DNA of 64,000 nt from an uncultured Methylomirabilota bacterium (GCA_963845565.1 CAWJSJ010000005.1:480001-544000), one strand, 5' to 3'; counted from the first letter of the stretch, positions 1-64,000 are shown. The notes: generated by a model from the sequence alone, not told the origin. A program made the numbers and translations.

Positions 1-2
1 AG

Positions 3-419
3 CGCCGCCATGGCCAGGCTTGGCGCCATGAAGCTCAGCGCCAGAATGCTGATCGAGCCCGCGACGAAGGAGCCGACCGCGGAGACGGCCAGCGCCGCCC
101 CGCCCCGGCCCCGCTTCGCCATCTGGTACCCCTCGAGGACTGTGACCACCGAGGCCGCCTCACCCGGGATATTCAACAGGATCGACGTGGTCGAGCCGCC
201 ATACATGGCGCCGAAATAGATCCCGGCGAACATGATCATGCCTGCCGTGGCATCGAAACCGTAGGTCAGGGAGAGGAGGAGGGCCATCGTCCCGAGCGGG
301 CCGAGGCCCGGCAAGATACCGATGATGGTGCCGATGACCGCCCCGAGAAATCCGAAGAGCAGGTTCATCGGGGAGACGGCGACCGAAAAGCCGTGCAGCA
401 GTCCGCTGAAGGCATCCAT
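3..419 (-). CDS. tctA: Tripartite tricarboxylate transporter large permease TctA (5' part; runs off window start)
   Basis: Manual translation of minus strand from ATG 419: MDAFSGLLHGFSVAVSPMNLLFGFLGAVIGTIIGILPGLGP...GAMYGGSTTSILLNIPGEAASVVT, the TctA signature; follows tctC/tctB. Confidence 0.93.
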   Translation of the reverse strand, partial: MDAFSGLLHGFSVAVSPMNLLFGFLGAVIGTIIGILPGLGPLGTMALLLSLTYGFDATAGMIMFAGIYFGAMYGGSTTSILLNIPGEAASVVTVLEGYQMAKRGRGGAALAVSAVGSFVAGSISILALSFMAPSLAMAA

Positions 420-466
420 AGTGAGTGTCGCCTCTTCCGGCACGATACTAAAAACTCGTTTTTGCC

Positions 467-612
467 AAGGCTGCTCAAAAAGGTCCAGATACAAGGCGGC
501 GCGCCGGGTACCCATCCGCAGGATGGGTGCTGGTGCGAGGCGTACTATGCGCGTACGTCGCAGCGCCGCGCGAGCGCACCAACGCCGTAGATGGGCCTTT
601 TTCAGCAGCCTT
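467..612. mobile_element. MITE-like element with imperfect ~20-bp terminal inverted repeats (may extend left to ~441)
   Basis: Left AAGGCTGCTCAAAAAGGTCCA vs right TGGGCCTTTTTCAGCAGCCTT; internal hairpin ACCCATCC-GCA-GGATGGGT; intergenic between tctB and tctA, abutting the tctB stop. Confidence 0.7.
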
Positions 613-1089
613 TTAGTCCAAGAGGTCGCCGACGACCCCGAGGGGCAGCGGCACCTTCAGCCAGGTGATGAACGTCAGGTACGACACGACCGTCAGCCCC
701 ACCGCCAACAGAATGATGATGGTCCACCTCCGGTAGCCGAACACGCGAATTGCAGCCAAGAGAAAGAGGCAAATGGCGATCGGGAATCCCAGCGGTGTGA
801 GCAGAAAGACGTAGCCCAGGAGCAGCGCGAGCAGCGCGACGGTCTTCCCGACCATGGCGCGGGGCGGAGCCTCCGCCAACGGCTCGATCGGCCGGGCGGA
901 ACGAGGCGCCACCACGGCCTGGATCAGGCAGCCGAGCGCGGTCGCGATGAGGAACATCCCCACAAACTTGGGGTAATAGCCGGGGCCCGGAAACTTCAGG
1001 CTGCCTTGCGGCATCCACAATGCCATGGCTACATACCCGATTGCCATCAGCAGGACGAAGCCGGAAAAAGCCAGGTCGGTCGATCTCAC
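613..1089 (-). CDS. tctB: Tripartite tricarboxylate transporter small permease TctB
   Basis: Several TM helices, PGPGYYP and LKVPLP motifs; GTG start with GGGGAG RBS. Confidence 0.88.
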   Translation of the reverse strand: MRSTDLAFSGFVLLMAIGYVAMALWMPQGSLKFPGPGYYPKFVGMFLIATALGCLIQAVVAPRSARPIEPLAEAPPRAMVGKTVALLALLLGYVFLLTPLGFPIAICLFLLAAIRVFGYRRWTIIILLAVGLTVVSYLTFITWLKVPLPLGVVGDLLD

Positions 1090-1156
1090 GGGTTCTCCCC
1101 AGGAACACGCAACCCGGGACCGCACGAGTACGGCCCCGGGTTGGGCGTTCTGCGCC

Positions 1157-2128
1157 CTACTTGCCCAAGGCGCTCTTTCCGTACTTCTCCCAGAGCGGCC
1201 GATACACGTTCTCCAGCGTCTTGATGTACGCCGCATACTCCTCGGGATTCAGATAATCGGACGGGAAGGCCGTCTTCTCGGCGTTCGACTTGAACTCGGC
1301 GCTGTCCATGACCTGCTTCACGGCGCCGGCGAAAACGGCCACGATGTCCTTCGGCGTGCCCTTGGGCATGGAGAAGCCGCGGGCGGAGCCGCTGGTGAAG
1401 TCGTAACCCAACTCCTTGAAGGTGGGCACATCCGGCAGGAACGGCGTCCGCTTGTCCGCCATGAGGGCCAGGGCGCGTAGCTTCCCGGCCTTCACCTGGG
1501 AGTAGATGATGCTCAGGTTGTTGGCCGAGGCATCCGTGTGCCCCGCCAGCGCCGCCTGCCACGAGGGGCCGTCGCCGGAGAACGGGACGATGTTCGTCTC
1601 GACCTTGGCTGCGGCGTTCAGCATCAGCATGGCGAACCAATCGTCGCCGGGGGCCGAGGAGGCGCCAACCGTCAGCTTTCCGGGCTGCTCCTTGGCCGCC
1701 TTGAGAAAATCGGCCAAGGTCTTCAAGGGGCCGTCGGCGCGCACCACCAGGATGCCCGGGTCGGTCACCACGTTGGCGACGGGAATGAGATCCGACATCT
1801 TCCATTGGGTCTCTCGAACGATAGGATTGATGGGGACCTGTGGTGTCGTGGTAATCCCGATGGTGTAGCCGTCGGGCTTGGATTGGGCCAACTCGGTGAA
1901 GGCGATGTCGGCGCCCGAACCAGGCTTGTAGACTGGCACGAGCGTGGTCTTCAGGTTCCTTTCCAGGAGCGGCCGGACCATGGAGAGCATGACGTCGCTG
2001 CCCCCGCCAGGGGCGAATCCGATCAAGACGTTGATCGGCTTCCGGGGATATTCGGCGGCCTGCGCGAGGCCGGCCAGGGCCACAGTGAATGTGAGGGCCA
2101 GTATCAGGATCCGTGTGTGCCTACGCAT
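1157..2128 (-). CDS. tctC: Tripartite tricarboxylate transporter substrate-binding protein (TctC/Bug)
   Basis: Signal peptide; YPRKPINVLIGFAPGGGSD, KPDGYT and PDVPTFKELG Bug-family motifs. Confidence 0.93.
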   Translation of the reverse strand: MRRHTRILILALTFTVALAGLAQAAEYPRKPINVLIGFAPGGGSDVMLSMVRPLLERNLKTTLVPVYKPGSGADIAFTELAQSKPDGYTIGITTTPQVPINPIVRETQWKMSDLIPVANVVTDPGILVVRADGPLKTLADFLKAAKEQPGKLTVGASSAPGDDWFAMLMLNAAAKVETNIVPFSGDGPSWQAALAGHTDASANNLSIIYSQVKAGKLRALALMADKRTPFLPDVPTFKELGYDFTSGSARGFSMPKGTPKDIVAVFAGAVKQVMDSAEFKSNAEKTAFPSDYLNPEEYAAYIKTLENVYRPLWEKYGKSALGK

Positions 2129-2242
2129 GTCTGTTTCCTCCTTGTGGAAAAACGACACCCCCCGACAGTGTGAGGCAACTCGACTTCTCGCACTGACCGA
2201 GCCCGGACCGGACAAGTACGATCCGGCTGGAGTCGGCTGCGA

Positions 2243-3337
2243 TCAAGGTCGAAGCGCGACCCGGATGCAGTCGGGTCGGCCCTCCATGAAAAACCGCATG
2301 CCCTCTTCCCCCCGCTCCAGCGGAAGGACGTGGGTGATCATCTTCTCGATGGCAAAGGCGCAGCCATTCACGATCCGGGCGGCGTCCTCGCAGTTCCAGG
2401 CTTGCCCCAGGCCGCCTCGCACGGTGATCTCGCGCAGGATCCAACGGTCGGTGGCCATGCCGACCGTCTTGCCGCCCCCCATGGAGCCGACCAGGACGCA
2501 GCGCCCCAGCGGCCGCAAGAGGTCGGGCGCCAGCGCGATGGACGACGGGGCGCCCGTACACTCCACGACGAGGTCGGCCATCTCCCCACCGGTCACGTCT
2601 CGCACCGCGTCACCAGGTTTTGCCTCCTCGACACAGAAGGTGTGGGTGGCGCCGAATTCCTTCGCGAGGTCCAGCTTCAGCCGATCGCGCGCCAGGCCGA
2701 AAACGATGATCCGATGCGCACCGGCCTGGCGGGCGGCGATCACGGTAGCCAGGCCCTGGGCGCCCGGTCCCAGGATGGCCACCGTCTCGCCGAACTGCAG
2801 TTCGCCTCGGGTTTTCACCCAGCGGATGCCGTTGCCGATCACGGAGAGCAGGGCCGCGGACTCGGCGGGGACATCGGCGCCGATCTTGTGGACCTTGGAC
2901 CCTTCGGTTACAAACATGTACTCGGCGTTCCCGCCCCAGAGGTGCGGCGGATGCGCGCAGGACTTGCTGAAACCGTAGGTGTGGCGGGTGGTGCAGAGCT
3001 GGTAGTTCCCGCTGCCGCAATACCGGCAGCGGCCGCAGGCGATGTAGGGCTCCACGACCACCCGATCGCCTGGGCGAACGCCGTGGAGCTTGCCTGCCTC
3101 CTCCCCGACGTCCTCCAGGTGGCCCACCATCTCGTGGCCCAGGATGAACGGGAACGGCATGCCGCCCCATTCCACGGCCCACATGGCGGTCCCCTGGTAT
3201 TTTTTCGGATCGCTGCCGCAGATACTGACCAGTTCGACCTTGAGCAGCATCTCGCGGGGTCCGATGGCGGGAATGGGATACTCGCGCATCTCCATGCGCT
3301 CGGGGCCGGTTACGACGAGACAGCGAGACAGTCGCAT
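2243..3337 (-). CDS. Zn-dependent alcohol/sugar dehydrogenase (MDR family)
   Basis: ICGSD, GHE, CGRCRYC...C structural Zn, GPGAQG nucleotide-binding motif. Confidence 0.92.
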   Translation of the reverse strand: MRLSRCLVVTGPERMEMREYPIPAIGPREMLLKVELVSICGSDPKKYQGTAMWAVEWGGMPFPFILGHEMVGHLEDVGEEAGKLHGVRPGDRVVVEPYIACGRCRYCGSGNYQLCTTRHTYGFSKSCAHPPHLWGGNAEYMFVTEGSKVHKIGADVPAESAALLSVIGNGIRWVKTRGELQFGETVAILGPGAQGLATVIAARQAGAHRIIVFGLARDRLKLDLAKEFGATHTFCVEEAKPGDAVRDVTGGEMADLVVECTGAPSSIALAPDLLRPLGRCVLVGSMGGGKTVGMATDRWILREITVRGGLGQAWNCEDAARIVNGCAFAIEKMITHVLPLERGEEGMRFFMEGRPDCIRVALRP

Positions 3338-3364
3338 GCGAGGGTGACTCCTGTACCGTTGCGA

Positions 3365-3400
3365 TTCAGCCTCAGACTCGGACTCAGACCCAGACTCTAC
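3365..3400. repeat. Short degenerate hexamer tandem repeat (CTCAGA-like, ~6 units)
   Basis: TTCAGC CTCAGA CTCGGA CTCAGA CCCAGA CTCTAC in the leader of the dehydrogenase gene. Confidence 0.55.
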
Positions 3401-3497
3401 TCGGGGTCAACGAGCGGCACAACGCACGATGCGCGGATATTACCAAAGCCTGACAAAGCCGCCAGGGCAGACCCACGGTCAGGGGGTGGGTTCTGGT

Positions 3498-4274
3498 CTA
3501 CCCGAGGAGAAACCCGCCGCTCACGTCGATGGTCACACCGGTGACGTACGCGGAGAGTGACGAGGCCAAGAAAAGGATGACGCCGGCCTGATCGTCGGGC
3601 GTGGCCAGCCGCCCGAGCGGCACCCGCGCCGCCAACTCCCGTTCCCGCTCGGGGTGCATCTGGGCGCGAATGCGCTCGGTGAGCGTCGCTCCCGGGGCGA
3701 TGGCATTTACCCGGATCCCGCGCGGGCCCAACTCCCGCGCCAAATGGCGCGTGAGGCCGATGACCGCGGCTTTGCCGGCGGTGTAATGCGCACCTTGGAG
3801 TTGGCTGGTGCTGACGCCCGCCAGCGAGGCAACATTGACGATCCGGCCGCCGTCCGGCATGTGACGCGCGGCTTCCCGGGCGCAGAGAAAGCAGCTCGTG
3901 ACGTTGAAGTCGAGCATCCGAGTCCACTCGGCCGCCGAGATCGTTTCCAGCGCGGCAGGTTTCCCGCCGCCCACGGCATTGACCAGAATGTCCACGCGAC
4001 TATGCCGCTCCGCCACGCTGGCAAAGAGCGCCGCCACCGCGGTCTCGTCGCAGACGTCGGCGGGCGCAGCTTCCGCCCGGCAACCGAGTCGAACCATCTC
4101 CTCAACCACGGGGGCGAGCGCTTCGGCGTCACGATCCACGGCGATGACCGTGGCGCCCCAGCGCGCCAGTAATAGTGCGGTGGCGCGGCCAATGCCCCGC
4201 CCCGCGGCCGTGACAACGGCAATCTTGCCGCGCAAGCCGAGATCCGCGACGGGGTCTGGCGGGGCGAGTGACAT
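3498..4274 (-). CDS. Short-chain dehydrogenase/reductase (FabG-like)
   Basis: TAAGRGIG, YTAGK catalytic motif, GIRVNAIAPG. Confidence 0.93.
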   Translation of the reverse strand: MSLAPPDPVADLGLRGKIAVVTAAGRGIGRATALLLARWGATVIAVDRDAEALAPVVEEMVRLGCRAEAAPADVCDETAVAALFASVAERHSRVDILVNAVGGGKPAALETISAAEWTRMLDFNVTSCFLCAREAARHMPDGGRIVNVASLAGVSTSQLQGAHYTAGKAAVIGLTRHLARELGPRGIRVNAIAPGATLTERIRAQMHPERERELAARVPLGRLATPDDQAGVILFLASSLSAYVTGVTIDVSGGFLLG

Positions 4275-4317
4275 GCGCTCCTCGTGTGGCCGATCAACTG
4301 CGGCCGAAGTGCGGCTA

Positions 4318-4346
4318 GTGATAGTCCAGCCCGCGTCGCGAGTCAA
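4318..4346 (-). promoter_or_regulatory. Putative sigma70 promoter of SDR gene
   Basis: TTGACT-17 nt-TATCAC on minus strand. Confidence 0.55.
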
Positions 4347-4439
4347 GCGAGAAGGTTCGTCAACAATTCCCCCCGGGGCTTTCCCGGAGCTTTTGTACGG
4401 AGTGCCACGACGTCGGCTTCACGGCACCGTAAGGACGCC

Positions 4440-5597
4440 TCAGAAGGTCGGTCCCACCCGATAGATCGAGAACTCGGTGTGGCCGAGGAGTTCCGCCTTG
4501 GTGAGCTTGCCGCCGGCCACGGCGAGGATCTCGTCGAAGATCCGTTGCCCCGCCTGCTCGATCGCGAGCGTGCCCTCGATCACGCCGGAGAGGTCCAGGT
4601 CGATGTTGTCGGCCATGCGATCGGCGGTGTGCCTGTTGGCGGTCACCTTGATCACCGGCATGATCGGGTTGCCGGTGGGCGTCCCGCGGCCGGTGGTGAA
4701 GACCATCACCTGGGCGCCCCCCGCCGCGAGGCCCGCCATCGACTCCACGTCCATCCCCGGTGTGTCCATGACGTACAACCCCACGCCGGGCGGGGCCTCG
4801 GCGTAGCCCAGAACCCCCTGGATCGGGGCGGAGCCGGCCTTGTGGATGCACCCGAGCGACTTCTCCTCGATGGTGCTGATGCCCCCTGCGAGGTTTCCGG
4901 GCGTCGGCTGGCTGCCCCGCAGATCCTCCCCCATCCGGAGTGCCCGCTCCTCGCAGGCCCGCACGATCGCAATCAATTGTTGGCCCACTGCCTCGTTCAC
5001 GGCGCGGCGGGCCAGGACGTGTTCGGCACCGATGCTCTCCGTCGTTTCCGAGAGGATGCACGTGCCGCCAAGGGCTATCAGGCTGTCCGAGGCCGCGCCC
5101 AGAGCGGGATTGGCCGCGAGACCCGAGGTGGCATCCGACCCGCCGCACTCGAGACCGAGGATGAGGGAGGCCATCGGGACCTCCTCGCGCGTTTGTGCGG
5201 CGAGTTGCTCTGCCATGGCGCGAGCGAGGGCGATCCCCTGGGCGGTGGCCTTGACCGAGCCACCCTCCTCCTGGATGACGATGCCGCGGCACGGCTTACC
5301 GATCTCCTCGACGGATTGGAGCATGGTGAGCGGCTCGAGCCCCTCGCAACCCAGACCCACCACCAGCACGGCGCCGACGTTCGGGTTGGCCGCCGTGTTC
5401 CGCAGGGTGCGGAAGGTGAGTTGCCAGTCCTCGCCGACCTGGCAGCAGCCATAAGCATGGCAGGCCGCCACGCACCCCCGGACCCCGCGCGCGATCTCGG
5501 CCGCTACCTGTGCAGCGCAGATGCTGGTCGGCAGAATCAGCACATGATTCCGGATACCCACCCTGCTGTCGGAGCGTCGATATCCCTTGAAGACCAT
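4440..5597 (-). CDS. UxaA/GarD/SuyB-family dehydratase, large (catalytic) subunit without SAF domain
   Basis: GYRRSDSRVGIRNHV, VGLGCE, ECGGSD, SETTE, TPGNLAGGISTIEEKSLG, FTTGRGTP motifs. Confidence 0.9.
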   Translation of the reverse strand: MVFKGYRRSDSRVGIRNHVLILPTSICAAQVAAEIARGVRGCVAACHAYGCCQVGEDWQLTFRTLRNTAANPNVGAVLVVGLGCEGLEPLTMLQSVEEIGKPCRGIVIQEEGGSVKATAQGIALARAMAEQLAAQTREEVPMASLILGLECGGSDATSGLAANPALGAASDSLIALGGTCILSETTESIGAEHVLARRAVNEAVGQQLIAIVRACEERALRMGEDLRGSQPTPGNLAGGISTIEEKSLGCIHKAGSAPIQGVLGYAEAPPGVGLYVMDTPGMDVESMAGLAAGGAQVMVFTTGRGTPTGNPIMPVIKVTANRHTADRMADNIDLDLSGVIEGTLAIEQAGQRIFDEILAVAGGKLTKAELLGHTEFSIYRVGPTF

Positions 5598-5669
5598 CGG
5601 TCCCCCTTGTGCCCGCTGTCCGGGCGCCCACGGTGCCAACGCGCCGGACGCGTCCCCGGCGCGCCAGTG

Positions 5670-5698
5670 AGACTACTCAAGGCCAACCAACGTGTCAA
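5670..5698 (-). promoter_or_regulatory. Putative sigma70 promoter of dehydratase gene
   Basis: TTGACA-17 nt-TAGTCT on minus strand. Confidence 0.55.
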
Positions 5699-5801
5699 CA
5701 ACCGCTGAGCCGGCGCCATCCGGTTCCGGTCCGCCTCCCGCCCATTTCCTCTTGATGGGACCGGCTTGCTCGGCGATACTTTCATCCACAATCATCCGGG
5801 G

Positions 5802-6851
5802 ATGTCGATGACAAAACGCAGGCTCGGTTCACACACTACTTCCGACCGCCTCCACCGGACGCGTCGGCGGCTCTTGCTCCTGGCCGCCATGGCGGGTACG
5901 GCGGCCTGCCTGCCGCAACGGGCGTGGGCGCAGGCTTCCGAGATGTCGAAGTTTGATCGGACGATACGCTCCCTGAAGATCTGGTGGAACACCTTCACGC
6001 GGGAGCCGGATGAGGGGGACATCGAGGCGACGAATTCGGGGAAGTTCGTCTCCGCGGCGCGACCCGATCCTCGAGCCTGGCCGAGTGGCGGGATCTCCGT
6101 CGCCTGGATCGGGCACTCGACCTTCCTCATCAACCTTGAGGGTACCACCATCCTGACGGACCCCGTGTTCAGCGACAAGGTCGGGGTGGACCTCCTCCTG
6201 ACGACGGTCGGCCCGGGCCGGTTCGTGCCGCCGGCCTTGCGCGCCCAGGATCTCCCCCGACTGGATCTGCTCCTGGTGTCGCACGCCCACATGGATCACT
6301 ACGACATCCCTTCGTTGAAGAGCCTCCCGCGGGATGTGCCCACGATCATGGCCCGGGATACCAGTGAGTTCGTGGACGGGCTGGGATTCAGCCAACTGCA
6401 GGAACTCGATTGGGGCCAAACCGCGGAGGTGGCCGGCGTCCGCATCGAGGCGGTTCCCGTCCGGCATTGGGGACGCAGATACCCCTGGGACCGGGACCGG
6501 GGCTACAATGGGTTGCTGCTCACCAAGCACAAGCGCAGTGTCCTCTTCGCCGGGGACACCGCGTATTCGGGAGAGTTGGTGTCAGCTCTGAAGGGGCGAC
6601 GGCCGGACGTGACCATCCTGCCGATCGGCGGATACAATCCATACATCGCCAGCCACGCCAGCCCGGAGCAGGCGTGGGACATGTTCCACGAGATGGGTGC
6701 GCGCTATCTGATACCCATGCACTGGCGTACGTTCCGGCTATCCCACGAGCGGCCGTTCGAGCCGTACGAACGACTCGCGGGTGCCGGGAATGGCGCCGCG
6801 TCGCGCATAGCGCTTCACACCGTCGGCGAAACCTGGCGTCTTCCGGGTTAG
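5802..6851 (+). CDS. MBL-fold metallo-hydrolase (NAPE-PLD/RomA-like), probable Tat substrate
   Basis: WIGHST, TDPVFS, SHAHMDH, FAGDT, PIGGY, PMHW motifs; RRRLLLL...AWA signal; TTGATG-17-GATACT upstream. Confidence 0.88.
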   Translation: MSMTKRRLGSHTTSDRLHRTRRRLLLLAAMAGTAACLPQRAWAQASEMSKFDRTIRSLKIWWNTFTREPDEGDIEATNSGKFVSAARPDPRAWPSGGISVAWIGHSTFLINLEGTTILTDPVFSDKVGVDLLLTTVGPGRFVPPALRAQDLPRLDLLLVSHAHMDHYDIPSLKSLPRDVPTIMARDTSEFVDGLGFSQLQELDWGQTAEVAGVRIEAVPVRHWGRRYPWDRDRGYNGLLLTKHKRSVLFAGDTAYSGELVSALKGRRPDVTILPIGGYNPYIASHASPEQAWDMFHEMGARYLIPMHWRTFRLSHERPFEPYERLAGAGNGAASRIALHTVGETWRLPG

Positions 6852-6953
6852 GAGCCGTTACGAAATAACCTATACATCTCTTTCTATTTCGTTACGGCTC
6901 CTTATGCCGTTTCGGAATGTCTCCGTTCAACTTATTCTTTGACAACGGCTTAG
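6848..6953 (+). repeat. Dispersed double-hairpin repeat, copy A
   Basis: TTAG-GAGCCGTTACGAAAT-N19-ATTTCGTTACGGCTCCTTA-TGCCGTTT...GACAACGGC-TTAG; overlaps the MBL stop TAG. Confidence 0.9.
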
Positions 6954-7000
6954 CCAGGTTCTTCCGCATGCCGGAAGCGCGGAATGCTTTGCGGTTTCCC

Positions 7001-7030
7001 TTGACACCGCGAACCGGTCCTGACTATCTT
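7001..7030 (+). promoter_or_regulatory. Putative sigma70 promoter of sugar ABC operon
   Basis: TTGACA-18 nt-TATCTT. Confidence 0.5.
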
Positions 7031-7114
7031 CTCGGCACCTGGTGGACACCACCCGCCGCGGCACTGGCTCTCCTCCGACTCGTCACCCACGCGGGTGAGC
7101 CGCCGCGTGTAAAT

Positions 7115-7126
7115 TGAAACGTTTCA
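7115..7126. promoter_or_regulatory. LacI-family operator-like palindrome
   Basis: Perfect palindrome TGAAACGTTTCA upstream of the sugar-binding protein gene. Confidence 0.65.
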
Positions 7127-7274
7127 CGTCCTGAGACCGTTCGCGGTGGCGGCGATCGGGAGCGTGCGAGGCGGCGGACAGCGCGCCCGGGTTCCGCGGT
7201 ACATCGGTCTCATATACCCGGCCGCCGAGGGGCCCCGACGCGGCCGAACACGCGAGAACACACAGGAGGACGCG

Positions 7275-8519
7275 ATGCGAAGGCGATGCGCAGTGCTGGT
7301 GGCCATCCTGGTCCTCTGCCTGGCCAACGGGGCCGCGGCGGGGGTCAAGATCAACGCTTGGACCGGCCTCAGCGGAGACGACAAGGGGCGGTTCGAGGAG
7401 ATGATCAAGGCCTTCAATGCCTCCCAGGGCGACGTGGAGGTCCTTCCCTCGTTCTATCAGTGGGACCTCATGCACAGCAAGCTGGTCGCGTCCGTGCAGA
7501 CGGGCGGCGCACCGGAGATGCTGCTCATGTGGGTGACAGTGGTCCCGGAAATGGCGGGCATGGGGGCGCTGCAACCCATGGATGAATTGCTCGGCGAGGC
7601 CGGTATCAAGGCCGACGACTTCGTGCCGCGCGCCTGGAACCTGGGGGTGGTCGGCGGGAAGCGGTACGGCATCCCGATGGATACCCACATCCTGGGGTTG
7701 TACTACAACACCGAGTTGTTCGAGAAGGCGGGTCTGGATCCGAACAAGCCGCCGGTGACCCAGGATGAGTTTCTCGCCGCCGCCAAGAAACTGACGACGG
7801 GCCCCAACCAGTGGGGCGTGGCCATCCCATCCTCCACGGCCTGGCCGGTACGCTACTGGATGGCGTTCCTCCAGCAGCAGGGGGGAAAGATGTTCACGGA
7901 TGACTTGAAGAAGGCCGCCTTCAACGACGCCAAAGGCAAGGCCGCCTTCCAATTCATGTCCGATCTAGTGCACGTCCACAAGGTCGCGCCGCCGGTCATG
8001 ACCGACATCAACAAGGCCTTCCTGACCAAGCAGGCGGGCATGATCCTGATCGGTCCGTGGCTCATCAACAGCGCCATGCGTCAAGAGGGGCTGAAGTTCA
8101 AGACGGCCCCGATGCCGAGAATCTTCGGCCAGTTTGCGGCCTGGGGGATGAGTCACCAGCTCGTGCTGGGGAAGCAGCCGGATCGGGCCAAGCAACTGGC
8201 GGCCATGAAGTTCATGCGGTACATGAGCGAGAATAGCCTGACCTGGGTGAAGGGCGGGCAGGCCCCGGCGCGCCGCTCAATCCTGAACTCCGCCGAGTTC
8301 AAGAACATGCCGCTCTGGAACGCCTTCACGCCGGGCATCCAGCCCGAATCGGGCTGGGTGCTCAACCCGCCGATCCAGCAGCAGACCAAGATCTTCACGC
8401 ACGACCCGGCCAGCCCGATGGTGGCGGCGTGGGAGTCCATCGTCCAGAAAAAGAAGACGGTGGATCAGGCCCTCGCGGACGCCGAGAAAGGCGTGAACGC
8501 GATCCTGGCCGGGCAATAG
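7275..8519 (+). CDS. Carbohydrate ABC transporter substrate-binding protein
   Basis: Signal peptide; YGIPMD, LYYNTELFEKAGLDP motifs; GGAGG RBS. Confidence 0.92.
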   Translation: MRRRCAVLVAILVLCLANGAAAGVKINAWTGLSGDDKGRFEEMIKAFNASQGDVEVLPSFYQWDLMHSKLVASVQTGGAPEMLLMWVTVVPEMAGMGALQPMDELLGEAGIKADDFVPRAWNLGVVGGKRYGIPMDTHILGLYYNTELFEKAGLDPNKPPVTQDEFLAAAKKLTTGPNQWGVAIPSSTAWPVRYWMAFLQQQGGKMFTDDLKKAAFNDAKGKAAFQFMSDLVHVHKVAPPVMTDINKAFLTKQAGMILIGPWLINSAMRQEGLKFKTAPMPRIFGQFAAWGMSHQLVLGKQPDRAKQLAAMKFMRYMSENSLTWVKGGQAPARRSILNSAEFKNMPLWNAFTPGIQPESGWVLNPPIQQQTKIFTHDPASPMVAAWESIVQKKKTVDQALADAEKGVNAILAGQ

Positions 8520-8542
8520 GGCGGATCCGCGGCCGGCAGGTG

Positions 8543-10303
8543 ATGACGGACGGCAGGGTGTCGGCATTCGGAGGAACGGCACGGGGGCGGTCCGCCGTGG
8601 GCGGACTCGCCCCTTGGTGCTTTCTCGCACCGTACCTCTTGGTCTTCCTGGGATTCTTCCTCCTTCCTGCGCTCTGGAGCGCCGTCGTCAGCCTCACCGA
8701 CTGGAAGATCGTCGGGACCCCACGCTTCGTCGGACTCAAGAACTACGCCCGCCTGTTCGGCGACCCGCTCTTCTTCACCGCGCTCAAGAACACGCTGGTC
8801 TACACGGTCGTCATCGTCCCGTTGACGGCCCTGGTCGGCTTGGGCCTGGCGCTCTTGCTCAACCAGCCCTTGCGGGGGCGCGTGGCGACACGGACGGCGG
8901 TGTTCGCCTCGTATGTGGTGATGGTCTCCGTGGTCGGGATCATCTGGCGGTGGGTACTCGATCCCACCGGGGCGGGCATCGTCAACTACTATCTGGGGAA
9001 ACTCGGCGTCGGGGCCTTGCCGTGGCTGGCGGCGCCCGAGACCGCCATGCTCTCCATCATCATCGCGACCATGTGGTGGACGGCCGGCTACAACATGGTG
9101 ATGTACCTGGCGGGCCTGCAGGACATCCCGGAGACGGTGCGCGAGGCGGCCCACATCGACGGCGCCAGCCCCTGGCAGGAGTTCCGCCACGTGACGCTCC
9201 CCATGCTGCGGCCCGTCACCTTTTTCGTGGTGGTGATGTCCATCGCCAAATCGTTCCAGGTCTTCGGTCAGGTGTTCGTGATGACCCAAGGTGGGCCGAG
9301 CAACAGCACGCTCACGATCGTGCAGTACCTGTATGTGGTCGGCTTCACATGGTTCGAGATGGGGTACGCGGCAGCCATCGCCTACGCGCTTTTTGCCCTC
9401 CTGCTCGTCGTCACCATCGTGCAATTCCGAATGGCCACGCGGGAGAGGGGCAGCGCGGGCTTCGTCCGGGCGGGTTTTGCGTGCCGCTTGGGACTGTATG
9501 CCCTGATGGGTCTGGTGCTGGTGGTCTGGGTGGCGCCCCTCCTCTGGATGCTCTCGACCTCGCTCAAGCCGGAAGGGCAGATCCTCAGCCTGGTGCCGCG
9601 CTGGATTCCGCAGACGTTCACGCTCGAAAACTATCGGGAGGTGCTGGACAAGTTCCGGCTGGTGGCGTGGGGCGTGAACAGCCTGGTGGTGGCGGCTGGC
9701 GCGACGATCCTTGGGCTGGCAGTCAGCGTCCCGGCAGCCTACGCCTTCGCCCGGATGCGTTTCCGGGGACAAGATTGGATCTTCCTCTTGATTCTCTCGA
9801 CCGTCCTGGTGCCGGTGCACATCACCATCGTTCCACTCTTCATCGGGCTCGCGAAGCTGAGGCTGACCGACACCTATTTCAGCCTGATCATGCCCACGGT
9901 GGCGAACGGATTCGGCGTGTTTCTCCTGCGGCAGTTCTTTCAGGGGATCCCGCAGGAGCTGGAGGAGGCGGCCACCATCGACGGGGCCAGCCGTCTCGGG
10001 ATTCTGGTGCGCGTGGTGCTTCCGATCTCCCGACCGGCGCTCACGGCGGTGGCGATCTTCCTGTTTATCCTGTCGTGGAACGACTTCATGTGGCCCCTGA
10101 TCGTGACCAATTCTGATGCCACCCGCACGCTCCCCGTGGGGTTGGCCGCCTCGCTGGCGGGCACCGTGGGCGGGGGAGCGATCGCCTACTATGGGGTCAG
10201 CATGGCCGGATCGGTGTTGGCCACCTTGCCGGCACTTCTCATCTTCCTTCTGCTGCAGCGGTATTTCGTCCAGGGGATCGCCCTGACCGGCTTGAAGGGG
10301 TAG
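8543..10303 (+). CDS. Fused carbohydrate ABC permease (MalF-like + MalG-like in one ORF)
   Basis: Two EAA loops: EAAHIDGASPWQ and EAATIDGASRLG; FVGLKNY and SWNDFMWPL motifs; no internal stop. Confidence 0.88.
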   Translation: MTDGRVSAFGGTARGRSAVGGLAPWCFLAPYLLVFLGFFLLPALWSAVVSLTDWKIVGTPRFVGLKNYARLFGDPLFFTALKNTLVYTVVIVPLTALVGLGLALLLNQPLRGRVATRTAVFASYVVMVSVVGIIWRWVLDPTGAGIVNYYLGKLGVGALPWLAAPETAMLSIIIATMWWTAGYNMVMYLAGLQDIPETVREAAHIDGASPWQEFRHVTLPMLRPVTFFVVVMSIAKSFQVFGQVFVMTQGGPSNSTLTIVQYLYVVGFTWFEMGYAAAIAYALFALLLVVTIVQFRMATRERGSAGFVRAGFACRLGLYALMGLVLVVWVAPLLWMLSTSLKPEGQILSLVPRWIPQTFTLENYREVLDKFRLVAWGVNSLVVAAGATILGLAVSVPAAYAFARMRFRGQDWIFLLILSTVLVPVHITIVPLFIGLAKLRLTDTYFSLIMPTVANGFGVFLLRQFFQGIPQELEEAATIDGASRLGILVRVVLPISRPALTAVAIFLFILSWNDFMWPLIVTNSDATRTLPVGLAASLAGTVGGGAIAYYGVSMAGSVLATLPALLIFLLLQRYFVQGIALTGLKG

Positions 10304-10396
10304 ACGCCCCGCGGTCCGGGGCCGATCGCAGACCGAACCGCCAACCCCCGCGGTGGTCGGGGTGGAGGGGCGGGAAGACCAAGGGAGGGTGCCCGG

Positions 10397-11422
10397 ATGC
10401 CACTGGCGCAACCCATCTTTCTGTCGAATCCTGTCGCACCCTCGTGCCACGCGGCGACGATCGTCGAGGCTGCGCCGGGACGGTTCCTGGCGGCCTGGTT
10501 TGCCGGGACGTATGAAGGCCACCCGGATGTCGCCATCTGGCTGGCGCGCTGCGAACGTGACGGCTGGTCCGAGCCGGCCACGGTTGCGGACGAGCCCGGC
10601 GTCTCCCACTACAACCCCCTGCTGTTCCGGGAGAGCGCGGGGACTCTCTGGCTCTTTTACAAGATCGGGGTTTCGGTCCCCACCTGGACGGGCATGTACC
10701 GGCAGTCCGCCGACGATGGCCGCTCCTGGTCCCCGCCCGTGATGCTGCCGGCGGGGTTGATCGGGCCGGCCAAGAACAAACCGATCACGCTGGGTAACGG
10801 CGACATTCTCTGCGGGACCTCCCACGAGACCTGGGGGTCGTGGGCCTGCTGGGTGGAGGCGAGTGCGGATGGGGGGCGTGGGTGGACCAAGCACGGGCCC
10901 ATCGTCGCGCCAGGGGCGGGACAGTACGAGGGCGGGCGGGAAACGGTTGTGAGCGCCGTCTGGGACGAGGCCGCTGGACACCTGGTACTGCCGAAGCATT
11001 TTTCCGGCGTCATCCAGCCCACGCTCTGGGAGTTCGCACCGGGCCGCGTGAAGATGCTGATGCGATCCACGCAGCGGGTCGGGTGCGTCTGTGCGTCGAC
11101 GTCCGACGATCACGGCCGCACGTGGTCGCCGGTGGAGCGGACATCCATCCCCAACCCCAACAGCGGACTGGATGCGGTTCGCTTGCGGGATGGGCGGATC
11201 GTGTTGGTTTGTAATCCGGTCCGGGACGGTCGGACACCGCTGGCCGTGCTTGTCTCGGATGACAACGGCGCCACCTGGCCGCGACGGGTGGACCTGGAGA
11301 CGGCCCCCGGGGAGTATTCCTACCCATCGGTCATCCAGGCCGACGACGGGCGGGTCCACGTGGTCGCCACACACCAGCGGGTGCGGATCTTCCACTACGT
11401 CCTCGAATCCGACGAACTGTAG
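10397..11422 (+). CDS. Sialidase-like BNR/Asp-box beta-propeller (BNR_2), cytoplasmic
   Basis: Four Asp boxes (SADDGRSWS, SADGGRGWT, SDDHGRTWS, SDDNGATW), GPAKNKP, IQPT, NPNSG, EYSYP; no signal peptide. Confidence 0.88.
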   Translation: MPLAQPIFLSNPVAPSCHAATIVEAAPGRFLAAWFAGTYEGHPDVAIWLARCERDGWSEPATVADEPGVSHYNPLLFRESAGTLWLFYKIGVSVPTWTGMYRQSADDGRSWSPPVMLPAGLIGPAKNKPITLGNGDILCGTSHETWGSWACWVEASADGGRGWTKHGPIVAPGAGQYEGGRETVVSAVWDEAAGHLVLPKHFSGVIQPTLWEFAPGRVKMLMRSTQRVGCVCASTSDDHGRTWSPVERTSIPNPNSGLDAVRLRDGRIVLVCNPVRDGRTPLAVLVSDDNGATWPRRVDLETAPGEYSYPSVIQADDGRVHVVATHQRVRIFHYVLESDEL

Positions 11423-11491
11423 CCCTCCGCACAGGTCGCCGCCGTGGAGTGACCCGCCGGTCCGGTTCGGATCGAGCGCGGGCGGTGGGGC

Positions 11492-12340
11492 TTATCCTCG
11501 CATAGCGAGGACCAGCAAGATCAGCCCGAAGGCGACGACGACGGAGGCGAGGATGCGGCGGGTGCCGTACGCTTCCTTCAGCACCCGCCATCCGAGAAGT
11601 GACGCCAGGATGACCGAGACTTCGCGCAGCGCAGCGATGTAGGTCACCTGGGTGAGGCGCATTGCCATCAGGACCAGGAGATAGGCGGTGACGCTCAGCA
11701 GTCCGCCGACCACGGAGATTCTCCAGCGCCGTCGCCAGAGGTCCGCCAGGCGTCGCGGGTCGCGCCGCCAGAGCACGAACGGCGTCATGCAGGCGCCGTT
11801 GAGCCCCATGAGGACGATGATATAGGCCAGCGGGTTCGACCGGGTCACGCCTGCCTTGTCCACGATGGAATAGGAGCAGATCAAGGCGGCCGTGGCGACG
11901 GCCCATCCCAGAGCCGCACGACTGGCTGCGGCGCGTCGCGCCGACAATCCAAGCCAGGCGATGCCGCCGCCGACCAAGAGGACGCCCAGGATGGCGGGAA
12001 GCGACAGTCGCTCCCCCAGAATCACCGGGGCTCCAACGGCGACGAAGAGTGGCGCCAACCCTCGCGCCACCGGGTACACCACGGAGAGGTCACCGTGGGT
12101 GTAAGCCTGAACCAAGGCAATCATGTAAAAGGTGTGGATCACGGCGCTGCCGGCCAGGAGCGGCCAGACGTCTCGCGAGGGAAGGCCGGTGACGAAGAGC
12201 GCCGGGGCGAGGAGGACGGCGGGCGTGACCACCGTCAGCCAGCCGGAAAAGAGCTTGTCGTCTTCGCTCTTGACGATCAGATTCCAACTGGCGTGGAGGC
12301 CGGCGGACAGCAGGACGAGGCTGAGCGGAAGGAGCCACAT
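11492..12340 (-). CDS. DMT/EamA family transporter
   Basis: HASWN, GDLSVVYPVARG, AALREVS motifs; ~10 TM. Confidence 0.88.
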   Translation of the reverse strand: MWLLPLSLVLLSAGLHASWNLIVKSEDDKLFSGWLTVVTPAVLLAPALFVTGLPSRDVWPLLAGSAVIHTFYMIALVQAYTHGDLSVVYPVARGLAPLFVAVGAPVILGERLSLPAILGVLLVGGGIAWLGLSARRAAASRAALGWAVATAALICSYSIVDKAGVTRSNPLAYIIVLMGLNGACMTPFVLWRRDPRRLADLWRRRWRISVVGGLLSVTAYLLVLMAMRLTQVTYIAALREVSVILASLLGWRVLKEAYGTRRILASVVVAFGLILLVLAMRG

Positions 12341-12499
12341 AATCGGCGATTCGTGATTCCGAGACGTGCAAATCTTGGGGAGTCGGACGGCGACACGGAC
12401 GGCGCTCCGCGATCCGCGGATCTCCCATGTCACCCAACGCGACGGTCTGCATATCACGCCGCGGTCCGACGGGACAAGACAATTCGGACCGGGCGACGA

Positions 12500-13750
12500 T
12501 CACACGACGTCGGGCTCGTCGGGTCCCTCCCGGAGGTGATCCTTGCAGATCTCCCGCAGGAGCGCCGTGGCATAGCAGCCCGGGGGGAGCGTGAAGCCGA
12601 GTTCGAGATAGGAGCCGCGGTCATCCTCCCCCGCCGCGAGGTCGAGGCCCTCGGGTTGAAAGCGCAGCGGGCGACGGCCTCCAACGCACGTCAGGGGTCC
12701 GGTGCGGGGTAGCCCTTCGAGGGCGCATCCGGCGTCGGCAAAAACTCGCTGCTCCGTCGCCCCTGCCTCGCCCTGAGGGTGCGACATGGTGACGCCGATC
12801 ATGGGGCCCGTGGGCGAGATCTCAAACCGAGTCGCCTGGAGTTGCGCGGCCGCCATGTCGGCTACGGGGGCACACTGGCCGGTCCGGTGCCAGAAGGCGA
12901 TCTCACCGGACAGGCACCGATCCAGATCGGCTACCCGTGCGGCGAGTACACGATTGAAGAGCCACGACTGGTAGGCCGACACATAGAAACCCAATACCGA
13001 CCGGTCCAGACCGAAGAGAGCCCGCCGAAGGTCGCCTCCGGTCCGGTGCAACAACCGGCACAACCGGGCGCAATCCGCGAACCCGCTCGGCCAGGCGCTC
13101 GCGGCCTCTCGGTACCGTCCTGCCGCGGTCAATCCGCGAGCCCGGCGGACCGGCACGGAATCGTCCGACATCGGCCGTCCGGCGATCAGCGCCACGGCGG
13201 CCGTGAAGTCGCCGCCCAGCAAGGCGCGGCCTACCTCCCACGTGTCGCCTCGCATGCCGAAGCGCTGAGGGCCGAAGTAATTCGGCACGCCGCGCCGCGC
13301 GAGCACCTCCAGCACTTGCCGCACCTCCCCAACCCGGGCCGCCGACACCTCGCGCAGGCGAACCCTGAATCGATTCCCGCGTAACGCGCCGGGCCGCAGC
13401 TTGGCGCGATGGCGGGCGACGTCCAGAACCCGGAGGTGCAGGAGGTCGAGGGCTTGGACGCGGGACGGCTCGACGCCTTCGATGCTGAGGACCTGCCGCG
13501 TGATGCCGTGCGCGTCCTTCTGGCCGGCCACGCCGATCGCGGTGGGGGACACATCGAGCGTGCGGGCGATCTCCAGGACGGCGCGCCTGGTCGTCATGCC
13601 CACCTTCTCGACCCAGGCGTAGACATGGTCCCCGCTGCCGCAGGGGTCGTACAGGGGGACCTCTTCGACGACGAAGTCCTCGTCGTGCCGCTTGATCCCG
13701 GCGGAGACGGGAGCGATGTCCGCGGTCAGATAGGGCCAAGCCGGGGCCAC
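12500..13750 (-). CDS. truD: tRNA pseudouridine(13) synthase TruD
   Basis: EDFVVEE, AGQKDAHGITRQ (catalytic Asp), LRGNRF, PNYFGPQRFG, SAYQSWLFN, FTLPPGCYAT. Confidence 0.93.
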   Translation of the reverse strand: MAPAWPYLTADIAPVSAGIKRHDEDFVVEEVPLYDPCGSGDHVYAWVEKVGMTTRRAVLEIARTLDVSPTAIGVAGQKDAHGITRQVLSIEGVEPSRVQALDLLHLRVLDVARHRAKLRPGALRGNRFRVRLREVSAARVGEVRQVLEVLARRGVPNYFGPQRFGMRGDTWEVGRALLGGDFTAAVALIAGRPMSDDSVPVRRARGLTAAGRYREAASAWPSGFADCARLCRLLHRTGGDLRRALFGLDRSVLGFYVSAYQSWLFNRVLAARVADLDRCLSGEIAFWHRTGQCAPVADMAAAQLQATRFEISPTGPMIGVTMSHPQGEAGATEQRVFADAGCALEGLPRTGPLTCVGGRRPLRFQPEGLDLAAGEDDRGSYLELGFTLPPGCYATALLREICKDHLREGPDEPDVV

Positions 13751-13893
13751 TCGAGTTCCTCCAGAGGCGTGGTCTCCTGCTATATTGCCAGGGGTGGCCG
13801 GAAGCGCCAATGGATATTTCCGGCCTCGCCGCGGCGGGAGGCGATCTCGTCGGATCCCGGAATGGCGCGCCCGGTCGCCTCGCCAGAATGTGC

Positions 13894-13938
13894 TTGACGC
13901 CCCGCCCGGGTGTGCGCTAAAAGTCGACTGTCGACAAT
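13894..13938 (+). promoter_or_regulatory. Putative sigma70 promoter with adjacent GntR-type operator
   Basis: TTGACG-18-TAAAAG followed by GTCGACTGTCGACAAT upstream of the gntR gene. Confidence 0.5.
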
Positions 13939-13943
13939 CCACG

Positions 13944-14050
13944 CCAAGCCGTTGTTAAAGAATGACTCGACCGGAGAAATTCCGGAAACGGCATAAGGAG
14001 CCGTAACGACATTACCACAAATGAACACGTTATCTCGTAACGGCTCCTAA
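13944..14050 (-). repeat. Dispersed double-hairpin repeat, copy B
   Basis: Reverse complement reads TTAG-GAGCCGTTACGAGAT-N19-ATGTCGTTACGGCTCCTTATGCCGTTTCCGG...AACAACGGCTTGG. Confidence 0.9.
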
Positions 14051-14084
14051 CGAATCACGCTCGACGCGGAACATCGGAAGACCC

Positions 14085-14909
14085 ATGGCCGTTCCCAGAC
14101 GCACAGCCACCCCGCACGCCGCCCGCCCGCTCCAGGGGACGTCTCCGATCGCGTTCCGCACGATCGCCGAGCAGATCGCCGGCTCCATCCGCGAGGCGAT
14201 CGCCCAGGGCCGTATCGCGCCCGCCGCCCGGCTGCTGGAGGCGTCTCTGGCGCGGGAGATGGGGACCAGCCGCGCTCCGGTGCGCGAGGCCCTCAGCCAG
14301 CTGGAACGCGAGGGGCTCGTGATCAAGGAGCCGAATCGGGGCGCGCGGGTCGTCGAGCTCACGGAGGAGACGGTGCGCGAGGTGGCGAGCCTGCGGGGCC
14401 TCCTCGAGGGCTTTGGCGCCTCGCTGGCGGCCGAGCGGCTGACCGCGGAACAGTTCACGGCCCTGGAGGCCATGGTGAAGGGAATGGAGCGGGCGGTGCA
14501 GACGGCCGAGTACGCGCAGTTGGTCGAGCTGGACTATCAGTTCCACGACTTCATCTGCCGGGCCTCCGGCCATCGCACGCTATACGAGACCTGGTCGACG
14601 ATCTCCGGAAAGGTGCGCCTGTACCTTTCGACCACCAACCTCATGTATCGCAATCTGAAACTCGTTGCGCGCGGCCACGGTGAGATCGTGGCCGCACTGC
14701 GATCCCGGGACGCGTTGCGGGCAAGCCGGGTCATTCAGGAGCACCTGGGGGAGATGCTGAACGACTTCGTCGCGAAGGGGAAGCGGCCGGGTCGGCGACC
14801 ACGGTTGATGGGAGACTCGGAGACGTTTCGGGCATCCAGGCGCGCGAGGCGCCTGGCGGTGGCGCGCCTCGGGCGCGCAGGAACCGCGCGGACCAAGGAG
14901 ACCAGGTAG
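14085..14909 (+). CDS. GntR family (FCD) transcriptional regulator
   Basis: wHTH SRAPVREALSQLEREGLV; FCD LDYQFH...SGH...H...EHL. Confidence 0.92.
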   Translation: MAVPRRTATPHAARPLQGTSPIAFRTIAEQIAGSIREAIAQGRIAPAARLLEASLAREMGTSRAPVREALSQLEREGLVIKEPNRGARVVELTEETVREVASLRGLLEGFGASLAAERLTAEQFTALEAMVKGMERAVQTAEYAQLVELDYQFHDFICRASGHRTLYETWSTISGKVRLYLSTTNLMYRNLKLVARGHGEIVAALRSRDALRASRVIQEHLGEMLNDFVAKGKRPGRRPRLMGDSETFRASRRARRLAVARLGRAGTARTKETR

Positions 14910-14974
14910 AGGCGGCAGCGCTCTATAACCCGGCGTCGCGACTCGACGCCACCACACACAAAGGAGGAGGGACC

Positions 14975-15802
14975 ATGCGCTCACGGCGATTGTGGTTGGG
15001 TTTGTTGGTGGGGGCGTTCGTGGCCAGCCTGGGTTTTCCCCTGCTCGGCCAGGCAGGCGAGGCCGGTCCCCAGATGCAGGACACCCTGAATGCGGTCGTG
15101 AAGAAAGGTGAGGTGGTGGTCGGAACCTTTGATTTCTACCCACCCTGGGGATTCCGGGATGCGCAGAACAACATCGTCGGGATGGATGTGGACATCGCGA
15201 AGGAATTGGCGAGCGATGACGTGTTGAAGGTGAAACTGACCCTGGTCCCGGTGCCGACGACGCAGGACCGGATCAACTTCCTCCTCTCGGGCAAGATCGA
15301 CGTCGCGATTTCCAACTTCACGGCGACCCTGCCGCGGTCCAAGGCCATCACCTTCACCGACCCGTATGTGATCGACGGCGTCGGCGTCATCTATCGAAAG
15401 GAACTCAAGATCGCGGACTGGAAGGACCTGAACGGGAAGCGCGTGGCGGTGACGACGGGGTCGACCGGAGAGATCCTGCTCAAGAAGCAGGCGCCTCAGG
15501 CCAAGCTCCTGCAGTTCGATCAAGCGTCGACAGCGCTCCTGGCCGTCCAGCAGAACAAGGCGGACGCGCAGATCGAGGACTACACCTATACGGTATTCCA
15601 TGCGGGGCGGGACAAGAATTTGGCCTTCCTGAACAAGCCCCTGGATTTTCAGCCCTACTGTTTCGGCGTCCGCAAGTTCGATCAGGAGTGGCTCAACTAC
15701 ATGAACTTCTTCATCTACCGGCTGCAGCAGAGCGGCAAGATGAAGGAGCTGTACAAGAAGTGGTTTGCCGCCGAACCGTTCCCAGTGTCCCCGCGCTGGT
15801 AG
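14975..15802 (+). CDS. Polar amino-acid ABC transporter substrate-binding protein
   Basis: Signal peptide; YPPWGF, GMDVDIAK, FTDPY, YKKWF motifs. Confidence 0.92.
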   Translation: MRSRRLWLGLLVGAFVASLGFPLLGQAGEAGPQMQDTLNAVVKKGEVVVGTFDFYPPWGFRDAQNNIVGMDVDIAKELASDDVLKVKLTLVPVPTTQDRINFLLSGKIDVAISNFTATLPRSKAITFTDPYVIDGVGVIYRKELKIADWKDLNGKRVAVTTGSTGEILLKKQAPQAKLLQFDQASTALLAVQQNKADAQIEDYTYTVFHAGRDKNLAFLNKPLDFQPYCFGVRKFDQEWLNYMNFFIYRLQQSGKMKELYKKWFAAEPFPVSPRW

Positions 15803-15903
15803 GTTGTTGTTCAAGAGTCGCTTGACCGGAGAAATTTCGATCACGGCATAAGGCGCCGTAACGAAATCATAAAAATGGGGAAGCTATTTCGTAACGGCTC
15901 CTA
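15800..15903 (-). repeat. Dispersed double-hairpin repeat, copy C (most diverged)
   Basis: Reverse complement GTAG-GAGCCGTTACGAAAT-N18-ATTTCGTTACGGCGCCTTATGCCGTG...; end overlaps the SBP stop TAG. Confidence 0.85.
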
Positions 15904-15992
15904 CGCGGACTGACGGTCGGTGCCCCCTGTCCGCTAGCGGGCGGGCGGCACCGACCGCTTCGTGGGGTGGTGGTCCCGGAGGCAGACAGCCC

Positions 15993-16661
15993 ATGCGCGG
16001 GTACGTCTTTCAATTTCGCGAGGTCTTCCAGGAGTTGCCCATGCTCCTGGACGGGGCTGTCACGACCCTGCACATCTCGATCCTGACACTGCTCTTCAGT
16101 CTCATCGTGGGTACCATCGGCGCCCTCTGCCGCATGTCGCGCCTGCGGTGGGTCCGCGTGCCGGCGACGTGGTATGTGGAAGTGATCCGCAACACGCCCC
16201 TCTTGGTCCAGCTCTTCTTCATCTATTTCGGGTTCAGTCAGATCAACATCGACGTGACGAACTACACGGCGGGACTCGCCGGGCTGGTGTTGAACAACGG
16301 GGCGTATCTCACCGAGATCGTCCGGGCGGGCATCCAGGCGATCCACAAAGGACAGTTCGAGGCCGGCTACTCTCTGGGATTGAGCTTCCCGCAGCTGATG
16401 CGGTACGTCGTCTTCCCGCAGGCGTTTCGCGTGGTGTATCCGCCCATGTGCAATCAATTCATCGGCATCATCCTGTGGTCGTCCCTGCTCTCCACGATCT
16501 CCGTCCACGACCTGGCCCTGCGGGGGAAGGAGTTGGCCTCGACCACCTTCCGGTCGTTCGAGACGTATGCGGTGGTCACACTGATCTATGTCGTCATGAC
16601 GCTGACGATCTCGGCCACACTCAAACTGATCGGGTACCGGCTGTTCCGCCGGCCGGCGTAA
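15993..16661 (+). CDS. Polar amino-acid ABC permease
   Basis: [30 protein letters not shown]. Confidence 0.93.
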   Translation: MRGYVFQFREVFQELPMLLDGAVTTLHISILTLLFSLIVGTIGALCRMSRLRWVRVPATWYVEVIRNTPLLVQLFFIYFGFSQINIDVTNYTAGLAGLVLNNGAYLTEIVRAGIQAIHKGQFEAGYSLGLSFPQLMRYVVFPQAFRVVYPPMCNQFIGIILWSSLLSTISVHDLALRGKELASTTFRSFETYAVVTLIYVVMTLTISATLKLIGYRLFRRPA

Positions 16662-16714
16662 GGTCGGAGGATCCTTCCGTCCGCCGGCGCTGAACCGATG
16701 TTCCGAGAACGACG

Positions 16715-17377
16715 ATGCCACAGTACGTCCAGGATCGACTGAACATCTACGACGCCATCCTCTTGCTGCAGGGGTTGGGAAACACGGTACTGCTCTGCGT
16801 GGCGGGGTTGGGCCTAGGGTTGGTCATCGCGCTGTTCGTCGGCCTGGCCCGCGCGTCGGGTTTCCGGTGGCTCTCCTGGCCGGCAGCGCTCTACATCGAG
16901 GTGATTCGCGACTCCCCGTTGCTGATGCAATTGTACTTGGTCTTCTTTGCCCTGCCCCTGATGGGTCTTCAGGTGCCCATCTTCGTGGCCGGGGTGGCCA
17001 CGCTGATGGTCAACGCGAGCGCCTTCATGGCCGAGATCGTGCGGGCCGGTATCCAGGCCATCGGCAAGGATCAGTGGGATGCCGCCCGAGCCTTGGGCAT
17101 GGGATACCTGCCATGCATGCGTCACATCGTGATGCCGCAAGCGGCGCGGGTCATGATCCCTCCAGGCGTGGGGCTGCTCATCGGCCTCATCAAGGATTCG
17201 TCGGTGGTGTCCGTCATCAGCTATATCGAGCTGACCCGCGTCGGGCAGATCCTCACCGAGAAGACGTTTCTCTCGTTTCAGGTCTTCGGCATCGTGGCCG
17301 CCCTCTATTTCCTACTCTGCTACCCCCTGTCCCGGCTGGCGGTGTCTGCGGAACGGAGGTTGAAGGCCGGTGGTTAA
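16715..17377 (+). CDS. Polar amino-acid ABC permease
   Basis: [22 protein letters not shown]. Confidence 0.93.
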
Positions 17378-18092
17378 CGTCAAGGGCATCAACAAACATT
17401 TCGGGCACTTGCACGTGCTGAAGGATGTGAGCCTGGACGTCGCCCGGGGCGAGGTCGTCGTGATCATCGGCCCGAGCGGGTCCGGCAAGAGCACCTTGCT
17501 CCGTTGCCTGAACTACCTGGAGCCGGTGCAGTCCGGCGAGATCCGGGTGGACGGGATCCGGCTGGACCATCACAAAACGAACATCCGGAAGGTGCGGGCG
17601 GAAGTGGGGATGGTGTTCCAGTCCTTCAATCTGTTCCCGCATCTCAGTGTGCTGAGAAACGTCATGCTGGCGCCGGTGATCGTGCGGAAGCGGCCCGAGG
17701 CGGAGGTCCGGCGCGAGGCGCTGGCCCTCCTGGCCAAGGTGGGGTTGCAGGACAAGACCGACGTCTACCCGTCGCAGCTTTCCGGCGGGCAGCAGCAGCG
17801 GGTGGCGATCGCCCGGGCGCTCTGCATGCAGCCGAAGCTGATGCTCTTCGACGAGGTGACCTCGGCGCTGGATCCCGAGCTGGTGCGTGAGGTCCTGGAC
17901 GTCATGAAGCAATTGGCGCGGGATGGGATGACGATGATCGTGGTCACCCACGAGATGGGGTTCGCCCGCGAGGTCGCCGACCGCGTCATCTTCATGGACG
18001 AGGGGCGGATCGTCGAACAGGGTACGGCCGAGGACGTCTTCGACCGGCCCCAGAATCAGCGGACGAAAGAGTTCCTGGGGAAGATCCTCTAG
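17370..18092 (+). CDS. Polar amino-acid ABC ATPase (GlnQ-like)
   Basis: [33 protein letters not shown]. Confidence 0.95.
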
Positions 18093-18147
18093 CGGCGGGT
18101 TGGAGGTGGGGCTCGCGGCCCGGCGAGGGGCCGACAGGAGAACGACG

Positions 18148-19536
18148 ATGGAACTGGACGGCACGATGAAGCAGGCAGTGGTCGGCTGGGACCTGAGCCG
18201 AGTCGTCTTCCGGGATCTGGAGCGGGATTACCCGGTCGTGGAGCGCGGGGAGGGAATCTACCTCTACGACACCAAGGGGCGGAAGTACATCGACGGCTCG
18301 GGCGGATCGTCCGTGGTGACCTCCATCGGCCACGGGAACAAGCGGGTGGCCGCGGTCATGGCCAAGCAGGCGGAGACGATCGCCTTCAGCCCCGCCCACT
18401 GCTTTGCCAACAAGCCGCATGTCGAGCTCTGCCAGCGTATCGCCGAGATTGCTCCACCGGAGATGAAACAGACCTTCCTCCTCTCGGGCGGCTCCGAGGC
18501 CACCGAGAACGCCGTGAAGTTTGCCCGGCAGTACGAATTCGTGCGGAACAACCGGGGGAAATGCACGGTCGTCGGCCGCTGGCAGGGGTTCCACGGCAAC
18601 ACCTTCGGGGCCATGACGGTGAGCGGGATCACCTATCGCCGCAACATCTACGGGCCGATGCTGGGCCACTCGGTGAAGATCCCGCCCTGCTACTGTTACC
18701 GGTGCGACTGGGGGCTGACGTACGGGAAGTGCAACCTGGAATGCGCCCGCGCCCTGCGGAAAGCCATCCGCCAGGAAGGCCCCGAGAACGTCCTGGCCTT
18801 CATCGCCGAGCCGGTCGTCGGCGCGGCACTGGGCGCCGTCCCGGCGGTGCCGGAGTACTTCCCGCTGGTCCGGCAGATCTGCGACGAGCAGGACGTGCTC
18901 TTCATCGCCGACGAGGTGATGACCGGCTTCGGCCGGACCGGCGCCAAGTTCGGCGTGGATCACTGGAAGGTGATCCCGGATATCATCGCGACGGCCAAGG
19001 GGATCTCGGGTGGGTACACCCCACTGGCGGCGGTGATCCTGCGGGACAAGATCATGGACCTGCTCCGGGAGAAGCACGCCAGCTTCCGGGGCGGCCACAC
19101 CTACTGCGCCAATCCGCTCTCGGCGCGCGTCGGCATGGAGGTCCTGGACATCATCAAGGAGCAGGATCTGATCGAGAATGTTCGCCGGATGGGGTTACGG
19201 CTCCTCGCGGGATTACAGCGGCTCCTGGCCCATCCGACGGTCGGAGACGTGCGGGGCAAGGGGCTGATGGCGGGGGTGGAGTTCGTCCGGAACAAGCAGA
19301 CGAAGGAGCCCTTCCCGGCGGAGTACCTGTTCGGGAAGCGCCTCTTCGAAGAGGCGTTCGCCCGGGGCCTGGTGGTGTTCCCCGCCAGCGGCACGGTGGA
19401 TGGCGTGGCCGGGAATCACATCCTGCTGGCGCCGCCGTTCATCATCACGGAAAGCCAGGTGGACGACCTCGTTGCCATTTTGGACGAGGCCATCGGCGCG
19501 GTGGAGAAGGCTCTCCCCGCCGAGTTGCGGGGGTAG
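18148..19536 (+). CDS. Class-III PLP aminotransferase 1
   Basis: SGGSEA, FHGNT, FIADEVMTGFGRTG, DIIATAKG (catalytic Lys). Confidence 0.93.
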   Translation: MELDGTMKQAVVGWDLSRVVFRDLERDYPVVERGEGIYLYDTKGRKYIDGSGGSSVVTSIGHGNKRVAAVMAKQAETIAFSPAHCFANKPHVELCQRIAEIAPPEMKQTFLLSGGSEATENAVKFARQYEFVRNNRGKCTVVGRWQGFHGNTFGAMTVSGITYRRNIYGPMLGHSVKIPPCYCYRCDWGLTYGKCNLECARALRKAIRQEGPENVLAFIAEPVVGAALGAVPAVPEYFPLVRQICDEQDVLFIADEVMTGFGRTGAKFGVDHWKVIPDIIATAKGISGGYTPLAAVILRDKIMDLLREKHASFRGGHTYCANPLSARVGMEVLDIIKEQDLIENVRRMGLRLLAGLQRLLAHPTVGDVRGKGLMAGVEFVRNKQTKEPFPAEYLFGKRLFEEAFARGLVVFPASGTVDGVAGNHILLAPPFIITESQVDDLVAILDEAIGAVEKALPAELRG

Positions 19537-19547
19537 GAGACGAAGAG

Positions 19548-19631
19548 CGTTCGGCTGTTCGACAGTTCGGCGGTTCGGCCGCACCAGAACTATCGAACCG
19601 TCGAACCGTCGAACCGTCGAACAGCCGAACG
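19548..19631. repeat. Inverted array of 8-bp units (GTTCGRCN x4 / CGAACNGT x5) forming a long imperfect hairpin
   Basis: CGTTCGGCTGTTCGAC at left is the exact reverse complement of GTCGAACAGCCGAACG at right. Confidence 0.85.
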
Positions 19632-19651
19632 TCGTTAGGAGGGTCACGGAC

Positions 19652-20986
19652 ATGGGCGCACAAGTCTTACGGGATTTCAAGAAGGCATACCCGGTCATCG
19701 TCCGGGGCAAGGGCGCGTTCCTGTACGACCGGGCCGGGCGCGAGTATCTCGATGCCGTGGGGGGCATCTCAGTCGTCAACGTCGGCCACGGGGTCCCCGA
19801 GATCGTCGCGGCCATGCGGGAGCAGGCCGACAAGGTAGCCTTCGTCCATGGCGGCTCCTTCGCCAACGAAGCGGCGATGGCGCTCTGTGAAGAACTGGCC
19901 ACCTGGGCGCCGAATGGGATGGGGCACATCCTCTTGCTGTCCGGCGGCTCCGAGGCGACCGAGACCGCCATGAAGTTGGCACACCAGTACCACCTGGAGC
20001 GCGGCAAGGAGGGGAAGTATCGGATCATCTCCCGCTGGATCAGTTATCATGGAAACACCATCGGGGCGTTGTCCATGTCGGGCCGCACGGCCTGGCGGCG
20101 GGAGTTCACGCCGTATCTTCAGAACTTTCCGAAGATTCATCCGCCCTATTGCTACCGGTGTCCGTACGGGAAGAGCTATCCGGGCTGCGGCATCGCCTGC
20201 GCCGAGGACCTGGAGCGGGTGATCACCCTGGAAGGCGCCGAGGGGATCGCCGCCTTCATCGCCGAGCCGGTGATCGGCACCTCGGCGGCGGGTGTCACGC
20301 CGCCCCCCGAGTACTATCCGCGCATCCGCGAGATCTGCGACAAGCACGATATCCTCTTCATTGCCGACGAGGTGATCACGGGAGTGGGGCGGACCGGGAA
20401 GAACTTCGCCATCGAGCACTGGGGCGTGGTCCCGGACATGATCACGACGGCGAAGGCTCTGAGCAGCGGGTACGCACCGTTAGCCGCGGTGATCCTGCAC
20501 GACAAGGTGTATAATGCGATCGCGCAGGGGTCCGGCCACATGACGCAAGGGTTCACGTACTCCGGCCATCCGCTGTGCTCGGCGGTGGGGCTGGCGGTCC
20601 TCAAATACCTCAAGGCGCACAACCTGGTCGAGAACGCCGCCCGGATCGGCCGCCTCCTTCTCGGCCGTCTCGAGACGCTCAAGCGGTTTCCCATCGTGGG
20701 CGATGTGCGAGGGACCGGTTTGATCTTGGGGGTAGAGTTTGTCGCCGACCAGGCCACCAAGCGACCCTTCCCGCCGTCGGCGGGCGTGACGCGAAAGATC
20801 GTCGAAGCCGCCCTGGCGGCGGGCGTGATGGTGGTGCCGGGCATGGGTGGCATGATCGACGGAGTGGCGGGGGATCACATCCAGATCAGCCCGCCCTACA
20901 TCTTCAGCGAGGCCAACGTGGAGCAACTCGTGAAGGCGCTGGAGGCGGCGATCCAGAAGGTGATGCAAGAGGTTCCCGTTCGTTAG
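19652..20986 (+). CDS. Class-III PLP aminotransferase 2
   Basis: SGGSEA, SYHGNT, FIADEVITGVGRTG, DMITTAKA. Confidence 0.93.
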   Translation: MGAQVLRDFKKAYPVIVRGKGAFLYDRAGREYLDAVGGISVVNVGHGVPEIVAAMREQADKVAFVHGGSFANEAAMALCEELATWAPNGMGHILLLSGGSEATETAMKLAHQYHLERGKEGKYRIISRWISYHGNTIGALSMSGRTAWRREFTPYLQNFPKIHPPYCYRCPYGKSYPGCGIACAEDLERVITLEGAEGIAAFIAEPVIGTSAAGVTPPPEYYPRIREICDKHDILFIADEVITGVGRTGKNFAIEHWGVVPDMITTAKALSSGYAPLAAVILHDKVYNAIAQGSGHMTQGFTYSGHPLCSAVGLAVLKYLKAHNLVENAARIGRLLLGRLETLKRFPIVGDVRGTGLILGVEFVADQATKRPFPPSAGVTRKIVEAALAAGVMVVPGMGGMIDGVAGDHIQISPPYIFSEANVEQLVKALEAAIQKVMQEVPVR

Positions 20987-21019
20987 GAGCCGTTACGAAA
21001 TTCTGTGACAACGGCTTAG
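20983..21019 (+). repeat. Dispersed repeat copy D, internally deleted (outer ends only)
   Basis: TTAG-GAGCCGTTACGAAA-TTCTGTGACAACGGC-TTAG; overlaps the stop TAG of aminotransferase 2. Confidence 0.88.
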
Positions 21020-21036
21020 CCAAGGAGGGAAAGGAC

Positions 21037-22392
21037 ATGACTGCTCAGGGTGACGCTCGCTTTGCCGGCGAGGACTACCTTCGCCACATTATGCTGGACT
21101 ACCGGCAGATGACGGAGTTCGTGAAGGAGCCGTTCCTGGTGGCGCGGGCCGACGGGATTCGCTTCTGGGATGTCTACGGCAAGGAGTACCTGGACGGCCT
21201 CGCCGGGATCTTCACCGTCAACGTCGGCTACAACAATCCCCGGGTGCTGCAGGCCGTGATCGATCAGCTCCGGACGCTCCCGTTCAACCCGCCCATGCAC
21301 GGGACGAACCCGCGCGCCGTCGAGCTGGCGAATCTGCTCGCGGAGATCACGCCCGGGGACCTCAACACCGCGCGGCTGGTCGACAGCGGCTCCGAGGCGA
21401 ACGAGGCCGCGTTCAAGCTGGTCCGCCAGTACCATCGCCAGACGGGGAACCCGGGGAAATTCAAGATCCTGTCGCGCTACCTCTCCTACCACGGCGCCAC
21501 CGCCGCCACGATGAGCGCCGGGGGGGTCGGCTACCGGAAGACGATGTACGAACCCGCGGCGATCGGGCATCTTCACACCTACCCCCCGTACTGTTATCGG
21601 TGCCCCTACGAGAAGACCTATCCGGCCTGCGACGTCTTTTGCGCCCGGACCCTTCGGCAGATGATCGAGTGGGAGGACCCGCGCTCGATCGCCGCCATCA
21701 TCGTCGAGCCGATCAGCAACACCGGCGGGATCATCACGCCGCCGCCGGAGTACCTGCCGACCCTCCGGCAGCTGTGCGATGAGTTCAACATCCTCCTCAT
21801 CTTTGACGAGGTCATCACGGGGTTTGGCCGGACCGGGAGCCTCTTCGCGGCGAATACCTTCGGCGTTACCCCGGACATCCTCTGCTGCGGGAAGGGGATG
21901 AGCAGCGGCTACGCCCCGCTTGCCGCCGCCATGGTCTCCGACAAGGTGGCGCAGACCTTCTGGGGGGCGCCCGGGACCGAGTTCGCCCACGGCCACACCT
22001 ACGCCGGGAATCCGGTAGCCGCCGCCGCCGGTCTGGCCAGCATCCGGGAGATCCTGGAGCGCCGCCTCCCCGACAACGCGCGGCGGGTGGGGGCGCACCT
22101 CGTCCAGCGGCTGGAGGGGCTGCGGGCGTTCGGGATCGTCGGCGAGATCCGGGGCAAGGGGTTGATGATCGGCATGGAACTGGTGAAGGATCCGGCGACC
22201 AAGCAACCGTTCCCGCCCGAGACGAAGATCGGCGTCCGCATCGGCAAGCAGGCCCTGCAAAACGGGCTCCTGCTGCGCTTCGACCCGCACTGGATCGCCT
22301 TCGGGCCGCCGCTGGTGGCCAGCGAGACCGATGTGGATCAGATGGTCGACATCCTCGAATTGAGCATGCGCGAGGTGCTGCGGGAGATCTGA
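21037..22392 (+). CDS. Class-III PLP aminotransferase 3
   Basis: SGSEANE, SYHG, IFDEVITGFGRTG, DILCCGKG, HGHTY. Confidence 0.93.
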   Translation: MTAQGDARFAGEDYLRHIMLDYRQMTEFVKEPFLVARADGIRFWDVYGKEYLDGLAGIFTVNVGYNNPRVLQAVIDQLRTLPFNPPMHGTNPRAVELANLLAEITPGDLNTARLVDSGSEANEAAFKLVRQYHRQTGNPGKFKILSRYLSYHGATAATMSAGGVGYRKTMYEPAAIGHLHTYPPYCYRCPYEKTYPACDVFCARTLRQMIEWEDPRSIAAIIVEPISNTGGIITPPPEYLPTLRQLCDEFNILLIFDEVITGFGRTGSLFAANTFGVTPDILCCGKGMSSGYAPLAAAMVSDKVAQTFWGAPGTEFAHGHTYAGNPVAAAAGLASIREILERRLPDNARRVGAHLVQRLEGLRAFGIVGEIRGKGLMIGMELVKDPATKQPFPPETKIGVRIGKQALQNGLLLRFDPHWIAFGPPLVASETDVDQMVDILELSMREVLREI

Positions 22393-22610
22393 CGTCAATC
22401 GTCGGAGGGACGAGCGGTGGAACCCTCAGAGGCGTGGCGATTGTCGATGTCACAGTCGTGGCGGTAGACTCCGTCCACGATGTTCTGCCAGTTGTCAGTT
22501 GAGCATACCCCGAAAAGGACTCCGGCGATTTCGGGACCATACTTCCCGATTAGCTCATGCCCCTATCCCGTGAGGCTCTATGTACGCGTTTCGCAGACTC
22601 GTGGACGTAC

Positions 22611-24785
22611 ATGAGAACCTTTGAGAATCGGGATTGGCTCATTGCACTTCTTCTGATCGTTTCCCTGGCATTTATCGGATACGGTTTCCTCCTGAAGCCG
22701 GGCAGCGTCCCGTATTCGCCGCACTCCGATATCGTCTCCTATCACCTCGCAGCCAAAGAGGTTCTCTTCCGCTCCGTCCAGTCCGGTCAGGGGTTACCTT
22801 TTTGGCGAGCGGATCAGCTGTCGGGCGGACCTGCGTTTACGAGTCCAAACGCGCTCTACACCCATCCACTGCACGGCCTCTTCTATCTATTTCCTCCGGC
22901 CGCGGTCATGGGTTGGACGATCTGGCTCCACCTCGTCGCGGGGGCGTGCGTCTTCTACTGGGTCGGCCAGTCCCTGGGTCTCAGCCGGTGGCCTCGGTTG
23001 TTGATGGCCGTCGCCGCCCTCTTCAATTTCAAGGTGCTCATGGCTGTGTACGCCGGCTGGCTGAGCTTTCTGCCGAGCCTCACATTCTTTCCGCTCCTAT
23101 TCGCCATGGTCTTCCGACTCGTGAAATGTCCCACACCGCGGAGCGCGCTCGCCTTGGCGGCAGTTGGCGGGCTGTGCCTGCACGGTGGGCATATCCAACT
23201 CGTGTATTACTCAGGGCTATTCCTCGTCGCCTACGCGCTTGTCGCGCTTGGACACTTGTGGCGTGCGGGGCGCTACCCAGAGATGCGGCGGACCGCCGGA
23301 TGGCTCACGGCGAGCGGTGTATTGGCAATCGGAATGGCCGCATACCTCTTGGTGCCCTTGGTGGCCGAGATGCCGCTCGTCTCCCGCGGTCTTGCCTCCA
23401 CAGAGTTCTTTTTTTCCTTTCATTCCCTGGGCTGGCGCGACCTGCAAACCTTCGTCTATCCCGAGGCACTCGGGAGCGTGCTGGATGGAAGCTATCCCAG
23501 AATCGAGTTCTGGGAGGATGTGGCCTATTTCGGGCTGCTCCCTCTTCTGCTAGCGGTTCTTGGGGGGATTCTCGGATGGCGACGTTCTCCGACGCGCTTT
23601 CTTGTGGTGAGTCTTGCGGTGTCGGTGCTCATCGCCCTGGATACACCGGTCGTGCGTTTTCTGTACGAGTTCTTCCCGGGGTTCCGGACGTTTCGCTTGC
23701 CCGGCCGAATGCTCTTCCTGACGGCCTGCTTTGGCATCGCGTTGGCCGGCATCGGGCTTGAGGAACTCCTCGCCAGGCTCCGGCGGGAGACGGGACGACC
23801 TTGGCGATCAGCGCTGCCTGCCGTGGCCCTGATTCTGGTGATCGCCGGCGAGGGAATGTTCTACGCGTATCGATACCTCGATACGATTCCCCAGGCGGAC
23901 GCGGCGCCTGCCACAGACTACGGCCGGTTCCTTGCCTCGGACCCCACCCTATTTCGCGTTGCACCCGTGGGTCCGTATGCGATGACCTATGGTTGGGCCG
24001 CGACACAGGGACTCCAATTGATCTCCGGTTATGAGCCTTTTAACCTTCGACACTACCAAAAGTACTTCCTGCTGATGCAACTGGGGGGTAGTCGCGTGTT
24101 AGGAGCGGCGACCTGGACCGATTTCCTTCGGGTAGAGAGGTGGGACCTCTTTGACACTCTCAATGTGAAGTATATCTTGGCCCGGAAACCCCAGGAGCTT
24201 CCGTCGGACCGCTTCGAGGTCGTGGCGCAGTATCAGAACCAGCCGTTGTTCGTCCTCAATTGGGGAATGCACCGAGACAGTGTGATCATCTACCGTAACA
24301 AGAGGCCCCAGCCCAGGATCTTCTGGGTCAAGCGGATAGTGGCCGCTGAGGGCGACGACGAGGCGATTGCTGCCATCCAGCGCCATGACCTCCGGGACGT
24401 CGCGGTTGTGCAGAAGGCCGAATGGACTGACGAGGAGATTCTCGACTCGCCAGACGACCGAGCAACGGTGATCCGGGCCTCCGATGGCACACTCGAAGTG
24501 GAGACCCAAAACCAAAGGGATCGCTATCTCGTGATCAGTGAGGTGTGGCACCCGGGATGGCGTGCCACCCTGGATGGGCGAACCCTTCCCCTGCACCGTG
24601 CCGATCTGGCCTTGATGGGGGCGTGGATTCCTGCGGGAAGGCATCGGCTCGTCCTCATGTTCCGACCACTGTACTGGCGTATCGCCCTCGGCATCAGCCT
24701 GTGTTGCGGAGCCGTCTTTCTGATCTGGGTCGCGATCCATCTCTTCCGATCCCGGAGGCCGGCGCCGGACGCCCAGCCGGGCTAG
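22611..24785 (+). CDS. YfhO-family polytopic membrane protein (putative GT-C glycosyltransferase)
   Basis: N-terminal D then LPFW...LSGGP, many TMs, FRLPGR, C-terminal SEVWHPGWRATLDG and PAGRH. Confidence 0.8.
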   Translation: MRTFENRDWLIALLLIVSLAFIGYGFLLKPGSVPYSPHSDIVSYHLAAKEVLFRSVQSGQGLPFWRADQLSGGPAFTSPNALYTHPLHGLFYLFPPAAVMGWTIWLHLVAGACVFYWVGQSLGLSRWPRLLMAVAALFNFKVLMAVYAGWLSFLPSLTFFPLLFAMVFRLVKCPTPRSALALAAVGGLCLHGGHIQLVYYSGLFLVAYALVALGHLWRAGRYPEMRRTAGWLTASGVLAIGMAAYLLVPLVAEMPLVSRGLASTEFFFSFHSLGWRDLQTFVYPEALGSVLDGSYPRIEFWEDVAYFGLLPLLLAVLGGILGWRRSPTRFLVVSLAVSVLIALDTPVVRFLYEFFPGFRTFRLPGRMLFLTACFGIALAGIGLEELLARLRRETGRPWRSALPAVALILVIAGEGMFYAYRYLDTIPQADAAPATDYGRFLASDPTLFRVAPVGPYAMTYGWAATQGLQLISGYEPFNLRHYQKYFLLMQLGGSRVLGAATWTDFLRVERWDLFDTLNVKYILARKPQELPSDRFEVVAQYQNQPLFVLNWGMHRDSVIIYRNKRPQPRIFWVKRIVAAEGDDEAIAAIQRHDLRDVAVVQKAEWTDEEILDSPDDRATVIRASDGTLEVETQNQRDRYLVISEVWHPGWRATLDGRTLPLHRADLALMGAWIPAGRHRLVLMFRPLYWRIALGISLCCGAVFLIWVAIHLFRSRRPAPDAQPG

Positions 24786-24913
24786 CGATTGCCCACCAGA
24801 AGTTCCTCTTCGGCTGAATTGCCCCCAGGCGTGAAACAGAGGCATTGACCGCACACCAGGCGGAATGTAGAGTGAGATCGCTGTGCACCCCGATGGGGAA
24901 GGCGAGATCGAGG

Positions 24914-26965
24914 ATGACCACGTCACGACTTCTCGGCTTTGTGATTGGCCTTCTGCTGGTCGCCCACTTGGCCCTCCTAGGCTTCTTCGAGATCACGTCT
25001 CTCGACACGTGGTTCCACCTGAAAGAAGGGGAGCTGTACGTTACGACCCACTCCCTCCCCGCTCAGGACCCCTTCGCCTTCACCACACAGGGCCGGGAGT
25101 GGATCAAGTACTCCTGGCTGGCAGATGTCATCTTCTACGTCATCTACGCGGCGGCAGGCTTTCCAGGCCTGATCCTCCTCCGTCTTGGCTTCTTGTTCTT
25201 GATCGCCTTCGTCCTCTATCGCCTTCTGCGGGGGTGCGGCCTCCACCCGCTCGCCGCGGTCCTGCTGGTTTTCGTGGCGAGCCTGGCGCTCCGATTCCGC
25301 CTGTTCATTCGACCGGAACTCCTGAGCTTTCTTTTGCTTCTGATGACCATGGCGATTCTATTACGCTTGCGAACCGGCCCGCGCTGGGCCGCGTATGCTT
25401 TCGTGCCCGTGCAGATCGCCTGGATCAACGTGCACGCCAGTTACGTCTTCGGGATGTTCCTCCCCGGCCTCGTCTTGTTGGCGAACCTGCTTCCGGGGAA
25501 TCGCGTAGCGCCGGGATGGGATCGCCTCCGCCTCGACCGGACGCGAATCCGCCACCTGGCCGCTGCGGTTGTCGGCCTGCCGTTCGCGGCCCTGCTCAAC
25601 CCCCAGGGCTTCTCCATGCTTCTCTTTCCACTGCGACAGAATCTCATGATCCGGTTGTCCGATTTCCCGGAGTGGAAGGGAGTGTGGAGCCTGCCCGAGA
25701 TGGATCCTGTCTGGTGGGAACCGGTCATCATTTTTGCGGTCGTCCTCCTCGCCTTCCTGGCCGTCGGAATCCTCCTCTGGGCCTGGGAGAATCGGTTTGA
25801 CCCGGTGGGTTGGGGCATCGTCCTCTCCATGGGGACCTACGCCATCATGCGGAACCGGGCCGTGCCCTACTTCGTCCTCGCCGTGCTTCCCCTGCTGGCC
25901 CTCGCCGTCGTCCGCGTCGTTCGCCATCTGCCCGACGAGGCCGCCGGCCGGCCGCCCCAGTGGCTCCAGCGGATTGGGGTCATTGCCTGCCTCCTCGTCC
26001 TGACCGCCTCCGTCGTCGATCAGGCCTTCTTCACCCGGCGGTTCCCCATGGGGTTCGGCGTGGCGCCCGCGTTCTTCCCCGAAGAGGCCGCGACTTTCTT
26101 GGAGCGCCATCATCTGGACGGCCGGGTCTTCAACTCCTACAAATTCGGCGCGTACTTGATGTGGCGACGGTGGCCGGCCAATCAGGTGTTCATCGACGGA
26201 CGATACGACGCCGTCCTGTTCGACGAGGCGCTGCTGGAGGAGTACTTCCGGGCGCACCGCGATCCTGCCGCCTTGGACCGCATCGCCGCGAAATACGGAG
26301 TAGAATTATTGGTGCTGGACGCCGATCCGGAGCGCCGCATCGCGTATCTCACGCGCCCCTCCTCCTGGGCGCGCGTGTACTGGGATCCCGTGGCCGAGGT
26401 GTTCGTCCGGCGAAACGAACGGCATTCGGCCTTCATCGCGGCGCACGAGTATGCCCTGACCCGCTCCGAAGAGGATTTGAGTTATCTTGCCGCCTACCGC
26501 GCCGATCCCGAGACCTGGAACCGCGTGCTGGCGGAGTTACGGAGGGCGGTCCAGGACAACCCACGGAACGAGTTGGCGTGGCAGGCGCTGGCGCAGGAAT
26601 ACGGCGCCGCGGGCGCCCCGGCTGCAGAACAGCGGCTGGACGCTCTGAATCACGTGATCGACGTGCTGGTCGGCCATCCGGCCACGGGGAGGCTGCACGC
26701 CGAGCGGGCGGAGGTACTGCTTCAACTCGGAAGGGGCGACGAGGCGAAGGAAGCGGCCCAGCGCGCCCTTCGCCTCGACGGAGACCTGCTTCTCCCCAGG
26801 TGGATCCTCGCCACCGTTGCCGAACAGCGCGGGGCCTGGGCGGAGGCTCAAGATCAACTCACGAGGCTTGTCCCACGTCTGGACCCGAGCGATCCGCAGT
26901 TACCCGTCGTTCGCGGGCGCCTGGAGGTTATCGAGAGACGTCTGCGAGAGAAGGCCGATCGATGA
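24914..26965 (+). CDS. GT-C-like membrane protein with C-terminal TPR
   Basis: DTWFHLKEG...DPFAFT...WL, RPEL, WINVH, FIDGRYD motifs; polytopic; TPR-like helices at C-terminus. Confidence 0.65.
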   Translation: MTTSRLLGFVIGLLLVAHLALLGFFEITSLDTWFHLKEGELYVTTHSLPAQDPFAFTTQGREWIKYSWLADVIFYVIYAAAGFPGLILLRLGFLFLIAFVLYRLLRGCGLHPLAAVLLVFVASLALRFRLFIRPELLSFLLLLMTMAILLRLRTGPRWAAYAFVPVQIAWINVHASYVFGMFLPGLVLLANLLPGNRVAPGWDRLRLDRTRIRHLAAAVVGLPFAALLNPQGFSMLLFPLRQNLMIRLSDFPEWKGVWSLPEMDPVWWEPVIIFAVVLLAFLAVGILLWAWENRFDPVGWGIVLSMGTYAIMRNRAVPYFVLAVLPLLALAVVRVVRHLPDEAAGRPPQWLQRIGVIACLLVLTASVVDQAFFTRRFPMGFGVAPAFFPEEAATFLERHHLDGRVFNSYKFGAYLMWRRWPANQVFIDGRYDAVLFDEALLEEYFRAHRDPAALDRIAAKYGVELLVLDADPERRIAYLTRPSSWARVYWDPVAEVFVRRNERHSAFIAAHEYALTRSEEDLSYLAAYRADPETWNRVLAELRRAVQDNPRNELAWQALAQEYGAAGAPAAEQRLDALNHVIDVLVGHPATGRLHAERAEVLLQLGRGDEAKEAAQRALRLDGDLLLPRWILATVAEQRGAWAEAQDQLTRLVPRLDPSDPQLPVVRGRLEVIERRLREKADR

Positions 26966-27031
26966 CCCGACCGATTGAGGTCGAGTCTTCAGACGGACGC
27001 CCAACCGGGTCGCGATGGGGCGGGTCGAGAA

Positions 27032-27793
27032 TCACCGAAGGAATCCCAGGTACCATGCCACGGCTCGCTCCCCCCAGAACAGGGCCACGGTCGCACCGAA
27101 GGCGAGAAACGGTCCGAAAGGAATGTGCTCGCGCCGCCGCAACCGCCGGAGGCCGATCAGGGCAAGTCCCATCACCGACCCGACGAGACAGCCGACCAGG
27201 ATCGTGACCACAACCCCTCGCCAGCCCAGAAAGGCGCCAACCAGGGCGATGAGATTCAGGTCTCCCTCGCCCATCGCCTCCTGCCCGTAGAGCGCGCTGC
27301 CGAAAAAGAGCACAAGGTAGAGAAAGCCGGCGCCGGCAAGAGTTCCAATGACCCGATCCAGGATGGGCGGGTCGCCCAGCACCACGCCTGCCAGGAGGCC
27401 CAGCGGGATCCCCGGCATGGTGATGACGTTCGGAATGATCTGGTGGTCCAGATCGATAAAGGCGATCACCACCAGGGCGGAGAGAAAAGCCAGCAGAGTG
27501 ATGGCGAGCGGAGTGACGCCATAGCGCGACACGGTCGCGGCAAACAGGATTGCGGTCAAGCACTCCACCAGGGGATACCGCCAGGCGATGGGGCTTCCGC
27601 AGGCACGACAGCGGCCCCGCAAGAGGAGGAAGCTGAGGATCGGAATGTTGTCCCACGGTCGGATAGGGGCTTGGCACGCAGGGCAGTGGGAACCGGGGAA
27701 AACGATGCTCTCTTCCCGGGGGAGCCGGTGGATACACACATTGAGGAAACTACCCACCAGGCTGCCAAAGAGAAAGGCGAAAATGGGTATCAT
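27032..27793 (-). CDS. pilD: Prepilin peptidase/N-methyltransferase PilD
   Basis: GSFLNVCIHRLP, CPAC/CRAC, FIDLDH, MGEGD, IPFGPFL. Confidence 0.95.
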   Translation of the reverse strand: MIPIFAFLFGSLVGSFLNVCIHRLPREESIVFPGSHCPACQAPIRPWDNIPILSFLLLRGRCRACGSPIAWRYPLVECLTAILFAATVSRYGVTPLAITLLAFLSALVVIAFIDLDHQIIPNVITMPGIPLGLLAGVVLGDPPILDRVIGTLAGAGFLYLVLFFGSALYGQEAMGEGDLNLIALVGAFLGWRGVVVTILVGCLVGSVMGLALIGLRRLRRREHIPFGPFLAFGATVALFWGERAVAWYLGFLR

Positions 27794-27866
27794 GAGAAAT
27801 CGTCCCCTGTCTCGAGTGTCCGCCCGGCGCCGGCTGCCGGCTGCTCGGCCGCCGAGGCAGGATCGG

Positions 27867-29927
27867 TCATGATCCTGACGTTCTTGGAGGAGCGGAATGC
27901 TCCTGAGACGCGCCGGTGTGCTCCCGTCCCAGCCGGCGGATCTGCTCGGCGGCCTCTCGGACGGCCGCAGGGTTCGGTGCCGTCCGGAGCACCACGTGCC
28001 AGAGGCGAAGGCTCTCGGGCCGGTCGCCCCGCTCTGCCGCCAGCATGGCCAGGGCCCGGAAGGGTTGGGCCCGATCCGGCCGGATCTCCGCGGATCGAAG
28101 GAAGTGTTGCGTGGCCTCGCCGCCGCGCCCCGACTGGGCCAGCAGGGAGCCGAGAGCCTCCTCTGCTTCGTACAGGTCGGGGCGAAACTCCAGGACCCGG
28201 CGGTACCGTTCCATGGCCTCGGCTGGTCGTCCGGCCCGATCCAGGGCGCGCCCCAACCACAGGCCCAGATCCGCATCCTCCGGGAATCGGCCGATTCCCT
28301 CTTCACCGATGGCAACCGCCTCGCGAGGCTCGCCGATGACAAGATGGGCCATCAGCCGGGAGACGGAGTAGTCCCGGTCCCGCGCCCCCTCGGACGCCAG
28401 GCCGTCGAAGAGTTGAAAGCCGTCACGCGCTCTCCCCTGGAGGACATAGACCAGCGCGAGAATAGTGCGCGGTCGGCGGAGCGTCGGGTTCAGGCGGACC
28501 GCTTGCTCCAATGCAGCGGTGGCCCGCGGCAAATCGTTTGCCCGAAAGTACGTGAGACCGAGATTGAGATAGGGAATGGGTGCGCGCGGGGCGACCTCCG
28601 TCATGCGCGTAAACAGGGTCAGGTCGTTCCGCCACACCGGCGCATAGCGGTACGATTGCCACGAGTAGGCGATCAGCAGGAGTGCCAAACCTCCCCAGGC
28701 GATAGGCCTCCGGAAAGGCCACCGCCGGCCGTCCGTCGGCCCCAGCAGCACGGCGAACCCCAGCGCCAACAGGAGCGCCACCCCGACGGACGGCAGATAG
28801 AGGTAGCGATCGGCCAGCCCCATCTCGCGCGGCGAGAGTGGCACCAGATCCACCACGGGGCTGATCGTAACCAGGAACCACGCCGTTCCGAAGGCCACCC
28901 GCGGGGCCCGCCGCCACGACCAGATCAGGAGGGCGACGAGCCCCCCCCCGAGAAGCAGCCCGAGAGCCGGCCACAGGCTCAGAAACGACTCCGGCCGTTT
29001 CAAGGAGTAGAAGGGCTGCATGTGGGTCGGGACGAGGCTCAAGATGACGTAGCGGGCCAGGAGTTCGAACGACCCGGGCAGGCGCTGCCAGAGGCCGCCC
29101 CCCTGAAGGCGGTCCCCGGCGATGTTCAGCAGCTGCGGAAAGCGAAAGGCCGCGAAGGCCGCGGTGACGATCCAAAACGGGACCGAGCGCATCAGTGCTC
29201 GGCGCAAGGTGGTCCGCTCCGCGGGCTGGTCGGAGGCGGGGGAGTGCAGCAGGTCGCTCAGCACGAGCAGGGCGGGCACAGTGACCGCGGCCTCTTTGGA
29301 AAACAGGGCGAACGCCTGCATCGCCAAGGCGGCTCCGCCCCACGCGATTCGTCCTCGCCCCGGCGCGTCGGATCGCCGGTAGGCGAGCAGGCATCCCAAG
29401 ACCCCGATGCTGAGCAGCAGGTCGACGCGTGCGGCCACGAAGGCGGCGACCTCGACGTGCACGGGGTGCACGGCGAACAGGAGAGTTGCCAGGAGGGCGA
29501 TGTCGCGCCGCGCGCCCATTGCCAGGACGAGTCGATTCACGAGGAAGGTCACCGCGACGTGCAGCAGGAGGTTGGTAAGATGGGACATGGCGGGATGCGG
29601 ACCCCAGAGCGTCGCGTCCAGCGCCAGGCTCAGAGCCAGGGTGGCGCGACAGTAGGGACCCTCGATCACCCCCGACGTGAGCGAGGCCAAGTCGGATTGA
29701 AAGAACTGCAGAAAATTCCGCAGATCGCGGAGCGTCGGGCTCTGCACCAGGGCGACATCGTCCCAAACGAACTGATAGCCCAGACTCCCCAGGTAGGTCA
29801 CCGCAGCGAGGAGGAGCACGAGGACCACTGTCCACGCCCGGACCTGAATCGTCTCGGCTTGGGTCGCGTCGCCCGGAGCCGGGTCGGTGTCCGCGTGCAC
29901 GGGTCGTGATACCGCTGCCGTTGTCAT
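27867..29927 (-). CDS. TMTC-like GT-C glycosyltransferase with TPR repeats
   Basis: FVWDD, HLTNLLLH, FAVHPVHVE...R.DLL, LFSKE, ADRYLYLPS, VWRNDLTLF, then TPRs. Confidence 0.82.
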   Translation of the reverse strand: MTTAAVSRPVHADTDPAPGDATQAETIQVRAWTVVLVLLLAAVTYLGSLGYQFVWDDVALVQSPTLRDLRNFLQFFQSDLASLTSGVIEGPYCRATLALSLALDATLWGPHPAMSHLTNLLLHVAVTFLVNRLVLAMGARRDIALLATLLFAVHPVHVEVAAFVAARVDLLLSIGVLGCLLAYRRSDAPGRGRIAWGGAALAMQAFALFSKEAAVTVPALLVLSDLLHSPASDQPAERTTLRRALMRSVPFWIVTAAFAAFRFPQLLNIAGDRLQGGGLWQRLPGSFELLARYVILSLVPTHMQPFYSLKRPESFLSLWPALGLLLGGGLVALLIWSWRRAPRVAFGTAWFLVTISPVVDLVPLSPREMGLADRYLYLPSVGVALLLALGFAVLLGPTDGRRWPFRRPIAWGGLALLLIAYSWQSYRYAPVWRNDLTLFTRMTEVAPRAPIPYLNLGLTYFRANDLPRATAALEQAVRLNPTLRRPRTILALVYVLQGRARDGFQLFDGLASEGARDRDYSVSRLMAHLVIGEPREAVAIGEEGIGRFPEDADLGLWLGRALDRAGRPAEAMERYRRVLEFRPDLYEAEEALGSLLAQSGRGGEATQHFLRSAEIRPDRAQPFRALAMLAAERGDRPESLRLWHVVLRTAPNPAAVREAAEQIRRLGREHTGASQEHSAPPRTSGS

Positions 29928-31294
29928 TCCGACTCCCTATCGGGCTCTTCGGCGCCGAGCCCGGGCGTCGGTGACCTGCGCTTTCGCGCTCGGAAAATCA
30001 TCTCGCAGAAGCCCACGTATCGCAGGTCCTCGATGGTGCAGCCCGACTCGGTCAAGCGCTGGGCCAGGGTGGCGCGGGTGTAATGGGTGATGTGCTCGTG
30101 GGCGTAGGCGCCGGGCAGGATCTTGCCATAGGCCCACTCCAGGATCCACCAGAGGCGCCGACCGTAATCGGGGGTCCCGAGGATGAGGGTTCCACCCGGG
30201 CGGAGCACCCGCGTCAGTTCGTGGAAGACCTGCGGCGTGGCCGCAATATGCTCAATCACCTCGGAACAGATCACGACGTCAAACCGCTCCGCAGGAAAGG
30301 GGAGAGCGAAGACCGTCCCCTGCACCAATCGACGATGGTGGTCGCGCAGGAAGCGCAACTTCGGCAACAGGACATCTAGCCCGATGGCGTCGGGCAGATC
30401 CTGGATGATCCGGCTGGACCCGCACCCGATGTCCAGGATCCGGGCCGGGCGCGACTGGTCGGCCGCCCGCACGAAGCCCAGGGTGATGCGATGGCGCGCC
30501 CGCTGCCAGTACCGCTGGAGCGGGATGGGGCTGTCGAAGGCTCGATGGTCATAGTCGGCCGCTGCCACGGAGTTGCGGAGCCGCCACATCCGGAGCAGCG
30601 TGGTGAGGTACGCCCACCCAAACGCGACGATCCGCCGGAAGGATCGGCCGGCACCCCGCGCGGTGTAACGGAACGGGACTTCCCGGATCCGCCAGCCTTG
30701 GGCATGCACGCGGAGCAGGATCTCCTGTAAGATGTCAAAGTCTCGCGCGGTCACGGTGAGGTTGTCCAGAACGGCTCGCCGGTACAGGCGAAACCCACTG
30801 GAAAGGTCGCGGAGCTCCAGGGAGAGGACGCGGGCGTAGGTCCGGTTGAGGATATGGCTCAGCAGGCGGCGGACGGCTCCCATGTCGGCCCGCCCCCCGG
30901 CCACGTACCGGGACGCGATCAGCAATTCCGCGGCGTCCCGGTGCCGCCAGAACTCCTCGATGAACACCGGCCGATGCGAGCAGTCGGGGTCCATAGTGAT
31001 AATCCACGGAGCTGAGGTGGCTGCAAACCCCGCCAGGAGCGCCCCGCCGTAGTCTGGCCCTTCTTGCTGGATGACGCGCGCCCCGCGATGTGACGCCGCC
31101 TCGGCGGTTCCGTCCCAAGAGCCCCCGTCCACCACGACGAGTTCCCACGGGACGCCCAGCCCGTCCAGGGTCTCCCGCAGGGCGGGCAGGAGCAGTTCTA
31201 GGTTTTCCCGTTCGTTCCGCGCGGGGATGACCACGGCCACGTCGGGGGAGCGGGTGGCGGAATCTTCAGAAGCGCCGGGGCGGTCTTGGCTCAT
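29924..31294 (-). CDS. GT2 polyprenol-phosphate sugar synthase (Dpm1-like) fused to class I SAM methyltransferase
   Basis: VVIPARNE, VDGGSWDGT, MDPDCSH, ASRY, DLSSGFRLY; C-terminal ILDIGCGS, FDVVICSEVIEH, LRPGG. Confidence 0.88.
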   Translation of the reverse strand: MSQDRPGASEDSATRSPDVAVVIPARNERENLELLLPALRETLDGLGVPWELVVVDGGSWDGTAEAASHRGARVIQQEGPDYGGALLAGFAATSAPWIITMDPDCSHRPVFIEEFWRHRDAAELLIASRYVAGGRADMGAVRRLLSHILNRTYARVLSLELRDLSSGFRLYRRAVLDNLTVTARDFDILQEILLRVHAQGWRIREVPFRYTARGAGRSFRRIVAFGWAYLTTLLRMWRLRNSVAAADYDHRAFDSPIPLQRYWQRARHRITLGFVRAADQSRPARILDIGCGSSRIIQDLPDAIGLDVLLPKLRFLRDHHRRLVQGTVFALPFPAERFDVVICSEVIEHIAATPQVFHELTRVLRPGGTLILGTPDYGRRLWWILEWAYGKILPGAYAHEHITHYTRATLAQRLTESGCTIEDLRYVGFCEMIFRARKRRSPTPGLGAEEPDRESE

Positions 31295-31376
31295 CGCATC
31301 TCACTTGCGGAGGTCTTGAATGCCGATGGGGACCGGTACTCAAGACGGAGTGGCGGCGGTTGCCCCGGTGCGGTTC

Positions 31377-32114
31377 TCATTGGTGAGGACTTGGACGTTG
31401 TCCCCGTCTCATTTCCCCCAGGAGCTTCGCGATCTCGCGCTGGGCAATCTCCCGGATCGCGTCGTTCTCGGAGCGCTCGTACATTTGCCGCCAGAGTTCC
31501 AAGGCGGTGTCGAGATGGCCGACCTTGGCCTGGAGCCGGATCAAAAACCGGGGGATGTAATGCGGGCGCCCGGGGAGGCGGTCCGTGATTTCCCACCAGT
31601 GCAACGCTTGCTGGTAATCCTGGAGTTCCAAAAAGTACAACCGCCCCAGATCGTGTGGAAGTTGCCAGGCCAAGGGATTGGCGGCGATCCCCTTCCGGTA
31701 GATCGCGATGGCGTTGGGAAACTGTCTGGCGATGGTGAGGAACAGTCCGCCGTACTGGTAGGCATCCAAGAAATGGGGGTCGAGCGAGGTCGTCATGTCC
31801 ACCAACTGATAGAGTTGGGGGAACCGCTCCTTCCCCTCGATCCGGGAGCCGAAGTACTGGACGGTTCGAATCCAGGTCAGGTCGGCCGCTAGGCCCGTGA
31901 ACCCCAGGAGCGCCGGCCGCAGGATCTCGGCGCGCGGGAAGAAGATCGGCTGGGGCGTTTCTGCCCGCGCCACCGCGCGCGCCTCGATCCCTCGGGAGGT
32001 GAGGATCGCCCCCGCCAAGGCCGCCGCGGCGATCGCCAGGGAGACCGCTTGCGCCAAGCGCGGCGGAGGGGTTCGCACGGATGCCCCCACCTGCAAGGCT
32101 CCGGACCCGCTCAT
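31377..32114 (-). CDS. Membrane-anchored TPR-like protein (PilG/XapA-like, pilus-associated)
   Basis: N-terminal TM, ADLTWIR, TSLDPHF, helical repeats; position next to the ABC pair in the pil cluster. Confidence 0.6.
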   Translation of the reverse strand: MSGSGALQVGASVRTPPPRLAQAVSLAIAAAALAGAILTSRGIEARAVARAETPQPIFFPRAEILRPALLGFTGLAADLTWIRTVQYFGSRIEGKERFPQLYQLVDMTTSLDPHFLDAYQYGGLFLTIARQFPNAIAIYRKGIAANPLAWQLPHDLGRLYFLELQDYQQALHWWEITDRLPGRPHYIPRFLIRLQAKVGHLDTALELWRQMYERSENDAIREIAQREIAKLLGEMRRGQRPSPHQ

Positions 32115-32878
32115 CGGAAATCACGCCGCTGGAACACCGCAATCGCGATCGCGAGGAGCGCGGCGGCGTAGAGCGCGCCGTAGATCGCCGTCAGTGCCAG
32201 CGTGCCGGGGTCCAACAACAGGTCGTTCGCGACGGCGCCGCTCAGGTTGAAACGCGAGAGGTTCGGCAGCAGGTAATAGAGGCCGACGGCCATGGCCTTG
32301 AGGGAGGCTCCACCGAACTGCGTAGCGAACGCCATCAAGTCGGCGCTTAATCGGCCGATGACGAACACCAGCAGGGTGTAGATCGCGCTCAAGGTCGGGG
32401 TCGAGAAGGTGGAAAAGAGGATGGCGGTTGCCGTCAACACGAGAAGCTCTACCAACGTGAAACCCGCCGCCAGCAGAATCCGGGGCGTCCAGTGATCTTC
32501 GAGCGCCCAGGCGAGGACCATGAGCCCGGCCGCCATGATGCCGAGGTTCACCGCCAAGGTGAGGCCCAGCCCCAGGAACTTCCCGACCAGGAATTCGGCT
32601 CGGCGCACCGGTTTGGAGAGCAGGGAGAAGATGGTGCGCCGCTCGATCTCGCGCGACACCAGGTTGATCCCGATGAAGACCGCGATGAACAGGCCAAACA
32701 GCGTGATGCAGGCCAGGCCTAGATTCTTCACGATCCGGCCCTCGCCGCCGACGCTCAAGGTGACGAGGATCGTCGAGCTTCCGATCATGGCGAGGGCAAA
32801 CACCAGAATGCTGTACAGGATCTTGTCGCGGACGGTCTCGGTGAAGGCCATCTGCGCGATGGTCAGGATGCGTCTCAC
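32111..32878 (-). CDS. ABC-2 type permease (PilI-like)
   Basis: 6 TM, EIERRTIFSLLSKPVRRAEFLVGKFLG, C-terminal FQRRDF. Confidence 0.88.
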   Translation of the reverse strand: MRRILTIAQMAFTETVRDKILYSILVFALAMIGSSTILVTLSVGGEGRIVKNLGLACITLFGLFIAVFIGINLVSREIERRTIFSLLSKPVRRAEFLVGKFLGLGLTLAVNLGIMAAGLMVLAWALEDHWTPRILLAAGFTLVELLVLTATAILFSTFSTPTLSAIYTLLVFVIGRLSADLMAFATQFGGASLKAMAVGLYYLLPNLSRFNLSGAVANDLLLDPGTLALTAIYGALYAAALLAIAIAVFQRRDFR

Positions 32879-33810
32879 GCTGTGGTCCCCCGGCTGGCCT
32901 CCAAGAAGATCGTTTCCAGGCTCCGCCGCTGCGGGACGACGGACAGCACCCGGCTCTTGGCGCCGACCAGCATGAAGAGAGCGACCTCCAACTCCGCCTC
33001 GCCCGGGAGCCGGACCATCACACGATCGTCCTGGACCAACGGCGGCGAAAGGGCCAGTCGCTCCACCGCCGCGAGTGTCTCCGCGGGAATGGAGGTCGCG
33101 GTGACCTCGATGGATTCCAATTCCTCTCCCAGCAAGGTGCGCATGGACCCCGAGCGGACCAGTCGCCCCCCGACCAGGATACCCACCCGGTCACAGATCA
33201 TCTCGACGTCGGGCAGGATGTGCGTGCTGAAGAAGACCGTGCGTCCCGCCGCCCGCTGCCGGAGGATGAGGTCCCTGACCTCCTTGCGGCCGATCGGATC
33301 CAGGCCGGACATCGGCTCGTCCAGGATCAGGAGGGACGGGTCGCCGAGCAGCGCCTGGGCGAGCCCCAGCCGCTGGACCATGCCCTTGGAGTACTTCCGA
33401 ATCTGCTGGCGCACCGCGCGGTCCAGCCCGACCTCCGTCAAAAGGGCCGGCACCTGCTCCCGGAGCGCTCCCCGCGGCACGCCCAGTAGTCGTCCGCAAA
33501 ACGTCAGGAACTCCTGTCCGGTCAAGTACTCGTAGAATGAGGGATTCTCGGGCAGAAAGCCGATGCGGCCCCGGGTGGAGGCATCACCCAGCGGGCGTGT
33601 CAACACGCGGCCGTTACCGGCGGTCGGCCGGATCAAGCCCAGCAAGAGCTTGATGGTGGTGGATTTCCCGGCCCCGTTGGGCCCCAGGTATCCGAAGGTC
33701 TCGCCGCCGCGGACCTCCAGGGTCAGGTCGCTCAGGACACGCACGCGTCGGCCCCAAAAGCCGACGCGGTAATCCTTGGACAGCCCTTCGATCTGGATGA
33801 CCGGTTCCAT
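32875..33810 (-). CDS. ABC transporter ATP-binding protein (PilH-like)
   Basis: GPNGAGKST, YSKGMVQR, LDEPMSGLDP. Confidence 0.93.
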   Translation of the reverse strand: MEPVIQIEGLSKDYRVGFWGRRVRVLSDLTLEVRGGETFGYLGPNGAGKSTTIKLLLGLIRPTAGNGRVLTRPLGDASTRGRIGFLPENPSFYEYLTGQEFLTFCGRLLGVPRGALREQVPALLTEVGLDRAVRQQIRKYSKGMVQRLGLAQALLGDPSLLILDEPMSGLDPIGRKEVRDLILRQRAAGRTVFFSTHILPDVEMICDRVGILVGGRLVRSGSMRTLLGEELESIEVTATSIPAETLAAVERLALSPPLVQDDRVMVRLPGEAELEVALFMLVGAKSRVLSVVPQRRSLETIFLEASRGTTA

Positions 33811-33913
33811 CCGCACCTCAGGTGTGGCAACCTTCCGTATTAGACCCAATCATTCCGCTGTTCGTCAAGAGGGTTTGCCATTCACGCCGCGGCTCCGGCG
33901 TCTGGAGGTGAGG

Positions 33914-36900
33914 TTACGACCCGGTTCCATACAAGGAGAAGGATAACTCCTCGACTGCCTTGCGGGCCGCGACGTTCATCGGTTCCAAGCGCAGGCAGCG
34001 GCGGAAAGCTTGGAGGGCCTGCGTCTTGTCGTCCTGCGCCCTGTGAAGTCTGCCCAGCGCGAGATAGACCTCTGGCTGGAAGGGATCCCTGAGGGCGGCC
34101 TTCCGGAGGGCGGCCAAGGCCTCATCGAAGCGCCTGGCCTCCAGGTTCGCCAGTCCCAGCTGGTATTGGGCGAATGCGTTCTCCGGGTCGCTGGACGCGG
34201 CCCGGCGAAACGCCTCGAGCGCCTCGGCCGGGCGGCCTGCGCCCTGGTATGCCAGGCCAAGACCGGACCACACACGTGCGTCCTTGGCAGTGATCTCCAC
34301 GGCGACGAGATACGCCCGGATCGCCTCGTCGAAGCGCCGTCGCTCCCGCAGCAGATCCGCCAAGCCGGCCGCGTTCCGCGGGTCCTTGGGGTGCAGTGCC
34401 GCCGCGCCGCGCAGGTGCGTCTCGGCGAGGTCCCACATCCGCTGTCCCCGGTACAATTGCGCGAGGGCCTCGTGCGCTTCGACCATGGTGGCGTCTAACC
34501 GAAGGACGGCCTTCAAGTCGGCTTCCGCCAAGAGGACAGACCCCGACCGGAGATAGATCTTTCCGCGATGAATCAGTGCGATGACGTCCTTGGGATTGCC
34601 CCGGAGTGCCCGCTCAAACTGAGGCATGGCCTCGTCCGGCAGATCCTTGGCCCAGAGCGCCAACCCCAGGTCCCGCCGGAACGCGGACGAGTTCAGGGAC
34701 TCGTCGGACAGGCCGACGATGGGCGGGTATGGTCGTCGCTCGAACGATTTCAGCACGCGCCAGTTCAGGTCCACGGTATCGGCGTACAGGCTGTCCGGCG
34801 CCGAGAATTCCAGGAAGGGCAGGTCGTCGGTGTTCACCAGCGCATGCTGGGCGTACTGGGCGGCGTCTTCCTCCACCAGGGCGAAATCCGCCAAGATGGC
34901 CAGCGGGGAGTGCAACCCCAGCCTTGCCATATCCTCCTTGAGGCCGGGGACCGCGCCGTATTTCGCCTGCAGGGTGGCGTGGTCCAGCGTCCAGGGGTCT
35001 TTCGAGCCGAGCAGGAGGAGATCCCCCCGGGTGGTGTTCCAGATGGTGGTGTGCGGGAACACGGACCGGAACGTCTTGACCACCATCTTCAGGTCTTCGG
35101 GGAAGAGTCCGTAGGTGTGGATCCACTGGCACACGATGCCTTTGGGGGCGAGCCGCTGAGCCGTCAGCTCGTAGAAATCCAGGGAGAACAGGTTCCCGAT
35201 GCCTCGCATCCATGGGTTCGACGGCTCGGAGATGATGACATCATAGCCTCCATCCGAGGCGAGGAGAAAGTTGCGGCCGTCGGCGATGGCCACGCGCGCC
35301 TTCGGGTTCTTCAGGAGCTCGCGATTCTCCTTGGCGAAAAACGCCGCGGCTTCCACGACCGCGGGCTCGATCTCGATGACGTCGATCCGCTCCAGCGGGT
35401 GGAGGGACACCGCCCCCGCCGTCACGCCGCTTCCCATGCCGATCACCAGCGCACGCTTGGCGTCGGGCCGGATGAACATGGGGAGATGCCCCGACATGAG
35501 CTGCGTGTGCATGTCCCCGGCGTTGCTGGCGTCCGTCTTTCCGTTGACCCGCATATACAGCAGCTCCCCCTGCCGGTGAACGGAAACGGTTGCGCTGAGC
35601 CCGTCCTTGTAATACAGGAGGCGGTCATCGGTTAGCATGGCGCTCCGGAACTCCGCCTTGCCGAGACGGCCGAAGTAGCTTCGTCCGTAGATGGCGACGC
35701 CGCTGGTCATGACGTTCGCGTCCCACGCGGGGGCGACGTACAACCCGCCCAGCGCAAGCAGGGAGATCGCGATCGCCGCCCCCTGTCGCCATCCGGTCAT
35801 CCGGGATGCGAGCAGGATCGCCACGGCGAGGCAGAGGTTCATGGACACCGCCAGCTTGAGTGTGAACTGCAGACCCCAGACGGGGATCAGCAGGAACCCG
35901 GCGACCATGGTGCCGGCGATCGCGCCGGTGGTGTTGACGAGGTACACCCGGCCGACATCGCGCCCAACACGGTTCATCGCCCTGGACACGATCTGGATTG
36001 CGCAGGGGAACGTGGCGCCCATGAAGAGGGTCGGGATGAACATGGCGAGCGCGCTGATAAAGAACTGGACCACTTTCATGAATCCGGGGGACTGGGAGAT
36101 CTGGAAGATCCGAAGGAACAGCTCGGGAATCCGGTCGAAGAACGGCGTCACCAAGAGCGCGCTCAGCCCGATACCCAGCTGGAGGCCGCCGAAGAAGACC
36201 GGAGTGATCCGGAGGCGTCCCGCCACGCGCGAGTACAGATAGCTTCCCAGGGCCAGGCCAGTGAGAAACGTCACCAGCATCGTGGTGAAGGCGTAGGTGG
36301 AGCTTCCGATGACGAGGGCGAGCGCTCTGGTCCAGGCGACCTCGTACATCATCGAGGCGGCCCCCGATATCCCCAGACCCACCACGGTGAGCCACACCGC
36401 CACGGCCGGCGGCCCCTCGGGCGCGGGAACCGTGATCTCCGACGCGGGTGCAGTCACCGCCACGGCCTCGGCCTGCCCGCCCGGGGTCTCGTGCCCAAGC
36501 TGCCGCAGGTGCCGGTCGAAGACGACCGCCAAGGCCCCGATCCCGATATTCGCGATGGCAGCGAGCAAGAGGGTGGTCCGGACGCCCAGTGTCGGGATGA
36601 GATGGAACCCCGCAGCGTATGTTCCCAGCACGGCGCCGAACGTGTTCAAGGCGTACAGCCTGCCCACCTGTCCACCCAGCACCTCGAGACTCCGCACGAA
36701 GAATCTGCTCAGCACCGGGAGTGTCGCACCCATGAGGGTGGTGGGGATCAACAGGATCAGGAAAATGAGCAGGAATTGCAACAGGCTGAAGGTGAAGAAT
36801 GACAGCCCGAACGCGCGATGGAGCGGGATGTAGATATCTTCAGCGCGAGAGAACAGGAACGGCGTGATGAGGGCGTACGCCCCGATTCCGATTTCGAGCA

Positions 36901-37165
36901 CTCCGTAGAGCCGGAGCGGGCGAGAACTCCGGTCGGCCACGCCTCCGAACAGGTAGCTCCCCAGGCCCAAGCCGGCCATGAAGGCGGCCAGGACGGTCGT
37001 GATGGCGAAGACCGTATGGCCGAATACGAGCCCAAGGATGCGCGTCCAGAGGACCTCGTAGATCAGGCCGGTTGCTCCCGAGCAGAGGAAGCAGACGGTG
37101 ACCGCGGCAAAGATCTGCCGCGTCTCCTTTTCGACCTCCCGCAGCGGATCGGCCCCTGAACCCAT
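33914..37165 (-). CDS. Fused MFS-like (2x6 TM + 1 TM) / spermidine-synthase-like SAM-binding domain / TPR protein
   Basis: Internal 6-TM duplication (YEVLWTR vs YEVAWTR; MGATLP vs MGATFP); IGMGSG, EIEPAV, ADGRNFL, DVIISEPSNPW; multiple TPRs. Confidence 0.85.
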   Translation of the reverse strand: MGSGADPLREVEKETRQIFAAVTVCFLCSGATGLIYEVLWTRILGLVFGHTVFAITTVLAAFMAGLGLGSYLFGGVADRSSRPLRLYGVLEIGIGAYALITPFLFSRAEDIYIPLHRAFGLSFFTFSLLQFLLIFLILLIPTTLMGATLPVLSRFFVRSLEVLGGQVGRLYALNTFGAVLGTYAAGFHLIPTLGVRTTLLLAAIANIGIGALAVVFDRHLRQLGHETPGGQAEAVAVTAPASEITVPAPEGPPAVAVWLTVVGLGISGAASMMYEVAWTRALALVIGSSTYAFTTMLVTFLTGLALGSYLYSRVAGRLRITPVFFGGLQLGIGLSALLVTPFFDRIPELFLRIFQISQSPGFMKVVQFFISALAMFIPTLFMGATFPCAIQIVSRAMNRVGRDVGRVYLVNTTGAIAGTMVAGFLLIPVWGLQFTLKLAVSMNLCLAVAILLASRMTGWRQGAAIAISLLALGGLYVAPAWDANVMTSGVAIYGRSYFGRLGKAEFRSAMLTDDRLLYYKDGLSATVSVHRQGELLYMRVNGKTDASNAGDMHTQLMSGHLPMFIRPDAKRALVIGMGSGVTAGAVSLHPLERIDVIEIEPAVVEAAAFFAKENRELLKNPKARVAIADGRNFLLASDGGYDVIISEPSNPWMRGIGNLFSLDFYELTAQRLAPKGIVCQWIHTYGLFPEDLKMVVKTFRSVFPHTTIWNTTRGDLLLLGSKDPWTLDHATLQAKYGAVPGLKEDMARLGLHSPLAILADFALVEEDAAQYAQHALVNTDDLPFLEFSAPDSLYADTVDLNWRVLKSFERRPYPPIVGLSDESLNSSAFRRDLGLALWAKDLPDEAMPQFERALRGNPKDVIALIHRGKIYLRSGSVLLAEADLKAVLRLDATMVEAHEALAQLYRGQRMWDLAETHLRGAAALHPKDPRNAAGLADLLRERRRFDEAIRAYLVAVEITAKDARVWSGLGLAYQGAGRPAEALEAFRRAASSDPENAFAQYQLGLANLEARRFDEALAALRKAALRDPFQPEVYLALGRLHRAQDDKTQALQAFRRCLRLEPMNVAARKAVEELSFSLYGTGS

Positions 37166-37244
37166 GGCGTGTCCTCCTGAGGTGACGCGATTATCTCGTG
37201 ATCGGCTTCTGGAGTCTTTTACTGGAATCCGCGGTTATCCACAA

Positions 37245-37292
37245 CAAAAAGAAGAAACAGAAAGGGGCAGGCGGTGATCTCACGCCTGCCCC
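37245..37292 (-). terminator. Rho-independent terminator downstream of pilA
   Basis: Stem GGGGCAGGCG/CGCCTGCCCC followed on the minus strand by TTTCTGTTTCTTCTTTTT. Confidence 0.8.
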
Positions 37293-37330
37293 CCTTCCGT
37301 TTCTAGCCCGGAATCAGTCCGGGGCGAGAG

Positions 37331-37807
37331 TTAGGCCTTGCCTTGCCAGGAACCGTACACGCTGGAGTAGCCGACGCCGCCGTCGACGGTTTCGGCCGGC
37401 ACGCCCGTGAGGGGCACGAAGCCTGTCGCCGGGCAGTCCGCGCCAGCCGCGGTCGGGCCCTTGCTGCAGACTGCCATCTCACCCTGCGTGGCCGGGGTGG
37501 CGGTGCTGGCGAATGCCGCCGAATAAGACCACGGGCCATTCCACGGATCGTTGTTCCCGATGTTGGCATAGCTGGAATCGCGCAGCTGCTTCATGGTGCC
37601 GGGGTTCTGGTTCTTGTCGTTCGAGTACACGATGGCCTGGGTGACCGCTGTCTTGGTGTCGGACGCCGCCCGCGCGTACTTCGATTTCTTCTGCGCCGAG
37701 AGCAGGTTCGGGATGGCGATGGCGGCCAGGATGCCGATGATCGCCACGACGATCAAGAGTTCGATGAGGGTAAAGCCCTTGGTCTTCTTCCGGATCAGCT
37801 TCCGCAT
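37331..37807 (-). CDS. pilA: Type IVa major pilin
   Basis: MRKLIRKKTKG|FTLIELLIVVAIIGILAAIAIP class III signal; Cys pair; own promoter and terminator; AGGAGG RBS. Confidence 0.92.
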   Translation of the reverse strand: MRKLIRKKTKGFTLIELLIVVAIIGILAAIAIPNLLSAQKKSKYARAASDTKTAVTQAIVYSNDKNQNPGTMKQLRDSSYANIGNNDPWNGPWSYSAAFASTATPATQGEMAVCSKGPTAAGADCPATGFVPLTGVPAETVDGGVGYSSVYGSWQGKA

Positions 37808-37889
37808 GGCACATCCTCCTTTTTTCGGGTTGGGTTGTGATTCCATCAAGCCACTTTTCGCAATGGAACCTCTGACGGGTTCTCTGGAA

Positions 37890-37905
37890 TGCAGAAGCGG
37901 TGCCA
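37890..37905 (-). promoter_or_regulatory. sigma54 -24/-12 promoter of pilA
   Basis: TGGCAC-CGCTT-CTGCA on minus strand, GG-N10-GC spacing. Confidence 0.82.
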
Positions 37906-38056
37906 TGAGGCTCTCGCTGCCTGATTCGGTTGAGGATTACCGAGAATCCATTTGGAAACAAGGAGTTGCAGATCAGAGAATCGGGAGAGAAAGTCTGCTA
38001 TTCGACGCGTGTGGAAGGCGTGGGAGGGGCAATTGGCTGAAACTTTTTTTCCTCGC

Positions 38057-38071
38057 TGACACGAATTGTCA
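38057..38071. promoter_or_regulatory. Putative PilR upstream activating sequence
   Basis: Palindrome TGACA-CGAAT-TGTCA about 150 bp upstream of the -24 box. Confidence 0.6.
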
Positions 38072-38074
38072 CTC

Positions 38075-40301
38075 TCATGGCTTGCAGGACCCCGGTTCCA
38101 GGGAGGGGGATTCGCTCAGGAGCCACCCCTCCCTGGTGAACCGCGTCACCGTCCGTGCGCATCGGACGGTACGAGCATCCGTTTCCCCGATCTCGACCTC
38201 GTAACGCACGGTCGCCGAACGCTCGCCACCGAGGAGCGAGTGAATCCAGGCCAGGCGGACCGGTTGGGACCCCGTTCCCCAGTCCGGGCGGCGGGTGGGA
38301 TGCAGCAGATAGGTTTCCGCCCGAGCCCAGCCCCCCTCGGCCCAACCGCGCCAAAAGCTCCCGATGACGGCCTCTGGCGACGTCTGCCCCGGGCGATTCG
38401 TGATGGCGCAGATCCCGCGGGTATCCGGCTGCGCGAGCAGGGCTGCGCGGGCGGTGGCGGCCTGCCGACCGGCGGGATCGGCGCCCTGTTCGTACAGGCG
38501 CGCTGCGATGCGACTCATGCGAGCCAAAAGGTACCGATCTCCAGGGGCCAGGCAACGGGCCTCGCTGGTCAGGACCCGTTCCGGAGTGAACAGGGACACG
38601 GCGCGCTCGTACGCGTGTATGCTCTCCGCGGATCTTCCGAGAGACGCCAACGCCTCGACCAGGCCGGCGTGATACGACAGGTGGGCTGCCGGCGCCAGTT
38701 CCACGGCGTGGCGGTACGCGGTCGTTGCCGCCTCCCAGTGGCCTCCGGCCAGCGCCATCTCGCCCACGAGGGCGTGAGCGTTGGGATCCTGCGAGGCACT
38801 CCACAGCGTCCGCTCGGCGGCCGTGAGCGCCGCCTGGGGGTCGCCGGCGCGGAGCCGGGTCCACGCGCCCCAGTAGTGAGCTGAGAAGCTGAGGGGATTG
38901 AGCCACCGTGCGCGAGCCAAGTTCTTCTCGGCGTCCGCCACGTGGCCCGCCGCCAACTCGGTGCGCCCCTGCGCCACCAGCGCGGCGGAACCGTAGCGGG
39001 CGGCCCCGACGCCTGCCACGATTGCCAGCGCCAGCAACACGGCGCCGGTCCGGATCGGGGACATCCGGCGGCGCGGCCGTTCCGTCGAGAGAGGCCGGCT
39101 CCCGGTGGCGGCGAGGCCAAGCAGGACTACGCTCGTGAGCGCGATGGCTGGGAAGCTCCAGTCCAGGTCCACGCCGTTGTGGACCGCAAACGCCACCAGC
39201 GCTGCGATCAGGATCATTCGACGGGAGCGCGCGGTGTGCGCGAGGGGAAGGCGGCCCCCGGCCATCGCGGCGCGCGCCAGGCAGATCAGGAGCGTGAGGC
39301 CCGCGAGGATCGCCACGGCCAGCCCGTATTCCGCCGCGATCTCCAGGTAGAGGTTGTGCGGGTTCTCGCCGCTCGTGTAGGGGAGCGCCTGATAGCGCGT
39401 CAACGCCATCGGGAAAGCTCCTGGCCCGACGCCAAGCCAGGGGTGGTCCCGGATCATGGCCCAGGTCCATTGCAGGATGGACAGACGCCACTGGACCGAG
39501 GTGTCGCCGCCCTCGTTCGGTCCGCCCGGCCAGACGAACCACAAGAGGCCGAGCAGTCGGTGACCCATGAGGTAGATTCCGCCGGCGACGAAAAACGTGG
39601 CAGCGCCTGCCCACAGCCATCGCCGCGCCCACCAGCGCTCCCGCTCCAGCAGCGCCCAGATCAGAATCGCCGACGCATGCCGCCAGCACGGCGCCCCGCG
39701 AGCGCGTGAGGTAGAGGCCGGCGGGAAATAGCGCGCAGCCGACGACCGCCGCGGCCCGCTCCAGCCGACTGCGGTCACCCAGGACCGACGCGACGGCCGC
39801 CCCGCCGGCCAGGAGGAGAAACCCGGCCATGGCATTCGGATAACCAAACGGCCCGACGAGGACCGTGGCGTAAAAGCCGGGCTCGCCTCCATGGAAGTAC
39901 CAGACGATCCCGAGCCCGGTCGCCAACAGCCCCGAGATCAGGCAGGCACCCAGGAGCACCCGCTCCGTCCGCGGATCGTCTCGGACACCGCGCATGGCAA
40001 GGGATCCCGCCACGACATACGCCGAGAGGAGGAGCACGGTTTGGATGGTGCGATCCCAGAGCAGGGTGTGGACCGCCGAGGCGACGACCAGGGATAGAAT
40101 CGCCAGGAACAGCGGCGTCGGCCGGGGTGGCCAGGCTGGGCGCCCCGTCAGGAGTGCCGCCGCTCCAGCCGACGCGAGGACCAGGAGCAGTGTGGCCTGC
40201 CCGGCCGCGGACCGACCGCCGTCCAGCCAGGGCAGCCCGATCAGGAGCGCGGCCATCAGGACGACGGAAAGCGGGATCACGCGAGACTCAGGGGGCGTCA
40301 T
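38075..40301 (-). pseudogene. O-antigen ligase (Wzy_C)/O-oligosaccharyltransferase-like + TPR, frameshifted near 39670
   Basis: Frame 1 gives GPFGYPNAMAG...TRSRGAVLA; a second frame continues ILIWALL...WRLSILQWTWAMIRDHPWLGVGPGAF...NPHNLYLE...HNGVD, then TPRs; span is 1 mod 3. Confidence 0.8.
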
Positions 40302-41688
40302 GATTCCGGTCGCGGTCCTGCCGATCGAGGCCGTACTTCCTCGCCCGATACCGGAAGGAGCGGAAATTGATGCCCAGCAATTGCGCCGCGCGCGTTTGGA
40401 CCCCGCCTGCCTTCTCGAGGGCGTCCCTGAGGAGCGCCTGCTCGATGTCGGCGATCACCTGTTCCAGGTTGAGCCCCTCGGGCGGAACCTCCCATTTCTG
40501 AGGACGGGACGTGGTGGCCGTGTGGAAGATGCTGGCCGGGAGCGTCTCGAGGTGGACCTCGTCGGTGGTCGCAAGCGCCACCGCGCGTTCCATCACGTTC
40601 TCCAGCTCTCGCACATTCCCGGGCCAGGCGTGCGCCAGCAGCGCCTCCATCGCCTCCGGCGCGATGCGCATGGCATGGCGGCCGGCGCGCGCCGCGAAAA
40701 GACTCAGGAAGTTGGTCGCCAGGAGGGGGATGTCTTCGCGACGATCGCGGAGCGGGGGCATCTCGACCGCGATGACGTTGAGACGGTAATACAGATCCTC
40801 CCGGAACGTGCCCATCCGGATGAGCTGGGCCGGGTCCTTGTTGGTGGCGGCGAGGGTGCGGATGTCCGCCTCCAGGTCCTCGGTGCCCCCGACCCGGCGG
40901 AACATATGGTCCTGGAGGAAGCGGAGCAGTTTGACCTGGAGGTTTGGGCTCATCTCGGCCACTTCGTCGAGGAACAGCGTTCCTCCGCGCGCCACCTCGA
41001 CCAAGCCGGCCTTGTGGGCGATGGCGCCGGTGAAGGAGCCCTTGACATGACCGAAGAGCTCGCTCTCCAGGAGTTCCTCCGGGATGGCCCCACAGTTGAT
41101 CGCCACGAAGGGCTTCTCGGCGCGCGGGGAGTTGTAGTGGATGGTCCGGGCCACGAGTTCCTTGCCCGTCCCGCTCTCCCCGGTAATCAGGAGGGACGAA
41201 TCCACCAGAGCCACGCGGCTGATCAGCTTGTACAACTCGACCATCCGGGGGCTCCGACCGATGATCCCGCGAAGTGCGGGCTCGGCGGCGGGCAGGGGGG
41301 AAGCTGTCTGGCTCTCGTGGCGTTCTGCCGCCTCCTCCAGCGCTCGCCGGATGACCAGTTTGATCTCGTCCATCTTGAAGGGTTTGGTGAGGTAGTCGAA
41401 CGCGCCTTGCTTCATGGCCTGGATGGCGGACTCCGAATCGGCGTAGGCGGTGATCATGATCACCGGCGTGGTGAACCCGTGCTCCCGTAATCCGGCCAGC
41501 AAGCCGACTCCATCCAGCCCGGGCATCTTGATATCGGAGATCACGAGATTCGGGGCGCGGTTCATGGCCAGCGCCAAGCCGGTCGCCCCATCCCCGGCGG
41601 TCAGGACCTCGTATCCTTCCTTTTCGAGCAGGATGCGCAAGAGATCGCGCATCCCGGCTTCATCGTCCACGACGAGGATGCGACTCAC
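40288..41688 (-). CDS. pilR: sigma54-dependent response regulator PilR
   Basis: REC (VVDDE, SDIKMP), GESGTGKE, GSFTGA, WPGNVRELEN, Fis HTH; pil context. Confidence 0.92.
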   Translation of the reverse strand: MSRILVVDDEAGMRDLLRILLEKEGYEVLTAGDGATGLALAMNRAPNLVISDIKMPGLDGVGLLAGLREHGFTTPVIMITAYADSESAIQAMKQGAFDYLTKPFKMDEIKLVIRRALEEAAERHESQTASPLPAAEPALRGIIGRSPRMVELYKLISRVALVDSSLLITGESGTGKELVARTIHYNSPRAEKPFVAINCGAIPEELLESELFGHVKGSFTGAIAHKAGLVEVARGGTLFLDEVAEMSPNLQVKLLRFLQDHMFRRVGGTEDLEADIRTLAATNKDPAQLIRMGTFREDLYYRLNVIAVEMPPLRDRREDIPLLATNFLSLFAARAGRHAMRIAPEAMEALLAHAWPGNVRELENVMERAVALATTDEVHLETLPASIFHTATTSRPQKWEVPPEGLNLEQVIADIEQALLRDALEKAGGVQTRAAQLLGINFRSFRYRARKYGLDRQDRDRNHDAP

Positions 41689-41779
41689 GATTCTTCCCTC
41701 ACCCCAGGCCAACGAGAAACGGCCGCCAACCGGTGCCGCGCACGCCCGTTATGGTCGGAGGGGGCGTGCCGCGTGCGGT

Positions 41780-43573
41780 TTACCCTCTGCCGGCGGCTCC
41801 CACGGCGACTGGCGCCTGCCGCAACCAAATGCGAAACGTCGTTCCGGATCCCACCCGGCTCTCCGCCGCCACCTGTCCGCCCATGCTCTCCAGGATCTTC
41901 TTGGCAATGGCCAGGCCCAGCCCGGTTCCCGACGGTCGCGTTGTGAAGAAGGGGTCGAAGATGCGCTGCATCTGTTCCTGGGGGATGCCACGCCCGGTGT
42001 CCTGAAAGGCGATCTCCACCCATTCCGCTTTCGGGCCATCCGCTGGCTGCGGCGTTCCCGGAGCCGCCGCCTCGGGGACAAACGCGTCGGCCGACTGCGG
42101 CGGCGACGGTTCCGGCTGAGGAGATCCCGAGGGCGACAGCCGCACGGTAACCATCAAGCGCCCGCCGTGCGGCATCGCCTGGATCGCGTTGAGACATAGA
42201 TTCCAGACGACTTGCCGGAACTGGTCGGCATCGGCCAGGACGTGCACGTCCGGCACCGCTTCGGCGACATCCCAGGTCGTGTTGGGGTGGCGCTCCCCGC
42301 TTCGGTCCAGCAGGCGAAGTGTCTCTTGTACCAGCGGCCGGACCGCGCAGGGGCGAAACAGCAGAGACTTGGGCTTGGCGAAATCGAGGAACTGGCCGGT
42401 GATCAGTTTGAGGCGATGCGCTTCCCCCAGGACGATTTCTAGGAGCTCCCGATTCGGTCCGACCAGTGCCAGGTCCTCGCGAAGCACTTCCACGGCGCCG
42501 CTGATGGCCGCCAACGGGTTCCGCACCTCGTGGGCGATATTCGCGGCCAGTTGCCCGAGGGCCGCCAGACGATCCGCGCGCCGGAGTTGCTCCTCCACCC
42601 GTTTGCGCTCGGTGAGGTCCTGGAAGATCGCCACCAGGCCGGCTGCCCCGCCGTCGGCGCGTCGCAGGGGAGAGCAAGAGACCCCGACCGGGATGAGGCG
42701 CCCATCCCGCCGTGTGAGGCCGATCTCGGTCAACGGGTTGGCCAGTGGGGCGCCTGGGTTGGCGATGAACTCCGCCAGCGGAGCGCAACTGGCGAAGGGC
42801 GTCTCCTGCCAGGGGCGATCCCGAAGATCGGCAAACGCATACCCGGTGATGCGTTCGGCCGCCTCGTTGAACGAGACCACGCGTCCGGCCAGGTCCAGGG
42901 TCATGAGGCCACTGCTGATATTCGCCACGATGGCCCGGTGCAGCGTTTGGAGGCTCCGAAGATCGAGGCCGCGCCGCTCCAGTTCCTGTCCTGCCTGGCG
43001 CAGCCGATCGGCCAGATGGCTGCTCAAGATGGCGACAGCCAGGAAGGCCACCGTGTGACTCAGGACCTGGTACACGGCGTAACCCACGGACCGGAGCGGC
43101 GCGAGTCCGCCGGCGAACTCCACCGGACGGATGATCCGGGTCCATTCGGCCAGGATCAGCCCGGCGTACAGAAAGCCGCTCACGATGCCGACCGTAAGCC
43201 CCGCGCCCCGTTCCAGCACGTTGGACGCCGCAAAGATCACCAGGATATACATGAAGGGAAACACGGAGTCGAGGCCACCGGTGAAGTGGACCAACAGGCT
43301 GACCAGGGTGAGATCGAGGGCGCACTGGACGAGGCTCTGAAGGGGCAGCCGCCATTGGCTGCGGAGCGCCACGGCGTACGCCAGGGATAAACCGAAGGTC
43401 ACGCCCAGGATCCCGTAGAGGGGGGCGGTGTGGAAGGGGAGTCGCTCCCGCAGGTCCAGCATGACGGCGGACCCCAAGAGCGCCGACGCCAGGAGGAGCC
43501 GCGCGCCGACTAGCCACTTGAGCTTGGCGAGCAAGCCTGTGGACGCGCGATCCCGTTCGTGCAGAGTGACCAA
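41780..43573 (-). CDS. pilS: Sensor histidine kinase PilS
   Basis: N-terminal TMs with HFTGG, PAS, AHEVRNPL, N/G1/F/G2 boxes. Confidence 0.9.
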   Translation of the reverse strand: MVTLHERDRASTGLLAKLKWLVGARLLLASALLGSAVMLDLRERLPFHTAPLYGILGVTFGLSLAYAVALRSQWRLPLQSLVQCALDLTLVSLLVHFTGGLDSVFPFMYILVIFAASNVLERGAGLTVGIVSGFLYAGLILAEWTRIIRPVEFAGGLAPLRSVGYAVYQVLSHTVAFLAVAILSSHLADRLRQAGQELERRGLDLRSLQTLHRAIVANISSGLMTLDLAGRVVSFNEAAERITGYAFADLRDRPWQETPFASCAPLAEFIANPGAPLANPLTEIGLTRRDGRLIPVGVSCSPLRRADGGAAGLVAIFQDLTERKRVEEQLRRADRLAALGQLAANIAHEVRNPLAAISGAVEVLREDLALVGPNRELLEIVLGEAHRLKLITGQFLDFAKPKSLLFRPCAVRPLVQETLRLLDRSGERHPNTTWDVAEAVPDVHVLADADQFRQVVWNLCLNAIQAMPHGGRLMVTVRLSPSGSPQPEPSPPQSADAFVPEAAAPGTPQPADGPKAEWVEIAFQDTGRGIPQEQMQRIFDPFFTTRPSGTGLGLAIAKKILESMGGQVAAESRVGSGTTFRIWLRQAPVAVGAAGRG

Positions 43574-43587
43574 CGCTGCCCCCTCCG

Positions 43588-43622
43588 AAAAGGAAAACGG
43601 GGGCCGCGTCCAGCGGCCCCCG
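43588..43622 (-). terminator. Terminator-like hairpin between pilC and pilS
   Basis: CGGGGGCCGC/GCGGCCCCCG stem followed by TTTTCCTTTT on the minus strand. Confidence 0.65.
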
Positions 43623-43644
43623 ACAGGTGTCAGGTCCCCACGGG

Positions 43645-44850
43645 CTACTTCCCGACGACCGTCACCAGCTTGAAGATGGGCAGGTACATGGCGATGACCA
43701 CGCCGCCGATCACGACACCCAGGAAGACCATGAGCATCGGCTCCAGGAGCGCGGTAAGGTTGGTCACCGCGGTGTCCACCTCCTCGTCGTAGAAGTCGGC
43801 GATCTTGCCCAGCATGGCGTCCAGGGCGCCCGTTTGCTCGCCCACGGCAATCATCTGGACCACCATCGGGGGGAAGACGCCCGACTCGCGCAAGGGGTCC
43901 GCAATCGTCTTGCCTTCGGCGATAGAGGCGCGGGTCCGGAGAACGGCGGCCTCCACGACCTTGTTGCCCGCCGTGCGGGCCGTGATGTCCAGCCCGTCCA
44001 GGATGGCGACGCCGCTGCTGATCAGCGTGCCCAGCGTCCGGGTGAACTTGGCGACGGCCACCTTGCGGATCAGGATCCCGAAGACCGGTGTCTTGATGAG
44101 GAACGCGTCAATCCGTTTCCTCCCGGCCTCCGTGCCGTACCACCACTTCACCCCCACGATCATTCCCGCGAGGACGGCCAGCCCGACCAGGAAGTAGTCG
44201 CGGACGATGCGGGAGAGTTCCAGCACGATCTGGGTCGGCAGCGGAAGCGCGGCGCCGAACCCCTCAAACATCGCCTTGAAGGTCGGGATGACAAAGACCA
44301 GCAGGAAGATCACGACCACCACCGCCACCGTCACGATGGTGGACGGGTAGATCATGGCCGATTTGACCTTCTTCTTGAGGCTCATCGCCTTTTCCATGTA
44401 CTGGGCCAGCCGGTTCAGGATGGTGTCCAGGATACCGCCCGCCTCGCCCGCCTCCACCATGTTGGCGTAGAGGGAGCTGAAGACCTTGGGGTGCTGCTTG
44501 AGGGCAGCCGCGAAGGTGGCGCCCCCTTCCACGGATTGCCGGATCTCCGTCAGGGTCTTCTTGAAGATCTTGTTCTCTTGCTGCGATGCCAGGATCTCCA
44601 GGCACTGGACCAGCGGCAGGCCGGCGTCGATCATGGTGGCGAACTGGCGCGTGAAGACCACGATCTCCTTCTCTGAGACCTTGTTGCCGATGCCGGGAAT
44701 CGTGATGTCCCTCGGCTTCCCGCGCACGGCGGTGGCGATGACCTGCTGCGAGCGGAGTCGCGCCACCACGGCCTCGCGGTTGGCCGCTTCCATCTCGCCG
44801 GTGATGGTCTGCCCGGCCCGGGTTCTCCCAGTGAAGACAAAGACCGCCAT
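43645..44850 (-). CDS. pilC: Type IV pilus platform protein PilC
   Basis: FTRQFATMIDAGLPL, GEAGGILD, GEQTGALD, MYLPIF. Confidence 0.95.
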   Translation of the reverse strand: MAVFVFTGRTRAGQTITGEMEAANREAVVARLRSQQVIATAVRGKPRDITIPGIGNKVSEKEIVVFTRQFATMIDAGLPLVQCLEILASQQENKIFKKTLTEIRQSVEGGATFAAALKQHPKVFSSLYANMVEAGEAGGILDTILNRLAQYMEKAMSLKKKVKSAMIYPSTIVTVAVVVVIFLLVFVIPTFKAMFEGFGAALPLPTQIVLELSRIVRDYFLVGLAVLAGMIVGVKWWYGTEAGRKRIDAFLIKTPVFGILIRKVAVAKFTRTLGTLISSGVAILDGLDITARTAGNKVVEAAVLRTRASIAEGKTIADPLRESGVFPPMVVQMIAVGEQTGALDAMLGKIADFYDEEVDTAVTNLTALLEPMLMVFLGVVIGGVVIAMYLPIFKLVTVVGK

Positions 44851-44895
44851 TGGCTGTTCCTCCCGTTAGACGTCGGATGCCCGCTCATGCACGGC

Positions 44896-45972
<1,077 letters not shown>

Positions 45973-46012
45973 GTGATGTCGCGCCCCGATTCGGTGTCTG
46001 AAAGCCGTTGGA

Positions 46013-46115
46013 TTAGGAGCCGTTACGAAATACCTTGTCCATTATGTGTAATTTCGTTACGGCTCCTTATGCCGTTTCCGGGATATCTCCGGTCACGTTG
46101 TTCTGTGACAACGGC

Positions 46116-46119
<4 letters not shown>
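46013..46119 (+). repeat. Dispersed double-hairpin repeat, copy E
   Basis: TTAG-GAGCCGTTACGAAAT-N19-ATTTCGTTACGGCTCCTTA...GACAACGGC-TTAG; right TTA is the pilB stop. Confidence 0.9.
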
Positions 46120-47819
<1,700 letters not shown>

Positions 47820-47866
47820 ACCTCTCCTCTGAGTCGCGTGCCACGCATGGGACGAATTAGGCCCTC

Positions 47867-47894
47867 ATGTTAATGATGCCTCCCTGCTTGTCAA
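47867..47894 (-). promoter_or_regulatory. Putative sigma70 promoter of pilB operon
   Basis: TTGACA-16 nt-TAACAT on minus strand. Confidence 0.5.
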
Positions 47895-47917
47895 GGGAAA
47901 TATCCCGCGAGGAGGCG

Positions 47918-48235
47918 CTACGCGGACCGCTCCAGGGCCGGTTCGCATGGCGTCGAGCGGGGCGAGCCGCGGCGGCCGGTCCAGCGCTCGAAGGCCAGCG
48001 CGCCTTGGTGGAGGAGCCTCCCGAGGCCGTTGACCGCGCGACAGCCCCGCCCGCGAGCCGCGGCGAGGAGCGGCGTCTCGGCCGGTCGGTAGATGAGGTC
48101 GACCACTGCCGTGGAAGGGAGAAGTCCTGCCTCGTCGATGAGGGACGGGTCGGTGACGCGGAGACCGAGCGAGGTCGTGTTGACCGCCGGATGCCCCAGG
48201 ACAAACGCCACCCGGGTCCGGCCGTCGATCGACAT
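47918..48235 (-). pseudogene. aroE: Shikimate dehydrogenase remnant with large internal deletion
   Basis: N-terminal IDGRTRVAFVLGHP joined directly to C-terminal VNTTSLGL...VVDLIYRPAETPLL...NGLGRLLHQGALAFERWTG. Confidence 0.8.
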
Positions 48236-48260
48236 GGCGACGCTCCCGGCGCGCGGCGCG

Positions 48261-51059
48261 CTACGCGATCCCATCGGCGATGGCGCGGACCAGCGCCTGC
48301 CGGATGGCGTCCATGCGCGCCGGTTCGGCCACTTTCCGCCCGTCCTTCTCGGTGACGTAGAACACGTCCACGGCTTGATCCACCTCGGTCGCGATCTTTG
48401 CCAGCGTGACGTCCACGTCGAGCCCGGAGAGGGTGCTGGCGATCACATAGAGCAGGCCGAGCCGGTCCTGGGCGCGGATGTCGATGACCGTGAACCGGTC
48501 CGAGACGACGTTGTCGAATTCCACCCGGGTGTGGATCTCGTGCGCCCGCGGGACGGGCTTGGCCAGCAGATCGCGGCGCAGGGTCCGGATGAGGTCCCGG
48601 ACGCCGACCTGCCCCAGGATCACGCCGCGCAGATCCTGACCGAAGCGGTGCCACACGGTCTCGTTCTCGAGGGCGGCTCCGCGCCCGTCGCTCACCTGGA
48701 AGGCGCGGATCATGACCCCGTCGGCCCGGCTGAAGAGCTGCGCAGAGAGGATATTGATGCCGTGGGCCGTGAGCGTCCCGACGACGCTGGTGAAGCGTCC
48801 GGGTGCGGCCGGCGCGCATACCAGCACCTCCGAATAGCCGGCCAGGGGGAAGGCGGACCAGTGGACCGCGACGGGCTCCCCTCGGCGCACGCGATCGATG
48901 AGCTGGAGGTGCTGGGCGACCTTGACGCCGGAGGTGTGCAGGACGTACCGGATCGGCATGAGGTCGAGGTGCTGTCCGACCACCTCGGCGCCGAACTCCC
49001 CGCCCAGTTCCGCCACCAAGGCGGCCCGCAGGCTCCGGGCGCGTCGGTGCTCTTCTTCCCCCTCGGGGACGCCGCGCGTCAGGATGGTGTGCGTCTTGAT
49101 GAACAGCTCCCAGAGGAGCGTACCCTTCCAGTCGGTCCACACCTGGGGGCCCACGGCGTTGATGTCCAGGTAGGTGAGGAGGTACAGCATCCGGAGCAGT
49201 TCCTCGGTCTCGACCAGCCGGGCGAACTCGATGATCAGACGCTCGTCGTCCAGATCCCGCCGTTCGGCGATGTGCGCCATGCTGAGGTGTTGCGCGACCA
49301 GGAAGGTGACGGCGGCGATGTCGGCGGGCGGCAGTCCCAGGCGGGTGAGTACCGCTTCCGCGATGGCGACTCCCCGCTCGGAGTGGCCGTGCCCCTCGCC
49401 CTTGCCGATGTCGTGCAGGAGGATGGCGAGCTTCAGGATCTCGGGCTTGCGTAGCTCCTGGGCGATGCGCCGGAACTCCTGCAAACGCGGGTCGTCGGTG
49501 CCGCGCAAGCCCTCGAGACAGTCCAGCAAGACAAAGGTGTGCTCATCCACCGTGTAGCGGTGGTAGTAGTCGAACTGGACCAGGCAGGCGATCCGGGCGA
49601 ACTCCGGAATATACGCGGTCAGGACGCCAAGCCGATGCATCTGCCGGAGCGTCTCGGCGACGCCGTGGGGCGCGCGCAGGATGGCCAGAAAGAATCCCAG
49701 GGCGCGGTTCGAGCGGCGAAACGCGTCGTCGATAAGGTCCAGGTGGCCGCGAACCGCCTCGTTCGCCTCTCCGCTCAGCTCATACCCCATCTCTTGCCGA
49801 TACCAAAAGATCTTCAGCAGCCGGACCGGGTCGACCCGAAAACACTCCCGCTGGGCGGGGAGGATGTGGATTTGCCGGTTGAGTTCCACGAAATCGTCCC
49901 CGATATCCCGAGCCCGCAACTTCTTCATCATGGCCTCCACGGGGGAGCCGGACCGCTCGGCGCACCGCTCGGTGACCCGCCGGGAGATCTGATGGAGCCC
50001 CCCGGCGCGGCGATAGTACTGCTGCATGAACTGCTCGACCCCATATTTCTGGCCGTCGCAAAACCCAAGGCTGGCTGCCACCGGGACCTGGACCGCCAGG
50101 CTCAACACGTCGTGCTTGCCGGCCTGGAGGTAGTGGAGCTCGCTCCGGACGCGCAGGAGAAAGTCCAGCGCCTGGACGCACTGGCCCAGCTCCACGGGGG
50201 TGAGCAGGTTGAGGGAGGAAAGGTCCGCCAGGTCTGCCAGGCGATGGCGCGCCCGGGCGACCCAGACGGCGACATGAAAGTCCCGCAGTCCGCCGGGCCC
50301 TTCTTTGACGTTCGGTTCCTGTAGGAAGACCGACCCGCCGTATTTCTGGTGGCGCCGCCCCTGCTCCTCCAGTTTCTCCGCGATGTACTGCTGGCCCCGG
50401 CGACCCTGCAGACCCCGCCACATGCGCGCCTGCATCTCGGCGAACACGGCGGGCTGCCCGGCAAGAAAACGGGCCTCCAGCATGGAGGTCCGGGCGGTCA
50501 GATCCGTCTCCATCATGCGGGCGGCGTCGGCCAAGGAACGGCAGCTATGCCCGACCGTGAAGCCGAGATCCCAGAGAAAATACAGGACGTGGTTCAGAAC
50601 CGCGCTCACATACTCGTCCACGTGCCGGGGATACAGGAACATCACGTCCACGTCGGAGGCGGGGTTCAGCTCGCGCCGACCGTATCCGCCCAGCGCCACG
50701 ACCGCGCAGCCCTCGGTTCGCTCCCGCACATCCTGGCGGAGCCCGCTGTCGGCCAACCGGAAGAGCTGGCAGATGATCGCGTCCACCAGGTCGGTATGCA
50801 GGCCCACCACATCGAGACCGCTGGCGCCCTGGCGGTGGGCGGCCTCGATGGCGCCTCGCTCCTCGCCGATGAACTGCTTGACGGGGGGCAACAACGCCTG
50901 CCGGAGCGCTTCCCCGTCGGCGCCTACCAGCGCGTGAGCCTCCATGAGACCCCGCAGGCGTCGCGTCACGTCCGTGTCGAGACCGTAGGAGATCTCCGGT
51001 GAGGCGGCGACCGCTCCCCAGTGAAACAGCCGGGTCAATGAACGAACGAGGTCAGCCAT
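48261..51059 (-). CDS. glnD: [Protein-PII] uridylyltransferase/uridylyl-removing enzyme
   Basis: ALGGYGRREL.PASDVD, EPNVKEGPGGLRD, HRYTVDEH, LLHDIGKG, two ACT domains (DRLGLL). Confidence 0.95.
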   Translation of the reverse strand: MADLVRSLTRLFHWGAVAASPEISYGLDTDVTRRLRGLMEAHALVGADGEALRQALLPPVKQFIGEERGAIEAAHRQGASGLDVVGLHTDLVDAIICQLFRLADSGLRQDVRERTEGCAVVALGGYGRRELNPASDVDVMFLYPRHVDEYVSAVLNHVLYFLWDLGFTVGHSCRSLADAARMMETDLTARTSMLEARFLAGQPAVFAEMQARMWRGLQGRRGQQYIAEKLEEQGRRHQKYGGSVFLQEPNVKEGPGGLRDFHVAVWVARARHRLADLADLSSLNLLTPVELGQCVQALDFLLRVRSELHYLQAGKHDVLSLAVQVPVAASLGFCDGQKYGVEQFMQQYYRRAGGLHQISRRVTERCAERSGSPVEAMMKKLRARDIGDDFVELNRQIHILPAQRECFRVDPVRLLKIFWYRQEMGYELSGEANEAVRGHLDLIDDAFRRSNRALGFFLAILRAPHGVAETLRQMHRLGVLTAYIPEFARIACLVQFDYYHRYTVDEHTFVLLDCLEGLRGTDDPRLQEFRRIAQELRKPEILKLAILLHDIGKGEGHGHSERGVAIAEAVLTRLGLPPADIAAVTFLVAQHLSMAHIAERRDLDDERLIIEFARLVETEELLRMLYLLTYLDINAVGPQVWTDWKGTLLWELFIKTHTILTRGVPEGEEEHRRARSLRAALVAELGGEFGAEVVGQHLDLMPIRYVLHTSGVKVAQHLQLIDRVRRGEPVAVHWSAFPLAGYSEVLVCAPAAPGRFTSVVGTLTAHGINILSAQLFSRADGVMIRAFQVSDGRGAALENETVWHRFGQDLRGVILGQVGVRDLIRTLRRDLLAKPVPRAHEIHTRVEFDNVVSDRFTVIDIRAQDRLGLLYVIASTLSGLDVDVTLAKIATEVDQAVDVFYVTEKDGRKVAEPARMDAIRQALVRAIADGIA

Positions 51060-51203
51060 GTCGCCTCGCGCCCGACCCGACGGCGGATCGGGGCGCTCGA
51101 GTCACGGTCCAAACCGATGCGCTGGCAGCGCGCAGCCTATCGTTCGGAGGCACGAGTTGCAACAGATAATTGGCTCACGCGGGTGGGGTGCCGGCTGGGG
51201 GAA

Positions 51204-51247
51204 GACGAGCGGACGCCCCGTTGCCTTCGGTGAGACATCCGCTCGTC
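51204..51247. terminator. Stable hairpin between amtB and glnD
   Basis: GACGAGCGGACGCCCC...GAGACATCCGCTCGTC inverted repeat; weak U tract. Confidence 0.45.
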
Positions 51248-51265
51248 GCGCGTCGCGAAAGCTGG

Positions 51266-52735
51266 TCAGTGGCCGACCGGAGGCCGGTGGCCGGAGGACC
51301 CCCATCCGGCGCCGAGGCCCGTGCTGCCGATCAGGCCGACGGTATAGGCGCTCTCGTTGTGCTGGCTCAGGTCGAGCCCGGCAACCTCGTCCTCCTCGTG
51401 GATACGCAACCCGATGACTGCGTCAACGAGCTTGAGCAGGATGAGGCTTCCCACGAAGGCAAAGACCCAGGTGACCAGGATGCTGATCACCTGGGTCAGG
51501 AGTTGCCCGGGATTTCCGAAGAAGAGACCGTTTCCCCCGGCGTCGTTCACGGCCTTGCTGGCGAACAGCCCGGTGGCCAGCGCGCCCCAGGTTCCCCCGA
51601 CGCCGTGGACCCCGACCACATCCAGCGAATCGTCGTATCCCAGGCGGGACTTCAGATTGCAGGCGTTATAACACAGGATGCCTCCCACGCCGCCGATGAC
51701 CACCGCGGACAGCGGCCCGACGTAGCCCGACGCCGGCGTGATGGCCACCAGGCCGGCCACGGCACCGGACGCGGCGCCGAGCACGGTGGGCTTGCCCCGG
51801 GCGAGCCATTCGGTGAACACCCAGGTGAGCGTGGCCGCGGCGGTGGCGACGTGGGTGACGACGAACGCACTGGTGGCCAGCGCGCCCGAACTCAAGGCGC
51901 TGCCGGCATTGAAGCCAAACCATCCGACCCACAGCATGGCGGCGCCCGTCACGGTGAGGGGCAGGTTGTGGGGCGGCATCGGCTCGGTGCCAAACCCGCG
52001 CCGTTTCCCGATGACAAGCGCCGCCGCCAGAGCCGAGACGCCCGAGCTGATGTGGACCACCGTGCCTCCGGCGAAGTCGAGGGCGCCCAAGTTCCGAAGC
52101 CACCCGCCCACGCCCCACACCCAGTGGGCGAGCGGATCGTAGATGAAGGTGGCCCAGAGGACGGTGAAGACCAGGAACCCGCTGAACTTGATCCGCTCCG
52201 CGAATGCGCCGGTGATCAGGGCGGGGGTGATGATGGCGAACATGAGCTGGTAGATCATGAACGCCTGGTGGGGAATCGTGGCGGCATAATCCGGGTTGGG
52301 CTCGAGGCCGACACCGTTGAGACCGATCCACGACAGATTGCCGATCAGGCCGTGCACATCAGGTCCAAAGGAGATGCTGTAGCCCCAGAGGACCCACTGG
52401 ATGCTGATCACGGCCATCAGGATGAAACTCTGCATGATGGTTCCCAGGACGTTATGCTGGCGGACCATGCCCCCATAGAACAGGGCCAGGCCGGGGGCCG
52501 TCATCATGAGAACCAGGGCGGCCGAAGTGAGCATCCACGCCGTATCGCCACTGTCGACCTTGGGCTGCGGCGTGGCCGGCGCGGCGGCCACCGGGGGCGT
52601 GACTGCCGGCGCCACAATCCCGCCGGCCGGCGCCGGCGGCGTCGCTTGCTGCGCCGCGGCCGGCGTGGCCACCAACCAGAACGCCGTCAATGTCAGGCCG
52701 AGAGCCAGCAGCCGAAACGGTCGGTAGTGCGTCAT
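51266..52735 (-). CDS. amtB: Ammonium transporter AmtB
   Basis: [37 protein letters not shown] (twin His); signal peptide plus Pro/Ala linker. Confidence 0.96.
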
Positions 52736-52933
52736 GGCGTTTGCCTCCGTAACCGGGCGGACAGACAGGTGCGGCGTGGCGTGACGTCGGGCAGGCAGGC
52801 GTGAGGGGTTGGCGCCTCGAACCCGCGCAACCACCTCGTTTCTCTCGCCTGATGCGGACGGATTTCAGCCGGACAATCCGGGGCCGCCTTGCCCATGGGT
52901 GCACTGCAGCGTGCTCACCACGGCTGACGTGAG

Positions 52934-52949
52934 AGCATGCGGCGTGCCC
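52934..52949 (-). promoter_or_regulatory. Putative sigma54 promoter of amtB
   Basis: GGGCAC-GCCGC-ATGCT (GG-N10-GC); NtrC-like TGCTCA-N5-TGGGCG at 53092-53108. Confidence 0.55.
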
Positions 52950-53218
52950 ATCGGGCGCGCGGCCGCCGCCGGCGAATGAGGCACACACGAAAGTCCGGAT
53001 TTTCAAGGAAGAACCGGCCCTGGGGGCCACGCGGGGACCGTCACCGATGGGTCCGAGTAGTGCCCGCGAGTTCATCATCGCGGTGGCCGATTGCTCAGCG
53101 TTTGGGCGCGCGAGGCCCCTTTTCCGACAGGAGCCACCCCAGGGGCAACAGGACGGACACCGCGAGTGCGCGGTGGTGGAGGGGGCACGGGAGGGAACGG
53201 GGCCGCCCAAGAACCGGG

Positions 53219-53968
53219 CTATCCGCGGTCCTTATAGCAGCGCTGACTGGCAAGCGGCGGCGCGGTGTCGGCCAGGGCCAGCCGCACGGCGGCCTGGGCA
53301 AGGATCCAGGACGGATCGAGGACGGGCACGGGCAGGTCGCCATCTCGGAGAATGAGCGGGATCTCGGTGCAGCCGGCGATGATCGCCTCGGCGCCGCGAT
53401 CCTGGAGGTGGGCCGCAGCCTCTCGGATCAGGCGGCGGGGACGGTCGAGGGATTGCCCCTGCTTGACGGCGTAGATGGCCTCCATGACGCACGAGGCCTG
53501 GATGGCCGGCTCGCAGGTCAAGATCGCCAATCCGTGCGGTTCGAACTTTCGCTCGAACATGCGCGACTGGAGCGTGCCGCTCGTCGCCAAGAGCCCGAAA
53601 CGTCTGGCCGCGGGGTTGGCGTCGGCTGCTGCCGCCGCGGTCTCGCGGACCAGATGCAGGAGAGGGACATCGATCGCGGTCTGGAGTCCATCGTAGAAGT
53701 GGTGGGCGGTCACGCACGGCATGGTCAGAAAGTCCGCACCCGCGCGGATCAGCGCCTTGGCGGTGGCCACCAAGGCCGGTAACGGGTCCGGCCCCTCGCC
53801 CCGGATGGCGGCGGTGCGGTCTGGAATGTGCGGATTGCTGAAGATCAGGACTTTCAGGTGATCCTGGTCGCTCTGCGCCGGGGTCGCCTGGATGAGCTTC
53901 TGAAAAAAATCCGCCGTGGCCGCCGGACCCATGCCACCCAACACGCCAATGGTCTTCGTCTGACGCAT
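53219..53968 (-). CDS. Aspartate/glutamate racemase family protein
   Basis: IGVLGGMGPAAT, IPDRT, PCVTAH and AGCTEIP (two catalytic Cys). Confidence 0.9.
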   Translation of the reverse strand: MRQTKTIGVLGGMGPAATADFFQKLIQATPAQSDQDHLKVLIFSNPHIPDRTAAIRGEGPDPLPALVATAKALIRAGADFLTMPCVTAHHFYDGLQTAIDVPLLHLVRETAAAAADANPAARRFGLLATSGTLQSRMFERKFEPHGLAILTCEPAIQASCVMEAIYAVKQGQSLDRPRRLIREAAAHLQDRGAEAIIAGCTEIPLILRDGDLPVPVLDPSWILAQAAVRLALADTAPPLASQRCYKDRG

Positions 53969-54148
53969 GATGCCGTGAGTGTGCACCAATTCGCGGCGCA
54001 CGTCAAGATGCGCCCTCCCGTGCGCCACCTCCCGCGTGCTCCCTCGGATGGTCGGCACGGCAATGGCGACTTGACCCGGCGGCCGTTCCGCGATATGAGC
54101 TACGCTTGATGATCCAGTAAAGCATCGGCAGTCGATCCGAGGTTCCCG

Positions 54149-54943
54149 GTGACGGTTTCTTTCCTGCTCACGCTGGCTGCGCTGGGATTCATGGGCGCCT
54201 TCGTCGCCGGGCTGCTTGGCGTCGGGGGCGCGATCCTCATGATCCCCCTTCTGCTCTACGTCCCACCCTGGATCGGTTTCCCTCCCCTGGATGTCAGGGC
54301 CGTGACTGCGATCAGCATGGTCCAGGTGTTTTTTGCGGCCCTGTCCGGCGCCATCGCCCACGGGAGACACGGCGCCGTGCATCGGGGGCTCAGCGTGACG
54401 GTGGGCGCCGCCGCGGCGGTCGGGTCGCTGGCCGGCGGCGTCGCCTCCCGTTGGTTGCCCGAACACGCGCTGCTCGCGATCTTTGCGGCGATGGCAAGCC
54501 TAGGGGTTCTCTTGATGTGGGTGGCCCCCACGGCACACGACGGCCAGTCCCGCACGGCGGACATGGCGCCTTTTCACCGGCCACTCGTCCTGCTCACCGG
54601 GGGCGGCGTCGGCGTCGGCGCCGGACTGGTTGGCGCAGGCGGTGCCTTTCTGCTGGTACCCCTCCTGATCACCGTGGTCGGAATCCCCACCCGGATCACC
54701 ATCGGGAGCTCGCTGGTCATCACCCTCTGGACTGCCGCCGCGGGCGTCGTGGGAAAGCTGATGACCGGGCAGGTCCCCTTCGCTCCCGCGGTGGCACTGG
54801 TCCTGGGTGCGATTCCCGGGGCACAAGTCGGCGGGTGGGCTAGCCGGCGTTTTGGTGTACGAAGTTTGAAAGGCCTGCTGACCGGACTCACCACGCTGGT
54901 GGCGTTACGGATCTGGATTGACGTACTCTCGCGCGTGTGGTAG
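54149..54943 (+). CDS. Sulfite exporter TauE/SafE family protein
   Basis: GLLGVGGAILMIPLL and GLVGAGGAFLLVPLL repeats; ~8 TM. Confidence 0.88.
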   Translation: MTVSFLLTLAALGFMGAFVAGLLGVGGAILMIPLLLYVPPWIGFPPLDVRAVTAISMVQVFFAALSGAIAHGRHGAVHRGLSVTVGAAAAVGSLAGGVASRWLPEHALLAIFAAMASLGVLLMWVAPTAHDGQSRTADMAPFHRPLVLLTGGGVGVGAGLVGAGGAFLLVPLLITVVGIPTRITIGSSLVITLWTAAAGVVGKLMTGQVPFAPAVALVLGAIPGAQVGGWASRRFGVRSLKGLLTGLTTLVALRIWIDVLSRVW

Positions 54944-55257
54944 CCAAGATGATAACGGTCACTGTCAAAAAACGTCATCCAAGAGGACAAATTCTGAGGT
55001 ATTTACCACACCATCTCACGCGATAAAGACCAATTATGTCCCGCATCTTGCCCGCCCCTCCATCGATCACCGGAAAACGGTTTCGATCGTAACCACAATA
55101 AAAATCAGAGGAATAATCACCTCACTCCGGTTTTCTTGACACGGAACTCCCCGGGAACTTTGAAAGGTCACTCTTGGTATGTTGATTGCTTGTTAGGATA
55201 GTCTATTGGTGGGATTTCTGGTGTCGACGGCGCTGTTGCCATACAGGAGGGGTGTTG

Positions 55258-55695
55258 ATGAAGCTGACGCGCGGGGGAGAGTACGGGATTCGCGGTGTCC
55301 TCTATCTTGCCAAACAAGAGGAGGGCAAGGTGAGCATGCTCTCGGCCATTGCCAAGGAGCAGGATGTGCCACCCCGGTTTCTTGCCAAGATTTTTCAGGC
55401 GCTGGCAAAGGCCGGCGTGGTCAGGTCGCATCGTGGCGCGAAGGGCGGGTTCTCTCTGGCCCGGGCTGCCTCAGAGGTGACGATCAAGGATGTCATCGAG
55501 GCCGTCGAGGGCCCGATTCATTTGAACGTGTGCCTGGTGGCCCCCGGGGAGTGTAACCGAGACACCCTCTGCCCCGTGCATGCGGTGTGGGAGGAGGCCC
55601 AGGAGAAGATGATGGAGGTCCTGAACCGGAAGAGTTTTGCGGAGTTGGCCAGGGTTGAGAAGGAACTGCTGTTAACGATTGCGCCCCCCGCGTAA
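55258..55695 (+). CDS. Rrf2 family transcriptional regulator (3-Cys, Fe-S type)
   Basis: EYGIR, SHRGAKGGFSL, C-x6-C-x5-C; AGGAGG RBS. Confidence 0.92.
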   Translation: MKLTRGGEYGIRGVLYLAKQEEGKVSMLSAIAKEQDVPPRFLAKIFQALAKAGVVRSHRGAKGGFSLARAASEVTIKDVIEAVEGPIHLNVCLVAPGECNRDTLCPVHAVWEEAQEKMMEVLNRKSFAELARVEKELLLTIAPPA

Positions 55696-55864
55696 CGCAC
55701 TCCCCTCACCGGGAGCGATCTCGCGGGACACGGGACTCGCTCCCGGGGGTTTCCCCGACTCTTCACCGCGCCGCTCGACCTCGGCCCGCCGGGATCCCTT
55801 TTCGGCTTCGCGGTTGCAATTGGGTACTCCGTCGTCTATCATCCCTCCCGGAAGGGAGTGGTGC

Positions 55865-58459
55865 ATGACCCCACCGGTCTCTTACAAGGCCGCGATCGCT
55901 GAAAAAATTCTACCATTTCTCAGCAAGCCGTCCCGGTACATTGCTGCGGAGTGGAATGCCGTCGTCAAGGACCCGGCGACGGCCGAGGTGCGCATCGCCT
56001 TGGCATTCCCGGACGTCTACGAGATCGGAATGTCCCACCTGGGCCTGAAGATCCTCTATCAAATCTTGAATGCGCGCCCGGAAATCCTGGCGGAGCGCGT
56101 GTATGCACCCTGGCTTGATGCCGAGGCCCTCCTGCGGGAGCAGCGGGTGCCGTTGTGCAGCCAGGAGTCCGGCCTTCCCCTGTCCGGATTCGATATCGTT
56201 GGGTTCACCTTGCAGTACGAGCTATCGTTCGCCACGATTCTAGCCATGCTGGAACTCGGCGGGATCCCCGTCCGCTCGGGCGACCGGCGGGACGGCGATC
56301 CGCTGGTGGTGGCTGGGGGGCCCGTGGCATTTGCCCCGGAACCGCTGGCGGATTTTGTGGACGCGTTCCTGATCGGTGACGGGGAAGAGGCCGCGCTCGA
56401 ATTGTGCGCGGTGGTCCGGGACTGGAAGCGGCAACGCGGCGGGCGCGAGGCCTTGCTCCGAGCGGTCAAGGGCATCCCGGGGATGTACGTGCCCGCCCTG
56501 CACGTGCCCGGCGAGGTGGTGGAGAAGCGCACTGCTCTGCGGCTCGATACGGTCGACTATGGGCGATTTCCCGTACCGTACATGGAGATCGTCCACGATC
56601 GCGCGGGGCTCGAGGTGATGCGGGGCTGTGCGCAAGGATGCCGCTTCTGCCAGGCCGGGTATATTTACCGGCCGGTGCGCGAACTGGATGCGCCGACGAT
56701 CCGTGCGATGGTCGAGCGGTCCCTTCAGGGAACAGGGTACGAGGAGATTTCGCTGTCCGCGCTGTCCATCGCCGATCTGGCCTGTCTCCGTGAGCTCTTT
56801 CCGTCTCTCATGGAGAGCCTGGCGCCGACCCGGACGTCGCTCAGTCTGCCCTCTCTTCGGGTGGAGGCCTTGAATCGGAACCCGGAACTCGCCGCCGAGA
56901 TCGCCCGCGTGCGCAAGACGGGGTTGACCATCGCCCCGGAAGCGGGCTCCGCGCGCCTCCGGGGACTCATCAACAAGGTCGGATTCGACGAAGCGGGCAT
57001 TCTTGCTGCCGTCCAGAATGCGGCCCGGTCCGGCTGGACATCGCTCAAATTCTACTTCATGATCGGCCTGCCCACCGAGACCCAGGCCGACATCGACGAC
57101 ATCGTGCGCGTGTCCCGCGAGGCCGCCCGGATCGCCCGACGGGGGCGGTCCCGGGGCTTCGGCCTCACGGTCAGCGCCAGCTCGTTCGTTCCCAAGCCGC
57201 ATACGCCGTTCCAGTGGTTCGCGCAAGAGCCGATGGAGGTCTTGCAGGAGAAGCAGAGGTATCTCCGGTCGCGACTGCGCGAGTCACGGATCGATTTCAA
57301 GTGGCATCAGGTGGAATCCTCATTCTTGGAAGCGGTCTTCGCGCGCGGGACGCGGGAGGTGGGTGCCGCCATCGCCTTGGGCTACCAGCGCGGCTGCCGC
57401 TTCGACGGCTGGACCGAGCAGTTGCAGTTCGAGGCGTGGATGCGCGCATTTGCCGACGCCGGCGTCGACCCCTTCGCCATCGCGAACCGGCCGGTGCCGC
57501 TGGAGGCGCCGCTTCCGTGGGATCACATTGACGCCGGTGTCGATAAGGCCTTCTTGGTGCGCGAGTACCGACGGGCCCTGGACGGCACGCGGACCGAGGA
57601 TTGTCACGTGGGTCCCTGCAACGGGTGCGGCGAGCCATGCGCGCCAAGCTGGCAGGCCTGGGCGGAGACGATCGGGTACCGTCCGCCGACCCCCGAGCGC
57701 GTCGAGGCGTCGACAGACGGGAACCCCGTCGCGACGCCCCCCGAGCGCCCCTCGGGCCACGCGACGCAGAAGATTCGTTTCGAATTTCAGAAGGTGGGGG
57801 AGCTGCGGTTCTTGTCCCACCTTGAACTGATGCGGGCGCTCTCGCGATCCTTGCGCCGTGCCGGCATCCCTCTGGCCTTCACGCAGGGGTTCAACCCCCA
57901 ACCCCGGCTCTCGTTGGCCCAGGCTCTGGCCGTGGGCATCGAAGGGCGACGGGAACTCGGCGAGGTTGAGCTCGTCCAGCGGATGGAGCCGGAGGCGTTG
58001 CTGACAGCCTGGAATCGCCAGTTGCCGCCCGAGCTTAAGATTCTCCGGTCTTGGGAAGCCCCCCTGAATGGTCCGTCGCTTTCCGCCGGGGTACGAGGTG
58101 CCGTGTATCACATCCAGCTCGCGCCGAACGGTTGGGACACCACGATCCTGGCCGCCCTCGGCACCACCGAGTCCTGTGCTGCGTTTCTGGCGCAGGAATC
58201 CATTCCCGTCGAGGCGACCAAGAAGGGCCAGGCCGTGGCCCTCGACGCGCGCCCGTTCCTCCAGGAGTTCGTCGGCGCAGGCGGCCGCGGTTCCCCCGGG
58301 TGGCAGATGCAGTTGCGGGTGGGTCCGGCGGGTAGCGTGAAGCCTGCGGCGGTGATGCGGAGCTTCTTGGGCGGACAGGTTCCCCCCGGTGAGCTGGGTC
58401 ACATGGTCTCGTCCCTCCGGATCGCGCGGACTGCTCTCATCCTCGAGGGCCAGGGGTAG
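55865..58459 (+). CDS. B12-binding-like radical SAM protein (TIGR03960) fused to TIGR03936 domain
   Basis: FPDVYEIGMSHLG, RGCAQGCRFCQAG, TIAPEAGS, FVPKPHTPFQW; C-terminal RFLSHLE...AFTQGFNPQP. Confidence 0.88.
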   Translation: MTPPVSYKAAIAEKILPFLSKPSRYIAAEWNAVVKDPATAEVRIALAFPDVYEIGMSHLGLKILYQILNARPEILAERVYAPWLDAEALLREQRVPLCSQESGLPLSGFDIVGFTLQYELSFATILAMLELGGIPVRSGDRRDGDPLVVAGGPVAFAPEPLADFVDAFLIGDGEEAALELCAVVRDWKRQRGGREALLRAVKGIPGMYVPALHVPGEVVEKRTALRLDTVDYGRFPVPYMEIVHDRAGLEVMRGCAQGCRFCQAGYIYRPVRELDAPTIRAMVERSLQGTGYEEISLSALSIADLACLRELFPSLMESLAPTRTSLSLPSLRVEALNRNPELAAEIARVRKTGLTIAPEAGSARLRGLINKVGFDEAGILAAVQNAARSGWTSLKFYFMIGLPTETQADIDDIVRVSREAARIARRGRSRGFGLTVSASSFVPKPHTPFQWFAQEPMEVLQEKQRYLRSRLRESRIDFKWHQVESSFLEAVFARGTREVGAAIALGYQRGCRFDGWTEQLQFEAWMRAFADAGVDPFAIANRPVPLEAPLPWDHIDAGVDKAFLVREYRRALDGTRTEDCHVGPCNGCGEPCAPSWQAWAETIGYRPPTPERVEASTDGNPVATPPERPSGHATQKIRFEFQKVGELRFLSHLELMRALSRSLRRAGIPLAFTQGFNPQPRLSLAQALAVGIEGRRELGEVELVQRMEPEALLTAWNRQLPPELKILRSWEAPLNGPSLSAGVRGAVYHIQLAPNGWDTTILAALGTTESCAAFLAQESIPVEATKKGQAVALDARPFLQEFVGAGGRGSPGWQMQLRVGPAGSVKPAAVMRSFLGGQVPPGELGHMVSSLRIARTALILEGQG

Positions 58460-58541
58460 GCCTCCCAGTTTCCCGTCTCCGCCGCGCCGTAGGACTCCGG
58501 TGTTCTGCGGTCCGGCGGAAGAGGGCGTCGAGGTCCCCCGC

Positions 58542-60125
58542 ATGAAACGCGAGATCATCGTCAATTCGTCCCTGGTGGAGACCCGCGTGGCCGTCATCGA
58601 GGACGGCACGCTGGTCGAGATCCTGATCGACGACTCCCACACCCAGAACCTGGCGGGCAACATCTATAAGGGCCGGGTACTCAAGATCCTTCCGGGCATG
58701 CAGGCGGCCTTCGTGGACGTCGGCCTGGCCCGGGATGCCTTTCTGTACGTCCGTGACATCTACGAGGATGTTGAGAATTTCGAGGATCTCCTCGCCGGGG
58801 GCGACGAGGGGGAGCCCGAAAATGACGAGGGTGATGCACCGCCCTCCCCCGGCGGCCGCGCGCGAGGCCGGCAAGCCGCGTCCGCCCCAGGCGGACGGGC
58901 ACCGTCGGAGCACCGATCGGCCCACGCCTCCATCGAAGAGTTGATCCAGGAAGGCCAGGAGGTCCTGGTGCAGGTCGCGCGGGAGCCGCTGGGCACGAAG
59001 GGGGCCCGCATCACCTCCCACATCACGCTGCCGGGGCGGTATTTGGTGTACATGCCGACCGAATCCCACGTCGGGGTCTCCCGCAAGATCGAAGCCGAGG
59101 GGGAGCGAAGCCGGCTGAAGCAGATCATCGAGGAGATCAACGTTCCGCGGGAAGGGGTGATCGTCCGCACCGCCGGCGTCGGACGGTCCAAGTCGGAGAT
59201 CCAGGCGGACTTCGAGTTCCTTCGGTCCACCTGGCGAGGGATCAAGCTGAAAGGGGAGGCCGCCACCGCCCCCGCCATGGTGCAGAAGGATCTGGATCTG
59301 GTGTTCCGCATCTTCCGGGATCTGATCACCAAGGACGTGACCCGCCTGGTGGTGGACTCGGCGGTGGAGTACGAGCGCTGCATGGAGTACACGGAATCCC
59401 TCTTCCCTGAGTTGCGGCAACTCCTGTTCCTCTACACCGAGGACGAGCCGATCTTCAAGAGTTTCGGGATCGAGCGGGAAGTGGAGAAGGCGCTGCGCAG
59501 TAAGGTCTGGCTCAAATCGGGTGGCTACCTGGTCATCGAGCAGACCGAAGCGCTGGTGTCGGTGGACGTGAATACCGGCAAGTATGTGGGGAAACACGAC
59601 TTCGAGGAGACCATCCTCAAGACCAATCGGGAGGCGGCCGTCGAGATCGCCCGCCAGGTGCGGTTGCGCGACCTGGGTGGCATCATCATCATCGACTTCA
59701 TCGACATGGCCCGCCAGGAGAACCGGGACAAGGTCATGGCGGACCTCAAGGAGGCGCTGAAGGCCGACCGGTCTCCCACCAACGTCTCGCTGCTCTCGGA
59801 ACTCGGCCTGGTGGAGATGACGCGGAAACGGGTCCGGCAGGGGTTGAACCAGTCGCTGAGCCAGACCTGCGCCGCCTGCGGCGGCCTGGGCTGGGTCCGT
59901 TCGGTGGCCTCCATCACTCACCAGGCGCTGCGCGAGGTTGAATGGCGGATGGCGCGGAAGGCGTTGCCCCGGATCAAGATCCGGGCGGCGCGCGACCTGG
60001 TGGAGTGGATCAAGGCGGAAGAGGCCGAGATCGTCGAGGCGCTCCAGCAGCGGCTGGGCGGAGAGATCGAGCTCCTGGTGGAAGAGAGCTATCCGGCGGG
60101 AAAGTATTCCCTTTTGGAAGGGTAG
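58542..60125 (+). CDS. rng: Ribonuclease G/E family
   Basis: GNIYKGRV, PGMQAAFVD, GTKGARIT, DVNTG, RLRDLGGIIIIDFIDM. Confidence 0.93.
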   Translation: MKREIIVNSSLVETRVAVIEDGTLVEILIDDSHTQNLAGNIYKGRVLKILPGMQAAFVDVGLARDAFLYVRDIYEDVENFEDLLAGGDEGEPENDEGDAPPSPGGRARGRQAASAPGGRAPSEHRSAHASIEELIQEGQEVLVQVAREPLGTKGARITSHITLPGRYLVYMPTESHVGVSRKIEAEGERSRLKQIIEEINVPREGVIVRTAGVGRSKSEIQADFEFLRSTWRGIKLKGEAATAPAMVQKDLDLVFRIFRDLITKDVTRLVVDSAVEYERCMEYTESLFPELRQLLFLYTEDEPIFKSFGIEREVEKALRSKVWLKSGGYLVIEQTEALVSVDVNTGKYVGKHDFEETILKTNREAAVEIARQVRLRDLGGIIIIDFIDMARQENRDKVMADLKEALKADRSPTNVSLLSELGLVEMTRKRVRQGLNQSLSQTCAACGGLGWVRSVASITHQALREVEWRMARKALPRIKIRAARDLVEWIKAEEAEIVEALQQRLGGEIELLVEESYPAGKYSLLEG

Positions 60126-60183
60126 CCAGGGCGCTCGCCGGCGGGCGGTTTTCCCCGGCGGCGAACCGTCGGGGGAGATTTTC

Positions 60184-60213
60184 TTGACACTCCGCCTGGG
60201 GGCATGTTATACA
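60184..60213 (+). promoter_or_regulatory. Putative sigma70 promoter of rplU operon
   Basis: TTGACA-18-TATACA with TG extension. Confidence 0.6.
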
Positions 60214-60310
60214 CAACACCCCGCTTCGGCCAGAGGCGGGATCATTTTTTGTCGGCACACGACGTGCCCCGCAGGGCGGGGTCGCCACTTCGCGGCGGAA
60301 GGAGTCTCCG

Positions 60311-60622
60311 GTGTACGCGATCATCGAATCGGGGGGAAAGCAGTACCGGGTGGAGCCGGGCGCGATTCTGGCTCTGGAGCGTCTCCCGGGGGAGAAGGGC
60401 AGCCGGGTGGAGCTGGACCGGGTCCTCCTGGTCTCGGACGGCGGCAGCGTGAAGGTGGGCCATCCCACCGTGTCGGGAGCCCGAGTGGTCTCCGAGATCC
60501 TGGCCCAGATGCGCGGCGAGAAGATCGACGTGTTCAAATTCAAGAAGCGGAAGAAGTATCGCCGCAAGACGGGTCACCGCCAGGAACTGACGAAGGTCCG
60601 TATCGCGGAGATCGTGGCGTAG
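60311..60622 (+). CDS. rplU: 50S ribosomal protein L21
   Basis: MYAIIESGGKQYRV...GHRQELT. Confidence 0.97.
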   Translation: MYAIIESGGKQYRVEPGAILALERLPGEKGSRVELDRVLLVSDGGSVKVGHPTVSGARVVSEILAQMRGEKIDVFKFKKRKKYRRKTGHRQELTKVRIAEIVA

Positions 60623-60676
60623 CGGTCGGCCACGCGGCGGGCCGGAGGCGGCCCGGCGGATCACACGGAGGAGATG

Positions 60677-60931
60677 ATGGCACACAAGAAGGGTGTGGGA
60701 AGCTCGCGGAACGGCCGCGATAGCGCCGGGCGGCGCCTGGGCATGAAGGCTTTCTCCGGTCAGACGGTGACGGGCGGGAGCATCCTCGTGCGCCAGCGCG
60801 GGACGCGTTTCAAGCCCGGGAAAAACGTCGGTCTGGGGGGTGACGACACCCTGTTCGCCAAAGTGGCCGGCGTCGTCAACGTGGCGCAGCGGGGCGGCGA
60901 CCGCTTCGTCTCCATCACGCCCGCCGCCTAG
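60677..60931 (+). CDS. rpmA: 50S ribosomal protein L27
   Basis: [16 protein letters not shown]...ILVRQRGT. Confidence 0.97.
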
Positions 60932-60998
60932 CGGTTCCGGCTGGCCGGCCATCGCGCTTCGCGGTGGATCGCCAGCCTTCACCGATCCGCCTCGACCA

Positions 60999-62018
60999 TT
61001 GACCAAGTTCATTGACACCGCTCAGATCGTCGTGCAGGCCGGCGCCGGCGGTCGGGGTTGCGTGAGTTTCCGGCGCGAGAAGTACGTGCCGCACGGTGGA
61101 CCCAACGGGGGCGACGGGGGCGACGGGGGCAGCGTCGTCGTCCAGGCCAGCCGATCCTTCCGGACCCTGATCGATCAGCAGTACCAGCGACTCTACCGCG
61201 CCGGGCGCGGCGAGCATGGGCGCGGCAAGGACCAGCACGGCGCCAACGGCTCCGACGTCACCATCAAGGTGCCGCTCGGCACCGTGATCGCCGATGCGGA
61301 GACGGGCGAAGTCCTGGCCGATCTCACGCTCGAGGACCAGCGGGCACTGGTGGCCCGTGGCGGCCAGGGCGGCCGCGGCAACGCCCGCTTCGCGACCGCG
61401 ACCCATCAAGCCCCCCGCACGGCCCAGCCCGGCACCCCCGGGGAAACCCGAACCCTTCGTCTGGAACTCAAACTCATCGCGGATGTCGGCCTGGTGGGCT
61501 TGCCCAACGCGGGGAAATCCTCCCTGCTGGCCGCTTTCTCGGCCGCCCGGCCCAAGATCGCCGCCTATCCGTTCACGACCCTCAGTCCGAACCTCGGCGT
61601 GGTAGACGTCGCGCCCCATGGCGGCTTCGTGGTTGCGGACATTCCCGGGCTGATCGAGGGCGCGGCGCAGGGCGCCGGCCTGGGCATCCGCTTTCTGCGC
61701 CATATCGAGCGAACGCGCCTGCTGGTCCACGTGGTGGATGTCTCCGCCGAGGCGGGAGACCCGGCGGCGGCCGTCGAGACGATCGAGCGGGAACTCCATG
61801 CGTACAACCCCGCCCTGCTGTCGTTGCCGCGGATCGTGGCCGCCAACAAGATCGACCTCCCCCACGGGGCGGGGTTGACCGCCCTCGCCGCCTGGTGCGC
61901 CGCGCAGACGCTGCCCGTGATCGCGATCTCGGCGTTGACCGGCGAAGGGATTCCGGGTCTGCTGGAAGCGATCGCCGACCGGCTTCGGACCGTTCAGGGG
62001 ACGCCGCATGTCCCGTAA
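60999..62018 (+). CDS. obgE: GTPase ObgE (start codon uncertain, TTG assumed)
   Basis: SFRREKYVPHGGPNGGDGG, GLPNAGKSS, YPFTTL, DIPG, NKID. Confidence 0.94.
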   Translation: MTKFIDTAQIVVQAGAGGRGCVSFRREKYVPHGGPNGGDGGDGGSVVVQASRSFRTLIDQQYQRLYRAGRGEHGRGKDQHGANGSDVTIKVPLGTVIADAETGEVLADLTLEDQRALVARGGQGGRGNARFATATHQAPRTAQPGTPGETRTLRLELKLIADVGLVGLPNAGKSSLLAAFSAARPKIAAYPFTTLSPNLGVVDVAPHGGFVVADIPGLIEGAAQGAGLGIRFLRHIERTRLLVHVVDVSAEAGDPAAAVETIERELHAYNPALLSLPRIVAANKIDLPHGAGLTALAAWCAAQTLPVIAISALTGEGIPGLLEAIADRLRTVQGTPHVP

Positions 62019-63183
62019 AGGCCCAACCGCCGGGACCCGGCAGGAGTGGCTCGGCACGCCCCGGCGGCTCGTCGTCAAGGTCGGGTCCGGCGTGCTTTCC
62101 CGCGGCGGCATCGGGCTGCATCGGCCCACGCTCCGGGCGCTGGCGTCCTGTCTCGCGCGGGTGCAGGCGCGCGGTATCGAGACGATCCTGGTGTCGTCGG
62201 GGGCGATTCTGGCCGGGATGGAAGCGCTGGGGCTGACCGAGCGGCCGCGGGAGCTGCCGTTGAAGCAGGCCGCCGCGGCCGTGGGGCAGAGCCACCTGAT
62301 GCGCGCCTACGAGGAGGCCTTTCAGCCGTGCGGCCTCCGCGTGGCGCAGATCCTGCTGACGCAGGAGGACCTGCGGCATCGCGGCCGATATCTCAATGCC
62401 CGGAACACGCTCTTCACCCTCCTCGGCCTGCGCGTCCTCCCCATCGTGAACGAGAACGACACGGTGGCGGTGCGGGAGATCCAGTTCGGCGACAACGACA
62501 CGCTCTCGGCCCTGGTGGCGCACGTGGCGCAAGCCGATCTTCTGGTGATCCTGACGGACACGGAGGGGGTCTTCACCGCCGACCCCCACCGGGACCCCTC
62601 GGCGCGGCTGATCCCGCTGGTCCGCCCGCAGGATGCCATCACGTCCTTCTGCGCCGAGGACACCGGGAGCGCCGCCAGCATCGGGGGCATGACGTCCAAG
62701 GTCCGCGCCGCCCATCGGGCCGCGGTCGCCGGCATCCCCACGGTCGTGGCCAGCGGCCGGACGCCCGAGTCGGTGGAGGCGATTCTGCGGGGCGAGGAGG
62801 TCGGCACCCTGTTCCTCCCCTCGCGCAGCCGGATGCAAAGCCGCAAGCGGTGGCTGGCCTTCGCCAGCCTGCCGCGCGGCGGGATCGTGGTGGACGCGGG
62901 CGCCAGGGAGGCGCTGGTCTCGGGGGGCAAGAGTCTGCTCCCCTCGGGTATTCGCGGGACACAGAAGACGTTCCGGGCGGGAGACGTGGTCAGCTTGCTG
63001 GATCCGGCCGGCCGAGAGTTCGGCCGGGGTCTGGCGAACTACAGCCGGGACGAGACGGACAAGATCAAAGGCCTGCACAGCGACGCGATCGCATCGGTGC
63101 TGGGCCACAAGCCGTACGACGAGGTGATCCACCGGGACAACCTCGTTATCCTGGAGGCGGCGCCGTCCGGACCGTCCGCATGA
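62008..63183 (+). CDS. proB: Glutamate 5-kinase
   Basis: VVKVGS, VSSGAI, NENDTV, FGDNDTL, PUA domain with KSLLPSG. Confidence 0.95.
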   Translation: MSRKGPTAGTRQEWLGTPRRLVVKVGSGVLSRGGIGLHRPTLRALASCLARVQARGIETILVSSGAILAGMEALGLTERPRELPLKQAAAAVGQSHLMRAYEEAFQPCGLRVAQILLTQEDLRHRGRYLNARNTLFTLLGLRVLPIVNENDTVAVREIQFGDNDTLSALVAHVAQADLLVILTDTEGVFTADPHRDPSARLIPLVRPQDAITSFCAEDTGSAASIGGMTSKVRAAHRAAVAGIPTVVASGRTPESVEAILRGEEVGTLFLPSRSRMQSRKRWLAFASLPRGGIVVDAGAREALVSGGKSLLPSGIRGTQKTFRAGDVVSLLDPAGREFGRGLANYSRDETDKIKGLHSDAIASVLGHKPYDEVIHRDNLVILEAAPSGPSA

Positions 63184-63191
63184 GGTGACCC

Positions 63192-64000
63192 ATGAGTGAA
63201 TGCGATATCCGCGGGATGGCCCGCGACGCGCGGGCCGCGGCCCGCGACCTGGCCCGCGCCAGCGGGGAGCAGAAGGACCGCGCGCTTCTGGCGATGGCCT
63301 CGGGGCTGACGGAGTCCCGGGCGCGCATCCTGGCGGACAACGCCGGAGACGTGGCCGCGGCCCACGCCGCCGGTCAGACGGCCGCCTTCGTGGATCGCCT
63401 CACGCTGACCGAGCCCAGGATCGAGGCCATGGCCCGCGGGGTGCGGCAAATCGCCGATCTCCCCGACCCGGTGGGGGCCGTGACCGGCATGTGGCGCCGG
63501 CCCAACGGCCTGCAGGTCGGGCGCATGCGCGTTCCCTTGGGGGTGATCGGGATCATCTACGAGTCTCGACCCAACGTGACCGCGGACGCCGCGGCATTGT
63601 GCCTCAAGTCGGGGAACGCCGTGCTGCTGCGCGGCGGGTCGGAGGCGCTCCGCACGAACCGCGCCATTGCCGACGTCCTGGCGGCCGCGGTGGCCTCGGC
63701 GGGCTTGCCGGCGGCGGCCCTCGCCGTCGTGCCCTCGGCGGACCGGGCCGTGGTCAAGGAGATGCTCTCGCTCCACGGCCTGATCGACCTGATCATCCCG
63801 CGCGGCGGCGAGGGGCTCATCCGGGCCGTCCGCGAGGGGTCCCAGATCCCGGTGATTGCCCACGACAAGGGGCTGTGCCACACCTATGTGGACGCCTCGG
63901 CGAACCTCGCCATGGCCGGCGAGATCGCCTACAACGCCAAGGTCGAGCGGCCCGGTGTCTGCAACGCCATGGAAACGTTGTTGGTACACGCGGAGGTCGC
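63192..64000 (+). CDS. proA: Gamma-glutamyl phosphate reductase (partial, runs off window end)
   Basis: Manual translation: RVPLGVIGIIYESRPNVT, LKSGNAVLLRGG, IPRGGEGLI, GLCHTYVD, PGVCNAMETLLVH. Confidence 0.95.
   Translation, partial: MSECDIRGMARDARAAARDLARASGEQKDRALLAMASGLTESRARILADNAGDVAAAHAAGQTAAFVDRLTLTEPRIEAMARGVRQIADLPDPVGAVTGMWRRPNGLQVGRMRVPLGVIGIIYESRPNVTADAAALCLKSGNAVLLRGGSEALRTNRAIADVLAAAVASAGLPAAALAVVPSADRAVVKEMLSLHGLIDLIIPRGGEGLIRAVREGSQIPVIAHDKGLCHTYVDASANLAMAGEIAYNAKVERPGVCNAMETLLVHAEV

Follow-up and report, generated by a model that had tools for sequence, protein, structure and literature searches.

A fused MFS, SpeE-like and TPR protein encoded beside pilA in a Methylomirabilota genome, and its possible role as a periplasm-facing SAM-dependent transferase

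Positions 33914..37165 of the window, the whole 64,000-nucleotide stretch of uncultured Methylomirabilota DNA analysed here, hold on the minus strand a single 1083-aa open reading frame, with the coordinates that an earlier note on this DNA had given. The feature is real, and the interpretation put forward in the earlier note is in part supported. Our preferred reading, held tentatively and at somewhat short of an even chance, is that this is an inner-membrane protein whose SpeE-fold domain, predicted to be periplasmic together with the TPR array, would not make spermidine but may use SAM to transfer a methyl or other alkyl group to an exported target; the topology, cofactor, transport and substrate in this reading rest on prediction and analogy.

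The NCBIfam model NF037959, named 'fused MFS/spermidine synthase', matched the protein in two stretches and scored 166.3 bits (cut-off 40, E 1e-48), and a search of the genome with the same profile also recovered the gene. The protein has the layout of the model, in which an MFS-type membrane domain precedes a SpeE-like domain, but carries two membrane modules and a TPR tail where the model has one membrane module and the SpeE-like domain. Full-length homologues in Methylomirabilota and Rokubacteria records bear the NF037959 name, and 'spermidine synthase' is the label on homologues in both JGI and NCBI. The model itself describes an uncharacterised subfamily, a name without an attached function, and literature searches for the bacterial NF037959 family returned no functional study; the lone 'spermidine synthase' literature match was an unrelated H. 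pylori reference and was set aside. Within the family, the protein belongs to a SEPSNPW subgroup, whereas single-module paralogues in the same genome have DAxN/S..IP motifs. The features of the protein and its surroundings are collected in Table 1.

Table 1 Features of the 1083-aa protein and of the neighbouring genes
Feature	Residues	Window coordinates	Strand	Basis
Whole ORF: MFS fold, TM13, SpeE-like domain, TPR		33914..37165	minus	NF037959 score; AlphaFold2 pLDDT 87.4
12-TM MFS-fold domain, two 6-TM halves; disordered linker 226-249	1-458	35792..37165	minus	VIA, Foldseek, half-half identity
First-half helices	7-48, 51-79, 83-119, 123-156, 160-193, 195-225			AlphaFold2
Second-half helices	254-286, 290-314, 322-356, 360-393, 397-430, 432-453			AlphaFold2
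13th TM helix, beyond the MFS fold; predicted to take the polypeptide across to the periplasm	459-477	35735..35791	minus	AlphaFold2 helix 459-477, both models
SpeE-fold (class I Rossmann) domain, non-SpeE active site	484-794	34784..35716	minus	Pfam Spermine_synth E 7e-18
G-loop G576-M-G-S579-G580, SpeE counterpart GGGDG	576-580	35426..35440	minus	Sequence; alignment
Post-beta4 motif S646-E-P-S-N-P-W652, SpeE counterpart D-S-x-D-P	646-652	35210..35230	minus	HMMER alignment to 1inl; conservation
TPR superhelix	824-1083	33917..34696	minus	Pfam TPR families; consensus-TPR structures Z 26.4-26.8
pilA, type IV major pilin; the mature chain starts at ORF residue 45		37331..37906	minus	N_methyl E 4.7e-10
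Terminator-like hairpin and U-rich tail, pilA/fusion gap		37253..37304	minus	-37.2 kcal/mol, z -6.07
ABC ATPase, downstream		32875-33849	minus	Pfam
ABC-2 permease, downstream		32111-32878	minus	Pfam
245-aa ORF, downstream		31377-32114	minus	ORF call

Structure prediction supports a complete 12-TM MFS fold for the membrane domain. The two six-helix halves share 43% identity over 182 aa (E 6e-39), in keeping with the duplicated 6+6 MFS-like module described in the earlier note, which had also counted 13 TM helices in all and called for a check with AlphaFold. Kyte-Doolittle peaks and two AlphaFold2 models, one of the full-length protein (pLDDT 87.4, pTM 0.83) and one of residues 1-482 (pLDDT 92.9, pTM 0.91), concur on that number. 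When residues 13-458 were compared by VIA-align with known structures, the best matches were NorA (28vj_B, Z 26.1, 350 aligned, rmsd 3.7), VMAT2 (Z 26.0) and OxlT (Z 25.7), with VAChT also among them and the lipid flippase LtaA at Z 20.9; the scores against many MFS transporters, from 26.1 to 20.6, were nearly tied and no subfamily was assigned. Foldseek with the TM-only model returned 199 matches at E<=0.001, and the top matches listed were MFS transporters throughout. The Pfam MFS_1 score of the protein (16.6 bits, E 0.004) lies below the gathering cut-off of 33.4, which two of its homologues pass (L048, 41.2; L017, 33.9). Motif-A-like segments can be read in loop 2-3 (GGVADRSSRP) and loop 8-9 (SRVAGRLR).

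Between the MFS fold and the SpeE-like domain lies an extra hydrophobic helix, GAAIAISLLALGGLYVA (residues 461-477), which the earlier note had pointed out. Of 69 homologues drawn from many phyla, 67 keep a hydrophobic helix at this place (best-17 hydropathy >=1.5), mostly with an R/K-rich stretch ahead of it and a W-D/N motif behind it. MFS proteins have both termini in the cytoplasm. The loops assigned 'in' carry 15.9 K+R, as against 5.4 in those assigned 'out', and the same positive-inside bias was found in all 54 homologues compared. On the basis of the 13-helix count, the N-in/C-in rule and this bias, the SpeE-like and TPR domains most likely face the periplasm, so that prediction agrees with the extracytoplasmic placement claimed for them in the earlier note. 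A search of six longer homologues for fused, exclusively extracytoplasmic marker domains found none.

The domain that follows TM13 has the SpeE fold, with an N-terminal beta-hairpin domain and a Rossmann domain. It aligned with 1uir_A over 283 residues (VIA-align, Z 28.4, rmsd 3.2), and its SpeE-fold matches in Foldseek reached a TMt of 0.74. A domain profile searched against the PDB retrieved SpeEs at E about 1e-29 and the C-terminal domain of METTL13 (5wcj) at E 3.5e-4, and by sequence no other relatives come nearly as close as the SpeE enzymes. Pfam methyltransferase families gave no match to the 1083-aa protein at E<=0.01. With SpeE proteins (TIGR00417, PRK00811 and the membrane-anchored PRK03612) the domain shares the fold, the G-x-G-x-G loop, the ribose Glu and the adenine Asp. 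All SpeE equivalog models, however, scored below their cut-offs (TIGR00417, 78.2 vs 249.55; NF002010, 90.3 vs 260; NF002956, 128.2 vs 472), and the domain differs from SpeE both in its predicted location outside the cytoplasm and in its active site.

In SpeE enzymes the Asp of the G-loop and a Gln hold the amine of dcSAM, while a Tyr and the second Asp of D-S-x-D-P bind the diamine. In the 1083-aa protein these four residues are replaced: HMMER alignments place A525 at the Gln, T554 at the Tyr and N650 at the second Asp, and the G-loop has S579. The two motifs that the earlier note had read in place of GGGDG and of the DxxDP region, IGMGSG and ISEPSNP, are present at residues 575-580 and 645-651. 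According to a study of a fungal enzyme discussed below, the acidic residue of GxG(D/E)G selects dcSAM (PMC10349129). This dcSAM-selecting acid is absent here, and position 579 is Ser in 54/54 sequences of alignment A1 and Ser, Thr or Ala in 53, 4 and 2 of the 59 sequences of alignment A2, never Asp or Glu. At the post-beta4 motif the replacement is conservative: in the HMMER alignment to 1inl, E647 falls on the catalytic Asp that closes beta4 in SpeE, and the position is Glu in 53/54 sequences of A1 and 59/59 of A2, although the invariance of SEPSNPW and LEFSAP in A2 is partly circular because its loci were retrieved with these patterns. Because an acid, Glu647, persists at the catalytic position, aminopropyl-type chemistry could still take place. 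The adenosyl-binding residues G576, G580, E598 and D629 are retained, and little or no variation is seen at K543, D545, D551, E598, D629, D642, E647, Q680, W681, Y685 and D715. The loop at residues 650-656, which follows E647, has low pLDDT in the AlphaFold2 model.

Taken with the predicted topology, these features suggest how the favoured transferase might work. TM13 would place the enzyme outside the cytoplasm, because MFS proteins end in the cytoplasm; S579 in place of the G-loop Asp would admit the SAM carboxylate; and the TPR array, of about 260 residues, would hold the substrate. A point against this reading is that the bacterial periplasm is not known to offer SAM. The fused MFS domain would supply SAM or remove SAH, a role like that proposed for the plant Golgi proteins GoSAMT1/2, which are described as MFS-type, putative SAM importers for lumenal polysaccharide methyltransferases (10.1101/2021.07.06.451061). 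By that description, the likeness lies in an MFS-type protein that brings SAM to methyltransferases on the non-cytosolic side; the plant transporter and enzyme are separate proteins of a eukaryotic organelle. The position of the fusion gene between pilA and pilD makes a pilus-related substrate likely in this clade, perhaps the pilin itself or a protein of pilus assembly. The movement of SAM or SAH by the MFS domain and the choice of pilin or its glycan as substrate, both put forward in the earlier note, stay at the level of inference.

The closest tested analogue of the 1083-aa protein is the fungal methyltransferase NHMT (Aspergillus nidulans AN4663), which has 452 fungal homologues. As its authors describe it, NHMT has seven TM helices and a SpdS-like domain of seven beta-strands, resides in the ER, acts on secreted LPMOs, which it methylates once their signal peptide has been cleaved and not before, and was previously mis-annotated as a spermidine synthase; it has I322 at the position of the G-loop acid, and an active-site mutant, E340A, was made (PMC10349129). 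In a comparison with these published features, both proteins have an odd number of TM helices followed by a SpdS-like domain, a non-acidic residue in GxG(D/E)G (I322 in NHMT, S579 here), an acidic residue 18-19 residues on (E340, E598) and a family-specific conserved segment ~67-72 residues on (389-394, 646-652). They differ in that NHMT, in the layout described for it, has 7 TM helices without TPR, whereas the 1083-aa protein has 6+6+1 TM helices with TPR. A BLAST search reported by the authors found the 7TM domain of NHMT in filamentous fungi only (PMC10349129), which raises the question of whether that domain is a half-MFS module with bacterial relatives. In the published account of METTL13, its C-terminal domain (5WCJ) is a SpdS-related, SAM-using protein N-terminal methyltransferase, an example of a SpdS-like fold able to methylate protein amino groups (PMC6109062); unlike the 1083-aa protein it is soluble, cytosolic and eukaryotic, and it is a distant relative only.

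These parallels raise a more specific version of the preferred reading, which we consider rather unlikely as it stands: that the protein is a bacterial counterpart of NHMT, a periplasm-facing SAM protein methyltransferase with a fused MFS SAM exporter, and that it modifies pilins or other exported proteins once they have been translocated. To our knowledge, bacteria are assumed to carry out SAM-dependent chemistry in the cytoplasm only. If the NHMT-counterpart reading were true, no SAM-using enzyme would have been shown before to act beyond the cytoplasm of a bacterium, and pilus modification would gain a new class. If the family does act outside the membrane, its 'spermidine synthase' label is wrong, and a whole set of modifications made after export to pilins, cytochromes and other exported proteins has gone unnoticed. 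The fungal precedent makes the protein-methylation idea directly testable.

The gene lies directly downstream of pilA, with a gap of 165 nt. The pilin, whose leader reads MRKLIRKKTKG ahead of FTLIELL in alignment A4, also matches the PilA_Myxo model (E 1.9e-14), below that model's cut-off. The hairpin in the gap, to which none of 200 shuffles was equal in stability, is terminator-like and would uncouple the fusion gene from pilA. Contigs of RNA library run X15 match four parts of the fusion gene with 0-2 mismatches, and the gene is possibly expressed; the support is weak because DNA carry-over is possible. X15 contigs cover the region incompletely and those of X17 match related strains only, gaps to which we give no weight. 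Downstream, the ABC ATPase, ABC-2 permease and 245-aa ORF are joined by 4-nt overlaps at both of their junctions, and the three accompany the fusion gene in five further loci (L009-L013). The locus also carries a GT2 and methyltransferase gene, a Wzy_C/TPR gene and a YfhO-like gene.

Across this very large family, linkage to pili is sparse. In one search, 4811 of the 7999 candidates scored were members at E<=0.001, and 588 stretches were confirmed in species-representative genomes of many phyla; Anaeromyxobacter is among the carriers of a homologue (loci L022 and L034). The pilR...pilA...pilD setting was found in six Methylomirabilota loci (the window and L009-L013) and in one Verrucomicrobiia locus (L059). 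On a family tree made by a quick method, type IV pilus (T4P) linkage needs 3 changes and sits on three separate branches (7/68 other rows). By Pfam, a pilin was the upstream neighbour in 2/63 family loci, and a pilin-type motif occurred anywhere in the flanks of 5/73; neighbours were otherwise mixed, among them cytochromes, outer-membrane barrels and kinases, and most members lie in unrelated contexts. The source genome itself has at least four further NF037959 loci elsewhere. Around one of its paralogues, a second full-length one at C2:645102-647129, no informative Pfam matches were found, and the short ORFs on either side appear spurious. The position next to pilA asserted in the earlier note thus stands, but the functional linkage that it implied is weakened by the hairpin, by the counts of pilin neighbours and flanking motifs and by the other loci. 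In the ESM Atlas, bacterial clusters of the same family only were retrieved, some with 13-30% of members touching methyltransferase Pfams, which we record as a lead only.

Other readings were weighed against the favoured transferase. The protein could be a periplasmic pseudo-enzyme or scaffold, which we think unlikely, in which the SpeE-like domain binds a ligand or partner, the TPR array is an assembly or chaperone platform (here for pilus components) and the MFS fold is an anchor. The size of the TPR array, its structural matches to PilW and PilF (Z 21.1, at the generic TPR level only), the varied exported proteins among the family's neighbours and the lack of a known periplasmic cofactor source are all consistent with such a role. 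However, the adenosyl-binding residues and about ten other polar pocket residues are invariant across phyla, a pattern typical of catalysis, and a complete MFS fold with conserved motifs would be a costly anchor.

It is distinctly unlikely that the protein is first of all a transporter or flippase, with the MFS domain moving, for example, a polyamine, another organic cation or a lipid-linked sugar made by the GT2 enzyme nearby and the periplasmic SpeE-like domain modifying or sensing this cargo rather than a protein. The exporters and antiporters of organic cations that head the MFS matches (NorA, VMAT2, VAChT) would fit, as would the LtaA match and the GT2, Wzy_C/TPR and YfhO-like genes at the locus, but the nearly tied Z-scores single out no subfamily, the TPR array points to a protein partner and the presence of glycan genes nearby is not conserved in the family.

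Improbable in our view, though drawing on the nearest relatives by sequence and fold, is a periplasmic transferase of aminopropyl groups from dcSAM or of 3-amino-3-carboxypropyl groups from SAM, with Glu647 as the base and an exported acceptor. The conservation of E647 and the capacity of the genome to make dcSAM (speD) argue for this chemistry, whereas the replacement of the G-loop Asp and Gln by S579 and A525 argues against it, and methyl is the group moved, as far as their published descriptions go, by NHMT and METTL13-C, both of which are tested and have a non-acidic G-loop.

Finally, we give very little credence to the database name at face value, that is, to a cytoplasmic, membrane-anchored polyamine aminopropyltransferase making spermidine or a related polyamine: the Pfam Spermine_synth match, the SpeE fold and the names of homologues speak for it, but the protein falls short of every SpeE equivalog cut-off, neither the G-loop Asp nor the diamine-binding Tyr and second Asp remain, the N-in/C-in fold is followed by one more TM helix, the 13th, and a canonical speD-speE pair lies elsewhere in the genome, at C5:798506-800112.

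The gene carries an AGGAGGA ribosome-binding site 7 nt 5' of its ATG. In its product, hereafter the fusion protein, Pfam recognizes a Spermine_synth domain (residues 557–706, E 7e-18) and, from about residue 830 to 1075, a long TPR array. NCBIfam assigns the fusion protein to NF037959, 'fused MFS/spermidine synthase' (166.3 bits against a cut-off of 40); in the same search all SpeE equivalog models scored far under cut-off (TIGR00417, 78.2 against 249.55 bits; NF002010, 90.3 against 260; NF002956, 128.2 against 472). This family is already named and is huge, with 4811 of 7999 scored candidate proteins reaching E ≤ 0.001 and, among species-representative genomes, 588 confirmed stretches, and our literature searches found no functional study of it. 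New here are the recent internal duplication of the membrane module, a pilus linkage recurring on three branches of the tree, and an experimentally tested fungal analogue, NHMT, a methyltransferase of N-terminal histidine.

Hydropathy and two AlphaFold2 models (full length, pLDDT 87.4, pTM 0.83; residues 1–482, pLDDT 92.9, pTM 0.91) agree on 13 transmembrane helices, the number counted by hand in the earlier note, arranged as six helices, a disordered linker (residues 226–249), a further six helices, a 5-residue turn and a helix at residues 459–477. The internal 6 + 6 duplication proposed there is also borne out, the halves sharing 43% identity across 182 residues (E 6e-39); those of ordinary MFS proteins are far less alike. 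Single-module NF037959 relatives are present in the same genome, and we infer that these act as dimers. Residues 13–458 superpose on many 12-TM MFS transporters, best on NorA (Z 26.1, 350 residues aligned, r.m.s.d. 3.7) and also on VMAT2 (Z 26.0), OxlT (Z 25.7), VAChT (Z 25.6) and LtaA (Z 20.9). A Foldseek search with the TM-only model gave 199 matches at E ≤ 0.001, and the top matches listed were all MFS proteins. By sequence, MFS_1 is weak in the fusion protein (16.6 bits versus a cut-off of 33.4) and passes the cut-off in two homologues (41.2 in L048 and 33.9 in L017). Because the MFS fold stops near residues 456–460 in each structural match, the helix at 459–477 is an extra, 13th helix (TM13).

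MFS transporters have both termini in the cytoplasm, and the motif-A-like loops GGVADRSSRP (loop 2–3) and SRVAGRLR (loop 8–9) fit this orientation. Across 54 homologues, loops assigned 'in' contain a mean of 15.9 Lys and Arg residues versus 5.4 in those assigned 'out', with 'in' above 'out' in every one. In 67 of the 69 homologues compared, which span many phyla, the TM13 segment is hydrophobic (hydropathy of the best 17 residues ≥1.5; lowest value 1.4); most have an R/K-rich stretch ahead of it and a W-D/N motif behind it. The cytoplasmic MFS ends, the charge bias and the conserved TM13 therefore predict a periplasmic location as most likely for both the SpeE-like domain and the TPR array, with fairly good confidence, the face being deduced from connectivity.

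The SpeE-like domain has the SpeE fold (1uir_A, Z 28.4, 283 residues aligned, r.m.s.d. 3.2; Foldseek TMt up to 0.74). With a 59-sequence profile, the nearest solved relatives were aminopropyltransferases (E about 1e-29), the sole other matches being 8vyd, a UPF0020 methyltransferase, at E 4.6e-5 and 5wcj, the C-terminal domain of METTL13, at E 3.5e-4. In HMMER alignments to 1inl and 2b2c, the adenosyl-binding positions G576, G580, E598 (ribose) and D629 (adenine) are kept. The SpeE G-loop Asp is replaced by S579, the N-terminal-hairpin Gln by A525, the diamine Tyr by T554 and the second Asp of D-S-x-D-P by N650, and the catalytic Asp changes conservatively to E647; we take the roles of these residues to be those in the SpeE structural literature. 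Position 579 is Ser in all 54 homologues of alignment A1 and in 53 of the 59 sequences of alignment A2 (Thr in 4, Ala in 2), is acidic in none, and neither alignment has Tyr at position 554. Both alignments are invariant at K543, D551, E598, D629, D642, Q680, W681, Y685 and D715. Because the A2 loci were retrieved by their match to the peptide patterns SEPSNPW[IM] and DD[LT][PL]xLEFSA, the invariance of both motifs in that alignment is circular; SEPSNPW is also present in A1, which was assembled by a word-based protein search. Loop 650–656 has low pLDDT, and in SpeE the corresponding place is occupied by a mobile gate-keeping loop.

The sections of Batth et al. 2023 (PMC10349129) used here, which also state the G-loop rule for SpeE, identify NHMT as Aspergillus nidulans AN4663, a protein whose earlier annotation was to the spermidine synthase family. 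Seven TM helices precede its spermidine-synthase-like domain, in which I322 stands in place of the GxG(D/E)G acid and segment 389–394 is family-specific; a figure legend gives E340A as the targeted active-site mutation. The same sections describe an ER-resident enzyme acting on secreted LPMOs, whose N-terminal His it methylates solely after correct signal-peptide cleavage, with the modification lost when the TM domain is removed, and report that the authors' BLAST search with the 7TM domain found filamentous fungi only. A single bacterial module (6 + 1 TM helices and the domain) has the NHMT architecture, and the spacings agree, from S579 to E598 (+19) and SEPSNPW (+67 to +73) in the fusion protein and from I322 to E340 (+18) and 389–394 (+67 to +72) in NHMT; the likeness is one of architecture and spacing. 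Two further sources describe the METTL13 C-terminal domain as an SpdS-related fold acting as a protein N-terminal methyltransferase (PMC6109062) and plant GoSAMTs as MFS-type putative SAM importers serving lumenal methyltransferases (10.1101/2021.07.06.451061).

Our best single account, a compound statement put forward tentatively, is a periplasmic SpeE-fold/TPR enzyme that would transfer methyl (or other alkyl) groups from SAM to an exported substrate. If the domain is periplasmic, methyl transfer from SAM would be an even prospect, and use of the MFS part as a cofactor route somewhat unlikely. A non-catalytic scaffold is unlikely. A transporter or flippase whose attached domain modifies the cargo is less likely again. 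Periplasmic aminopropyl or aminocarboxypropyl transfer, with aminopropyltransferases as nearest solved relatives and an altered G-loop, is improbable. A cytoplasmic spermidine synthase, as annotated, can be given almost no weight; a canonical speD–speE pair lies elsewhere in the genome, so the gene is not needed for spermidine synthesis.

Features of the pilus cluster in the window and related loci elsewhere in the same genome (C2 and C5, its contig coordinates)
Feature	Position	Strand	Remark
pilB	46116–47819	-	
pilT	44896–45972	-	
pilC	43645–44850	-	
Sigma-54 PilR-type regulator	40288–41712	-	
Wzy_C plus TPR gene	38075–40301	-	between pilR and pilA
pilA	37331–37906	-	directly 5' of fusion gene
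Hairpin	37253–37304	-	between pilA and fusion gene
Fusion gene	33914–37165	-	single ORF, 1083 aa
ABC ATPase, ABC-2 permease, 245-aa ORF	31377–33849	-	next after fusion gene
GT2 plus methyltransferase fusion	29924–31294	-	
TPR protein gene		-	between GT2 fusion and prepilin peptidase
Prepilin peptidase	27032–28342	-	
Protein with YfhO-like C-terminus	22557–24785	+	in or beside pilus cluster
NF037959 locus	C5:116936–118396		
NF037959 locus	C2:508139–509752		
NF037959 locus	C2:1073711–1074475		
NF037959 locus	C2:645102–647129		
speD–speE pair	C5:798506–800112		SpeE at 237.5 bits

The fusion gene sits inside a minus-strand type IV pilus cluster, whose order of pilA, ABC genes and pilD recalls what we take to be the M. 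xanthus order pilA-pilG-pilH-pilI-pilD. It does lie directly downstream of pilA, as the earlier note had it, but it is not simply co-transcribed with pilA, because a hairpin with a U-rich tail, strong at −37.2 kcal/mol (z −6.07), lies between the two. This hairpin, which a consensus terminator scan missed, is likely an intrinsic terminator or attenuator. The Wzy_C/TPR gene, which is O-antigen-ligase-like, is split over two reading frames in the window, with a break near 39669, and has one frame in the homologous loci L009 and L010; one base at 39669 is absent in DNA contigs of two runs from different studies, and the split in the window therefore stems either from misassembly or from a frameshift peculiar to the strain. 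The intact gene resembles pilin O-oligosaccharyltransferases of the PilO/TfpO/PglL type. The GT2 is polyprenyl-phosphate hexose transferase-like (AglJ-type) and fused to a SAM methyltransferase; together with the YfhO-like and Wzy_C genes it suggests a glycosylated pilin or other surface protein. The layout of the ABC segment is reminiscent of M. xanthus pilGHI, the products of which PMC3724824 describes as necessary for pilin translocation. The 245-aa ORF of the segment has no family match; it and the ABC genes move with the pilus genes in L009–L013.

Contigs of the X15 metatranscriptome match four parts of the fusion gene and pilA with 0–2 mismatches, a weak indication that the fusion gene is expressed, with DNA carry-over possible. 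At 37589–37805, which encodes the conserved pilin N-terminus, summed contig depth is 3060 in X15 and 952 in run X17, but many loose contig ends there come from other organisms' pilins, and the depth is no gauge of expression in this organism.

The block around the fusion gene in the pilus cluster is kept in five Methylomirabilota loci (L009–L013), three of which (L011–L013) differ in order, the fusion gene there following the ABC genes. A locus from Verrucomicrobiia (L059) has pilB, pilC and pilR; there the gene immediately upstream encodes a pilin, and pilD lies downstream. A pilin-type N-terminal motif occurs in just 5 of 73 loci (anywhere in flanks of up to 6 kb), and the upstream neighbour is a pilin by Pfam in just 2 of 63; among the others are kinases, multihaem cytochromes, unrelated enzymes and outer-membrane barrels. 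In a quick maximum-likelihood tree covering 69 family members, six pilus-linked Methylomirabilota genes make up a single clade (SH-aLRT 88) and the other pilus-linked genes fall on two distant branches, with 3 changes of the linkage label versus a shuffled mean of 7.7. The pilus link is real for the Methylomirabilota clade and recurrent elsewhere, and is no family-wide property. Given a periplasmic domain, a substrate among the pilus proteins is conceivable for this clade, if somewhat unlikely. In L016, L022 and L024, which come from other phyla, the upstream neighbours of the family members are multihaem MtrC/MtrF-like cytochromes or a cbb3-type cytochrome c.

The window's own genome holds at least four further NF037959 loci, one a second full-length SEPSNPW paralogue and three single-module (about 7 TM). 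The single-module paralogues have the G-loops GLGGGS, GGGGYT and GLGAGS, with D-A-x-N/S...I-P replacing SEPSNPW, and a C-terminal TDD-x-x-P motif is common to all four loci.
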